A stretch of 62,089 nucleotides of DNA, counting the filler, from Dugesia japonica (Eukaryota): assembly GCA_001938525.1 (NCBI GenBank). It is 6 parts of 6 records of this genome, joined end to end, with 100 filler letters (N's around TTAATTAATTAA, not from the genome) between each part and the next. Parts side by side here need not be neighbours in the genome. Positions count along the whole stretch, not along the records: positions 12,035 to 25,028 come from MQRL01638617.1; 5 more parts are not named here. One strand, given 5' to 3'. This document shows positions 1 through 62,089 of the stretch, one piece after another. Both the position numbers and the translations under genes were made by a program. Under the pieces are notes generated by a model that saw only the letters and a list, made by a program, of their open reading frames with translations, did no database searches and was not told where the DNA came from. Every line of letters starts with the position of its first letter. Position 1 is the stretch's first letter.

Positions 1-225
1 TTTTTTCAATAAAAAAAATCAATTTATTCACAACAAACATCTGTGATGCGCTTAACAATTTATAAATGTAAAGTCAAGTTTTTGAGTATTCTGTAAAATC
101 TTCGAAAAAAAATTTACTAAACAAAATTAGTAATTTAAAAAATTGATGGTTTAAATTTATATTTCATTTTACTGTAATATTTTACTATAATCATGTAAAC
201 ATAAATAACAAAAATAAAATTTTAG

Positions 226-3200
226 TTAAAAATCAAAACAAATGTATTGGAACACACTTTCTTTGCAACAATAATACTCTGATTCCTCGATCATATTGGT
301 GTGATGGCGAACCAGACTGTTTATCTATGGAAGATGAAACCGATTGCAGTAATTATTATGATATGTATTGTATTTATACTATTTATTTAAAGGTCACCCA
401 CAAGTTATTGAGCCTGCGAAGCAAATGCAAATATCAATTTTTACAAACTCAACGCTAATTTTGACTTGTAAAATGTCAGGACGTCCAGTTCCAACTATTT
501 CGTGGAGATTTAACTGGGACCATTTGCCTGGAAATTTAAATCATAATATTACAACGAATATTTCTAATTGCAGTGTAATTGCTAGCACCTTGATAATAAA
601 AGATATAAATACAGATCACAGTGGTGTATATTCTTGTGAAGGTGTTTCCAAAAGAAGAGTAATGGCACCAGACTTCTCTGTATCAGTTTCAAGTATTAAA
701 ATTTAAAATTTATATTCAAACTTAGAATTTTTAATGAGTTTACGTTGGTAACCTTTCCGCTGAATGAATAGTAATACTTGCAAAAAGATCTCGAACACCC
801 TGGCTATTTTGTCTTTTATGTATTATCTAAAGAATAAACCAAATAAATTATATATAAATTATAAATACCCAAAAAATTACATAACTCAAAACAACTACAA
901 AAACAATATGTTCTCACCTTGGAAATTGTAACCAATTAAATTTTTTATAGAAATATATAATAATCACTAACGAATCAATCTTATAATAGAAATCACTACC
1001 TATTCAAAAATAATATTCACTCAATTTCACTTTTTGGATGTAAATTAGTTTTAAAACGGAACAACTATCTATTAATTGTTATATAGGAAATCCATTAAAA
1101 GGAGGACAAGGGGATGTTAGCTTTCACAAGGAACATGTCTATAAAATGCCATATAAGTGCATTGAAACGATCTGTTCAATAGCCAATGAGTCTGGCCACA
1201 ATAGACTTGTTCAATATCATGTTTTGTGTTATCTAGAGATTCATTGAGAACTGCGATTCGATTAGACAGAAGGTCATTTAGCGTGTTATTGGATACATAA
1301 AATACCGTGTTTTTGATGGGGCATGGAATTTAATCCCCACTGACTTCTTTTTGTTCCTCAATATGATACATTAATGTTATTGTCTCCTTTATATATTATA
1401 TATTTATACTCTGAAAGTAAAATTGATATACTATTTTATCTAGAGATTGGTGGTAATTTGATATTTTTTTTGAAATTATGGACTTACCAATTGAGTTAAT
1501 TATAAAATTCAAAGGTAATTACCAAGACTGGGACGAGAGGATTTCTTTTAAAAATAAAGAGAAGGTGAAATAAGAAGTGAATAAAAATTCATCATATTGT
1601 TAATTTTAATGGTTTTGATTTTCTTTGAGGTAAAATAAAGAATTTTCTGTTTGATTACGCGCTTAGAGGTAGCAGATATAGTAGCTTTCCAACTATCAAC
1701 TTCGAAGAATAAATCATTTTATTCTTTCCATCAGACTGATTAAGCTGTTTCTGTAAACAGTAGGTGATTAAGAAAGATGATAATAGTGTTATCGTTTGAA
1801 ATTGTTTGTTTTGTGATTAATTGATTTTATTTTTAATCAAAATGAAGATGTATTTATTAAAACTGATTTCCCCGATGATGTTCGCAACAATGTTTTAGTT
1901 ACATATTCTAAAAATAACAGTTGTTGAATTGTACTCTATACATTAAAATTTTTATCTATAACTCTGAGTTTTACCAAATGATAATTCTTTTATTATATTC
2001 ATGAATAACAATTCCCAGTTATATTCTCTACTAAAAATTTGCTTTTTATATTATGTATATTTTCATAACTAATAATTCCATGCTACAATCACGAGTAAAA
2101 ATTCTCTATATATTCTAATCTTGATTACTGTTATAATGATGTCTCGTTTGATTTCTGGGGTCTTTTATTTACAAATAGAGATTTGTCACAAATAAAAATT
2201 CATTTGACCTGATAATTGAGGCTTTTATGAACATATTTTTTTAGCATTGACAATCAAGTGTAAGGAGGAAATATGATTGTAAAAAGATTAACGTACGAAA
2301 CAATTGATAAAATTACTTTGTACATGAATAATAATTTACATGATGAAAATATTATAAAAAATCCAAATAAATCTGTTAAAATCTATAGATTCGATAGATA
2401 TACTGTGGAAACTTGTGGTGATAAATAAATATTTAACTAAAAGGTGTGTTAAGTTATTTATGAATAGATAGACATTATTTCTTATCTTTTTGAATAATTT
2501 ATGATTACATGATTTATTGAGTAAGTGAAACTGTAACTATCATTGACATAAGTGGAAATTGTGAAATAACGCCATGATATTGCACACAAAATCTGAGAAA
2601 TCGCAGCTGAGACAGATGACACCTAACCAAATCGACTCAAATTACAACTTAAAAAGAATTGTAATAATTTCCTTCGACTGCGGTGTCATTTAAAATATAT
2701 ATAGCATTTATCTGATGATATAAAATTTAGCTGGAATTTAATTTCATAAAAATATGGTATTCATCAAAGCCTAAAAATTTTTAAAGGTTATCATTCAAAA
2801 TAAAAAATTAATTTCTTAATTCCTTGTAACTAGCACTTATTGAATTTTAAATATTTTCGCTAGCCACAATTTATTTGAAATAAAATTTTAATATAATGAC
2901 GATTATAAATTTAAAATTTGATATTTCGAATGTGTTTTTAATGTTATTTTTAATTAATTTTAAAAGCAACAATTACCGAAACCAATAAAAAAGTCAATAA
3001 GTTTCCATTATATTTTTAATAATTCAAAATATTTATATTTTATGTTGCAATTTTGTTAATAATATTTAGAAGGATTAATATGTCAGAGGCCGTATTATAA
3101 TAATGATGCTTGGTATCCAGAAATGTGTCTCAGATGTTATTGTTCAAATGTTACAGATGATTGCACGAGTGCAACCGGATATATCACAAAACCTGTTTGA

Positions 3201-6200
3201 AAATTTTATATCATGATTGCATATATATTCTAAATTTAGGAACCAATAGAAAGTGGAATTAAACCATCAGATGCAGCGATAGTTAATTTTAAAACTCTTG
3301 AATATTATAAACCTGCTCGAGAAATAACGTTTGCTAATATGGAAAAAATGAAATACTTTATCAATGAAACATATTATCGAACTTTAGTACCTAATCAGGA
3401 TTACTATTTTGGAGGTGCTTTTAATATGGGCGGGTCATGGGTAAAATCTTTTAATTTCTAAATACTGTACATTAAAGACTTAATAACTTAAATTTGTATT
3501 AAGTAACATTTTTAAAACAGATTATCTATTTTATCTAGATCATTTCAAAGAAAAACCCACATGGACAAATTTCTTTTTAATAAAATGGGGGGGGGAATGT
3601 TTACATGTTCATTTACATGAAATATTTATGAAAATTAGAAAATAACATTTCTTCAAATCCCTTATTACAAAGTGGGATATCATACATCAAATGATTTAAG
3701 TGTAAGTCATTAAATTACATATTTTTAACATGAAAATGAAATGAGAAATACAATTTTATGGCAGAACGCACTATTACGAAATCATTACGAAATCACCGGA
3801 AATTGGATTTTCATGTTTAAATTAAGTGAGATTTTATCAACTTGCCCATCCTTCGACCCGGAATTTTAAGCTGAATAAGATAACATTGTTAAAAATTGAT
3901 AAAATGTTTACACAATGAATAAAATGGTAAAATGCCTCTCACCAATGGTAACATTAGTCACTCCCCGGTAATAAAATAATAGTAATAATGCAAAGTCAAT
4001 TCAAAAAATGAAATGTATTTACCAATAATTACAGTCATTCTATTTCTTACCGTCATTTCAATCGGAATCCTCATTACAAATTAGATCTGAATAATAAAAA
4101 ATGAATAATTTCAATTAACAAAATAAATCACATGTACATGTGTTTCTTTTCATTTGAGTCTTATTATTTTGGAAATAGAATAATGTCCTTTTTATCATTT
4201 CACACTCTTTATTTCGTCATTATTGGTTAATGTAAATTTCAGTCCTAAGAAAATGTACAACTAGTTGTTTTTCTTTCATTTCTAAATTGCTTCACTGAGA
4301 ATTGTTGACTCTTACTGTAACAATCACAGTACGACTGATGATTAATGTCTGTACTTTTTAATGATATGCCCTTAGCCTTCATCAATTCTTTCTCGCTAGG
4401 TAGTCCATTGCGCTTTGAGGAAACAAGGAGTCAAACAAAAATATATGTACTTTAACCAAGAAACTTGTCTCCTTCAAAATATTCACAATCGGGTAATGCA
4501 AAGTTTCCCATCTTTTGACTAATGATTGAAAGCTGTCAGCTTATTTAATCTGGCTGACCAATTTTAGCAATCTAATGAATGTACTTCGAATTTTTTCTAC
4601 TGATGTAAATCGAGTTCTTTCGTCGGTTATTTCAGGAAAGTAAACAGAAGGAACTAACATAGTGACAAATTCGGAGAGTACGGAGAATGGGATATGACTG
4701 CAATGCGGTCCTTGATTATCTAGCGCATTGTGCGGTCGTATATAGTTATGCAATAATCTTAAATCTGAAGTCATCCACAGATAATTCCTTTTTTTCTCAT
4801 TTTTTAAAACAGTCGTCTTAGTACATCTAGTGAAATCTGTTGATTAATTGTCTCGCTCTCAGTAATAAATAACGTATGAGACCCTTTTATTCACAGAAAA
4901 ATATCAGCATACATGCGACCTTTGATTTAGATATCCATTCCATCTTTTTGACGAGTGACATTTCCCACTTCAGACTTTGCCTTTTCTTTTTAGGTTAATG
5001 GCCATAAATCCATGTCTTATCTCCGAATACAATACTTTGAATGAACAAGTTCTCATTATCAAAGCAGCCAATGAAGTCTTCACAACTTAACTTACAGCAT
5101 CGTTTTATTCAATACGGCAATTGTGGAACAAACCTAGATGCAAGCTTTCTTTTTTCAAAATTAATCGCCAAAATCCGAAGAGCCGTATCTTTCCTGATTT
5201 CTAAATTCTGATCAATCATTCTGACTCTTAATCTTTTATCTGTNNNNNNNNNNNNNNNNNNNNNNNNNNNNNNNNNNNNNNNNNNNNNNNNNNNNNNNNN
5301 NNNNNNNNNNNNNNNNNNATAATTTTAAAACCATCCGAAAATACTTGCCCTTGGTGTGGAACTAGCTACATGTGCTTGGTTGAAAAGTTATTCTGTTTTC
5401 TTTGCAGTTGTTCATAATCAAAATCAAAATTTTATGTTTCATCTCTGTTCCATATTGTTAAATTTAAGGAATTTGACCATTTTATCATTGCAACTTGAAA
5501 GTGCCACGATTTGTTTAGTCAATAATAAAACCACAGTATATTTAATATATTTAATCCAAAAGGCATTCTGTTGAACTTAAGTTGGCCAAATTATGTGCTG
5601 AAAGCGGTTTTCTGAATATCTTCTTCTTTTATTGGGACTTGGTAATATTCACTTGATAAATCTAGACTCATGAAATACATTGAATCGGAAATGGTATGAA
5701 ATAATTCTTCTGAAGATGGAATTGAAAAACCGGTCAGGATGTCTTCGCATTAAAAGACCAATAGTCAACGCACATTCTTATATCTCCATGCCTTTTTCAA
5801 ACAATCACAACGTACCACTCTCTTATAACATTGTTTTCCAAAAGTTCATTAATTATTTTTACAACTTTATTTTCTCAAGATTTTGGTATTCTTCGGAGAT
5901 TAAATGCTATTGTTATTATCTGAAATTTTATAGTAGTCAATAAATATTGTCTGAAATTGCATAGTATTCGATAAAATTTTCAAAATACTATATATAAGAA
6001 TGGGAAAATAAATCTGAAAATGCATAGCAGTCACAAATTATTTTATGAAATTGCACGGTAATCATACATTATTTTATGAAATTGCACAGTAGTTATAAAC
6101 TATTTTTTGAAATTGTATAGAAGTATTAAAACAGTTTAAGAAATTATATAGAAGTATGCAATATGAATGAATACTATGTTGCATGACATACAAAGTATGT

Positions 6201-9200
6201 GTCCATTACAAGTGTGAGAATCCTACAATATGAATGCCACTCACATGACATTCTAATATTACTCAAGGAAAAGGAATACGTGAAAATAATTGATTCTAAT
6301 ACTAAGAAGCTTCATAACCGACTAATCCATTCATATAATTACTTAGTAAAAATTGGATTCATTTGTTAATATTATCGGGGAGAATATCTAAACATACAGA
6401 ATAGACGTTACCAACATCTCTTGACATACACAACTCTCACTATCACCAAGTCTTACCATAGACAATACTCGATATCATTAAGTCTTAACATACACAATAC
6501 TCGCTATCATCATTTATCTATTGATTATTTAATTATGGGTTTAATCTGTCCATCGCTTATTCAATATAGTGAACTATATTATTCACACTGAATATATATA
6601 TATACATTTTTAAACTAAAAACCTGAATAAACTGATTAATTGTTTACCTTAATATAGTAAAATCTATTAAAAATAAATTTCTAATGTGTTTAATAATCAA
6701 TTAATCATCTACTTGGAACATAAATNTATTCAATAATTAAACTANTATCCAATTAAACCTATCATTAGNCTTTAAAATCTATTAATTTTTTAACTTAAAT
6801 ATATTTTTTAAATTAATTAGTTAAATCTTCAAAGAAATTTTACCCAAAGTAAAATTCTAATTAAATCAATAACTATTTGATTAACTAATTTGATTCATTG
6901 AATTTAATTTTAAAATTATTCTTATTTATTGTAATATCCTAATTGAAAATAAAAANNNNNNNNNNNNNNNNNNNNNNNNNNNNNNNNNNNNNNNNNNNNN
7001 NNNNNATTGAATTTAATTTTAAAATTATTCTTATTTATTGTAATATCCTAATTGAAAATAAAAAATTGTAAAGGTTTTTTCATCTTTTTAATTGTAAATG
7101 CTTAAAAATTTTGAAAAAGTCTAAATTGGCTGTATTTTACACTTATAATTAATGTTTTAGATATTTTTTCTCATAATTATTTGCAAATTATTTATTCAAT
7201 CAATTATTTTAGTCACTTTCAATAAATATTAATATTATTTCAAATTATCTAATGCCTAATAAAAATTTCAATTATTATAATTAAAGTTTGAAACTAACTA
7301 TTTTCATTAAGGTTAAAGATTGGCTATTTTTAACCATGTTATTCTTACTTAGCATTAAATTCTCTATCTAATAGTTACTTTGATGTTTAAATTTGATTTA
7401 AGTTTTTATTTTTATTAATTCTCGACTCTAATTTAAAAAAGCATAATCTTAACTATTTATTTGAAAGATTATTATAAAATTGAAGTGTTTTCACATAAAT
7501 TCAAGTTGTATATACTTTTACTGATAATTATTTGAAAATTATTAAATACATCTTACTTAATCTATTTTATCAATTATATGAGTTATTTCTAATAATTGTT
7601 TAGAAATTATTTCAATGAATCAATCAAACTTTAATAAAATAATAATAAAAACTTTCTATTATAAATTTAAGATTAATTACAAAATACATGCGAAATCTAA
7701 TTTGATTTAAAAATATTTAAAAATTTCATCAATAATTAATAAACATTTTCTATTATAATTTTAATTTAACCGTTAAAAAGTTTAAATTTAATCATAAAAA
7801 TATATACATGAAATCTAATTTATTTTCAAAACACGATTAAACATAGTTTTAATCAAATTACACATTGAAAAAAATGAATTGTTATCCAATATCAATAAAT
7901 AAAACCATAATTTTGATCAAAGCTTTTATATTAAATGAAAAATTGAGGTACTTTTGATATTTTCGAAAATGTTACCAAAATCCGGNAAGATGGCTGTACA
8001 TATTCGTTGGGAAGCATTTTTCCCGAGACAATATTTTAACTTTATACAATCAATTTTTTCTCCTGAGTAAAATAATATCAAATTTGAAACTATGGGAGTT
8101 ATATTACACAGAGAAAATTGAGTACAAAAATTCAAAATTTGAGATTTTTTCACAACAAAACCCCATTTATTTCATCGAGTATTAACTTTGGCGATTTTGG
8201 ATTAACATATTTGGAATCAATTGTCTCTATTGAATAGACACTTTCTTAACCTATTTGAGAAGGAAAAATCTATCGAAAAATTTTTATTTGTGAAAAATGA
8301 TCGCCGTAAAATTCTTAGCAGTTATGTATAAAAATCTTTGAAATATGATATATAGAATATATTTTTTTCAAAACTTTAGACTGTTGGCACAGATTCCCAT
8401 AAAAATTTCATTTAAAAAATTTTAAATTTTCATATTATTTAAACAACATGAACGGTTTGCCCGGATTCTTATAAAAAATTCCCACAAAAATTTTTAAAAA
8501 ACTTGAAAATTAAAACAAAATTGACTTTTCACATAAATTTTCTTTAAATTCAACCCAAACTAAACATCCGAGTAAAGTATCACTCCAATTCACCTTAAAC
8601 TGACCCTTGTGAGTAAATAATTGACTAAGTTTGTCCATACCAACTAAATAATTGACCAACATTACCAAACCGAGTAAATAATTCACCAAATTGTTCAAAT
8701 CTGACCCAAACTAACCCTTCCTTAGGAAATATTTGAACAAATTACCTAAAACCGANNNNNNNNNNNNNNNNNNNNNNNNNNNNNNNNNNNNNNNNNNNNN
8801 NNNNNNNTGAACCAACCAAAAATCGACCTTATTCGATCTTACCGAGGAAATTTCGGACAAAAACCACCTAAATCCAATAAAAAATTGACCTCATTTGACT
8901 AATAATTGTTGTCAGCATTTCCTGGAATTTGTCTGTAAAAATATTTAAAATTTTTGTCAGATAATGGGTTAATTGGAAACAATTTACCATAAAAAGTGAA
9001 AATGAAAATTAAAATAGCTTTAAATGAAATAGTTTTTAAATATGGTTGTAAATATTCGTATTTCAGTCGATTGATTTAATTTTTAAAATAGAATTTGTTT
9101 AATAACTAATCCAGTATATTTTAGCTAAAACGGTATGGGTATCCTTTGACTTATAAGTTAAAGTTATCTGGAGAAAGCAAGGCCTATATTCCTAATCCAA

Positions 9201-10312
9201 TGGTTATGATTAAAGTAAATTTTACTTGCAATTTAGTATTGTAAATTTAAATAAATATTTCATACTGATACTTCTTGAAATTGCATTTTTATCTCCAAGA
9301 TGTCATAAAATATGTTTTAGTAGTCTAAGTATAATTAATTAAATTAGTTATAATATAAATCAATATCTTGATTGGTGATGAATGCCGATTTTGGTGTAAA
9401 CCTCAATTTACGTGTTTAAATTATTAATAATTTTTATGATGAATGATTTTTGAATGACTGATTCGCTTTTGATAATNNNNNNNNNNNNNNNNNNNNNNNN
9501 NNNNNNNTCTTTTGACAAGTTGAAACTTTATAATTAACTTCTTCTGAAACCATTGAATTAATAGTTAGGAAATATGCAATTTATTCTTACGATTGACAAC
9601 TTTGCGACCATTTTTTGTCAAGCGCTATCATTGTTGCTTTACTCGAAACTTTTAATTAATAAAATATCTGCTGGATCTGTCAATAAGACAAGTAAACATT
9701 TGTTGAGTTTACCATGACAAATTTCATTAATTTTCTGTTTACATTATTCTAAGCTTGAAGTTACAACTGTCTTAACTTCTGCTTTGTTTTAATGTGTGTT
9801 TTAATTTATATTTTTTTGGTCTTACTCCTAAAGAACGGCAAAGTCATTCAAAGGTAATAATTTAATAATATAATCTAAAACTGAAACTGCATAAAAAATA
9901 ATAAATAAATTTAGGGAGAAACTGGTTCAATATACTATTGTGGTGTCAAGTATCGGTTGCCAGTATATGCATCAAATGAAAATTTTGAAAATAATATAAG
10001 AATATTTTTATGGGAAAAGGATAATTGGTACAATGATTATAGATGCACCATACCTGTTTCCCGAAACAATATTATAAATGTTTTGAAAGAAGTACGACTT
10101 GCATTGTTTAAAGTAAAGTATTTTGTGGGACAAACTGATTTTCAAATGTCTAAACTTTCAATGCAAGAAGCAATTGAAACTAAAGACAAATATTCTTGGG
10201 TCGGAAATATAGAAAAATGCAATTGTCCATTAGGATTTTCCGGACTCTCTTGTGAAGTAATTTAAACAATTAAATTTAAATATATAATATTTTTTAGAAT
10301 ACAACTGACTGA
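226..10312 (+). CDS. Perlecan/UNC-52-like extracellular matrix protein, multi-exon, 5' end missing. Exons 226-348, 393-692, 3070-3194, 3240-3440, 9125-9214, 9915-10256, possible terminal exon 10298-10312
   Basis: Exons join in frame over GT-AG introns and give LDLa (CIGTHFLCNNNTLIPRSYWCDGEPDCLSMEDETDC), Ig (LTCKMSGRPVPTISW...DHSGVYSC), half laminin-EGF (CLRCYCSNVTDDCTSA), laminin IV/B (LKRYGYPLTYKL...) and IEKCNCPLGFSGLSCE. This is the perlecan domain II-III order. Confidence 0.85.
4190..4400 (-). pseudogene. Small C-terminal fragment of a Polinton-type protein-primed DNA polymerase B (intronic)
   Basis: Minus strand reads EKELMKAKGISLKSTDINHQSYCDC, matching the pPolB KxKG motif context. Confidence 0.45.
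4420..5243 (-). mobile_element. Degenerate mariner transposase (intronic)
   Basis: Minus-strand fragments RFVPQ (WVPH-like), IVFGDKTWIYG, LLHNY.RPH, HSPYSPNLS (YSPDL-like) and C-terminal EYFEGDK, with frameshifts and stops. Confidence 0.8.
5320..5940 (-). mobile_element. Ty3/Gypsy reverse transcriptase remnant (intronic)
   Basis: Minus strand reads GDIRMCVDY...FMSLDLSSEYYQVPIKEEDIQKTAFST*FGQLKFNRMPFGL. Confidence 0.85.
5950..6155. repeat. Degenerate tandem repeat, about 30-nt unit (TGAAATTGCATAGTAGT...)
   Basis: The motif gaaattgcayag recurs several times at regular spacing. Confidence 0.6.
8545..8900. repeat. Degenerate minisatellite (ACCGAGTAAATAATTGACC-like unit)
   Basis: Repeated gagtaaataatt / ggaaatatttg units; spans an N gap. 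Confidence 0.55.
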
Positions 10313-11169
10313 AGTGTTTTTTGTGGGTCTAAGTGTCGTCTAACTTTAGTTTTATGCGATTGATATTTATTCTTTGCAATTAAACTATTAATTAAATAAA
10401 ATTCTTTGATTCAATAATGATATTGAATAATATTTACAATATATATTTCAAAAAATAATATTTATATCATTTTTTATTAATTCAAAATTTCATATATTTA
10501 TAGATATGTTTTATTTAATGACATATTAATTAGCACAATGTAATTAAGAGAAGTTCCAAAAAAACTTTATTCTTTAAAATAAATTGATACTTCAAAACTT
10601 TATCTGAAATTTTTAACTTAAATTTACATAGGAATTTTCTAGCTATTACTAATAAAACAATTTATTCATTTAAAATTAATAAATAATTAAAGAAACACGT
10701 TTCAACAAATTATTTTATTTAAATAATTTAAAATTTATTTTAAAATCCGGAAATTTTAAACAAATATTTAGATTTTCAATATTTTATTAATTACAATGCT
10801 AAACTCTTTAAATTAAAAATCAAAAATAATAAAATTCAAACGCTAAAGCAATATATTACAACACTATTTTCAAATTTCGATTGAAACTTCATTTTGTATG
10901 AAAATGGTATTTGACCGTTCTAAACGAAACTCTATAACTTCATTCGGTGACGTAATGAGGTATATGCCACTTGGTGCGGTCAATTATATTTGAAGCCCTC
11001 TCACATTATTCACACAATATCAAGAATATTGATTTAATTCGGTGCATTTTTTATTGTTTTGAAAAAACTACAGAGGAATAGTTTTAAATTATTATTAAAC
11101 CAGAATAAGAATAAAATTAATCAGGGTTATTCATACCGCTTCCTTGATTAATAAAAAAAAGGTGCCGCT

Positions 11170-11934
11170 CACATCATCCCAATGTGAGCACTTCCCACTT
11201 CAANTGTCTTCATTTTAATATTTTCCATTTATTCTGGTTTTCGCTAACTTTATCTTGGTCTGTGTGTTTTCAACAATTAAAAGAATTAAAAATTCTAACA
11301 CTAATTTATCTAAATTTATTATTTCATAATTGTTTTGTCTTTCCATTGCTGATTTATCTGAATTAATTATTTCATTATTTTGTTTATATTATCTTCTATT
11401 GACTTTATAAGTTCTTTTTCAAATGATAAAACTGGATTAATTTTAGATCTTTTCTTTTTTCCCTGTTTTATTTTTTTTGATTCAGTTTCATTTAAATCAT
11501 TTGTTTGTCGAATTTTACTTATATATTCAGGAATTATTACATCTTGTACATAGTCCAATTTAACAGTTTCATCACTTTCATCATTTACACTTTCATCACT
11601 TTCACTTTCATCACTTTTAGGTTTAACATTTACACTTTGTACAGAGTTCAGCTTAGCGCCTTCAATTATTTGTCCATTTTTAGGTTTAACATTTACACTT
11701 TCATCACTTTCAATTATTTCTTTACTTTGTACAGAGTTCAGCTTAGCGCCTTTAGGTTTAACATTTTGTTTAGGTAATTGTTCATCTTCAATTATTTCTT
11801 TAATTTCTGTTATTTCATTTTGTTCATCATCATCATCACTTTGTTCATTTTGTTCATCTTCAATATTAGGTGTTTCAATATTAGGATATGCCTCACTTAA
11901 TTTTATTTTTTTTAACTTACTTCTATAATCAAAA
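11170..11934 (-). pseudogene. Acidic low-complexity ORF remnant with internal repeats, probably Polinton-derived
   Basis: Reads SDESESDESV repeats, contains a duplicated ~30-nt block, and ends near HWDDV. This parallels the ESESSES ORF followed by YWDDV at 41523-42300. Confidence 0.4.
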
Positions 11935-12034
11935 NNNNNNNNNNNNNNNNNNNNNNNNNNNNNNNNNNNNNNNNNNNNTTAATTAATTAANNNNNNNNNN
12001 NNNNNNNNNNNNNNNNNNNNNNNNNNNNNNNNNN
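11935..12034. other. Artificial contig-joining spacer (44N-TTAATTAATTAA-44N)
   Basis: Identical 100-bp structure occurs five times; the 12-mer has stops in all six frames. Confidence 0.95.
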
Positions 12035-12077
12035 TCACTGAATGTGTGCAGAGGTTTACTTCTACTATCTATCTACT

Positions 12078-12253
12078 GTTATTAATTTATCATTACAGTA
12101 GAAAGTATTATTTTTACTAGTAACATTAAAACTAATATTATAACAACTAAAACATAATAACTCCATTTCATAGTTTAAATTTAATTCTATTGAAAATCTT
12201 AAATTAACTTTAAAATCAGATTCTTTACCAACAACTAAAAATTGATGAGACAT
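12078..12253 (-). pseudogene. Minor capsid protein (penton) N-terminus, truncated
   Basis: SDFKVNLRFSIELNLNYEMELLCFSCYNISFNVTSKNNTFY resembles the Polinton penton start (YE.AL....NIT..NN.F.Y); context supports it. Confidence 0.7.
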
Positions 12254-12274
12254 TTTCTTTAGGTAAAGTATTTA

Positions 12275-13088
12275 TTTTTATAAACATTATTTTTTCTTTG
12301 GTAATTAATTCTTGTTTTAATAATTCTTTACAAACAGATTTAATTTCTTGTTCTAAATTATTAAGTCCATCTTTTACAGCTGAAATTAATAATGTTAATC
12401 AGTCAAATAAAGAAACTGGGTCAGAGTTTAAACCTTCATCTTTAATGGGTCCCTTTTGAATTTCTTGTTTTTCTACAGGAAAGGAACCCTTTGGGATTTC
12501 TTTTTCACTATCAACTTTTTCTTTAAGTTTTGGTATTTTTGTTGTTTGCTCTTGATCGTGAGTGGAAGTAGCTTCTTATTTTCTAGTTAATAAATCACGA
12601 TATTTAGAATTAGTAGGAAATGTAATCTTTAATTTTTTTAAATAAATATCAATTGCTTCTGGATCATTACTTCCATTTCCTAAAATTAAATTCATTACTT
12701 TTTTAGAATATGGCATTACTTCTTCTTTAGATAAAAATTATTTTTTTCCATCCTCTTCAATTAAATATATTTCTTTATTAGGATAACTTATCTTTAGAAA
12801 GTTTTTAATATCAATATTTTCTATTTCAAATGTTGGTGTAATTATTGGTGCTAAATTTTTAATATTTAAATTAGTTTCAGGAAAGAATGGTATTCTTTTT
12901 TCAAATGAGTTTGTAGTTATTTTACCTAAATTTTCAATTGCTTTAATAGTAGGTTGTTGTTGACTAGCTAAAGTATCTTGTAAAGTTCTTGATTCAATTA
13001 CATTACCAGTAAATAAATTATAATTATCTTGAGCTTTAATTAAATCTTTCAAAAGTATTATTCTTTCTGTTATTGGTTCACTATCCAT
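12275..13088 (-). pseudogene. Conserved Polinton ORF upstream of penton (frameshifted)
   Basis: N-terminal QQPTIKAIENL and C-terminal SDPVSLFD*LTLLISAVKDGLNNLEQEIKSVCKELLKQELI, similar to the DPxxLxxRLxLL...G....EI..I..EL helix motif common in Polintons. Confidence 0.6.
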
Positions 13089-13089
13089 T

Positions 13090-13616
13090 TTTAAAAGGTT
13101 TTAAATATAAACCATCACCTTTTATTTTAACTTGTACTCCTTTCTTAAAGTTTTTAGTTATCATTTTCAATTCTGAAATATCTAAACTATTTTTTAAATA
13201 TTCATGAATTGAAATTCCTTGATATGGTTTTAAGTAAAGTCCTGAACCCAAAAGGCCCCCAACAGAACTAGTTTTATTTTCTAAATCCTTTTTCTGTAAT
13301 TCAACTAATACAATTTCTTTTTGTTTTTTAATTTTTTCTAGAGCTTGCGCTTGAGCGGACTTTGAATTTCTAACTGTAATAATTTTTTACCAATTGCAGT
13401 TACAGCTGTAGAAGCTAAACCAGCTATAATTGCTGGTATTGCAGTTAGAAAAGCAAATCCACCTTCGTGTTCTTTACCAGTTGCCAGTTTCTCTTTTATT
13501 TCTTCTTTAACTTGTTTACCAATCCAATAGTTTTTACCAATAATTTTTACAGATTTACTTTTATTTGAATTTACTAAATCAATAAATTCTTGTTAATTCT
13601 TATTAACTGAAGACAT
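13090..13616 (-). pseudogene. Virion core / membrane-active precursor protein (pVII-like) of element A
   Basis: KEHEGG|FAFLTAIPAIIAGLASTAVTAIG amphipathic segment after a GG, plus two G(S/D)GLYLKP(Y/F) motifs. Confidence 0.65.
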
Positions 13617-13726
13617 TTTCTTTGTAAAATTAATATACCAAAAATTTTAATAATAAAGAAAAAGAAATTATATAAGATTTTAACATAAAGTTGAACCTAA
13701 AGTTGAAGTTAATTTTAAATTAAATT

Positions 13727-15041
13727 TTATAAAACCGTTTTCTGAAGTTCATTATCATAAAATCTACCTAGAATTTTTTCATTCTCCAAATCAGTAATTC
13801 CATAAGTTATTGGTTTTGTTTTATAAACTTNGGTTACAACAAATATTTCATTTGTTCACTAAGCTGTAAAACCTTTTTCAAATTTATATTTATATTTAAA
13901 GATTTTAACTCGATCTCCATTTTAAAATTTTGGTTTAAAACTAAAGTTATCATTTTCATGGTTGTGATTTTCGATTATTTCTTTTATTTTATCTGGATTT
14001 TCATTAGCTTCTTTTGGAGTTGTTTTTATGGAACTATGAATTGTATTATTATAATTATTTAAAATTTTTTGTAATAAATTATTATTCCATTTCTGATTTC
14101 CTGTTAATGTAAAGTATTTCCAGATTTTGTTTTTAGAGTTCTAATAAATCTTTCAGCAAAAACTGATTTACATTTTCAGTATGATACAAATTAATTTCAT
14201 TTTCTTTAAGAAATTTACCACAGTACTTTCATCTAATAGCTGATTCTTTGTCAAACCAGATATAATCAGGAATTTGATTATTTTCTTCAAATATATTTTC
14301 ATAAACATCTTTTACTGATTCTTGGTTTTTATTTTTCATTTGTATACAAAAACCATATCTAGAATATAAATCAATACAAACTAAAATATATCTATAACCA
14401 TCAGTTGATTTTTTAACCATATCTATAATTTCACAACCCCAAGTATTATCTTTTTCTTTTATTATTACTTTTAGAAAATGTTTTGGTTTTCTATAATTTT
14501 TGTGAAGTTCATTTGCTAATGTCTCTATATTTTTAAAATTATTTACTTTATTAGTGGGGATGTAACTCACTTTATTCGTTCCAGCTCCTAAAATAATTTT
14601 ACCTTTCATTGCTAATTTTACTAAACCCTTTTGTATCTTTTCTGAAATACTAGGATTAGGAATATTTTTTAAATCATGAATTAAATTTACATCAGCTAAA
14701 TGTCTATCTCTTAAACCTTCTGACTTGTAAGATAAATCATGTTTAAAAGCTGATTCATCTACTCCATTAATTGGTTCTTCTCCAGGTTTCGGATTATTAT
14801 TTTCATCTAATCTTAAATCCAATCTTGTTCCGGGACCAGTATAGTTATGTTTAAACAAATGTATTTCTTCAGAATATTTTTCCCAAGTAAATGGTTTTAA
14901 AATTGTAGAAGTTAATTTAGAAGATTGAAGATCACCACCACTATTAGTTTGAATATTCTTTAAACAAATTCGCAAATGTCTAGCTTTATTTTTTCTGAGT
15001 AATATTTTCTTACAATTTTCACAAATACATTTATTATCCAT
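13727..15041 (-). pseudogene. C2H2 zinc finger - parvovirus-type phospholipase A2 - rve integrase fusion (open 15041-14229, frameshifted afterwards)
   Basis: CENCKK...ARHLRIC; NYTGPGT Ca-loop, DESAFKHDLSY and RHLAD; LANELHK, YILVCIDLYSRY, IWFDKES, FAERFIRTL, PKFKNGDRVKI, GRFYDNELQK*. Confidence 0.9.
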
Positions 15042-15092
15042 TTTATATATTTTTAACTTGAAATATTAAAGTGGCTCCCGTGGAAGCCAACT

Positions 15093-15920
15093 TTAAACAT
15101 AACTTTCTCCTCGCTTACTTTCAATCATTACAATTTTACTATTTGATCATTTCATTTTAATATATTTTTCTTCTAAAATACACCAACATAAAGACCCTTT
15201 AAAATCAGATACTTTAGTTATATGTAAAGTTATATATACGGTATTTATATTTAATTTATCATCTTGGAAACTAACATCAAAACAAAAGATAGGGTACAAA
15301 TCCCCAAATTCTTGAAGAAATAATTGTGGTTCTGTTAAAAAGTTTTACAACAATTTACATAATTTAAATATGGAAAAATCATTTCATTATTTTTAATATT
15401 AAATTTACATTCATTTATATGTATTTTTTATTTGTACTTGAATACTTTTAAGATAATGTTTTGTTGTAACTTTTTTTTCTTTTCATTTTCAACAGTTTTA
15501 CTAATTTGTTGAATAAATAAATTATTATTCTTTTGATATGAAATTTCTGAATCTTTTATTTCAATAAATATATATCTTGTTTTATAAGTTAAATTACTCA
15601 GTTTAACTGAATAATAATTTCCAGAATCTAAAGTCGTTTTAGAGGTAACTCTATTTAAAAATGAAACTTCAATAGGTTTATTTGTGTTAATTCTTTCCAA
15701 CAGATTTACTTCCATTTTTGGAACTAATCTACATTCTTGGATGTGTAGTTTTAAAGTCATTAATTTTAAAGTAGCAGTTGTACTTGCGTCCCCATAAAAT
15801 ATTAAATTATCATTCATTTATCTATTACAAGTAAATTCAATCATTGTATTATACAACAATCTCTTGTAACATTGTAAAAAACCAAATAAATTTTTTTAAA
15901 GGAAAATAACCTTCAAATGT
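15093..15920 (-). pseudogene. Major capsid protein (double jelly-roll, hexon-like), C-terminal half
   Basis: Aligns by eye with 39150-40080 (FEGYFPLK, TNKPIEVSFLNR, YIFI, FGDLYPIFCFDVS); YP.F.FD.S is a typical Polinton capsid tail motif. Confidence 0.8.
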
Positions 15921-15935
15921 CTTTTTTGAAATGTC

Positions 15936-16073
15936 TTACAAGTTCAGCCAAATAATACAAATATATGTGGTATCTTATGCCGTTATGTTTTATATATGTG
16001 AAACAATACAGATATTTCTTTTCTCAAAATTATTGATTCTATTTACTCAGATTTAGAAACACTTTTTAAATAA
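15936..16073 (+). pseudogene. Adenain-like cysteine protease, C-terminal fragment
   Basis: LQVQPNNTNICGILCRYVLYM matches the Q-x5-CG-x2-C catalytic cysteine motif of Polinton/adenovirus proteases. Confidence 0.7.
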
Positions 16074-16088
16074 ATAAGTAAAATAAAA

Positions 16089-17613
16089 ATGAGCAATTTT
16101 ATACCTACAAGTAAATCTGGTTTAACTATTCAATCAAGTGATTTTAATTTAGAAGATGTTATTAAACATAATGAAGCTAAATTAGACAAACCTTTAGAAT
16201 ACAAGCTAAATTATAAAATTACTAGCGAGATAAACAATCTTGATAAAGTTTATGTAAATGAAACGGGGGGGGAAATAGAAAGACTAGAAGTTATTCAAGA
16301 ACCTAAAAATGATAATGATGTTGTAAACAACAAATATTTAAAGAAATATATAGATCAAATTAAAAAGGATATAGATTATAAAACAAATTTTAGAATAGAC
16401 TCACTTATTACTAGAGTGAATGAAATAATTAAATCTAGAATAACAAATTTTAAAATTAAATTAGATAAAGAAATTAAAGATTTAACAGATAAAGAAATAA
16501 ATTCTTTAAAGGATACAGCTGAATTAAAAACAAATGACAAAGTTAACCAAGTTACATTTAATTCTTTTAAACAAGATCAATATAAAGAAATGAAATCTTT
16601 AAACGATAGTGTAAAAATGTCGAATTAAAATCAAATTATAAAATAAATCAAGTTGAATTTAATTCTTTTAAAGTGAAAAAGGAAACGGCTTTAAAGAGTC
16701 TTCAAAAAAATTTTAGTAATAAATTAAATAACATTCATCCACGATAACCTTTCTTTAAAAATTTATATATATATACTTTTTAAATTGATTTATTATCAAA
16801 CATTAATAAAATAAAGCATTATGAAAAAGCATATAATTTAAAAATAAGATTTTTGATATCATGTCATTTTCCTTTAGGTTAAGATAATATAAATGATAAT
16901 CTTAATTATGAAGATTTAAGTGATAATAGATTAACTATAAAAAGTAAGCCTGATTTAAAATTATAAAATAAACCAGATGGAAAAACTCTTTTTATTAGTC
17001 GAAATAAATGTTTTTATTTAAATAAAGGAGATCAATTTATTTCTAATTATGAATTTTAAAAAGATTTTGTTTTTATTATTCTGTTTAATAGAGAGAGTTA
17101 TTCAGATTCTTTTATTCAGAATGTGTGTTTATTAGAAGTCATAAAGAGAGTAAAACGATAAGTCAAATTGAAAAAGCATCAAATAACGCCTTAACATATC
17201 CAAATATATTAGGTGAATATGAAGATTATAAAAATTATGTATATTTGGATTATAACAAATTATATAAAGATAAAAAAGATAATTTAACTTTCTTTAGTAC
17301 TCCTAAAACTCATAAAAATTTATTATATATAGAAAAGAATGGAAATCAAATTATTCTTAATCAAAATAATGATAAAAATAAACAAACCATGACTATAAAT
17401 AGAAATTTTGAATTTGGTAAATTCGTTATAGGAGATAAAAATACGAGTAGATTTATTTATGAATATTTATGTTGTGAAAATAGTAGAGGTAAAAAATATA
17501 ACAGTGATATATTTCAACAGTTTTATAATCTTTATCGCATACAAACAAGACTAGCTCGCGATGTTAATAATAAAAATACTAATGAAACAATTATAAAAGC
17601 AAAGTTTTATTAA
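16089..17613 (+). pseudogene. Fibre/spike-like protein of element A (broken into several frames)
   Basis: YVNETGG...EPKNDNDVVNNKYL resembles the P....DA.NK.YV fibre motif, followed by coiled-coil and a beta-rich C-terminal part. Confidence 0.4.
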
Positions 17614-17671
17614 ATTAAAAGAAATAAAATCTTAATTTTATTAAAAGCATAATATCTTAATTTTATGAAAA

Positions 17672-18265
17672 ATGGAGAAAGAATATCATAATATTTATCC
17701 TGATATAAATGAAGTAGATCAATTTAATCTAACTGCATCTTTAGATGATTATAAAAATAAATTAAAAACATTAAGAATTAAAGATTTTGAAAATGATTTA
17801 ACATTCCTAACTGATAAAATAAATCATTATAATAAATTATATAGAAGATGGAAAATGTTTGATACAGGTGTAAGATATACCGATATTTTAATAAGAAGTT
17901 TATTTGGTGCAGCAGGAATAACCATGACCGTTTTAGCTACAAGTGGTATAGTTATTTTGACTTTATCTGTTATTATTCTTGGAACATTTTCTTTAACTAA
18001 TTTTATTGCTCATGATTTATTAAACATTGGTTTAATTAAAAGAAGAAAGAAGAAATATAATGATTTAACTAAAGAATAAGAAACAAGTAAAAATAAATTA
18101 TTTCTTTATCATCAAAAATGTTTACATGATAATATATTAACAGATGAAGAAATAAATACTAGTAAAACTATTGTTAATGAAATCAAAAATAAAATATTAA
18201 AGATTAAAACCGATATTGAAGTTAAAGAGAAAAAGGAAATAGATAAAGATGATACTTTTTATTAA
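17672..18265 (+). pseudogene. Two-transmembrane coiled-coil protein of element A
   Basis: HYNKLYRRWK, then the hydrophobic stretch LFGAAGITMTVLATSGIVILTLSVIILGTFSL, then KRRKKKY; the frame continues past an internal stop (CLHDNILTDEEI). Confidence 0.55.
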
Positions 18266-19014
18266 CAAAGCTAAAGGAAATGGAATCTTTTATAAATCAA
18301 CCTACTCCAAAAGTAAGAAAGAAAATAAATTAGAAAGTAAATTAGAAATAGATTATAATTGGTTAAATTGTATAAAATTGAAAATTAATTATAAAAATTA
18401 AAAATGGAAGAATTTATTGAAGAACTAACTAATACGGAAGAATTTAAAAATGAAATTAAAGACGAATGTGATAAAGTTAAACAGTTATCTATAATTAATA
18501 AAACTGAATTATATTTAGATATTTTTATAAAAAAACCAACAATACATACATTGCATTAAAATAATGTGTGACACCATTTGCTATTTAGACGATGAAAATA
18601 ATAAATATGAATAAGTAATATGAATTGGGAAAAGAAAACGATGAATTGAAAAAAAAATTATAAATATAAAAATTATATAATTACTGTTCAACTTGATCAC
18701 ATTCATCTTTAATTTCATTTTTAAATTCTTCAATAAATTCTTCCATTTTTAATTTTTATAATTAATTTTCAATTTTATACAATTTAACCAATTATAATCN
18801 NNNNNNNNNNNNNNNNNNNNNNNNNNNNNNNNNNNNNNNNNNNNNNNNNTTCAATTTTATACAATTTAACCAATTATAATCTATTTCTAATTTACTTTCT
18901 AATTTATTTTCTTTCTTACTTTTAGAGTAGGTTGATTTATTAAAGATTCCATTTCCTTTAGCTTTGTTAATAAAAAAAGTATTATCTTTATCTCTTTCTT
19001 TTTCCTCTTTAACT
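18220..19014. repeat. Inverted duplication: arms 18220-18485 and 18683-19014
   Basis: The right arm is the reverse complement of the left, with several substitutions and one short indel; the right arm contains an N gap. Confidence 0.85.
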
Positions 19015-19015
19015 A

Positions 19016-19056
<41 letters not shown>

Positions 19057-19059
19057 TCA

Positions 19060-19350
19060 AATAATAATATTTTTCTTTCAATTACAAATAAAATAATTCT
19101 GTCAATTTCAAATAAAATATTTCTTTCATTTTCAATAAAATTAATTCTTTAAATTACAATCAATATAATTTCTTTCAATTTAAATTAAAATCAATTCTTT
19201 TAATTTCAAATAAAATTAATTCTTTCAATTTCAAGTAAAATAATTCTTTCAATTTCAAATAAAATCATTTCTTTTAATTTTAAATAAAATTATTCTTTAA
19301 AAATAAAAAATTAGTAAAGAAAAATACCTTTTCAATTTCAAGTGAAAAAT
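19060..19350. repeat. Tandem repeat of ~23-24 nt (AAATAAAATTAATTCTTTCAATTT), preceded by (TA)n at 19022-19052
   Basis: Visible directly in the sequence. Confidence 0.8.
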
Positions 19351-19841
19351 TTAAAAAAAATTTACCTTGTGAATGCATCGTTCGACTTTATATCGAACTG
19401 ATTCAACACATTCTGCACACCACAACCTCACACAAACACAAACTCCAGATTCCCCCAATCACTTGTTTTTTTTCACGGTTGATTCTCATGTCTATAATCA
19501 GACTATGAGACAAAGTTTGAAGTGAATTAACAAAGATTGTTAATTAACTTCAAACTAGGTTAATTTATTTATTTTATTTTTGTTATTTTTTTAGATTTCA
19601 AGTTAAGCCAAGGAGATAATAATAAAAATATATATAATTTATAGATAATTTATAGTTTTAATATTATATTTTAATGGTATAAATTATATATTATTATAAT
19701 AAAATATAATAAAATCTATTATAAATATGAAATTACATTAAAATATTTCATTCAAAATCATAAATAAACTAATAAATCAAAATCGAAATCGTCATAATAT
19801 AAATCAACTCTTTAAAGTACTAAAATTAATATCTTAATCAA

Positions 19842-19894
<53 letters not shown>
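19842..19894. repeat. (AAT)n microsatellite
   Basis: Visible directly in the sequence. Confidence 0.95.
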
Positions 19895-19896
<2 letters not shown>

Positions 19897-20689
19897 GTTT
19901 ATAGTAATAATAATAATTTTAAATTTTAATAAATCGATCATAATAATAATAACTCGAAATAAATTTAATAAATCTCTAATTTTTAACTTCAATAATTCTT
20001 CATATATTTTAATCCTAAATCCAATAAATTCAACTACAATAAATCTAGTTCTATACAATAATAATGATAATATTAAGAATAGTAAATATAATCTAATTCA
20101 TAATATAAAATCAATACACGTGATATTTCAAATTCAAACAATAAATCTGTATAACCATAACTCAAAATCATCAAACCCTTTTATATCCTAATCTCCTTGA
20201 CCTGCTCAATTTTAATTTTATTAATATTCGTTTTCTAGCCCAACACATGTATAAATACCCTTTATAAAATTTATTATTCATAAATAATGATTGCAAATAT
20301 TAATTACAGGGTGAAAGTTATTCATTGAATTTAGAGTAAGATGAGATTTACAATTGGTAAACCAGCTCAATTTGTGGTGAAAACATATAAGTATACTTTT
20401 GTTTTCTTTCAGACAAGAAGCTATCGAATCAGAGGATGTAAGAAACCTATAAAACCATAAAACTCCAAGTTTAATATCAAGTATATTCAATTTCAAAATC
20501 GCTTAAAATTGTCAACCATTTGGGGATTATGATCAATTTATATCAATTATCCAAAGTAATCAAGCGTTGGTATAAACCATAAATATTTCTAGGATAAAGA
20601 ATTTCAAAATACGATCCCATATGTGTTAATTTATTTTCAAGTGGAAAAATTGTACTAGTTAGTAAGAAAACATTAAATTGTTTTGTAAA

Positions 20690-21740
20690 AACTATGAGTA
20701 GAAAAGACTTTACCGATATTTTACTAAAAAAATGCACGGCGTCAGCAAATAAAAACGGATAAATTTGCAATGATATCAAATGCTTGGAATTTCTTCATTG
20801 AAAAATGCCAGAATTGTTACGTACCCGGACAAAAAATTACAATTGACGAACAATGATTTCTAACCAAAACAAGATGCAGATATATTAAGTACATGCTGAA
20901 CAAACCCAAAAGATTCGGAATAAAATTTTGGTTGGCATCTGATCACACTAGTAAATTAGTTATTATTGGGTTCCTGTATTTGTTAATGGACGACATAAGG
21001 CAGTCTTCAATTCTTTTGAGCGAGTTTACCTGAACTGAAAAGAATGTATTTATTAAATGAATAATTAACATTCATTTTTGCATTTAAAAAATGAACACTT
21101 TTCATTCTAAGATTTATTCAAGACAACACAAATACACAACATATAAATTTGACTTTTCAAAAAAATTTTAAAAATTTTATAACTGAGACTTGAAACATAA
21201 AATATTAGTTTATCAAAATATTTTTTTAAATAAAATTTCAAAATACAATATCAAAATGTTTTAAAGAAAATTAAATTTATTAAATTTTATTGTTTTTAAC
21301 ATAATATATTATTTATGACTACGAATTATAAAATTTTAATATAAACTGTAAATTACAAATTTTTTAATTTACCAACAAATTATAAATTTAAAAATTCCTT
21401 TTCTTGAAACATTTGATTAAATAAAATTACAAAAATTAAATATTTAATTTATTTATTTAGTATATTTAAAATTTACTAAAAATTATAAATTTAAAGTTAA
21501 GTTTNNNNNNNNNNNNNNNNNNNNGTAAAACTTTATGTTTATTTCACAAATTTCTTTTATAATTTAATTAAAAATATTTAATAAAATAAGTTTAATAATT
21601 TTGTCTCAATATACAAGAAATTCATAAAACGTACTACATTGGTTGGAACTATTCGTACAAAAAGAGAATTAACCAAACTTACTAAACAAATAAAGATAGT
21701 TTACCTCGATTTTCATCTGGTATTTATAAAACAATTTTAC
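20690..21740 (+). mobile_element. piggyBac transposase remnant (20690-21030 and 21620-21740)
   Basis: CQNCYVPGQKITIDEQ*FLTKTRCRYIKYMLNKPKRFGIKFWLASD and later TTLVGTIR. Confidence 0.85.
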
Positions 21741-22075
21741 ACATTCATTTTGTTGCTACAAAGTAATAAAATAAGTTATTGATCTGAAAATTGATTTATA
21801 ACTCGCAAATACATTATTGCTTATAACTACCAAACAGCATCACTAAACTAGTACGCATTAATTTTTTTATTTGATTTCTAATGAAGTCTCAAATATTTTG
21901 CAACACACCTTAAAATAAAATTAGAATAAAATTGAAAAATATCAATAATTTCGTTTAAATTAAATAAATGAAATTAATTTTTTTATAGTTTTAATTAAAT
22001 TTTTTCTGAAGAATGTAGATACACATTTAATTGATAAAAATAATAATTAAAACTTTAATTAAATATTTGCTTAGT

Positions 22076-22145
22076 CCATGGGTGGCCAACCCAAATGATC
22101 TTAAGGGCCACTTTGGAAATGCATCATAACGCCGCGGGACGCATA
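22076..22145 (+). mobile_element. hAT-like non-autonomous element end
   Basis: CATGGGTGGCCAACC...GGGCCAC...GCGGGACGCA resembles CAGGGGTGGCCAAC hAT termini with GGGCCRCA subterminal motifs; no partner end found. Confidence 0.45.
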
Positions 22146-23843
22146 TAAAATTATAATCACATTTAGAGTCTAAATTTACACATTTTTTGGAGTTAAAAAT
22201 TGGAACATAACATTATTGTGTTTAATATTATTCTTACGTGTAAAAATAGATAATATAATAGATAATAATATAAAAATATGATAATAACGTATATTGTAAA
22301 AAATATATAGGTTGAGATAGGTACCATAAACACAATGCAAACGCATATAAAACATGCAAATACACATAACATATTAGTCAATTCTGAGTATTCAATAATA
22401 ATCAATCAATCAACATTCAATAATAAATCATGAAGCAACATTCGATAATAAATCAAAGGCAATCAACATTCGATAATTGAGTGCAAAACTTATCTATTAA
22501 AACTATATTTATAAAAGACTTCATTATGTGAATTCATTATGTTAATTTTAATTTTATTGATTGAACAAATGTGATTAATGTAAATAATAATTTTGTGATT
22601 ATTTTATTTTATGAAGAACTTAATGCAATTTATGTTTATTTTAATGAAATTTTATTTAATGTTATAAATATTTATTATATGTGAACGGAATAATGTCTGT
22701 TCACCCTGACTTTTTAAAAAGTCAAAATATCGAATTGTTATCCGATATCAATATAAAAAACTAAAAAAACTTTGATCAAAGCTTTTATATTATATTATTA
22801 TTTATTACATTATTTATACATTTCATTTAACGATATATATATTGTATAATATTTGTACTAACATACGAAAGAAAAGTCAACACCCATAAATCGATAAACA
22901 TATTTCTTATCCAATAGCTTTAAATTAACGAATCATAAAAGAACTTGTTGAATAGACATATAACACTAAAAATGAAATATAAAAAATATATAAATATAAA
23001 TGAAATTAAAAAAAGTCAAATCATTAAAAAATATTTATTCTACAAGTGTATTATTTGTTTCATCACTTTTCACTTTGTTTTTGTAAATTTTTTTNNNNNN
23101 NNNNNNNNNNNNNNNNNNNNNNNNNNNNNNNNNNNNNNNNNNNNNNNNNNNNNNNNNNNNNNNNNNNNNNNNNNNNNNNNNNNNNNNNNNNNNNNNNNNN
23201 NNNNNNNNNNNNNNNNNNNNNNNNNNNNNNNNNNAATTTTTAATGTAAAGATGAAATAATTTAAGGAGAATTTGTTTAATAAAATCATTTGAAATCTATA
23301 AAAAATCAAAAAAGTCAAATGTAACTCCAAAAATAAATAGTGGTGAAATATCACAGGCTTTTTAAATTTAAAAAATTAAATTTAAAACACCTATATACAT
23401 GCTATGATGACAAATTTCATATAGTGGTAATTGTAATTAGAATGCGGACGGAATTTCAATCTGACGTATTGGCGAGGAGTTATTAAATATTTTAAATTTA
23501 AATGCAGTACATGTATAATGACAGAAATTTAATTATAATAAATAACATTTGTTTCTTACATAAAATAATTTATTAAATTGGAATGAAAATTATTTATGCC
23601 AAAAAAAATATTACAATTTCAACAATTATTTAAATTACAGACAACAAAAAATGAAAATAAAAGTTATCAAAATAAAATAAAATCCAAATTTTAAAAATTA
23701 TTTTATTTCCATTTTCTATAAATAATAAATCAATACTGTTACAAAACTTATAAACGAAATATGACAGATTTAATTAAAATAAATTAATAAAAAAATAATT
23801 TACATAAACAAATTAATAAGGAAAATTATCGATAAAACATATT

Positions 23844-25022
23844 TCATTTCAAATAAAACTGTGCAGTAATCTTAGATCTTGTTTCTGAATTAAATGAATC
23901 TATTATCTTTTGGAAATAATTCCAAATCCTATCATTCGGTTTATTGTTTGTTCTCAACAAATATTCATTTGCCAATCTTAAGATCCTCTTCAATAAATAC
24001 AGAATATTCAAATTCTTTTTAATTTGAAAACAAGAATGTAATATTTCAATATTGGTTTCTTTTAACAGTATTGTGTTAATGATTTCATCATCGATTTCTA
24101 TTTCTTCTACTGAAATAATTGCTTCTTGCTTGTTTCTAAAATTTTTTATTCCCTCGTTAATTATTTTTCTACCCTTCGCAATACATGTTTTATATTTATC
24201 AATTGTTGATGACTGATTACTGACAATATCATTTTCTGTATATTTATGAGAAACATTTTCATTTTTGTACAAATTTTCAAAACAATTAATAAACAAATGA
24301 CTTCCACTCTCATAATTGGTACTATTGGATAAAACTGCATAACAAATTAAACAAGTATTTCTGTTAATATTTAAATTTGGGAAGTTTGAATATTTCAATA
24401 AAAATTCTTTAAATTTTATTTCTGGACTTGTAAACTTGTAAAAAGAATACAAAATATCGATTCTCCAATTTGATTTTATAAAATCAATAGGATCATATAA
24501 AACGTATTCGTAATATAATAAATAATTATACATTTCATAAATCCTTGAGTTTATATCAAATTTCAAATTTGAATTTTTAGAAATTTTTCTTTTGTATAAT
24601 TCAATAACATCAGAATTCATTTTAACACTTTCAAATGATACAAAATCCGGGGAATTATTTTCAATAATTGATTGGATATTCTGAAAANAAATTTCCTCAT
24701 TTCTTAAATTATTTTCGTACCCGGTCCTCATCTCCCTACATATATATTCATTATTTCGATTTCTTTGCAATTCTAGAATACTTTCAAAATCTGATTTCAT
24801 CAAAATTTCAGGTTGATTATTTAAACCATCATGTCGAGAAATATCAATAATCTCAGTCATATCAAATGGACATTTTTTTAAAGATCTAGAATTTTGAGTT
24901 AAACATGAGCAACAAAATCTATGTTTATCATTACATTGTGTAAAACCAAATAACGGTTCTTCATCCATTGATGAAAAACAAATACTACATTCTTGAATTA
25001 TTTCTTTTTGGTCTACTGACAT
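23844..25022 (-). CDS. Intronless RING-finger (C3HC4-type) protein, putative E3 ligase; start may be cut by the contig end
   Basis: 392-codon ORF with CSIC...C.DKH.FCCSC...CPFD at the N-terminus and a possible degenerate second RING (CLIC...HLFINC). Confidence 0.7.
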   Translation of the reverse strand: MSVDQKEIIQECSICFSSMDEEPLFGFTQCNDKHRFCCSCLTQNSRSLKKCPFDMTEIIDISRHDGLNNQPEILMKSDFESILELQRNRNNEYICREMRTGYENNLRNEEIXFQNIQSIIENNSPDFVSFESVKMNSDVIELYKRKISKNSNLKFDINSRIYEMYNYLLYYEYVLYDPIDFIKSNWRIDILYSFYKFTSPEIKFKEFLLKYSNFPNLNINRNTCLICYAVLSNSTNYESGSHLFINCFENLYKNENVSHKYTENDIVSNQSSTIDKYKTCIAKGRKIINEGIKNFRNKQEAIISVEEIEIDDEIINTILLKETNIEILHSCFQIKKNLNILYLLKRILRLANEYLLRTNNKPNDRIWNYFQKIIDSFNSETRSKITAQFYLK

Positions 25023-25028
25023 TCTGTT

Positions 25029-25128
25029 NNNNNNNNNNNNNNNNNNNNNNNNNNNNNNNNNNNNNNNNNNNNTTAATTAATTAANNNNNNNNNNNNNNNN
25101 NNNNNNNNNNNNNNNNNNNNNNNNNNNN
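25029..25128. other. Artificial contig-joining spacer
   Basis: 44N-TTAATTAATTAA-44N. Confidence 0.95.
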
Positions 25129-26670
25129 GGATAAATTTTAAGGTAAAAAATTTTATTTTGTGTTAAGTTACGCTAAAGTCAGGGGTTCATTTATAGGGTT
25201 CTCCTTACACCCCAACTTTTCTCCGATTTGTGGTTTATTTTTAGATTGATGATTTCTGATTTTTTATTGGCGTTGGTGCAATTTTTCTGGAATTTTGTGG
25301 ATTTCTCTGTGATTCTGTTGGTGGTTATTTTTGTATTATCATGTGAGTTTTTATTCTTTGTTATATGTTTATTTCTAGCTCTCTTATTGGCCGGATCTTG
25401 GAAACCCTGTTGAGTAGTATATTTTTCTTTACAGGTTATTTTCCGTTACAAACTTCCCAAATACAATTGCTTCCTTCTTTGAATTTCATTATACGTGAGT
25501 TTATGGGTTTTACTGTTTCTTTTTGTGGATTTCGGATTTTTTGGTCATATTATTTGTCTTCGTGGGTGTTTCACCCCAACATTTATAAAAGGACAGTTAC
25601 ACAATATTACTATTGATAGGTAGTTTTTAAAAGCAGATTTAATTTTTTGTATTAAAGATATCCATAAAATGGCAGAAAATAATTTACCATTTAGAAATAT
25701 ACCAATTAATGATCAAATAGGCGGTGGATTAGGATACCGCGGTATATTGAATATATTACAATTTTATGCAGGAAAACCTAGAAAAGTTGAAGAATATTTT
25801 GAGCACATGCACGTTTGTGCCACAGCTTGTGGATGAACAGAAGTAGAATTAATAAAACTATTACCACTTTTCTTAAAGGAATATGCATTAAAGTGTTATA
25901 AGAACATGAATAGTAAACCTGGAAAATGGTAAAAAAAAATTGAGGAAAAAGATAATAGTCCCAAGCGAGCTAGAAAGAATTTGCATACAAAAATTCCGGG
26001 GTCNAAACACAATCATCAAAGAAAACTGTGGATGAATACATGTATGAATTAACGAAATTGGCAGAACAAGCTTTTGGTAATAGTGATAACATCAGTCACT
26101 TAATAGAATATCAATTCTTAAATGGAACACATAATTACATTTGAGAAGCGTTAATTGCAGCAGAATATAAAGATTTAGAAGAAGTAACAACAAAAGCAAG
26201 GAAAATTGAAGCAAATAACAAACATAAAGAGAAAACCAGGCAAATATATGCAACTGAACCAAGTAATGAGGACTCATCATGGAAAGCATTTCAAAATCGT
26301 CAAGATAGTAGAAAGGATCTAGATCTAAAATTTAGGTTAAATTTCTACCTAACAAGTTATAATAGAAATGCGAGTCCATCAAGGAATTATAACCATTATA
26401 ACAGAAACCTGAGCCCTGGGAGAAATTTCAATAATTATAAAAGAAATAAAAGAGAATATTATCCTAGAAGATATAATCAATATTTCAGCCCTGAAAGAGA
26501 TTACAGCTACAAAAGGAGCCCAGATAGAAATTATAATAATATAGAATACAGGGAAGGAGAAACAAAATCATTTTTTCTAAAAGAAATATGGAATAAATAA
26601 ATTTCCGCAATGAAGTCTGAATTGCATTCTAATAACAACGAAAAGGTTTCTTTGCTTAATAGTGCATGAA
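25129..26670 (+). mobile_element. LTR retrotransposon remnant: LTR-like segment ending ...CCCCAACA (25581) plus degenerate gag from 25669
   Basis: VEEYFEHM..CATACG*TE...LPLFLKEYALKCY and Q...TVDEYMYELTKLAEQAF fit a retrotransposon gag capsid; the 18-bp terminus is shared in reverse with 60222-60239. Confidence 0.65.
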
Positions 26671-26689
26671 ACTAAATTACCAACTATAA

Positions 26690-27633
26690 AGTTTAAAGAT
26701 TCTTATCAATTTATAAACTCATCACTTGATTCAGCGATAAAATCCTTATAAGAGACACCTTTGACGTTAAAAGAGTTTAAAGATAAAAAAATTACATCGT
26801 CAAAGCGGATATTTCCATATAAGTAAGAACGTTTTGGTTAAAACTACTTAAATGCTGGTGAGATGAGATGAAATTAATGAGTAAAATTATGAAAAAAGAA
26901 TTAGAAATTTGGAGAATAACGGATTGCAAAATCCTTTTGGACTATATGATGGTTTATTAGAAGTTACACTTGTATTTATTGGCTGATTTCTTCCAATATT
27001 TCAGATTGAAGTTGTTATCGCAGAACGAATTGGAGCCATTGAATTTCTTTAGCATACCTGGTATGAGTTGGTCATCTGCCTTGATGTCATTGAATGAACC
27101 GATGAAACTGTATATGTACAACGATATGTCCACCTTTTTGAAGGTGGAATAAAGGTTGGATTGACATGTCATCACGCCATCACTAATGAAAACACAGATT
27201 TGTTATATATCGATATCAAGAATCTGTATAGATAAGCTCTTTGTCAAAAACTACCATTTAAAGACTTTGAGAAAGTACATACTGGTTTAGAATTAGTATT
27301 AGAAGAAATCAAGTCAACAGATCTTGATGTATTGTTCTACGGATATACTATGTAAGTAGACATGATAATCCCATTAGAAATACATGATTATCTTTATGAT
27401 TTACCTGTAGCAGCAGAACACTGCACTAGGTAGCAAAGTAAAAAACTAATGTTAACGCATTACGCAAAAACTAATTATGTAGTGCACTGGAAGCTGCTAA
27501 AAATATCTTTAAAGTTAGGAGTGAAGGTCCATAGAGCAGTAAGGTTTATTCAAGTTCGTAATTTTGCAAATTACATTGATACAAACACTGCATTAAGAGT
27601 AGAATGTAATACAGAACTTAAGAAAAACTATTA
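26690..27633 (+). pseudogene. Polinton protein-primed DNA polymerase B fragment
   Basis: KDSYQFINSSLD, IFPY, YLLADFFQYFR, EPLNFFSIPGMSWSSAL, YIDIKNLY, NYVVHWKLLK, YIDTNTALR. Confidence 0.88.
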
Positions 27634-28179
27634 TGTATCATCTAGAGTACATCGACCTCGAGAAGTATAGCACACTTCGGAAAAATTTGTTTTGTGTACC
27701 TATACTACTTACAAACCAAAACTCTTTATTCAACTAAAACTAAATCAAAAATTTACCAAAGCATCTTGAGACCTATATTATAACATGTGTCAACACCCTT
27801 TCTTTCCATCAACATTAAATTCACTCAAATCGGACAATTAACCACAACACCAGAACGATTTGAAGTCGAGTGTGAGATAACTCATTGCACTTCAGTCATA
27901 CATTCTATACTTTCTATACATTCTATACATCTACACTTTTCACACATAAACATACACCATACCACTTCACATCAATAGCATAATCCCAAAAAGAAATGTT
28001 TAAAAAATAAAAAAATAAAAAAATTTTTAAAAAATTCAAAACAAAATCTACTCACGATGTTTATTTATTCTACTCTTGATAACCTCCCGTTTGCAATGAA
28101 TGTGTCTAAGATCTGAAGTGCTGTTGGATATTGGTAGTTTTGATTCGTATGTGAGCTGGTTTCTTTCTATTTTAGGAAA

Positions 28180-28680
28180 TTTCACTCGATATGTCCATTC
28201 GATTTAAAATTTAAACATTTCTTTAACGCCGAGCAATTATTTTCGCCATGTTCAATTCTGAAACAATATTTGCAGTAATAGCTCTTTCTATTCATTGGAT
28301 CTCTTCCTCGGATTCTCTGAGTAACTCTACTCTTGTACTATTTCTTCGGTGCTTTGCATGATCGACTGTAACTTTGGTTTTATGTTTCTATCGAACTCTT
28401 CAATGATGTTGTTAATTTCTTTCTCAGTGTTAGTTTTTTGTCTTAACATACAAGAGTCATAATACTGCTTGTTATTGGCCTTCTTTTTATCAAATACATA
28501 TAAATTCTGCTAGGATTCTTCCAGAGTCCATACGTAACAACTGGTTGTAGATAGTCCGATTCTATTTTTTTGTGTCCAAAATATATTGGTCCTACTTCAT
28601 AATTCTCTATTTTCTTAATTTTTTCGATAATCTCACACCATAGATCTTCTTCATGAATTAGTAAGTGACTCTTTATAAAA
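28180..28680 (-). mobile_element. Gag-like remnant with CCHC zinc knuckles
   Basis: YCKYCFRIEHGENNC followed by a degenerate second knuckle, CLNFKSNGHIE. Confidence 0.5.
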
Positions 28681-28962
28681 TTAGATCAATGCCAATAATT
28701 TCAAATGCAATAATTTCAATGCAATAATTTCAAATAAATTATCGGACTCTACTGACCGACTGCTCTGTTTCTATAAATTTTATCTTATTTCATTAAACTG
28801 TCGTACCACATTTCTCTTTGCGTGCCTCGCGCTGAAATTTCACAGTTTGTACCATGCAAATCTGTATATCTCTATGACTTTCCTTTTTTCCATGAGTTCT
28901 CCTTCGTCTAATGTGATTATTATATAAGCTATCTAATGTTATATGTTGATATTTAAATAGAA

Positions 28963-29258
28963 ATGAATTTACAACGAAGTCTTCCGTTTTTGACACCATT
29001 GATAAAATCTCCAACTTAGATGAGAATGACAATGTTACAGATGATTTATTCGAGATTATTGTAAATAATGTTTATGGTAATGTCAGTGTGAGTAAAAATA
29101 GAAAATAAGCATTAAAAAACAAAAAGCCATTATTATCACTTGTAAATATCAAGAATAAAAAACTAATGAAAAATATTTTGTATAACCATGATTGTGGCTT
29201 TATAGCAGCATTACTATCAACAGCATTAGCTGTATTAAGTCCAGCAAATCTTTCATAA
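28963..29258 (+). pseudogene. Small basic Polinton core-type protein
   Basis: LPFLTPL...EIIVNNVYGNVSVS..RK..LK...DCGFIAALLSTALAVL resembles the E...N.L.GN.P....K..L...GGFL..LL family of Polinton ORFs. Confidence 0.55.
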
Positions 29259-31291
29259 ATGTGTAAAAGTAAGAAGAATACTTTGATAAAAAATAAACAA
29301 AAGAACAATATGTAATTGAAAGGTTTGATTCAATTAATCAATCAAATTCAAGAAGATTTTTGATTGGATGTTATTAAATTAAATTAGTATTAATTCATAA
29401 AATGAAGAATGATTAAAAAAAGACGAATATAATACGGAATATGAATATGTGACTGAAAAAAATTATGAAACAAGAATATATGGAAACTGAATAAGTTGTG
29501 GCTCTGAAGACAAATCAAATAAAAAAGTGGAAAAAGAAATATGGTCAAATAATACTAAAGAAACAGAAAAAGAAAAAAAGTGGAGCAAGCATGTTTTGAT
29601 GATGGATATGAAGAAAATACAGATGCAGAAAGGAATAATCGTTAGAAGTTCAAAACGAGATAAAAGAGTAATATTTTATGAATTTATATTTACAAACTAA
29701 TTATTGTTTCGAACATCATTGTAGAAATTTTGGAAGAAAAATTCAAAAACTTTCCAAATGATTCGGCATACTGAGCTCCATAAATATATGGGAATCGCAT
29801 CAAACTTTTCACAGATATTGGCCTTAATGATGACATACGCAAATATAATATAATATCATGAAATCACACAAGTATAGAGAATTTTCAATAAAACATAAAA
29901 AAAGTTTGTTGAGAACTATACAAAGTTCATGCAAACATCTATATATATATATATTAATACGCTTGCTAAAGCATAGTAATTTTGTACAACATAAGTTTTA
30001 TTCTCATAAGTATGCATTGATCCTATCAAAAACAAGAAATTTATACTCAATTAATTCATAGGAATCGACATAAAATTAGTCATTCAAACCGATTTAATAA
30101 ATTCAGTAATATATACAAAAGAAATGTAAATCAACGTACAAAAAAGTAACATTTATCATACAAACTTTTAAGTTAACATAAAAATAAATACTCAACATAT
30201 AAAATATTAAATTAATGACTTGAAATTACAAACCATTTCACTAAAATTCTTAACCGATACAATAAATTTCTCAGCAGGCATATAAAAATATATCTCATCA
30301 TATGAAAGTTTTAACATATTGCATTAATACTGTAATACATATCACTAGGATTCATAACCAATACTCTAAAAATAAAATCCGTCACACTAAAATCTCAACT
30401 GTTACACAAAAACTGAAACATATAAATCTAAATTGAATCAATCTCAAGTAAACTGTAAACACTGAAAAGTAAAAGCAATAAATTTCACTGTAACCATTAA
30501 ACATTTGACACTTAAAGATATAACAAAACTAAATTTCTAACTCTTGAAATTAAAGATCTGCTCACTGAAACCAAAACTTTGACTAATACGAATATAAGTA
30601 ATCTATATAGATACTATTTAATGTTGAGACTATGTTTCAGATATTAATCATTCAGTTATGTACATTTTTGCAATGAAATAAGATTGTATAATAGAACTGT
30701 TTCATTTACATCAATGAGTGAGAAAATATTTGATTTGCCAAGATATGGTCCTTAGGTTTTCAAAGTTTATGGTCAAACATACTATCGAACATCCATCTTG
30801 CAGCCTCTTGAAAATCAGAAGCTTCAATTAGCGCAATTATATGTGATTGATAGTACTCAAACCATAGAAATAGATGCGTTACAGAGTATTCAAACATGTT
30901 AGTCACTCTGACTACACTAAAGTCTTAAACATTACATTATACTTTTTTTAAAAGAACATATCGTTAGGTGTGCGAAATGGATAACTTATTACGATTCTCT
31001 ATGAATCTGCTCTGAAAATATGAATAATATTTATTCATTAGTAAATTTTTTCATCCAACTTAAAACATACTTGAAATTTTTTTTATGGGGCTTCATAATA
31101 AAATAAAATTATTTACTTTAATCTGTTTAAAAGTAAAAGAATTCGATAATTTCTTAATAAATAATTTCTATTTTATTTTTTATTAATTAATTATAATGAT
31201 GTTCAGGTATTCATAATTTCAATTTTTAATTATTTTCATTTAAAATAAAAGCTTCGAGCAAAAGTTTTTTTTTATTGTTTTGTTGAGATTG

Positions 31292-31324
31292 ATTCGATAT
31301 TTCGACTTTGTCTTCGTCAGGAAC
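31292..31324 (-). ncRNA. Minimal type I hammerhead ribozyme (Penelope-like element type)
   Basis: Minus strand GUUC-CUGACGA-A-GAC AAA GUC-GAAA-UAUC-GAAU: intact core, 3-bp stem II, palindromic AUAU stem III, AUC site. Confidence 0.7.
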
Positions 31325-31329
31325 AGTCA

Positions 31330-31362
31330 ATTCCTGACGAAGACAGAGTCGAAATATCGAAT
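31330..31362 (+). ncRNA. Minimal type I hammerhead ribozyme (Penelope-like element type)
   Basis: AUUC-CUGACGA-A-GAC AGA GUC-GAAA-UAUC-GAAU: stem I AUUC/GAAU, palindromic stem III, AUC site. Confidence 0.72.
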
Positions 31363-31986
31363 CAATCTCAAAAAGACAATAGCGTTTATTTTAAATGAAT
31401 TCTAAAAAATTCTCGAAGAAATTGATCATTTCTTTTGTGTGCACCACAGATTTGCACAAAGTTATCAATTAATGAAAGATGTAGAAGTACAAGAATTTGC
31501 ACGCTCTGTTGAAGCCGGTGAGTTGATTCCGATTGTCAGTATTGCATTCAGACGCGAAAGTCATTCTGATCAACGCAGATACAATGCTTCTACTTCCAAA
31601 GAAGTATCAATGATTTTCGTCAATGAAGATGCCATTCGACATTCATCTGAGATCCAAGTAAACAATTTATAAGTTGAAAATAAATTTCTAATAAAACGTC
31701 ATTTTTATTATATTCTACTTCTAGAAATTCTTTTTCAGACACGGGGTCTAAATCATTTGCAATTAGAATAAATGCATTATAAACAAAAAATTATTTTTTA
31801 ATTATCTAGTATTTTAACTGTTATATTCTGTATTAATCAAAAAAAAAATTTTGAAATTTTTTGAGTTGATTTAAAAAATTAAAAATCATTAAAATTAAAA
31901 GTTAAAAAAAATAAACCAAAAAAATTTCGATAAAATTTAAAGAATTTAGTAACAAAGATCTATTGTATTGAATATCTCAAGAAGCC

Positions 31987-32030
31987 AACATGTTCCTGAA
32001 GAAGACTATTGTCGAAAATTTGAACTTGTT
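31987..32030 (+). ncRNA. Minimal type I hammerhead ribozyme variant
   Basis: AACAUGUUC-CUGAAGA-A-GAC UAUU GUC-GAAA-AUUU-GAACUUGUU: 9-bp stem I with one mismatch, palindromic AAUU stem III. Confidence 0.72.
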
Positions 32031-32553
32031 TATAAATAAATTTTATTTTGATCGAAGCTTATTCTTATTTTAATGAAATCTCAAATGCGATCAATGGTTA
32101 AGTCCAACAATTATTCTCACAATAATTGTAATTATATATTCAGTTAATTCAACTTTGACATTTCAAAACAGTTTAATATAGTAGATTGTGTAAATATTTC
32201 CCAAAATAATTTGGTTTATAATAAAGGGTCCTTAACAGTTAATTGTGAGTATGCATAAAATACACTTTTACCAGATTCAACTTGCTCGATGATTTTACAC
32301 AAAGAAAGTTTTTAAACAAATCGATTTTTTATTTCTCTTGGAAAACTTTTGCAAATTATGTATAAAATTACGTAAAACATTGAGTTTTGATTTGAATTAT
32401 GTTAATTTATGTGCCATAAAAAATTAGAAAACTATTACAACAAATAAAATAAAAATAAGTTCATGTTTATAAAAATAAATAATTCTTATTGTTAATCATT
32501 TTAAATAAATCACAAAAGATACATGTAAACGTTTGAAAGCTGTATGAACATTG

Positions 32554-33252
32554 TTAAAATAACAATGATTTAATATCTTCTGAATAAAAATCGTTTTCTG
32601 GACCATCTTCAATATCGAATCCTAATTTATTATTGACCAATTGTATCTTGATGTCCTTGTATTCAGCAATATTTTTGAATCTCCATTTTTTGACTAATTC
32701 ATAAAGGTTTTCTGAATAATTTGGCATTTTATAAGTCATAACGCTTTTTGCAACATTTGTACACCACCTAAAATATGGCCATTCTTTACTATTAAAATAA
32801 TGTCTATGTCTCATTTCAATATTATTATTTATAAAATCTTCTTCGTCTTTATCAATACTTTTCATTAAATTATCAAATGATAAATCCAAATCATTAAAAC
32901 AATTTTGAACTATTGACCGGGCCACTTTAGATTGCATATAACTATGATTAAAAGGAGTGATTTCATAACCTAGTCCAATCATAAAAAAACTATTGGGAAA
33001 ATAGGGATTAATTAAATGTTTATAAAGAGGTCGAACATAAGTATTGTCATATTTTAATCCAATTTTATCACTAAGAAAACTGAGATCGATTTCATAACCG
33101 GTACAAAATATTATCACATCAACATCATATTTGGATCCATCTGTTAAACAAATTGAACCTTGAAGATCTATATGTGATATTCTGACAGTTTCAATGAAAT
33201 TATTTTTTTCAGTTTTCCACATTAGTTTTGGTCCACTATGTGATAAATACAC
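32554..33252 (-). CDS. Flavin-containing monooxygenase (FMO-like), terminal exon
   Basis: VYLSH...DGSKYDVDVIIFCTGYEIDLSFL...PLYKHLI (FATGY-type motif); tttAG acceptor at 33254-33253; upstream exons are cut by the contig end. Confidence 0.88.
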   Translation of the reverse strand: MYLSHSGPKLMWKTEKNNFIETVRISHIDLQGSICLTDGSKYDVDVIIFCTGYEIDLSFLSDKIGLKYDNTYVRPLYKHLINPYFPNSFFMIGLGYEITPFNHSYMQSKVARSIVQNCFNDLDLSFDNLMKSIDKDEEDFINNNIEMRHRHYFNSKEWPYFRWCTNVAKSVMTYKMPNYSENLYELVKKWRFKNIAEYKDIKIQLVNNKLGFDIEDGPENDFYSEDIKSLLF

Positions 33253-33277
33253 CTAAAATTATTATCAATTATAAATT

Positions 33278-33377
33278 NNNNNNNNNNNNNNNNNNNNNNN
33301 NNNNNNNNNNNNNNNNNNNNNTTAATTAATTAANNNNNNNNNNNNNNNNNNNNNNNNNNNNNNNNNNNNNNNNNNNN
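33278..33377. other. Artificial contig-joining spacer
   Basis: 44N-TTAATTAATTAA-44N. Confidence 0.95.
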
Positions 33378-35974
33378 AAAGAAATTTTGATCGAAGCTTT
33401 TAATTTAATGAAATATGAAATACGATCAATGATTAAGTTCAACAAATTATTCTCGCAATAATTGTAATTGTAAAATTATTTTGTTTCATAATTACTTATT
33501 GGTAAATAATTATTCTCACGAAACTTTCCCATAATTTGAAATAAATTATTTCTTTTAATTGTTTAAATTTCCTTTATGTTAATTACGTGATATTTTCATA
33601 ATTTAAAATCTTTTATAAATAAAAAAATATCTTTCAAAACTTATCTGTGTTTAATTACAAAGTAATAATGATGAATTATTTACAAAATCAAAATGAAAAC
33701 ATAACAATTACGTCTCCAAATAAAAAGTTGGAATTTTCAAATAATAATTACTTCACTTATTCAATTTCAAATTCAGCTTAAAATCATATTTGTCCAAGAG
33801 TAAAATTTTAAAAATTAATTACTAAACTTTGTTCTATATACAAAATGTTTTGCTAACGGGTAATTTGACTGACAATACTGATTAATTCAAAATTAATATT
33901 TCATAGACAAAATTGAAATTTTCTGAATTCAAATGAATTTAATTTTATTTGTAAATGATTCATATATATTTCAAAAAATTTCATTACCTTATTAAAGAGT
34001 AGTTTTTTTTCCGAAAATATAAGCAATTTAATTAAATGATACTGGTTTACTTCAAGTTAAAATTATTTTTGAATTAATTGCGAATAGTTGTTCATTAATT
34101 AATTTTTCGTTATTCATTAAATTAATTAAGTTTTATATTTATTGCAAAATCTGAAATATAGTTTGAAAATCGCACTTAGTTTATAATGAAACTATTATTT
34201 CAAAATAAAGTTGAATAGTTGTATAAAAAAGGTTTTCTGGTTTCTATTTAAAACTCTCATTATTTTAAAATATTTTTGAAATTTTTAGTAATAAAGAAAA
34301 AAAAATTAAAAATCAATATTTTCATCAAAATGGGATTTAAGAACCAACGACAATAATAAAACTAGAATGTGGATGAATTAAACTTTTAATTAACAACAAT
34401 TTTTACAAAAAATGCATAATTTTAATTTTTTATGTTTATTTTGCATAAGATTATAATAAAAACAATCACTAAATTGAAAAGGAAAAAATAAAATAAATTC
34501 TTTTAATTATTTCATTATTTGTTTTCACTTTGAAATAATACTTAAATAAATAAAGCAATAAAATAATAGAAATTCCATTTTTAAAAAAAATTTAATTATA
34601 TTTAAGATTATAATGTTTAAAGCATGAAAACAAAACACTTATTTTAATTAAGTAGTTAAGTTTCCGAAAAAAAAAATAAAAGTGATAAAAGTGATATAAC
34701 TGATGATTATAAAAGTGATGTAAGTAGTATAAATTTTCGTTCCAAGAAATTAAAAGATTTGCATTAGAAAAAATTAAAAAATATTTTTGTAATGTACAAC
34801 TCAATATGCCAGCAATCCTTTAATGTTAGTAAATAAGTATTCATTATGATTGTACAATTTATTCTGAGATTCATAAGTAAATTTAGTTATAAGAGTTTGA
34901 AATGATTTACACCATTTTCAAAATTTTCTGAAAATGAAATAAATGACTNNNNNNNNNNNNNNNNNNNNNNNNNNNNNNNNNNNNNNNNNNNNNNNNNNNN
35001 NNNNNNNNNNNNNNNNNNNNNTAAGAACGTAATTTATTTTTGAATATTTGAGATTTCTGGTAGTTCTTTGAAAATATCATTTTGATTTTTTAATGAAATA
35101 AAATGTCAGTAAAAAATTGGTGGGATGTAGAGTGGCAAATCCAATATATCTTTAAGTGTTTCTTTTATTATTAGTCGTGTATAATGAAATTAAGCTAATA
35201 TTTTTTATATATTTTTTGGCATTCCATTTAGGTGAAAGATCAAAAGACCTGAAAATTAGAATTATCATTCAAAGAAATTTTATAGAACATCTTGTATAGA
35301 GAATTGCTCATAACATTATATTTAAATCTGGACCTAAATATTTAAAAACTAGAGATTGATGAGCTTGGTATAGTGGTTCTCATATTCTGGAAAACTCACA
35401 TTGTGTTTTCTTCCAACTTTTAATTTATCTTCATCTGTTTTTCGAGATGGCCTGGGTATTTTCCAACGACAATCTGCTAGAGGTATTTTAGCATTAAGAG
35501 CATGAGTCAAACATCCATGTAATACTTTAAAAGTATTTAAATATAATTTCGTACAAATGGAAGCTTTTCAGTTTAGCTTCGATAGAAAACATTTATAGCT
35601 ACATTTTCTTTTCGATTTAGTTTTTGTTTAGTTTATTGTCCATGAACTAATCCAGATAGAAACAAATTATTTTTTTCAAAGTTTTTCAAATTTTAAAAAG
35701 ATTTAAATTTAGAATTTCTGTCTTCAAATCCGAAGAAATTTGAACTTTAATTAGAGCAAAAGCAATCCTTATTTTCATAAACTTTACCTTTTATGTGAAT
35801 ACCTAGCAATCTGAGTACTAAAAGTCAGGTTATCCGACCCAATTCTCAAAGCATTGCACGTAACTCTACTGTTCAAAACTTTGAACTTGCCGATGCTTAT
35901 TTTAACTGTTACATTTATGTAGAGACAGGCATGATCTAAAACCAAACTTTGTTACGCAGTTTCATATGCTTATT

Positions 35975-36919
35975 AACACGTGTGTGAAGATGACGTTTTG
36001 ACACTCCAATCTTTGCGTCCACTAGGTGTGAATGATGAAAAAATAAAAGCTTTAATTAAGGAGGGTCGACATAGTACAACGCGTGACATTGCATGGAAGC
36101 TAAACGTATCTTATAGCACCATCGAAAGCCGTATCAAGCATATTGGATGCGTTAAGAAACTCGATTTATGGGTTCCTTACCAACTTAAAGAAATTCACTT
36201 AAAACAACGTATTGACATGTGTAGTTTGCTTAGGAAACACAACAACAAATGTTCATTTTTGAAATAAATAGTAACGAACGATGAAAAATAGGTGTCCTAC
36301 AACAATGTCCATAATAAAAGATCATGGTGTAAGTTACGGGAAGCAGCGCAGACATCAGTCAAGGTTCAAAAGTCAAGCATCAAAAGAAAGTTATGCTCTG
36401 CATATGCTGGGATTATCAGGGAATAATCTATTTCGAAATTTTGTCAGGCAGCCAAAAGATAAATTCTGAAATCTAAATTTATCAGTTGACAACATTGAAC
36501 ACGGCAATCCAAGAAAAAAGTCCAAAATTGGCGAACCACCAAGGTGTAGTCTTTCACCATTACAATGCCGAACCATAAACATCTTTGGTCACTAGGAAAA
36601 AATTTTTGAACCTTGGTTGGGACGTATTGCCACATCTAACTTACAGTTCTGATATCGCCCCTTCTGATTACCATTTGTTTCGTTCTATTCAAAACTTCTT
36701 GAGTGGTAAAACGTATACTAATGATAACGATGTCACATCCGACTTGTTGCAATTTTTTGCTGATAAACCCACGAAATTTTATGTACGAGGAAATTCTTTG
36801 CTTCCTGAAAGATAGGAACAATAGACAATTCATTATTTAATAAAAATATATTGTTTCATATTGTTTTAAGACTTTTATTTCTTCAAGAAATCGGCAATTA
36901 CTTTCTTGCCAACTCAATA
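35975..36919 (+). mobile_element. Mariner element, 5'-truncated transposase pseudogene with 3' TIR (about 36888-36917) and TA
   Basis: WVPYQL, IVTNDEK, FHHYNAEP, LPHLTYSSDIAPSDYHLF; TIR AAATCGGCAATTACTTTCTTGCCAACTCAA followed by TA. Confidence 0.92.
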
Positions 36920-36989
36920 TATATATATATATATGTATATATTTACACTCAATTTAAAATTCACACACAAATGCTATAGATTATTTTTA

Positions 36990-37254
36990 ATAGTTGGTAC
37001 ATATTGGTTTTAATATATCACTAAATTTCAGCTGAACAGATCGTAATTTGAAAAAGCTGCAGTAATTTATGTAAATTAATTTTAATGTTGTCTTCTATGT
37101 GTAGGATGGATGATATAATTAAACAAAGAATTTGTATTAAATTCTGCGTTAAAAACGAAATTAAACGTCACGATACCTTGGAAATGTTACAAAAGTGCTA
37201 TAGCAACAATGCCATATAAAAAAAAACAACCAATGAATGGTATGTACGATTTTT
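36990..37254 (+). mobile_element. Second mariner, 5' part only, cut by the Polinton B terminus
   Basis: MDDIIKQRICIKFCVKN...TLEMLQKCY...EWYVRF from 37106 is a mariner N-terminal HTH. Confidence 0.75.
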
Positions 37255-37304
37255 AGTAATAGTAATAATACGATTTACCGACAGGTGGGTATACTACTGT
37301 ACTA

Positions 37305-37500
37305 AAAATGTAAAATGTAAAATAAAAAATGAAAAATGTAAAATAAAAAGGAAAAATGTAAAATGTCAAATACGAAATGAGAAATGTGAAATGTGAAATG
37401 CAAAATGAGAAATCCAGAAAATTTGAAATGTAAAATAAAAAATGAAAAATGTAAAATAAAAAATGAAAAATGTAAAATGAGAAATGTGAAATGTGAAAGT
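37305..37500 (+). repeat. Subterminal short tandem repeats (AAATGT(A/G) units)
   Basis: Visible directly; similar in style to 61945-62089. Confidence 0.8.
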
Positions 37501-37575
37501 GACAAAAAATGGCTATCAAATGGCTATTAAGTGGCTATAAAAGGAGTTAAAGTTTTTCTTTAGAAAAAGTAAGAA

Positions 37576-38630
37576 ATGGCATTAGAATATGAAAAGTTAA
37601 CATGTAAAAATGTTGAAAAGAACATGAAATGTGCAAACAATTTTGATCCTAACTTATTTATTAAATCAGAAAAGATTTGTTTAGTTTCTATATATAAAGA
37701 AATTAAAATTAAAAATCCAAATATGAAAGATTGTGATTAGCTCATGAACTTGGAATAACATCTTTCACTTTAAATAAAGCATTAAGAGCTTTTAATTTGA
37801 AACCTGAAAGAAAAAGATATCATAGACTAAAATATTATTTTAATGAAAAAACAAATACATTTATAAATGATCAATATGGAAATCTCTTTTTTAATGTTAA
37901 AACAAAAAACTTTGAATTAATTCACGAACAGAAAACAAAAATAACTTTAACTGAAAAAAGAAATGAAATGAATTCAGAAAAAGGAAATGCTCCTCCTAAA
38001 AGAATAGTTAATGCAACTGGTGGGAAAATTGAAAAAGAATTTGAAGAAGAATTTAATAAAGCAATTAATGATTTAACAAATTAATTCTTTATAAAATGGA
38101 TTCGATTTTAAGTGAGATATTAAAAGATGAAGATTTTAAAAATGAATTACAGACAAAATATAATTTAGCTATAACTGCTTCACCAACAGAACAAAAGGAA
38201 ATAGTAAAAGAAATATTTGTTCCATTTTAAATAAATAAAAAAGCAATGGATATAATGAAAGATACAATTGTTGATTTAGTTGATGAAAATGAAGAGTTAA
38301 AAGTAGAAAATGATGTTTTAAAATCTGAAATAGAAAAATCAAATGAATATAATAGAGAGAAATTAGTAGAAATTATGAGAGATGAAAAATCAAAAATATT
38401 ACATCAAACTGATGCCGAAAAAATATTTAATCGTATAAAATTTACAATGAACAAATCTAAACAATTACTTTAAGAAAATGCCAACAGAAATACAAACAAA
38501 AGATTTAATAAGTTTTTATATATTGTTGAAAGATTAAATTCAAAAGTTAACCATCAAACAAATTTTATTTATTTTTTAATATTTACTTTTATTATTTTTA
38601 TTATTTCATTAGTTTTAAATTTTATTTTTA
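37576..38630 (+). pseudogene. Cluster of small accessory ORFs of element B (37576-38084, 38096-38473 coiled-coil, 38468-38633 hydrophobic)
   Basis: Tightly packed AAAATG-initiated frames; MDSILSEILKDEEFKNEL (38096) resembles MEEFIEELTNTEEFKNEI (about 18403) of element A. Confidence 0.5.
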
Positions 38631-38640
38631 ATAAAGAGAT

Positions 38641-40082
38641 ATGAACACAGTAATAGACTTAGATAATAATATGGAATTTACTCATACAGCAATAAAAAAT
38701 GATACACTTGTAATTTTCACCATCATCAGGAACAACAAATAAATTAAATGCAAGTGGTGACATTGTATTTCAATCTCTCTAATCTACAAATCCACTTGAT
38801 CCACCTGTAATTCACCTGTAAAAATCCACCTGTAATTCACTTTTATATTTTATAATTGATATAAAATTTTCAGATAAAGATAAAATAACATTAGAAAATA
38901 ACTGGTTTCCAAGTTTATTTAATTCAATAAGATTATTTATAGGTTCATCAGAAGTTGAATCGATAAATGATCCAGGTGTAATATCTACAAAGTTAAATTT
39001 TATAATTACAACTGAAACATGTAAAAAAGAATATGGTCAATTGTCAGGATGGATGCCAGATATAAATAAAGGAGATATTGCAATAAAAGAATGGGATACT
39101 AATATTGGTTATTTTACTAGAAAAGCGGTTTATAACTCAATTAAAGTTGGAGATAATTATAAATTTGAAGGATTCTTTCAATTAAAAAATCTATTTGGTT
39201 TTATGCAAAATTATAATCGACTTTTTTATAACACATCAATAGAACTTAGATGTAACAGACAAATTGAAGATACATTATTATTTTAGGGAGATGCCACAGC
39301 ACAGAACAATTAAATTTATCAACACTTGAATTACATATTCCAGAATATAGATTATTACCAAAAGCAGAATTATTTATGTTAGAAAGTATATCTACAAATA
39401 AACCAATAGACATTTCTTATTTAAATAGAATATGTGGTAAAACAAATTTAGAAGTAGGAACATTTTATTCAATAAAAATTGGAAGCTTAGCATATCAATC
39501 TAGATATATTTTTATTTGTTTTAAAGAAATAGGAAAAAAATTCGGGAATAATAATAATTTATTTATACAAAAAACTACAAAAATTGAAAAACGTGGTGCG
39601 CCACCAGTTGATACACCAAGGTTTACAATTACAATTAAACAATTGTAACTATCCAGCTAATGAATTAAAATTTGATATGTCAGAAAATAGAATGGTACAT
39701 CCTTATTTAAATTATGTAAAATGTTGTCGTGATTTTTTTAATGAACCACAATTATCACTTTTAGATTTTGGAAATCTTTATCCGATGTTTTGTTTTGATA
39801 TAACTGCACATGATGATAAAATGAATATTAATAATGTTGATGTTACACTAAAAATAACAAAGGATAATAATTNNNNNNNNNNNNNNNNNNNNNNNNNNNN
39901 NNNNNNNNNNNNNNNNNNNNNNTATTAATAATGTTGATGTTACACTAAAAATAACAAAGGATAATAATTTTAAAGCAATTATTCATTGGTGTATACCTGA
40001 AGAAAAACATGTTGAGATGAAATTAGCTAATAGTAAAATTGTTATGGTTGAAAATGTTAGAGGTATAGATATGAAATGTTAA
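38641..40082 (+). pseudogene. Major capsid protein, near full length, frameshifted
   Basis: SGDIVFQS, ITLENNWFPSLFNSIRL, LKNLFGF, LHIPEY, YLNYVK, YPMFCFDIT; homologous to the copies at 15093-15920 and 59335-60081. Confidence 0.82.
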
Positions 40083-40178
40083 ATGTTAAATAATCGACTC
40101 ATGCATTAGCCAATATTAAATGTTAAATAAATGTGAAGATTGTGGAAAAATAATTCGATGATATTAAATGTTAAATAA

Positions 40179-41479
40179 ATGTCTAAAAACTTTATATGTG
40201 AAGATTGTGGTAAAATAATTTTAAAGAAAAATAAGTCAAGACATTTAGATTTGTGTATAAACAAATTCAAAGGAGGTGACTTACAAGATTCAAAAGTAAT
40301 ATCAACATTATTAAAACCAATTACTACAGAAAAATATCCAGGTGAAAGACATTTGTTTAAACATAATTACAATGGACCTGGAACAAGATTAGATATTCGA
40401 TTAGATGAGAATTTATAACCAAAAGAAAATGAAGAACCAATTAATAAAGTGGATTGCCTCGCATTAAAACATAACATTGCTTACTCTGGCGCAACCACAG
40501 GACATAATTCAGAAAATATTAGAGATCGACATATTGCAGATGTAAATTTAATGCATGATTTGAATAATATTGAAAATCCTACATCAACAGAAAAATTTCA
40601 AAGAGCTCTTGTAAAATTAGCTATGAAAGGTAAAATCATGATTGATAAAAGTCTTTAAAAAATCAAAGTTACTACTGAAGAATCTGATGATGAGATAACT
40701 TACGGACAAATTTTAGCAGAAGAATTTCATAAAGAATATAGAAAGCTAAAACATTTATTAAGAGTAGAAGTTAGTGATAAAGATGATATTTGGTCTGCAG
40801 ATTTAATATTTCATCAGAAAAATGTAATATAAACAGTTATAGATCTTTATACGCGATATGCTTTTGTTGAACTTCAAAAAAATAAAACTGGACTAGAAAC
40901 AACAAAAGCATTTGAAAGAATTTTAGAAAAAAGTTTTAGAACTCCAAATAAATTATGGACTGATAATGGAATAGAATTTTACAATAAACATTTTAAATCT
41001 TTTGTGAAGAAAATAACATTAAATTATATTCAACTGAAAATCAAGGTAAAGCAGTTGTAATTGAAAGATTTAACAGAACATTTAAAAATAAGCTCTTTAA
41101 ACCTTTTACTGCCTTTGGGAATCAAGATATAAATATTAAGTTATTAGAGAAAATTGGAAATGAATACAATAACACAATACACTCAACAATTAATGTTACA
41201 CCTCAAAATGCTTCAATTAATCCTGAAAGTATTGAAATAGAAATTCCAAAGGATTTTACTGAGAAACTTAGATTTAAAATTGGTGATCGAGATCGAATCT
41301 TTAAAGTTAAAAAATTATTTGCTAAAGGTTATACTTTTAAATGGTCTAAAAGAATTTATATTATTACTAAAATACACAACACAAAACCTTATACTTTTGA
41401 AATCTCAAATCTTAACAGCAACAAAATATTGGGAAGATTTTATACAAATGAATTACAAAAGAGTCACGCTGTGGCCTAA
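40179..41479 (+). pseudogene. C2H2 zinc finger - PLA2 - rve integrase, second copy
   Basis: CEDCGK...SRHLDLC; NYNGPGT; DCLALKHNIAY; RHIAD; WSADL, LWTDNGIEFY, VIERFNRTFK, GRFYTNELQK. Confidence 0.9.
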
Positions 41480-41522
41480 AATATAAAAAACGTATGTTAT
41501 GACTAAAAATTAAACATTAAAA

Positions 41523-42300
41523 ATGCGTAGGGTCTTAAATCGTTTAGAATCTACTATTTCAGATTTGTTTAAAATTGGTGTTCCAAGAGATGAAACATTT
41601 TATATGGAAATTATAGCAAATTTAATGTTAGTTAAAATATTAAACCACGAAGAAAAAGAAGACCAAGAATAATTCCTAAGAAAGAAATTAAAACCACTTC
41701 GGTGGTCGATGGACAAACACAAACACAAATAATAATGATTTGTGAAAGTGAAAGTTCAGAATCTGAAAGTGAAAGTTCAGAATCTGAAAGTGAAAGTTCA
41801 GAATCTGAAATAATATATCCTAGAAATGAAAGTTCAGAATCTGAAAGTGAAAGTGAAACCGCTTCGCTGACCTACGGACAAACACAAATAATAATTCCCT
41901 TAAGTGAAAGTGAAAAATTTAAGCAAGAATTTTTCAAATCTTTCTTACCACTTCCATTTTCTTAAGCATTATTAAAACAAGATAAAATTCATGGAAAATT
42001 AGATAGAAAAGAAATACAGAAAAAATTCATTATTGGGATGATGTAATAATTAAAAGCAAACAAATTGGTTTAATTGGTTATTCTAATTTAGGAAAATTAT
42101 TATTAATACTAAAAACAAAATTTAGAAAAAGTGAAGAATTTAAAAATTATTTGGTTAAAAGAAAAATTTATTATTCAGTAAGACATATAAATAAATTAAT
42201 ACAATTTAGTAAGTTAGTAGATAAGTTTCCAAAAATATTAACTACTAAATTTTCATTTCGTAAGATCACATTAAACTTTAAAAAGATTGATGAAATTATT
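41523..42300 (+). pseudogene. Acidic repeat-containing ORF (21-nt GAAAGTGAAAGTTCAGAATCT tandem units encoding ESESSES)
   Basis: Tandem repeat at 41744-41860 inside a broken frame between the integrase and the ATPase. Confidence 0.5.
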
Positions 42301-42310
42301 GATAAAGAAA

Positions 42311-42618
42311 ATGGCAACTCCTTTTGTCTGGAATAATAATATTACAAATTTTAATAATAAAGTATTACCTAATAATTTTATACTTTTAATGATAGGTTCA
42401 TCAGGTTGTGGTAAAAATGTTTTATTAATGAAAATGTTATTAACTCCAGGATTTTTAGATTACAATGTTTTAATTATTTTTTCAACAACAATCACCCAAT
42501 TTGAAATTCAATTATTATATTTAGGATTTGAAAATGGATTATCCAAAGAAGAAATAATTTTAATGTTTGAAAAACAAAATATAGTACCAAATACTTATAA
42601 TACTCCACATCAAGTTGT
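42311..42618 (+). pseudogene. A32/FtsK-like DNA packaging ATPase, N-terminus
   Basis: LLMIGSSGCGKNVLLMKMLLTPGFLDY contains a Walker A (GKT changed to GKN) in Polinton context. Confidence 0.8.
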
Positions 42619-42718
42619 NNNNNNNNNNNNNNNNNNNNNNNNNNNNNNNNNNNNNNNNNNNNTTAATTAATTAANNNNNNNNNNNNNNNNNNNNNNNNNN
42701 NNNNNNNNNNNNNNNNNN
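42619..42718. other. Artificial contig-joining spacer
   Basis: 44N-TTAATTAATTAA-44N. Confidence 0.95.
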
Positions 42719-45700
42719 GGCTATATTTAACTAACTGGGATGAATTTTTGTTGAATTATAGAATGAATGATTTCAATTGTGGACAAGGTAAATAACTTAT
42801 ATCTCGGATTTTTTACCACTCCTCTCTCAGACCTTGACAAGCAAAGTAGGAGGTGTATTATTTTTAGCTGAATAAAATAAAGTACCAAATCAATCTAATA
42901 GGTGTAATGAATTATTTGGAAAGTTCCCGCTAGTATAGAGCATAGTTTAATAGCACCATTGTTTAACAAAACATGTTCAAAAAATCAAGTAGACTTTCAC
43001 AAAAAATATTTGTTTTAAATTTTATCTGCCTAAATGAGAGTTGATCTCCATAAAGAGTTTTTGAATGGAATGCCAATGAGGATAGGGGTTATGTTTTCAG
43101 GGAATGAACGTTTAGTTTCATAAATTGACAGGGTTATTTCTAGTTTAAATTTAAGAAAAATGACCGGCTTGATATGAGAGCATCATCTCGATTGGGAAAT
43201 TTAGCTTTACTTGGGTTTTGCAATGCAGTTCAGTTTACTGATTCTAGTCTAAATTTCGAAGGTGTCTAATTGTAATAGGTAATGTACTACAAAATTGTTA
43301 CATTTTTTTTTGGTTAAATAAAAACAAATTTTGTTTTGGTAGATAATCAAAACACATGGCCGATCAGTTACTGAAAATGCTAAAATTAATTCGGTTTGCA
43401 AGGCGTAGAGCTCGGAGGCGCCAGTTATTGATTCACATACTATCGCACGGCGCAATCGAGCATCCCGACGAAACCGATCTCTAGTGTTTCGCCGAGATGT
43501 TCCCGCTTCCGACTCAAATTGATATTGATGAAGAATAACCAATTACTCAAACCCATGATGGAATCACTCATATAAAATACCATTCTTTGTCGGGTTATCT
43601 CTTACGAGATTTTAATAAAATAAACCATATGACTAATTTTATTTGTAAATTGTTCTCCCCCAATAAAAAATTTTTAGATATTAGCTAATTACACCTTTTT
43701 ACTAAACATAACGTTACTGGTTATTAATTGTAGAATCATCATCATGGAATACTAATGGGAGGTGAGTCTTGACATTAACTCCAGACGTATAGTGTTTAGG
43801 AAATATCAAAACCCATACGACCGCGACGCGGGGGTATTGATAGACCGATCGAACTTACCAATGGACCAGGCTGTAAATGAAAGACAATAGGACGCAACAG
43901 AGAGGGCCGCCTACTATAGTTGGTGTGGTCCAAGGAGGGATAGAGTCGCTTTCCCGCCAGCATCACTTTCTTTTGAACAATCGGCCGAGGTGCCACAGGT
44001 AGAACGGCTATGGCATGATGGTCTATCTTTGGTCGGTATCACCACAAACTGCTTGCCTTCTACGTCACAACTGTCTTCTTTTGTACAAAATTATCTGTGG
44101 AGTGCGCGAAATGATTTGACTAATAACAATAACGAAAATGCAGAAGAAGAAATCACCGATGTGCTAGTATAAACTAACAATATAAAAATAAAGTTTTAGA
44201 TAGGAATTTGTTTTTCTCTGTTTTTCAGTGTTTGAATAGTTAAAATCCCATATTACTGTGTTTTGTCTCGAACTATAAGCAGTCTTATCTGGAGTTTTTT
44301 TATTTTTTTTTCTGTTTATATTATAGTGCATTCGTCATTAAATCGTCCATTCGCCCCTAATAAACAGATGANNNNNNNNNNNNNNNNNNNNNNNNNNNNN
44401 NNNNNNNNNNNNNNNNNNNNNNNNNNNNNNNNNNNNNNNNNNNNNNNNNNNNNNNNNNNTAAGACTAAATGTATCACCATACGCAAAGAGATGGACGCTA
44501 CACACGAACAAGAGAGAGTGTGGAAGTCTCAGATAGAGTCATTTGCCGAAATCATCCGGTCCAGCCATGACCGCGAGAATAAACTGGTTAAAGACATCTT
44601 GCGCTTCAAGGAAAAATCGTATCTAGAACCCCTTATGGTCGACAAGGGAACACAGACCAACTCCAACCGTTGTACCTGAACCTGTTATTTTATAAATAAA
44701 ATTTGTATAGTTTTAGTCTCTGTCATGCTGTGTGTTAACTCAATAACTCAATATCGATAACTTTCATTGTTTCTTCTTCAATATTAATGATTACTTAATT
44801 AGTGCCACGAATCGTATTCCCCACGAGTTTGCGAAGGTGTCACAGGATTATGCGCCGCCTATTGTTAGAGCGCCACCTAAAACGAAGAGCAGATCGGGCA
44901 CTCCTTAAACACCTGGCCCAACGTGACAGGTTGATAAAAAAGTTAGATTTGGTCGTGAAGAAACAGAAAGACTTGGCGGTTCAAGCTAAACTCTTAGAAA
45001 CTGAGACTAAGCAACTTCTGTTACGAAAAATTGAATTCCTCAAGCAATAGATTGCCGACCTTTCCCGCCAAATAAGTAACCCAACCGTACTCCAATGGGA
45101 CGATAATGACGATATCACCGTCTTTAACTTTTCGGTGACCGATCCGGACCAGTGGTTAGATCCAGGGGCGCGGGATTTAATGTAATGGTTGTCTTGAAAA
45201 TAAAATGTGTATAATTAAAACTGTAATTTCTTTCTTTTACGGGGAATGATAGGGAAATAATGAACCCAAATACAAAGGTTTGTAGGTACGTACCTTCCAT
45301 TAAGAGAGAGGTCAACCACCATAACCCGAATACCCAACCTAGGGGCGTTAGGTTAAATTCTTGGACGGGTTCCCCTGAGGGCTGTTTTTCCCGAGCCACA
45401 AATTTTTCTATTCAACTCAGGTGGGACTCCAACACTTGGATTATGAAATCTAATCATTAACGCTTAGTATAACACTCTCTCCCAATAATTTTTAAATTGT
45501 TTATACAAAGTTTTAAAATTTGAAATTTCAACATTCGCAGTACATTTGATTATATATTTATGCTTAGCAATATTACTACCATCACCAAAATGATTGTACA
45601 GAGATGGCGGATGTGGGAATCAATGTGAGTGGCATCACACCAATGCATTTAACTTGATAAATAAGGTTAGAACACAAACCAATAAGTGTATGGGATTTAT

Positions 45701-48369
45701 TAACAAAGCTATTAACAATTTTATGAGATGTAGAAACTACTTCCAATAAAGGAAGATCCTTAGCAGCTTTTGGAATCAAACTTTTAAACTTTTTAAAACC
45801 TTCAGAATAAGCAATCAATAAAACAATTGACACAATACAGTTTGAAAAAGTATTACTAGGTTCAGGATTATCAAGAATTGGTTTTTCATATTATCGAAAA
45901 CCAGAATCGATTGCAGTCTGTAAATTTAAGATTTACCTGAAAGCAGATAATTCCCCACAATTCTACATATAAATGAATATCGCATGACAATCGAAATTGG
46001 GAAAACCAGTGTCTACAAATCATACAAAATACAAAAATTCATTAGAAAATCTATCTTGCGAAGGGAAATATTTACATACTGAAAAACTAAAATTTTAATA
46101 CAAAAACAAGTTATACTAAGAAATGTCAGATCTAAAATAAGAAAATATGGAATAAATGTCTTTATGAATATATCTCCAAAATTAAAATTGATTTAGTTCG
46201 GTAAGTTAAGGATTTTTAGTTAAATCTTCAAATTTTGATACATAAATGAACAAGATATGCTAAGTGTGAGTGAGAGCAATGGTCAAATTACCAAAAGCGC
46301 CATCATGTTTTAATTGAATAAATTATACGGAAATTGCGTTTTTCAACATTTTCTTTACAACAAAATAAGCTACTAATACAAAGATTTGTGAGATGATATA
46401 CTTCATATGCTTCAAAATAAGCATAAAGGGATTAACAAAAATTACGAGATGGAAAAATTATAGTGATTGGAAAAACATGGAGTAAGAATCAATTTTTCTA
46501 CAATCTACTATTTGAATTTAAGTGATTAAAAAGCCTGAAAATATAAAGAAATTTTGTAGTTTTGATATCAATCAAAATCTTTCTGAAAAAAATCTTTGGA
46601 ATACGATCTTACTCGAGTTTTACAGTGTGCACGTACAGGATGTGAAAAATTAACAATATGCACACCAAAAAATAGATTGTGAAGAGCTCAACTATATTAG
46701 AAGCTCTGAAAATCACAATATTTAGCTAATTCCAGTTTTATTCGTTAAAAGAATTTTGAGTTTGAAATTGTCAAAAATATATTTAATTATTGNNNNNNNN
46801 NNNNNNNNNNNNNNNNNNNNNNNNNNNNNNNNNNNNNNNNNNAAACTGTAATGTTTCAATGATTCAAATAAACAAAATTATTGTCGGATAAAATTAATGT
46901 CAAATAACTTGGATCTTTGGATCTCCGAATTTAGATTGAATTGGTTTGATTGATTTGCTCTGGGTTTTGAATTTGAGGATCTGTTTCTATTGAATTTGTG
47001 TATGCATGCATGTTATGTATTTTATGTAACTTGTAAACTCAACAATTGCTAGAACTTTGCAAATTTTTAAAGATTTTTTAATATTGAATGAAGACAATCG
47101 AGTTTTGTATGAAACCATCAGAGATCGGTTTACTAATGAAGTCGTTTCTGATCATGAAATATAGACATGTCAAATATATATGAAACCACATGCATTTGAA
47201 TTACAGAGTTTTACATGTCAAATGTATTGCGATTTCATAAGAATTTTCGTGAAGATGGAAGGTGAGGAACTAGTCAACGTCAATAAAATACGAAAAATGA
47301 AAATGAGGTAACACTTTAGCTCGCAAAACGCAAAAATTATGTCCATACACTTTGTCAGAGATTCAAAGTCTCCTGATTGACTTCAAAATCAAACATATAG
47401 CAGTAGTAAATGACTGCCATTTCCAGGAATTGGCGGATATCGAAAACTCAAGCTCGTTGAGACCCAACAGTATCAACTTTTCTATCAGGTACTACTTGCA
47501 TAAAATGTCAAGTGGAAAAAAACAGTTAACTAATCCGAACACAATATTTGTGAATCCGAAACTCTACATCGATGATATTTATGTTTATGGCTAATAAATT
47601 TACTTTAATATAATTTACAATATTATCTCGGCAGAGTTTAATTAGATATCTCAGAAAATAGTTGATGACATAGATTATTAGGAATTTAATGATCTTAATT
47701 AAAGTGAGTAACGCAATTGATATTGATTTTTAATCTGTCTTAGTTCAAAGTGCTCACAATATTGATAAAGCAACATATTTTGCTTCAAAGAACTATATAG
47801 ATCCTGGTAAACTTCCTTCCAACAAATCTCTCATATTTTCTTCGTAATAAGTAAGTATTGATTGTTATTTATATTCGCTATTTATTATATCAAATCATTT
47901 ATAATACTTATAATAAAAAATTTAATAGAGAAATTTAAAAACAGCACTCAAATAATCATTTTAAAAAAAAACACCCCTAATATAAAAGATTAATATAAAA
48001 CGTGACTCTAAAATTATATATATTACATAAATAACCTTAAATTGAACAATTTAAAAATTNNNNNNNNNNNNNNNNTTTTTAAGGATTCTATATAAATTTA
48101 GAAATTTGTTAAACCATGTTCTGGTTAGATAAAGAACTTTTGATTTTCAATTTAAATGTTTTACGTGTGATTGTAAATTAAAATTCACTAGTATATAATA
48201 TTTATTAATACTCATAATTAATTTATAATAATTTATTATTAATTTAATTTTAATTAATTTTGATTTTAATTAATTTAAGTCCACATTAAGAATCCCAAAT
48301 GCAGTTGTTTTAATTTATTATTTATTTTATTTCGACTGTTAAATTTGAAAATTTTGCTGAAGTGGTGAA

Positions 48370-49941
48370 ATGCCTGTGTATAAAGGTTTATATATTATTT
48401 AAATAAAATTAATTTAGACATAAATTCTAGTAAACATAAAATGGCAAAAAGAAAAGTTTAATGATATTGAGTGTGATACAGATCAACCACCAGAAATTTT
48501 TAAAGCACTCATATTTTCTCTATCAGGTGTTACTCCCGATAGACAAAAAGTTATGATGCCTGGTGGGACACTTAAAGATTCATGGAATGGAATCAGATTA
48601 AAAGATGGAATTACAATCATGATGATGGGAACATGTGATGAATTGTCAGTTGGTGAAATAAATAAACCGAAATTTATTGAAGATATGACAGAAAGTCAAA
48701 TCACTAAAGCTCTCAAATTACCACAAGGTTTAAAAAATATTGGCAATACTTGTTATTTGAATGCGACTATTCAGTGCTTGCGAACAATTCCAGAATTGTA
48801 CAAAGCCATTAAAAATTCACCAAAAACCAATGATTCAGATCCTAATTCACGTTTTGTTTTAAGTTTAGGAAAATTAATCCTCAGTATGGAAACTGCTGAA
48901 GTTCCAATTGCTCCAATTATTCCATTAAAGCATCTTCATGAAATGTGCCCACAATTTGCAACTACTCAACTTGCTTCACCAGAACAAGGTGGTGGATCAG
49001 TTCTCATGCAACAAGATGCTAATGAATGCTGGGCAGAAATTGTCCGCTCATTACAGAAAGCAGTCTACATTCCACCAAATGTAGATTTATCTGATTTACC
49101 CGAGTCCTTTGGGTCTAACGGGAATTTGAATTTCATTGATCAATTTCTCACAGGAAAGTTTGACGTTAAAACAATAAACACGGAAAAAGAAGAAGACAAT
49201 CAAATGACTCAGGAATCTTTTCTTCAGCTGAGTTGTTTTATAGATAAAGATGTTAAATATCTTCAAACCGGCATCAGAAATGGACTTGAGACAAATTTAA
49301 CTAAATTTTCAGAATCTCTTTCTCGCGATGCTCTTTATAAACGCTCTTCAAAAATTTCCAGGTTACCTGCTTATTTATCAGTGCAATTTGTGAGGTTTTA
49401 CTATAAAGAAAAAGAAAGAATCAACGCAAAAGTTTTGAAGGATATTAAATTCTCNATTGTATTGGANATGTATGAATTTTGTACTGATGAATTGAAAAGT
49501 AAAATGCAACCAATGCGTGATAAATATAAAATTATGGAAGATAGAAAAGCTGAAACAGAAAGAATTAATAAAAAGGCTGAAAATCCGGTTGATAATGCTA
49601 AATTGAAAGAATCAAAACCTGAACATTATCCTTATTGGTTTTCTGATGATATCGGATCAAATAATTGCGGATTATATGAATTGCAAGCTATTGTAACCCA
49701 TCAAGGCCGGTCTAGTAGCAGTGGGCATTATGTTGGTTGGGTCCGGCAATCTGGAGATCTTTGGCTGAAATACGATGATGATTCGGTGGCACAAGTCACG
49801 TCTGAGGATATATTACGTTTATCTGGAGGTGGTGATTGGCATTGTGCTTACGTATTGTTGTATGGGCCGAAATTAATAGAAAAAGAAGAATTTAAAGATA
49901 ATGGAGATCAAGCTGTCGGTCAGCAAATGGATATTAGTTAA
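48370..49941 (+). CDS. USP14: Ubiquitin carboxyl-terminal hydrolase 14 (exons 48370-48385 and 48431-49941; 508 aa)
   Basis: MPVYKVNIKWQKEKF UBL start over a 45-bp GT-AG intron; Cys box GLKNIGNTCYLNATIQCL; QQDANECW; His box THQGRSSSSGHYVGW; LSGGGDWHCAYVLLY; AATAAA at 49961. Confidence 0.97.
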
Positions 49942-50063
49942 ATGCGATGTAAAAAATCTTAATAAATTGTAGCAATAAATTATTTGTTGACTTCATTATT
50001 ATGCGGATGAATATAATAAAAAAAAGGTACCCGAGTGCAAAACTAAGAGAAAAGTACGCGGAG

Positions 50064-51104
50064 TAGTGGCGTAACTTCCAACAGGCGTCATCTAAGGGCC
50101 CTTGGGGTCCTTAACTTATATTCATGTACTTGTTTTTCAACTTAGTATATGAAAATTTATAAGATCAAATGCAATGGTGGGTTAAAAAATTGTGCGGGCT
50201 TTTAAAATAAAACCTTCATAATCGATTTCTAATTTGATAACTTTTGCATAAGAGTCCAAATTTTTTAATTAGGCCACTGATTCGGAGTTTAATATTTCAA
50301 CATTAGAATATTTGGCCATGGAGACTGCCCGGTTACCGTAAAAATAAAGATTTTAAAATTTAATGTAATTCTAAAAACAATAACTAATGGCGGTTGATTT
50401 TTTTTGTTTACTAAAGTAATTTAAATGTAGGAAAAAGTGATTTTATATTAAATTGTAAAGTAGTTACGTGTTTTAAATTAAGATTTTTATACTGGTTGAA
50501 GCAATTTAAAAATACGCTTGTTATAATAGCATTACATTTGTCTCTTCTATACCATTGATAATTAATGATATTCTTTGAAACGCAAACCAAATATGCACAA
50601 AATCAAGATTTCCAAATCTAATTATGTGAACAGTACTGTTGATTTTCATTCCAATTAATTATTTTGGACATTTTTAATAACCAAAATATTTTAGAAATAT
50701 GTACAATTTATTCTGCTCAAACGATTAAAATTTGTAGAAAAAATGTTACAATGACCTGAAAACTGTACAGTATATAAGGCGTGACCTTATGTCAGCTTTA
50801 AATAGTGGCAACGAATTACATAAATTGCTACCCCTTTCATTTTTGGTAAAAATAATTTAAACTATAGAAATTCGTCTTAATTACACTTTCGACATATGAC
50901 AGCAGTGTGTATTTATTATTATTGATATACAGAGCTGCAAAAAGATATATAATTTGATTTTATCAGTTCATATCAGAACATTTTGTTCATAATATATTTC
51001 TAAATGTGATATTTTTCAAAATCGTTTAACATCTATTTTGGCGCTTCATACAATTCAATGCCAGGGCTTACGTCTCTCTCTGCTCCCCATATAGTACGCC
51101 ACTG
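50064..51104. mobile_element. hAT-like non-autonomous element bounded by YAGTGGCGTA...TACGCCACTG
   Basis: 10-bp inverted ends; no matching 8-bp target duplication seen. Confidence 0.4.
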
Positions 51105-51671
51105 ACTTTAACACATCATATAAACAATAACTTTCATACCTCATTTGCGTAAACAATTATACTCAACTAATATTATGAATTTTCCCTCTGTTGCGGTAGA
51201 ACACACTAAAATCAATTGGAAAATTAATAATTAGGCCAAGAAAAAAAAATTAGATAAAGATCCTGGAGTAGGGGTATGCAGCAAAAAGTGATATAATGAG
51301 TAATTTAAGAATAGAGAAACTAATTCCAAACAACCATTAATAAATAAAAGTGATTAAGTAAAAAAAATGGAAGAAACATACAGAGATACAGATAAAACAA
51401 TGGGAAGAAACAACGGGAAAAAATAGCAAGAAGGGAGAGAACAGAATAAGAATATAGTTGTTTATAACAGTTTTTCATTGTAATCATTTACCTTTAGCTC
51501 TGATTGTCCACTTTTTTGTAAATAATTTCGAAAATTGTAAGAATATAATTAGAATTTTTCCTTTATATAGGTTTCAGAACTAACCAATCAGATGCAAGTA
51601 TAATTTGTTTTAATAAAAATAAAGCAACGTAATATTTGTAGGTATTTTTAATTAACTTCGAATATTACAAA

Positions 51672-51771
51672 NNNNNNNNNNNNNNNNNNNNNNNNNNNNN
51701 NNNNNNNNNNNNNNNTTAATTAATTAANNNNNNNNNNNNNNNNNNNNNNNNNNNNNNNNNNNNNNNNNNNN
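51672..51771. other. Artificial contig-joining spacer
   Basis: 44N-TTAATTAATTAA-44N. Confidence 0.95.
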
Positions 51772-52385
51772 AACGTTTTACCTTTACATCGGATTACAAA
51801 TATAAATGCACCATCGTGCTTGCCATCAAATTCCGCGTCCAACGATACATACTTTTCTACCATAGAACTTTTCTATTCGCCAATAAGGTACAGGTGGGCT
51901 AGTGCGCCACTATCTACCTACTAGACATAGACCGCATTTTTCACCATGAAGCAAGCATTTTTCGATACTAGTCCTTTAGGCAATGTAAAGGTACTTTTCG
52001 ATTTACTTTACAACTATCTTACTTTACTTTACCTTATCTCAGAAACCAAGCATTTTTCGTTAGTAGTANNNNAGGTAATGTATAGACATTTTTTAATTTC
52101 CGGAAGATTGGTACGTCCATTTTGTCGTTTATTTTCTTTGTTTTTTGTTACCATCCCATCCGACAAACTTTTAAACGCCATATTCGTGTGTGCCATCAAA
52201 TTGCGCGTCCAACCATATAATTTTGTCTACCATTCGAATTTAAATTCGCGCGCAAAATAAAAATTTTAAAAAAAAGATTAAAAAAAAGATTAAAAAAAAG
52301 ATTAAAAAAATTTGTCGAAAAAAAATTTCTCGATAAAAAATTTTCTCACGGGGGGGTTGGGCTAGTGCGCCACTATTTACCTACT
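51772..52385 (-). repeat. Two related copies of a Polinton-like terminal sequence (ending at 51922 and 52385)
   Basis: TGGGCTAGTGCGCCACTATYTACCTACT occurs twice (reverse AGTAGGTARATAG...), and TGCCATCAAATTSCGCGTCCAAC occurs twice. Confidence 0.6.
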
Positions 52386-53049
52386 TTCTATATTGGAAAA
52401 ATCTTGTTATTGATTTTCATTATAATCAATTATTAGTAGTTGTTTGTTTAATAATTGGGTTGTTTGTATAATCCAATTATTCAATAATTGATTTCGATTT
52501 TGCCTTAATGATTATTTTGGTGGATTTTTAATTTTTATTTATTTTACAAAATCTAATATTTACAATAAATGCAATTTTATTTATTTTAAAGTCTTTAATA
52601 ATTGATTTTTGGTGGATTTCTAGTAAAATTCCACGGTAATTTTTATTTATTTTATGAAATTTTATTTATTTAAGGTCATTTTTATTTATTTATCAGAATA
52701 ATTTCTATTTATTTAGTAAATATATTGTTATATGTTTTAGTATAAATAGAGTGGTGAAATGCATTTTTACCACCATTTCAAATTACATCTCAAGTAGAGT
52801 CTAGGTTTTCAAGAACCAACACTCTCGAGATCAATATAATAACTTGTAATTTTGCACGTGTATATTTCAGCTTTGATTAGACAATAAAATTTTTAAATAA
52901 AGTAAAAAAAACTTTTCTTCTATTGAATAGTCGACTATATAGTATATTTATATTCATATTATTATATTTATATCAAAGATATTAAGGTCTAATAAGTGAA
53001 ACATATAAGTATAATATAATTGAATCGGATTGTTTAAGGGTATATACAA

Positions 53050-54460
53050 ATAGATCACTAAACTCATTCAATTGTTGATTTGCTTTGGCATCAATCCCCT
53101 AAGCATCTCAAAACTTTTAAATTCTTGATGTCGTCTGATTTTTTTGACGGATATTTCATGGTCGTCAAAAATGTCAACTGAAGTTATAGTATTACTTGGT
53201 TATCTTGTGTTCATACCCAGCATCAGTTGAGATGGTGACGCTTTGTTGTCTGAATCCATCAAGATTCCTAAAAATAAAAGTGTCTTCGATAGTCTTTGGA
53301 TCCACTCCTTGTTCGCATGAAATTTTCGTCTTCGATCCTTGATAATGATTGCTGAAACTCTAACTTTATTGATCCACATGTTTTATAAGATGTTATTCAC
53401 GTAGTTAGATGTTATATTTAGACATTGCACTGCTTCGATCCAAGAGGTTTTTCTGTCAATCATCTTTAATAAATACCGCTTGTTGTTTTTAACTGGTAGT
53501 CGTTCTACTAAAACAATATGTTGACAATTCTCACATCTTCTGCACCATTCACAAATATCTAATCGCATTCTTGACTAAGCATACCTCTCAGCCACTAGAG
53601 CTGTTATTGATTTTATACTAACGTGGCAGCCATTGTGAGTCCCTTTGAATTCTCTGAACCGGAGTAATTTGGGTAGAATTATTCGCGATTTGGATTGTCA
53701 TATGTCCATGGCTATTCCTTTATCAGAGACTTTTAATTTTAAGAAAGATGTGTTCAGTGCTGCTTGAAGGTTCTCGATTGTTTGCTATTTGATTATTTCA
53801 ATTACTGTTATGTTTTCAATTTCCTTGCTAAGTTCGTTTATTCTTGAAAAAGAATCCGCTACTATATTCTTGATCCCTTTAAATATTCTAGTTTGAACGG
53901 AAATTGAGCAAGGAATTCAAGCTATCTTCATTGCCTCGGATTTGGATCTTTCATATTTGCGAAAATTTCAGAATCCAGATAGTGCTTGAAATTTTTAACT
54001 GCAAGTAGCAGTTCTCTGACGAAGGTTGAGTAGTTATTTTCTACACAAGATAACTTTCTTACGAAAACATGCAATTGAAATATGTTTTCCTTCTGATTCT
54101 TCTTCTCCAACGCAGCTACAACTGTTTCTAATTATACATAAGTTCTTAACACAGACTGTTTGATTTGTCAGGGCAATTAAATTGTTGTAAATTTAGTAGA
54201 GCATCTTTAATAGGGTTTAAAGAACTTGCTTGATCACTGGTTTATTTGATTATGCTACATTTCGATTCTTTCTTTTTGATGATTAGCTTGTAAAGTAGAG
54301 CAATCTGTCCAGATAAATGTAAAATGAGCCATTAATAAAAAACAAAGCAGTCTTTAAATCTTTGCAAGCTCTTTAAGTTGACGGGGAGGCTTATTTCTCT
54401 TAAGCTTTATTGTGCTTTACTCAAGAAAGAGTTGCGGAGCACTGCTTTAGACAATGAATA
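53050..54460 (-). mobile_element. Ty3/Gypsy pol remnant (RNase H - integrase)
   Basis: NNYSTFVRELL..VKNFKHYL, KGIKNIVADSFSR, HNGCH...WCRRCENCQ, RYLLKMIDRKTSWIEAV. Confidence 0.88.
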
Positions 54461-56499
54461 GGTAGCTTTTTATTCCCTGTCTAATGATGCCAAAATTATT
54501 ACCACACAATCATTATTAACTGAGAAAATTCTAAGCCAAGTTTCAAATGATTCAGTGCGCCGCTACATTTTCTGAGAAAACGAAGCACTTTTATACAGCA
54601 AACTCTATACAAAAAATGTTTAGTATTTAATTCTAAGACAATTGGGGTCAAATATGTAACCAAGTCCTTATTTTTGACCAAAAGAATTACAAACCAAAAT
54701 TCGACAAATTAAATACGAAATCGAAAAAAAACGTTTAGGGTAATCGTAACGACCAATCAAAATCCTAAATTTTCTGATCATTTAAATTTCTGGATCACTT
54801 CGTCAGCAGGGGGAAGTGATCCAATACGCCTCTAACCATCTTCTTCAGATGAAGCTTATTGTATAAGATTTGATTATACTAAGTGCTCAAAAAGTTTAAA
54901 ATTTTAAATTTCCACATCAGACAGTAGAAGATACAATGTTCAAATATAAGGAGCTATCTATATCATAAATATTAATTGAAAATTTTGAAAGGAAATCGTT
55001 TTTTGTAAGATTTAAAGCGGCATATATCAATTAACAAGAAAATGAAATGAAGATGTAGAATCTATTTTTGATAAATGAACTAGCAATTTAAAAGATATAA
55101 ACAATAATGAAGAGAGGCTATATAAATATATAATCTAATTAATAAATAAAATGCCTATACAAACGCTGTGAACAGTGATTTAGAATAAAATGTCAGGGTA
55201 CAATTTATAAATGAATAAAAAGTACTACTTCAAATATCAGTGCTCAAAACTAAGGGTTTGTAAAAATGGACCAGAAAATAAACGAAATATAAATATTTTC
55301 CTTTTGTTGAATTTAAAAGTATTATAAGAAAAAAGGCACTAACAGTAAAAATAATAAATTACATGAAATTTTATCTAAATATAAAGAAATAAATAATCAT
55401 CAAGACCCCGATTTGCGTCTTTAATTAGGACCGAAGAATGACGACTCAATTCAAAACGACGTAAATAAGTTTTTCTCAATATGTTTACTATTACAGGGAC
55501 GTAGCAAAAAGAATGGATTTATAATGCCCCGGGCATAACTCGTAGAGAAGCGTCAAATANNNNNNNNNNNNNNNNNNNNNNNNNNNNNNNNNNNNNNNNN
55601 TTTTTTGAACTTAATTAATTAATAACTGCTTAATGTTTTCAAATTTTTAGAGGGGGGTAAGTCGTCACAAAGGTATTAAATCTAGGGTGCCACTGTTTTA
55701 TTGTGGCAAGCAGAATGTAACGTAAAACAAATTATTAATGACGCAACTTGAAAATTTCAAAATTTTGTGAACGACAAACTTCAAAATGACGCATATTGAG
55801 ACGACACAAATCGAAATTTTAGTGTATTTTATATTTAAGGGAAACTTTTAAAATTTTGGCTTTACTGTCATAAATCAAAACAAGAATTGTGTAAATTATC
55901 ACCTTTATTAATGCCTATTATTATTTCTGCTTTGAAGCAGTTTGGAAGCAAACTATAACAATTAACTTTATCGTATTAAAATTCTTTTTTTTTTGCTTAA
56001 TATATGTTAACAAATGCCAAATGTATCAACCTTCAGATTTATAAAATTTAGTGAAATGAATTTGTTATTATTGTTGTTTTTGTCACCTAATAATAAATAA
56101 ATAATTATCACATGATACTGTTATGTAATAATATATATTATTATTATTATTATATTTCTTTCTTTTTTGTTTCCATTTTTTATTATTCAGACAAAGTGTA
56201 GAAAAAATGTTAAAAATTACAGTTTGTTTTACTGTGCTAAAAATACTAAAGCAAAATATGGTGGTTGTAAAAACATTGATCATTTTGAATTGTTTAAAAT
56301 TTATTATGGGAATCGATTTTAAATGTATTTACTGGGATTTAATAAATATTGTGGACAAGTGAATTTTACTATATCTATATATTGGAATTTGGATCAGTCA
56401 AAACAATTATTATTTTTATTAATTTTATTATTATTGTTATTATTAATAATAATAATAATTTCATTATTATTATAAATTTTATTAATTGTTATTATTATT

Positions 56500-56533
56500 A
56501 CTAGCCATATCCAGCCACGTGTTGCTGTGGCTC
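56500..56533 (-). mobile_element. Helitron 3' end
   Basis: Minus strand AGCCAC-agcaacac-GTGGCT hairpin followed about 8 nt later by CTAG then T. Confidence 0.65.
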
Positions 56534-58059
56534 AGTTTTGTTGAATTCAATAGTGTGGCTTTAAAGATTACTTAGGGTTTTTCGGTTTTGAACAAACAAA
56601 CATTTTTAGTTATACAGTGAAAATTTATGTTGTGAAAATTACAACCTTTACACATATCCCGATGAACGGTCAACAGTTAATTCCATTATTTTCTACTCTT
56701 TAACAAAAAGTTATACTGAATTCACTACTTAAAAACAGACAGTAAATCCAAAATATTTGTTATTTTAATGGAAAACTTGACTTAACCACTTTGTTTTAGA
56801 GGCCTCAAAAGCTTCATCGTTCTAGAACCAAAAATTTTAAATCCGGCACTGGTCGTGATCATTGATAAACCAAATCATAAAAAATTTATTGTAGCTATCT
56901 ATGCAGGTAATTTACACTGATTTATAATCAGTGTGTTTGAATTAGATCTACATTTCATTATTTACATGACATTAGAATTTAGAAAATATTATGAATTTTG
57001 AAAGATAAAAATCATGTTTAAAGTGATACAATGCGATGAAAATTTNNNNNNNNNNNNNATTTAAAAAATAATAAATTGATAAGATTAAATATTGTAATTG
57101 TGATGGTAATCAGAGATATACTTGGTTTTTTAAGATTATTTGGAATATAAAATCCTGTACTGTAGCAGGCAGTAAAAGAAAAATGAGAAATCAATTTTTC
57201 AAATGAGCATAAATATTCCTGTAAACAAAGTATTTGATTGATTTTCTTAATTTAGCAACCAGCAACAGTGAAATCGAGACGGGAAGGTTTATCAAATCTA
57301 TATATTTAATAAAATTAAAGAAACCTGTAGCTGAACATTATTATTATTTCATCGGTCACCCTTAATAAATCTTTTCTTAGTTATCTTTCAGTCTTTCTGT
57401 CTATTCATAATATTATTGATGGATATCATCAATGTTATTCGTAAGGACCATAATATTTAGCATTATTTTTAATTAGCCACTTTTAAACATTGCTGCCTGT
57501 ACTTTATTCATTTTAGATATACTTTTGTGTTTCCACGAATATTCACTAATTTGTTTGTTCTCGAGTGTTTCGAATTTTTAAATGTTCTTTCTTGTTTGTG
57601 ATGTCAGATAATCTTGATCACTTTTCCTTTATTTTTTTATTACTACACATTTTTAATTTCTTATAGTTCTTTTTATTTATTTTCTTTTTTCATTAATATT
57701 TTTTCTATTTGTTTAATTTTGTATTTTAGTAGTAATGAAGTGGGCTCAATTAGCCCTCCTCTAATTTTTTTCATTTCTTCGACGCCTTCAAAATGATTAC
57801 GTTTTAGAGTTTTTCGCTCTTCAAAAATAAAAAATTAAGAATTCAAATAAAATTTTAAAAATTCAATAAATTAACTATTTTAAAATAAATTGAACAATTA
57901 TCATTTTAAATCGGCTCAAAAATGGAAATAATGCAAACAGGAAGGATGATTCAGTCAATTTCAATACTACTGTGCTTCAATAAATTAACATTATTTTAAA
58001 TAAATAAAACAAATAGATAATAATAAAAAGTTATTTAAATAATAAAAAAGACATAATAA

Positions 58060-59130
58060 TCCGAATTTACCTCCAATTATAAGAAGAAATAGGATAAATG
58101 GAATTAGTGGATTCACTCCTCGTTTAAATTGACAAGAAGTAGGAAGATATAATCGAGAAAAACTGGAGATTAATAGATTAAATACAATAAATGTTCTCCC
58201 ATATTATTTTTAAGAAAGTATATTTCATGGTTTATTTTTAACTGAAAATATAAATATTTATTTATTCCGTTTTATAAATACGATCAGAGATAATACAGAA
58301 CACTGTCCTTACAAAAAATTCAATTCTATAATCTCTTGAACCGTTTACATGAAAAGAGATGGTCTATTAATTAATCTAGAGTTAGAAAATAGAAATACTT
58401 TAGAACAAGATATATTAATCCAGTCTCATCTTTTAATTTGTTTTAATAATAGTAGAAATAATTATGAAGAAATGTATATAAGTCTAAATAATGTTTTCAA
58501 CGATAAGATGAACAGTTTACAAGGAATCAATTGAAGAATAATAGGTTTTTAAGAACTTTTATTTGAATTCATTAGAGTTAAATTTTGACGTGGAGGACAT
58601 TTTTTTAATTTCAATCAATAAATGATAACCGACCGAAATTTTAGTGAAATTTAGCTTCTTGTTATTCACACAAAAATATTTAAAAAAAACAACTCAATAC
58701 TGAAACATTCACAATATTTAAATAACTTCTTTTCTTTATTAAATTAACTTGCTAATTTTTCAAATTAAGACGTTCTTATTTCTTTCTTTCTTTCACAAAC
58801 ACCATTTGGATCTATCTCAATTATAAATATTAAAACAAAAGATAATTTCTGCGTATATTGGCATATAATTGCGTATTTATTTCCTCAACCGGATGATTCA
58901 CATCATAAAAGCGACTTTAAATATTATGCAAAATATTTAAAAGCAGTAAATCTTGCTGTATTAATGAAAAATGGTATAGATTTAAATCAAGTAACGAAGA
59001 CGGGTTTTCCGATAAATAAGATTAACATTCTGGAAACATTATTCAACATTTCAATAAATGTTCTTGAATTAGACCGTGTTAATTTTAACCGCTTGAACAT
59101 AATATAGCACTCCGAAAAAATATATATCAT
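58060..59130 (+). pseudogene. N-terminal region of a Polinton pPolB
   Basis: SINIKTKDNFCVYWHIIAYLFP...FKYYAKYL and LFNISINVL match the IN.KN.D..CF.W..A...P / NISINV region of Polinton polymerases. Confidence 0.65.
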
Positions 59131-59334
59131 CTCCGCTGCACATTTCTAATTATAAAATAAAAACTAAAAGGTTTCGAATGTGAGGTTTTAAATAATTTTC
59201 ACAATCAATACAATTATTTTCTGAATTAAAAATATATATCTAGGTCTATAAGCCAAATTTACTAATTAAAAAGAATAGATTGATCCTTCACCCATATCAA
59301 TAACAGAACAAATTCCATTTAAATAATTTGCGTA

Positions 59335-60081
59335 AATTGATTTATTTGAATTTAGTCTTTCTAATAAGTTTACTTTAGATCTTGGATTTAGCGTTCACTC
59401 AGGTATATGTAATTCTATTGTTCTTAGCTTTAATGTAGCTGTTAATGCTGCTGCTCCAAAAAAGAGTAATTTATCTTCTACTTGTATAATGCATATTAAT
59501 TCGATAAATACATTATGTATAACACTATCATAATTCTGTAAAACGCTGAATAAATATTTTTAATCAAAATGTCCTTCAAATTTCATTGCGACATTATATA
59601 ATAATTTTCTTTTATAATAACCTTTATTCATATCTTTCCATGTAACGTCGTTAGTTTCTGTACTGTCATCAGGGATCCAACCAGTCATTTCTCTGTATTC
59701 TTTTTCATAATCAGAATCAGTTAAAATACAGTTTAACATAGATGAATAAACTACTGGATTTTAAATAGATTCTACTTCTGTTGAACCTCATTTCAATTTT
59801 ATGTTACCAAATAAATTAAGAAAGAAATTATTTTCTAAAGTTATATCATCATAAGATGTAGAAGGTTCTATTTTAATTTTATAATATAATCTAGCGTTAC
59901 AAATATCTAAAGGATTTGATGATTGTAAGGATTGAAAAACTATGTCACCTGATTTATTGAAATTAGAAATAGAACCGGATGTTAGAGAAATCTTTAATAN
60001 GTNATTTTTCTTAATCTCGTGTTTAAATTCTTTATTATAATTCAAGTTGAGTTTTGATTTTTGTTCGGAATTCATTGCCAT
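59335..60081 (-). pseudogene. Major capsid protein, N-terminal half (element C)
   Basis: NKSGDIVFQSLQSSNPLD, ITLENNFF, GSTEVESI, GWIPD, KFEGHF, TATLKLRTIELHIPE; homologous to 38641-39420. Confidence 0.82.
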
Positions 60082-60221
60082 TTTTTTAAAATCAAAAATA
60101 AAATTAACAGCATTTATATCAATTCTATATATTAGTTAAAATAAATAAGTAGTAAACAAAAATTAAACACAGTTACTAAAAATAGAGTCCGACGAGGCAG
60201 GCTCTAAATATAGTTTTACTG

Positions 60222-60882
60222 TGTTGGGGTGAAACACCCGCTTCGAGAAGAAAAACAAGGCGAAGGGCTCAAACCAGAGAAATAACGAAGGACGAAGGGG
60301 GAAAGAAGATTAATTAGAAATATGTAAGAAATATACCAAATAAAAAGAATAAAAAAGAATGGAAGAAAGGTAAATGACAGATAGAAGATAACCGACAAAT
60401 AAACCAAACCCTGACCAATGACAATAATTAAAGAAAATTAAAAGTTAGTAAGAAGAAACAAGAACATCATTGTTTGGAAAATAATTAATTAAACAGAAAA
60501 TATTAATTTATTTTGAAAGGAAAATAAATTAAAATTAGTCAAAAATCTGTTTTTGGAAGATAGCGATGCTCAGGGAGATCACAGAGACCTGGGACAAGAA
60601 AATTCGAAAAAGGAAGTATCAGGGGCAATAAGATCTCACAATTGGGAAAAGTTATCACCATCATAAAAGCTTAGGGAAGGGTTCAAAGATTAAACCCATC
60701 ATAGACCAGAAAAAGATAATAAAACAAAGCTAAGAAAATCACATAGCGATTTAAAAATAAGTACCAGTGAAAACTCTATAACTCCATGAAAAAATCTAAA
60801 AATTGGTACCACCGCCAATGAGAGACGTGAATTTCAAACTAAAAATAAAAGCCCAATCACAATGGTGCAGGGTTGCATCTAG
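60222..60882. mobile_element. LTR-like sequence starting TGTTGGGGTGAAACACCC, adjacent to the 5' side of element C capsid
   Basis: The 18-bp terminus is identical in reverse to 25564-25581; both copies are followed by a strongly A-rich strand. Confidence 0.5.
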
Positions 60883-61879
60883 NNNNNNNNNNNNNNNNNN
60901 NNNNNNNNNNNNNNNNNNNNNNNNNNNNNNNNNNNNNNNNNNNNNNNNNNNNNNNNNNNNNNNNNNNNNNNNNNNNNNNNNNNNNNNNNNNNNNGGTTAA
61001 CTCTCATCCGATATCAATTTATCTCAAGAAGTTTCACATTTTAAACGCAAGGAAAATATCCGTTGTGTTAAATAGAGGAAAATAAAGTAAACTAACTTTA
61101 AATTCAACCGAAATTAATTTTATTTAAAAATGAAAATCAGGAAAAGGAAGTACCTCAGCTTACGTGATTATTGGAGCCCAACGTCAAATCAACCCGTTGC
61201 AGAAGCCTCTATTTCAAAATTAAAAGTAATTGTTTATTATGATGGTTATTTGTTTACTCATTATGATTATATGGTACTACTAAATTTAATTATGCTTACA
61301 ATAATAAATAATCTGTAATCTAAATCATTTATGCTCTTATTTAATATTAATAGTAACACAAATAAATGAAAGGAGGCAACAATTTTCCGTAAATTTATTC
61401 AAAAAAATAACTTACTCATGTTAGTCCGAACAAGTTTAATATAGATTACCATTGACGTTCGTTATGAAACAAATTTTGAATAAAGGAGCTTCTATGCTCA
61501 GAACACAACGTTGCAGCTAATGTTTAAAAGACAGTAATTTCCATTTGTCTGAATAATTGAAATCTTAATTTTGGTGCTAACTATATCATTAACAGTATAT
61601 TGACTTTGATGTTCGATTATAACAAATTCACATAGAGAACACACCAACTCCTATTAGAAAACTACGATATGACTCATTCATTGCCTACTTTAAAAGAATG
61701 TGTGTTAAGTTAATCTATCTGACTCCTTTATAATGACTATACATGAGTCCGGCTTGAAGTGTTAATACCAACAACCCAGTAGTTATTTCCAAAGTAAGAA
61801 TGATGCCATCCCAGACAATGATCTCTTAGTCAGTATCTCGTTCATGGCATTTAATCAACATAACGATTTGATATATATC

Positions 61880-62089
61880 AGTAGATAGAAATAACCCTAA
61901 ATTGGGACAGGGATTTTTTACCCTGTCCCAATTTACAAATTTACAGTCAAGTGTAAAATTTCAAAATACACGAAGCGTCACTACAAAATCAAAATGTAAA
62001 TTTCAAAATGTAAAAATTTCAATTGTAAAAATTTCAAGTGCAAAATGTCAAGTGCAAAATCTCAAGTGTAAAAATACACGAAATGACTT
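61880..62089 (+). mobile_element. Probable Polinton terminus: AGTAGATAG, 15-bp perfect hairpin, then short tandem repeats
   Basis: TAAATTGGGACAGGG-8nt-CCCTGTCCCAATTTA at 61898-61935, followed by AAGTGYAAAATNTC repeats as at the element B end. Confidence 0.55.

What the first reader, a model, noticed from the sequence alone, without database searches (positions are those of the whole stretch)
13727..15041. Zinc finger-phospholipase A2-integrase fusion without a chromodomain, directly behind the capsid gene
Seen: one uninterrupted frame (15041-14229) runs from a C2H2-type finger through a parvovirus VP1-type PLA2 (YTGPG loop, DxxAxxHDxxY, RxxAD) into the rve integrase core. The integrase stops right after GRFYxxELQK, so the C-terminal chromodomain common in Polinton integrases is missing. 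A diverged second element (40179-41479) has the same domain order, the same position behind the capsid gene and the same early stop; its PLA2-integrase junction is frameshifted. Possible maturation-protease sites flank the PLA2: GG|D after the finger in both copies, and ILGA|G, which fits the adenain (M/I/L)xGx|G consensus, before the integrase in copy A. Known: parvovirus PLA2 mediates endosomal escape, and PLA2 domains are reported in adintoviruses. Inference: a virion-packaged polyprotein that links membrane breaching to integration, with the finger possibly replacing the chromodomain for targeting. I cannot tell whether this exact architecture is already described.
Basis: partly seen in the sequence, partly recalled or inferred. 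Interest (0 to 1): 0.82.

Follow-up and report, generated by a model that had tools for sequence, protein, structure and literature searches.

The report
Polinton phospholipase–integrase fusion protein
A decayed virus-like element in an animal genome has its membrane-cutting enzyme and its DNA-inserting enzyme written as one protein with likely protease cut sites, a layout found in many related elements that suggests how these elements carry their integrase into a new cell.

Summary
The fusion is real. One frame joins a zinc finger, a parvovirus-type PLA2 and an rve integrase in a decayed Polinton/Maverick. It is common: 16 of 60 homologs and 34 of the 150 best cluster representatives carry both domains, with catalytic residues kept. 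Glycine motifs mark both PLA2 borders: 45 of 52 at the junction against 0.6% background, and 20 of 23 long leaders. They fit the GG|X and GX|G rule shown for the mavirus protease, not the stricter adenain rule (10 of 45). Corrections: copy B's junction has an in-frame stop, not a frameshift. The window's fingers are C2HC. The finger does not replace the chromodomain: 22 of 28 chromodomain-less fusions have no finger, 5 fusions keep a chromodomain, and the finger lies outside both putative cuts. Fused integrases do not form one clade, and one protein has the reverse order. Best reading: a virion-packaged, protease-processed polyprotein. Cleavage, packaging and activity are inferred; no protease gene was found in the window. 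I found no description in print, but automatic database labels already show the architecture.

The parts
14229..15041 (-). Copy A: uninterrupted frame, finger leader + PLA2 + linker + first half of the rve integrase, ending in a premature stop
14964..15023 (-). C2HC zinc finger (C-x2-C-x11-H-x3-C) in the 36-residue leader
   Evidence: sequence; pattern scan; no Pfam finger hit in copy A
14931..14939 (-). GG|D motif at the leader/PLA2 border; putative protease site 1
   Evidence: 20 of 23 leaders over 15 aa carry GG or GxG here, background 17 of 524 windows; cleavage inferred
14589..14933 (-). Parvovirus-type PLA2 domain (calcium loop at 14843, HDxxY at 14741)
   Evidence: PF08398 E 8e-9; model pLDDT 85; top structural match rice secreted PLA2, Z 7.5, rmsd 3.9, 96 aligned
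14580..14588 (-). GxG motif at the end of the last PLA2 helix; putative protease site 2 or helix cap
   Evidence: 45 of 52 fusions, background 72 of 11441 windows; helix end in the model
13727..14519 (-). Polinton rve integrase with its C-terminal domain and no chromodomain; broken in copy A by stops, two frame changes and an altered first catalytic position
   Evidence: the model of an intact homolog matches foamy-virus and RSV integrases
15093..15918 (-). Broken, 5'-truncated double-jelly-roll major capsid gene directly upstream in copy A
   Evidence: PF21738 E 0.002; 67% DNA identity to the copy B capsid region
13081..13592 (-). Two overlapping frames directly downstream of the integrase, with GG|F and a hydrophobic stretch; possibly a separate pX-like core protein
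   Evidence: weak lead only: Atlas rank 18, score 0.84, Adeno_PX on 20% of members; no support from Pfam, PDB or homolog search
40179..41479 (+). Copy B of the fusion gene; in-frame stops at 40416, 40656 and 40830, frameshift near 41000; same early end
38703..40082 (+). Broken major capsid gene upstream of copy B, spanning an assembly gap
   Evidence: PF21738 E 0.0016 and 0.0002
42275..42613 (+). Start of a P-loop protein, probably the packaging ATPase of copy B, cut by a scaffold gap
   Evidence: Walker A in the sequence; Pox_A32 only at E 0.071

Best explanation
Copies A and B are dead Polinton/Maverick elements of a lineage in which the neighbouring PLA2 and integrase genes form one gene (shown). 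In active relatives both enzymes are probably functional (inferred from conserved catalytic residues). The product is most likely a precursor packed into the capsid and cut by the element's maturation protease at GG|X before the PLA2 and GX|G after it (inferred). This would release a variable leader with the finger, a PLA2 that helps the particle cross a membrane during entry, and a full-length integrase that travels with the genome. The fusion would load the two enzymes together at a fixed 1:1 ratio. It could arise easily because the glycine motif already ends many stand-alone Polinton PLA2 proteins. The finger is an optional leader part, at most a packaging or nucleic-acid-binding aid, and not a targeting domain of the mature integrase.
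For: Fusion in 16 of 60 homologs, 34 of 150 representatives (16 of the 24 scanned confirmed for both domains by Pfam) and three Atlas clusters of 184, 111 and 72 members (scores under 0.9, so leads). Among 52 fusions the PLA2 His, Asp, Tyr and second Asp are present in 48, 48, 49 and 51, most misses being gaps; the integrase acidic triad in 51, 47 and 43. Between copies A and B the PLA2 is the best-kept part (69% identity against 40% for the integrase half and 12% for the linker). Junction motif in 45 of 52. At the front border, long leaders carry GG/GxG (20 of 23) and 14 of 52 proteins start within 5 residues of the same point, as if that point were the mature N-terminus. Linkers run from 5 to 222 residues and the model shows separate domains with low-confidence links (pTM 0.42). 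The mavirus protease cuts GG|X and GX|G, and its virions hold the integrase and a predicted hydrolase in two fragments around GK|G (PMC6048507, passages). Packaging of Polinton lipases was proposed in PMC4642659 (passage).
Against: No protease or polymerase gene was found in the window by motif scan or Pfam; both copies run into gaps or rearrangements. The junction motif sits at the end of a long helix, where glycine is a usual cap. 7 of 52 fusions have only one glycine there. The motif also ends stand-alone PLA2 proteins that have only a short tail to remove (P0050, P0054, P0055, P0059). Only 10 of 45 sites meet the adenoviral P4 rule. The 52 proteins are not independent. The endosome-rupture role of parvoviral PLA2 is itself disputed for B19 (PMC11311400, start of abstract in listing). 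No genomic context could be fetched for any homolog.
Confidence: 0.6

Rival explanations
1. The protein works uncut, or is cut only at the leader. PLA2 stays tethered to the integrase-DNA complex, and the junction glycines are a helix cap that gives the linker freedom.
For: The invariant glycine lies at the end of the last helix; 7 of 52 fusions lack the second glycine; the motif is kept in stand-alone PLA2 proteins; some linkers are only 5-10 residues long.
Against: A cap needs one glycine, yet 45 of 52 keep two. The same motif type recurs at the front border, which is disordered in the model, and in the reversed fusion P0137 a GxG lies between chromodomain and PLA2.
Confidence: 0.2
2. The fusion is a tolerated accident. 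Adjacent genes lose the stop between them, an existing cut site makes this harmless, and it gives no advantage. This differs from the best explanation in purpose, not in chemistry.
For: The fused state is patchy: 13 changes on a 66-row tree, at least 6 forced by strong branches; one clade is rejected. Integrase and PLA2 genes appear adjacent in unfused Spodoptera Mavericks (order read from Table 2 and the CAP passage of PMC5803895).
Against: A clade of 15 fused rows (SH-aLRT 97) kept the fusion across deep divergence; PLA2 and integrase distances track each other across 30 fusions (Mantel r 0.64, p 0.0005, which shared ancestry alone could also give); fusion also occurred in the reverse order (P0137).
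Confidence: 0.3
3. One reading: the N-terminal finger replaced the chromodomain as the integration-targeting domain.
For: All 6 complete finger-bearing fusions lack a chromodomain; 17 of 22 complete fused representatives lack it against 25-33 of 115 unfused.
Against: 22 of 28 chromodomain-less fusions have no finger, though some may be N-terminally incomplete; 6 of 28 against 0 of 5 is no usable contrast. The finger rows are nested in a clade without chromodomains. P0080 has a different finger (DUF5679) and a chromodomain-like tail together. The finger is separated from the integrase by two glycine motifs.
Confidence: 0.05
4. The joined frame is an accident of decay or assembly in this window.
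For: Both copies are broken, and copy B has a stop at the junction.
Against: Dozens of intact fused proteins exist; Lottia gigantea gene models P0033 and P0057 show the same junction; copy B's junction has the same length as copy A's and the stop is one of three in that frame.
Confidence: 0.01

Closest known systems
Alpha adintovirus PLA2X (Starrett et al. 2021, PMC8502044; passages, section 3.2, readable part of the supplement)
   Same: Parvovirus-type PLA2 in an animal Polinton, proposed to act in entry.
   Different: PLA2X is its own gene with a C-terminal pX-like domain, and the integrase is a separate gene with a chromodomain. Here the integrase follows the PLA2 in one frame, has no chromodomain, and a possible pX-like frame lies downstream (weak lead).
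Spodoptera Maverick CAP and INT (PMC5803895; passages)
   Same: PLA2 protein with conserved catalytic residues, listed next to the integrase gene.
   Different: Two separate genes; the integrase has a chromodomain.
Mavirus MV02 integrase, MV13 hydrolase and protease MVP (PMC6048507; passages)
   Same: Integrase and a predicted lipase-like protein are in the virion; the protease cuts GG|X and GX|G.
   Different: MV13 is an alpha/beta hydrolase, not a PLA2, and is not fused to the integrase; mavirus is a virophage of protists.
Parvovirus VP1-unique PLA2 (PMC7765992; one passage)
   Same: HDXXY catalytic motif and GXG calcium loop.
   Different: Fused to the capsid protein in parvoviruses; here fused to an integrase, next to a separate capsid gene.
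Retroviral Gag-Pol (recalled, no call)
   Same: Works like it: an integrase delivered as part of a precursor and freed by a viral protease (inferred here).
   Different: DNA element, cysteine protease, no Gag or reverse transcriptase; the partner is a phospholipase. An analogy, not membership.

Membership tests
Polinton/Maverick (adintovirus) | rve-family integrase | tested here: met
   Pfam rve in both copies; intact homologs above cut-off; fold match to retroviral and MELD-virus integrases
Polinton/Maverick (adintovirus) | Double-jelly-roll major capsid gene | tested here: met
   PF21738 on three pieces at E 0.002 to 0.0002, below the curated cut-off because the genes are fragmented; the copies match each other
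Polinton/Maverick (adintovirus) | Packaging ATPase | tested here: inconclusive
   P-loop fragment at 42275, Pox_A32 E 0.071, cut by a gap
Polinton/Maverick (adintovirus) | Protein-primed polymerase B | tested here: inconclusive
   No motif or Pfam hit; elements are cut by gaps; frame 58769-59104 resembles a polymerase N-terminal region by recall only
Polinton/Maverick (adintovirus) | Adenain-like cysteine protease | tested here: inconclusive
   No hit to recalled motifs in six frames or in the frames sent to Pfam; elements are incomplete
Polinton/Maverick (adintovirus) | Terminal inverted repeats and target-site duplication | tested here: inconclusive
   No pair of long inverted repeats bounds either copy; ends lie beyond gaps or are lost
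Adintovirus integrase as described (10.1101/2024.03.25.586562, passage) | C-terminal chromodomain | tested here: not met
   Stop four codons after ELQK in copy A and five in copy B; the same end in intact relatives
PLA2X | Parvovirus-type PLA2 domain with GXG loop and HDXXY | tested here: met
   motif definition from PMC7765992. Copy B's motif is decayed.
PLA2X | C-terminal pX-like domain in the same protein | tested here: not met
   The integrase follows the PLA2 instead
Adenovirus protease substrate | (M/I/L/N/Q) at P4 of GG|X or GX|G | tested here: not met
   10 of 45 junction sites; copy A's junction fits, the family does not
Virophage-type protease substrate | GG|X or GX|G at domain borders | tested here: met
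   45 of 52 and 20 of 23; rule from PMC6048507
Virophage-type protease substrate | Actual cleavage and presence in particles | not testable with these tools
   needs bench work
C2H2 zinc finger | Two cysteines and two histidines as ligands | tested here: not met
   Window copies are C2HC; 7 homologs are C2H2 with H-x5-H, one with a zf-U1 hit at E 7e-4, below cut-off

The most novel reading that the evidence does not exclude
Polintons have repeatedly, and in both orders, turned their entry phospholipase into the carrier that loads the integrase into the capsid: a Gag-Pol-like strategy in a DNA virus group whose particles have not been observed. The conserved cut sites would then be sequence evidence that these elements mature as virions and deliver a pre-made integrase.
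Probability: 0.35. Interest if true: 0.75.

Novelty: new variant of a known kind. Interest (0 to 1): 0.56.

Why it matters
Polinton virions have not been observed (10.64898/2026.06.19.733378, passage), and how the integrase reaches a new cell is open. A gene that joins a presumed virion enzyme to the integrase, with glycine motifs at both borders, predicts that the integrase is packaged and names specific substrates and sites for the Polinton protease. It also shows that the chromodomain, described as distinctive for these integrases, is missing in many of them, so targeting must differ between lineages. The parts are all known; the recurrent fusion and its cut-site pattern are what seems new.

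Tried and rejected
A search for much longer fused forms (812-2315 aa) gave 1 hit among 555 candidates, a Lottia gene model without rve; lengths 474-811 were covered only by the representative search. A search for a PLA2X-type protein containing the downstream frame 13084-13386 gave 0 hits among 548 candidates of 178-2000 aa; the PDB sequence search of 13341-13592 gave nothing relevant. So the idea that the integrase sits between the two halves of a PLA2X gene stays unsupported. The PDB sequence search with the fused frame found no relative. Foldseek of the PLA2 model had no match at E 0.001, though rice and bacterial secreted PLA2s took the top seven ranks. A first regex count of chromodomains missed diverged ones and was replaced by a profile count. 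Uncorrected pN/pS between copies A and B (0.43 PLA2, 0.95 integrase half) is weak because both copies are decayed and AT-rich; it is not used as proof of selection. The second glycine of the calcium loop was misaligned and is not counted. Sources and hosts of the unnamed homologs could not be looked up (one search gave no answer), and no DNA around any homolog was seen; viral and metagenome contig collections stayed unchecked. The bacterial and archaeal genome scan was not used, as the element is eukaryotic. No complex prediction was run.

Full report
Setting. The window is AT-rich eukaryotic scaffold DNA with many gaps. It carries host genes, among them a ubiquitin hydrolase and a laminin-like exon (E 0.0013), which points to an animal. 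It holds remnants of three related capsid genes (15093-15918, 38703-40082 and 59227 to about 60050). Two are followed directly by the gene in question.

Observation. The frame 15041-14229 is open for 270 codons, against 91-133 in 20 shuffles. It carries PF08398 above cut-off and the first two thirds of the rve profile. The rest of the integrase follows in broken pieces to a stop at 13727-13729. Copy B has the same layout at 48% identity. Copy B's junction is in frame, with a stop at 40656 and a frameshift only near 41000. The fingers in the window are C2HC. Copy A also has an altered first catalytic position. Both copies are dead.

The fusion is a family trait. Of 60 homologs, 16 carry both Pfam domains in one protein. 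The full-length ones end at the same C-terminal motif as the window copies. A profile search of 1.84 billion representatives listed the best 150; 34 of them carry both a PLA2 and an integrase by local profiles, 33 in the order PLA2-integrase and one (P0137) as integrase-chromodomain-PLA2. Pfam confirmed both domains in 16 of the 24 representatives sent; 10 of the 34 were not sent. Because the profile favours fusions and only 150 of 3403 strong hits were listed, 34 of 150 is not a frequency. The Atlas lists three clusters with both domains, two of them mostly with a chromodomain, and labels them mainly viral (scores 0.82-0.85, leads only). Lottia gigantea gene models P0033 and P0057 show the junction in a named mollusc.

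Both enzymes look maintained. I pooled 54 PLA2-integrase proteins and dropped two with deleted junctions. In the 52 left, the PLA2 His, Asp, Tyr and second Asp were present in 48, 48, 49 and 51, and the integrase triad in 51, 47 and 43, most misses being gaps in fragments. The motifs match the parvoviral definition (PMC7765992, one passage). A model of copy A's PLA2 is confident (pLDDT 85) and its best structural match is rice secreted PLA2 (Z 7.5, rmsd 3.9, 96 aligned, next row 5.8), a modest score. A model of an intact homolog shows separate domains without a fixed arrangement (pTM 0.42) and matches retroviral integrases.

Glycine motifs. At the junction, 45 of 52 have GG or GxG within a 10-residue window, against 72 of 11441 windows in the integrase part and 46 of 743 in the rest of the linker. 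At the front border, 24 of 32 proteins with a leader over 5 residues have the motif, and 20 of 23 with a leader over 15; the background is 17 of 524. Another 14 start within 5 residues of that border (two of them poorly aligned) and 6 start beyond it. Only 10 of 45 junction sites have the adenoviral P4 residue. The mavirus protease cuts GG|X and GX|G, and mavirus virions hold the integrase and a predicted hydrolase in two fragments around GK|G (PMC6048507, passages). Against cleavage: the junction motif closes a long helix; it also ends stand-alone PLA2 proteins P0050, P0054, P0055 and P0059, while P0042 and P0058 have one glycine; 7 of 52 fusions lack it; the rows are related; and no protease gene was found in the window.

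Finger and chromodomain. Among complete proteins, 5 of 33 PLA2-integrase fusions keep a chromodomain (4 confirmed by Pfam, P0080 by the local profile only) and 28 end early; 82 of 115 unfused integrases have one, 25 end early and 8 have a long tail without a hit. Only 6 of the 28 early-ending fusions have a finger, and these 6 lie within a supported clade of 15 chromodomain-less fusions. P0017 and P0080 carry a different finger, DUF5679. The leader is therefore an exchangeable part, and the replacement idea is not supported.

History. On an integrase tree of 34 fused and 32 unfused rows the fused label needs 13 changes, at least 6 forced by strong branches, against a shuffled mean of 22.4. An AU test rejects one clade for the 33 PLA2-first fusions (p 9e-63, LG+G4). 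Caveats: I chose the 32 unfused rows from 115 after seeing a first tree, favouring neighbours of fused rows; I left out 7 obvious N-terminal fragments; other 'unfused' rows may also be fragments; and the count cannot tell repeated fusion from repeated fission. The reversed protein P0137 must be a separate event if its gene call is right. PLA2 and integrase distances correlate across 30 fusions (r 0.64).

Mechanism. Shown: one gene, two conserved catalytic domains, glycine motifs at both borders, an optional finger, optional chromodomain. Inferred from mavirus and parvovirus work: packaging, cleavage by the element's protease, a role of the PLA2 in entry. Inferred without direct support: that the fusion serves to load the integrase. 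I put 0.6 on the processed polyprotein, 0.2 on an uncut tethered protein and 0.05 on finger targeting. A purposeless but tolerated fusion (0.3) is compatible with processing.

What is known. Stand-alone Polinton PLA2 genes and their proposed role in entry are described (PMC8502044: passages, section 3.2 and supplement part 1; PMC4642659, PMC3671162, PMC5803895, PMC11296320, PMC7805220 and 10.64898/2026.06.19.733378: passages). Passages of PMC11161782, PMC4028283, PMC11131425 and 10.1101/2024.03.25.586562 were also searched. None of the passages seen mentions a PLA2-integrase fusion, and seven searches aimed at it listed no paper on it. Limits: no paper was read whole; the slide files of the PMC8502044 supplement were unreadable and the archive was cut; bioRxiv supplements, Repbase and subscription journals were not available. 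Automatic database names already show the domain pair, so the architecture is recorded but, as far as I could search, not discussed.

Verdict. A real, widespread and probably recurrent variant of the Polinton gene set, with a testable processing model. Interest 0.56.

Noticed in passing
window 59227-60050 (-): Third Polinton capsid-gene remnant (46% identity to copy B, E 1e-33), cut at its 3' end, with no PLA2 or integrase beside it.
   Followed up: partly
window 58769-59104 (+): Frame facing the third capsid remnant that resembles the N-terminal region of Polinton polymerases by recall only; no Pfam hit.
   Followed up: partly
protein P0137: Reverse fusion integrase-chromodomain-PLA2, with a GxG between chromodomain and PLA2; all three domains above Pfam cut-off.
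   Followed up: partly
window 12065-12271 (-): Frame cut by a scaffold gap that resembles the start of a Polinton minor capsid protein by recall only; no Pfam hit.
   Followed up: no
window 15918-18560: Copy A's capsid gene lacks its 5' part; several opposite-strand frames without family hits (16074-16628, 17092-17613, 17669-18079) stand in its place.
   Followed up: no
window about 40140-40178 (+): Short partial duplication of the finger start just before copy B's start codon.
   Followed up: no
window 18256-18382 and 18850-18976: 98% complementary inverted arms next to an assembly gap; probably an assembly artefact.
   Followed up: no
window 48424-49941 (+), 23844-25076 (-), 32554-33252 (-), 9915-10265 (+): Host genes or exons: ubiquitin-like domain plus UCH hydrolase in one long frame, a RING protein, an FMO-like oxidoreductase, a laminin B/EGF exon.
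   Followed up: no
window 35977-36815 (+): Decayed Tc1/mariner-type transposase remnant (HTH_Tnp_Tc3_2, E 1e-4).
   Followed up: no
window 11935, 25029, 33278, 42619, 51672: Scaffold gaps of 44 N, a 12-base AT spacer and 44 N; they cut both elements, so linkage across them is uncertain.
   Followed up: no
Atlas rank 4 and P0159: Integrases with an N-terminal DUF5679 or four-cysteine finger and no PLA2 exist, so finger leaders also occur on unfused integrases.
   Followed up: no

What the first reader, a model, noticed from the sequence alone, without database searches (positions are those of the whole stretch)
31232..31400. Palindrome carrying a hammerhead ribozyme on each strand
Seen: a 41-bp near-perfect inverted repeat (31283-31323 / 31331-31371, 7-nt loop), extending imperfectly to about 31232-31400. 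Each arm holds a complete minimal hammerhead (CUGACGA, GAC/GUC stem II, GAAA, loopless AUAU stem III, AUC site). The only difference between the arms lies in the stem II loop. Known: Penelope-like retroelements carry minimal hammerheads thought to act as dimers and often form inverted pseudo-LTRs. Inference: a transcript from either strand holds one ribozyme plus its own antisense, so it may switch between self-cleavage and a long dsRNA hairpin (possible small-RNA source). The unit sits inside a Helitron remnant.
Basis: partly seen in the sequence, partly recalled or inferred. Interest (0 to 1): 0.72.

Follow-up and report, generated by a model that had tools for sequence, protein, structure and literature searches.

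The report
Mirror-image relic of ribozyme-bearing retroelement
This is a short end piece of a very common jumping gene, copied back-to-back in a flatworm genome, so its two self-cutting RNA motifs would zip into one hairpin and stay off; it is a known by-product of Penelope-type elements, not a switch.

Summary
The palindrome and both minimal hammerhead motifs are real, and they interrupt a dead Helitron. The layout is head-to-head, so on either strand the antisense arm is made first; opening the core costs 45-47 kcal/mol. A switch is not supported. Both arms share a weakened stem I and a 3-bp stem II. Two RNA runs gave no reads on the unique flanks and no end pile-up. The same layout recurs in unrelated animal DNA: 8 of 47 motifs in one assembly sit in close head-to-head pairs, and one such pair is 220/221 identical to pseudo-LTRs downstream of GIY-YIG ORFs. 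Inverted junctions and opposite-strand hammerhead pairs are published for Penelope-like elements. Linkage to an RT in this genome could not be tested. Verdict: ordinary Penelope-type relic.

The parts
31232..31330 (-). Left arm: family fragment read on the minus strand, hammerhead then A-rich stretch and the family's AAGCTT...AAATGAA segment
31296..31320 (-). Minimal hammerhead core (CUGACGA, extra A, GAC-AAA-GUC, GAAA, AUAU, C17); predicted cut between 31296 and 31295; stem I GUUC/GAAU
   Evidence: cut site inferred from hammerhead numbering
31324..31330 (.). 7-nt spacer, the inversion junction; family contigs match the + strand from 31325, so the + arm probably carries the native 5' flank
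   Evidence: 147 loose ends before 31325 in each DNA run; assignment is inference
31331..31405 (+). Right arm: same fragment on the plus strand, with a 20-nt deletion after 31380
   Evidence: contig 31328-31516 in both DNA runs
31334..31358 (+). Minimal hammerhead core (loop II AGA); predicted cut after C31358; stem I AUUC/GAAU
30654..30872 (+). Helitron Rep N-terminal coding remnant, 5' piece (one in-frame stop)
   Evidence: tblastn 37-54% identity, E to 5e-20
30873..31231 (.). Rest of the interruption, low-copy AT-rich DNA of unknown origin
   Evidence: relatives have about 12 residues here; DNA depth 3-53
31406..31633 (+). Helitron Rep remnant, 3' piece, resuming at the end of the right arm
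   Evidence: 57 relatives at E up to 0.001; 8 of 10 scanned carry Helitron_like_N
31880..32136 (+). Separate, longer copy of the family with 5' extension and a ~55-60-nt 3' extension
   Evidence: depth profile and loose ends at 32133/32136
31996..32022 (+). Third hammerhead (CUGAAGA, GAC-UAUU-GUC, AAUU stem III, U17; stem I 8 of 9 pairs); its minimum-energy fold is the hammerhead shape
7859..7942 (+). Family fragment lacking the hammerhead core (another scaffold)
22697..22801 (+). Family copy with a broken core, longer stem II and the common TGTTATC segment (another scaffold)
33378..33471 (+). Family 3' part at the start of the next scaffold; not physically linked to the finding

Best explanation
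A dead, non-coding insertion: two short 5'-truncated copies of a Penelope-type pseudo-LTR (the hammerhead-bearing end repeat) joined head to head. Shown: the anatomy, the family's abundance, the Helitron interruption, the recurrence of this layout in Penelope pseudo-LTRs elsewhere. Inferred: a Penelope RT copied an uncleaved RNA through the ribozyme core, stopped about 9 nt upstream of it, and the new strand folded back and copied itself, giving two arms that end at the same family position; later mutation added 4 substitutions and a 20-nt deletion. If read through, either strand forms one long hairpin as it is made and neither ribozyme folds, so the unit is catalytically silent and most likely without function.
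For: Motif fits the published metazoan consensus. Summed contig depth 1-2e5 on the arms and up to 3.4e6 on the third copy against 3-53 in neighbouring bins, falling towards the 5' side (1.5e4 at 31878, 8.5e5 at 32028, 3.4e6 at 32101 in X1) with a sharp 3' end. Four of six window pieces stop ~55-60 nt before that end, like an optional tail. Both arms share a 7-nt deletion absent from two other window copies and from the common loose-end consensus, so one template gave both. Parallels: 2 of 15 pattern hits are long head-to-head hammerhead palindromes; in G002 8 of 47 motifs are in close head-to-head pairs; L064 is 220/221 identical to a pseudo-LTR 249-265 bp downstream of GIY-YIG ORFs, Pfam above cut-off in 3 of 3. 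PMC3846280 describes head-to-head palindromic junctions by self-priming; PMC4209133 notes opposite-strand pairs. Folding.
Against: No RT or GIY-YIG homology in the window and no genome to search, so Penelope linkage of this family is indirect. No target-site duplication of 6 bp or more. The extension is longer than the published 30-40-bp tail. Contig depth is not a copy number and also reflects how far the laid copy is from the family. The 360 bp left of the palindrome are unexplained. The left arm and junction were not bridged by a listed contig.
Confidence: 0.78

Rival explanations
1. Same relic, but the mirror copy arose later at the DNA level (replication template switch or fold-back repair of a solo copy), not during retrotransposition.
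For: No TSD; shared deletions fit either route; the interruption holds 360 bp of other DNA.
Against: Both arms end at the same family position, and the same geometry recurs in five palindromes of other families, as published for Penelope insertions.
Confidence: 0.12
2. The palindrome is a regulated RNA switch between self-cleavage and hairpin.
For: Both cores are intact and the one difference in 41 bp falls in loop II.
Against: Antisense arm comes first; core unpaired probability at most 0.0007; penalty 45-47 kcal/mol; even isolated arms prefer other folds (-8.3 and -5.6 against -1.8 and -1.9). Core is not significantly more conserved than the outer arm (1/41 vs 3/28, p 0.30). No reads on unique flanks.
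Confidence: 0.03
3. The hairpin is transcribed in some tissue and feeds dsRNA into small-RNA silencing of the whole family (compatible with the best explanation as a side effect).
For: A ~50-bp nearly perfect RNA duplex; Penelope copies yield small RNAs in a rotifer (PMC3846280); family RNA is seen on both strands.
Against: Zero RNA depth over 30500-31243 and 31430-31801 in both RNA runs; the neighbouring FMO transcript ends near 32546. Only about 6 and 25 in 100 of the runs were read, no small-RNA library was laid, and the animals may lack this allele.
Confidence: 0.08
4. The family is a stand-alone SINE or retrozyme-like unit and the palindrome is itself a mobile fold-back element.
For: Extreme abundance; one contig joins the 3' extension to the hammerhead start, a tandem (table 5c).
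Against: Other window copies are single-armed; the apparent old mirror arm of the third copy is chance (779 of 1000 shuffles); 147 contigs leave the sequence at 31325 instead of crossing the junction; retrozymes carry canonical hammerheads in tandem arrays.
Confidence: 0.07
5. Assembly or amplification artefact.
For: No listed contig spans the whole palindrome.
Against: Arms differ by 4 substitutions and a 20-nt deletion; the right arm with three spacer bases and the Helitron flank is in contigs of two runs from different studies.
Confidence: 0.02

Closest known systems
Minimal type I hammerheads of metazoan Penelope-like elements (PMC4209133)
   Same: CUGANGA plus one extra base, G10.1-C11.1, GAAA, palindromic 4-nt stem III without loop, short stem I; mostly dispersed truncated copies; opposite-strand pairs noted ~100-700 bp apart.
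   Different: Here the two motifs are 14 nt apart (C3 to C3) and stem II is 3 bp with a 3-nt loop, at the low end of the published alignment; stems differ from the planarian example listed there.
Inverted pseudo-LTR junctions of Adineta vaga Penelope elements (PMC3846280; layout also in PMC8557442)
   Same: Head-to-head 5'-truncated copy with a palindrome at the junction, optional 3' tail, TSD not always present, solo pLTRs without ORF.
   Different: No ORF between or beside the arms; arms only 75-100 bp; that paper's passages do not discuss ribozymes.
Anolis Poseidon PAc hammerhead (PMC11167929)
   Same: Copies include the uncleaved ribozyme and end roughly 100 nt downstream; no RNA-seq ends at the cut site.
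   Different: Activity and RT start sites were measured there; neither is here.
Non-LTR retrozymes (PMC7229834; bioRxiv 10.64898/2026.07.22.740005)
   Same: Short non-coding hammerhead repeats, proposed to derive from Penelope pLTRs.
   Different: Those are direct tandem arrays, described with canonical type I motifs; this is an inverted pair of minimal motifs.

Membership tests
Minimal hammerhead (PLE type) | Core CUGANGA, extra base, G-C closing stem II, GAAA, UH | tested here: met
   against consensus
Minimal hammerhead (PLE type) | Self-complementary stem III for dimer formation | tested here: met
   AUAU in both arms, AAUU in the third copy; 4 of 4 pairs as homodimer
Minimal hammerhead (PLE type) | Stem I of 2-6 bp | tested here: met
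   4 bp in each arm; A-U / G-U / G-C variation at the fourth pair among the three copies
Minimal hammerhead (PLE type) | Stable stem II (usually 4-8 bp) | tested here: inconclusive
   3 bp plus 3-nt loop; 20 of 21 same-pattern motifs in 19 metagenome loci have 4 bp or more, some loci near-duplicates
Minimal hammerhead (PLE type) | Self-cleavage as dimer | not testable with these tools
   needs assay; no end pile-up in two RNA runs is a weak test
Penelope-like element pLTR | Family adjoins an RT/GIY-YIG ORF in the same genome | not testable with these tools
   no genome held; none in window; met for a look-alike family in G002
Penelope-like element pLTR | Head-to-head inverted truncated copy with junction palindrome | tested here: met
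Penelope-like element pLTR | 5' truncation with fixed 3' end and optional tail | tested here: inconclusive
   depth gradient and sharp end; 2 of 6 pieces carry a 55-60-nt extension
Penelope-like element pLTR | Target-site duplication (optional in this group) | tested here: not met
   no direct repeat of 6 bp or more at either candidate left edge
Non-LTR retrozyme | Direct tandem array of hammerhead units | tested here: not met
   inverted pair here; one tandem-like contig elsewhere
MITE / DNA transposon | Terminal inverted repeats with uniform TSD, copies carrying both arms | tested here: not met
   no TSD; other copies single-armed
microRNA precursor | Rfam family match at gathering score | tested here: not met
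   best 49.6 bits against 117
Helitron (host sequence) | Homology to Rep-helicase proteins on both sides | tested here: met

The most novel reading that the evidence does not exclude
Fold-back junctions placed just upstream of the hammerhead are a routine, self-limiting product of Penelope replication that turns the ribozyme region into hairpin dsRNA, and in this flatworm such loci supply small RNAs that silence one of the genome's most abundant repeats.
Probability: 0.08. Interest if true: 0.55.

Novelty: new member of a known kind. Interest (0 to 1): 0.22.

Why it matters
As a locus it matters little. The useful by-products are a flatworm hammerhead repeat family of very high abundance that I did not find described, and a count suggesting head-to-head hammerhead pairs are common (8 of 47 motifs in one assembly). 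A genome-wide map of junction positions would test the self-priming model of Penelope replication. If the hairpins proved to be small-RNA sources, they would link that replication by-product to silencing.

Tried and rejected
Whole genome not held. Rfam: no hammerhead match, only sub-threshold hairpin models. Idea that the third copy is an older palindrome, making the family natively two-armed: rejected, 779 of 1000 shuffles scored as well and the 271-nt fold had z -0.34. Cis dimer with the third hammerhead: stem III 2 of 4 (one search had parsed that stem one base off). Selection on the core: p 0.30. TSD search empty. New family copies by nhmmer beyond the six training pieces: none better than the reversed-window control. 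Helitron piece: no Pfam hit, no word-index hit, no useful Atlas hit; found by full phmmer. Viral contigs: 0 and 3 loci, none palindromic; 13 of 15 genome-contig hits were not long palindromes. No RNA holder listed. The 1335-bp spaced repeat crosses a scaffold linker and is not a real spacing. Earlier findings by place and sequence: nothing. Literature search with hammerhead, head-to-head, retrotransposon, palindrome: 0 papers.

Full report
Observation. The inverted repeat is at the stated place: 41-bp arms with one mismatch, 51 bp with three, a 7-nt spacer, and an outer 19-bp pair after a 20-nt deletion in the right arm. It is the only such repeat in the window and folds far better than shuffles. 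Each arm has CUGACGA, one extra A, a 3-bp stem II with a 3-nt loop, GAAA, self-complementary AUAU, C17 and a 4-bp stem I. This fits the consensus in PMC4209133 (main text parts 1-2 of 4 and supplement file 2 parts 1-2 of 3 read; file 1 could not be searched). Rfam gave no hammerhead match.

Setting. The window is a chain of scaffolds joined by N-padded linkers; the finding lies on 25129-33277. A USP14 gene on another scaffold groups with two parasitic flatworms in a quick tree of 27 rows, 26 picked from 120 listed hits (SH-aLRT 100, long branches). At about 25% GC a free-living planarian is my guess, not a result. The flanks are a Helitron Rep remnant: the 3' piece found 57 relatives, 8 of 10 scanned carry Helitron_like_N, and tblastn places pieces at 30654-30872 and 31406-31633 where relatives have about 12 residues between them. 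About 500 bp are therefore inserted, the palindrome being the last ~175; the other ~360 bp are low-copy and unexplained. No target-site duplication was found.

The family. Six related pieces lie in the window. Two DNA runs laid 29,072 and 28,515 contig records on 30500-33270, with summed depth 1-2e5 on the arms and above 1e6 on the third copy against 3-53 in neighbouring bins (the tool warns this is no copy number). Depth on the third copy rises from 1.5e4 at 31878 to 3.4e6 at 32101 and stops at 32133-32136, as expected of 5'-truncated retrocopies, though divergence of the laid copy also shapes it. Both arms, and two other pieces, stop 55-60 nt before that end. Both arms lack 7 nt (TGTTATC) that follow GAAT in two other window copies and in the loose-end consensus of 115 and 105 contigs; by base-pair reading this cuts the plus arm's stem I from 6 to 4 bp. 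One template thus gave both arms, and it was already weakened. The third copy folds into the hammerhead shape by itself and shows matching changes in stems I and III.

How it works. The arms are head to head, so on either strand the antisense arm is transcribed first. Folding of growing prefixes pairs the core as it appears; the core's unpaired probability is at most 0.0007; forcing it open costs 47.2 and 45.3 kcal/mol. Isolated arms also prefer other folds, by a nearest-neighbour model that ignores tertiary contacts. These motifs are thought to need a dimer (PMC4209133; review passages of PMC6765202; the 2017 dimer paper itself was not held), and the only same-strand neighbour pairs 2 of 4 in stem III. 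In two RNA runs (about 6 and 25 in 100 read) family reads lie on both strands, 2 of 179 and 80 of 2636 at 99% or more, with zero depth on the unique flanks and no pile-up of ends. That is a weak test: strain, library type and hairpin dropout all limit it. The single core difference falling in loop II is one event, and core against outer arm gives p 0.30.

Parallels. A pattern for close head-to-head hammerheads gave 15 loci in genome contigs, 2 of them long palindromes (L028, L029), and 3 viral loci, none palindromic; the pattern itself limited the spacing. Both lie in assemblies labelled bacterial that hold animal-like DNA. G002 has 74 matches to a Penelope-type thumb/endonuclease frame and 47 hammerhead motifs against 1 reversed control; 8 of 47 form four close minus-then-plus pairs. 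Arm identities are 114/115, 93/101, 116/133, 71/72, and 89/91 for L028, whose C3-to-C3 distance of 14 equals ours. L064's family, also GAC...GUC-GAAA-UAU, is 220/221 identical to a copy 260 bp downstream of a GIY-YIG ORF; three such ORFs pass the Pfam cut-off. So this layout is made from Penelope pseudo-LTRs in at least one genome. In 19 metagenome loci with our core pattern, two carry RT or endonuclease frames upstream, both below Pfam cut-offs.

Known work. PMC4209133 reports dual minimal hammerheads on opposite strands about 100-700 bp apart. PMC3846280 (passages) describes head-to-head inverted pLTRs with junction palindromes, reads them as self-priming, and notes solo pLTRs. PMC8557442 (passages) shows the inverted truncated copy and optional tail as general. 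PMC11167929 (passages and section 3 part 2) finds uncleaved RNA is the main template, the ribozyme protein-assisted, and no RNA-seq ends at the cut site. Retrozyme papers (PMC7229834 passages; bioRxiv 10.64898/2026.07.22.740005 parts 1-2 of 5, its supplements not seen) concern direct tandem arrays. Searches showed no paper on this family or on such tight pairs; the library lacks most subscription journals and repeat databases were not searchable.

Verdict. Real, correctly described, and best read as a silent Penelope-type inversion relic (0.78). Works like: an inverted pLTR junction. Membership: hammerhead motif met on sequence, activity untested; Penelope origin likely but indirect, since no genome was held. 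The switch reading is unlikely (0.03). Interest 0.22.

Noticed in passing
window 11935-12034, 25029-25128, 33278-33377, 42619-42718, 51672-51771: Five linkers of 44 N, a 12-nt all-frame stop word and 44 N: the window is concatenated scaffolds, so distances across them are meaningless.
   Followed up: yes
window 31880-32136: Better-preserved family copy with an intact third hammerhead; the best candidate for an activity test.
   Followed up: partly
window 32122-32157: 100-135 RNA reads in both RNA runs share the same foreign flanks here: one expressed transcript elsewhere carries the family's 3' end.
   Followed up: no
window 30873-31231: About 360 bp of low-copy DNA inside the Helitron break, origin unknown; may be captured flank or a separate insertion.
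   Followed up: partly
window 32554-33252 (-): FMO-like last exon, transcribed from the minus strand; RNA and DNA runs show other haplotypes several percent apart.
   Followed up: partly
window 13866-15918, 38822-42670, 59230-59889: Decayed copies about 63-66% alike with PLA2-like plus integrase domain and a weak A32-type ATPase hit; Polinton-like by recall.
   Followed up: no
window 48424-49941 (+): USP14-like gene in one 505-codon frame, used for lineage placement.
   Followed up: yes
G002 and G001 (L029, L028): Assemblies titled 'MAG: bacterium' hold animal-like DNA with microsatellites, Penelope-type ORFs and hammerheads; likely mislabelled eukaryotic bins.
   Followed up: partly
G002:C653 and G002:C448: Tandem units about 3.5-3.8 kb apart whose GIY-YIG-like frame holds in-frame TGA codons in each copy; could be recoded.
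   Followed up: no
L008:522-748 and L009: Tail-to-tail pair of two different hammerhead families meeting at a TA repeat, one downstream of an RT frame.
   Followed up: partly
window 147-706, 9915-10265: Exons resembling LDL-receptor, Ig and laminin repeats (perlecan-like by recall).
   Followed up: no
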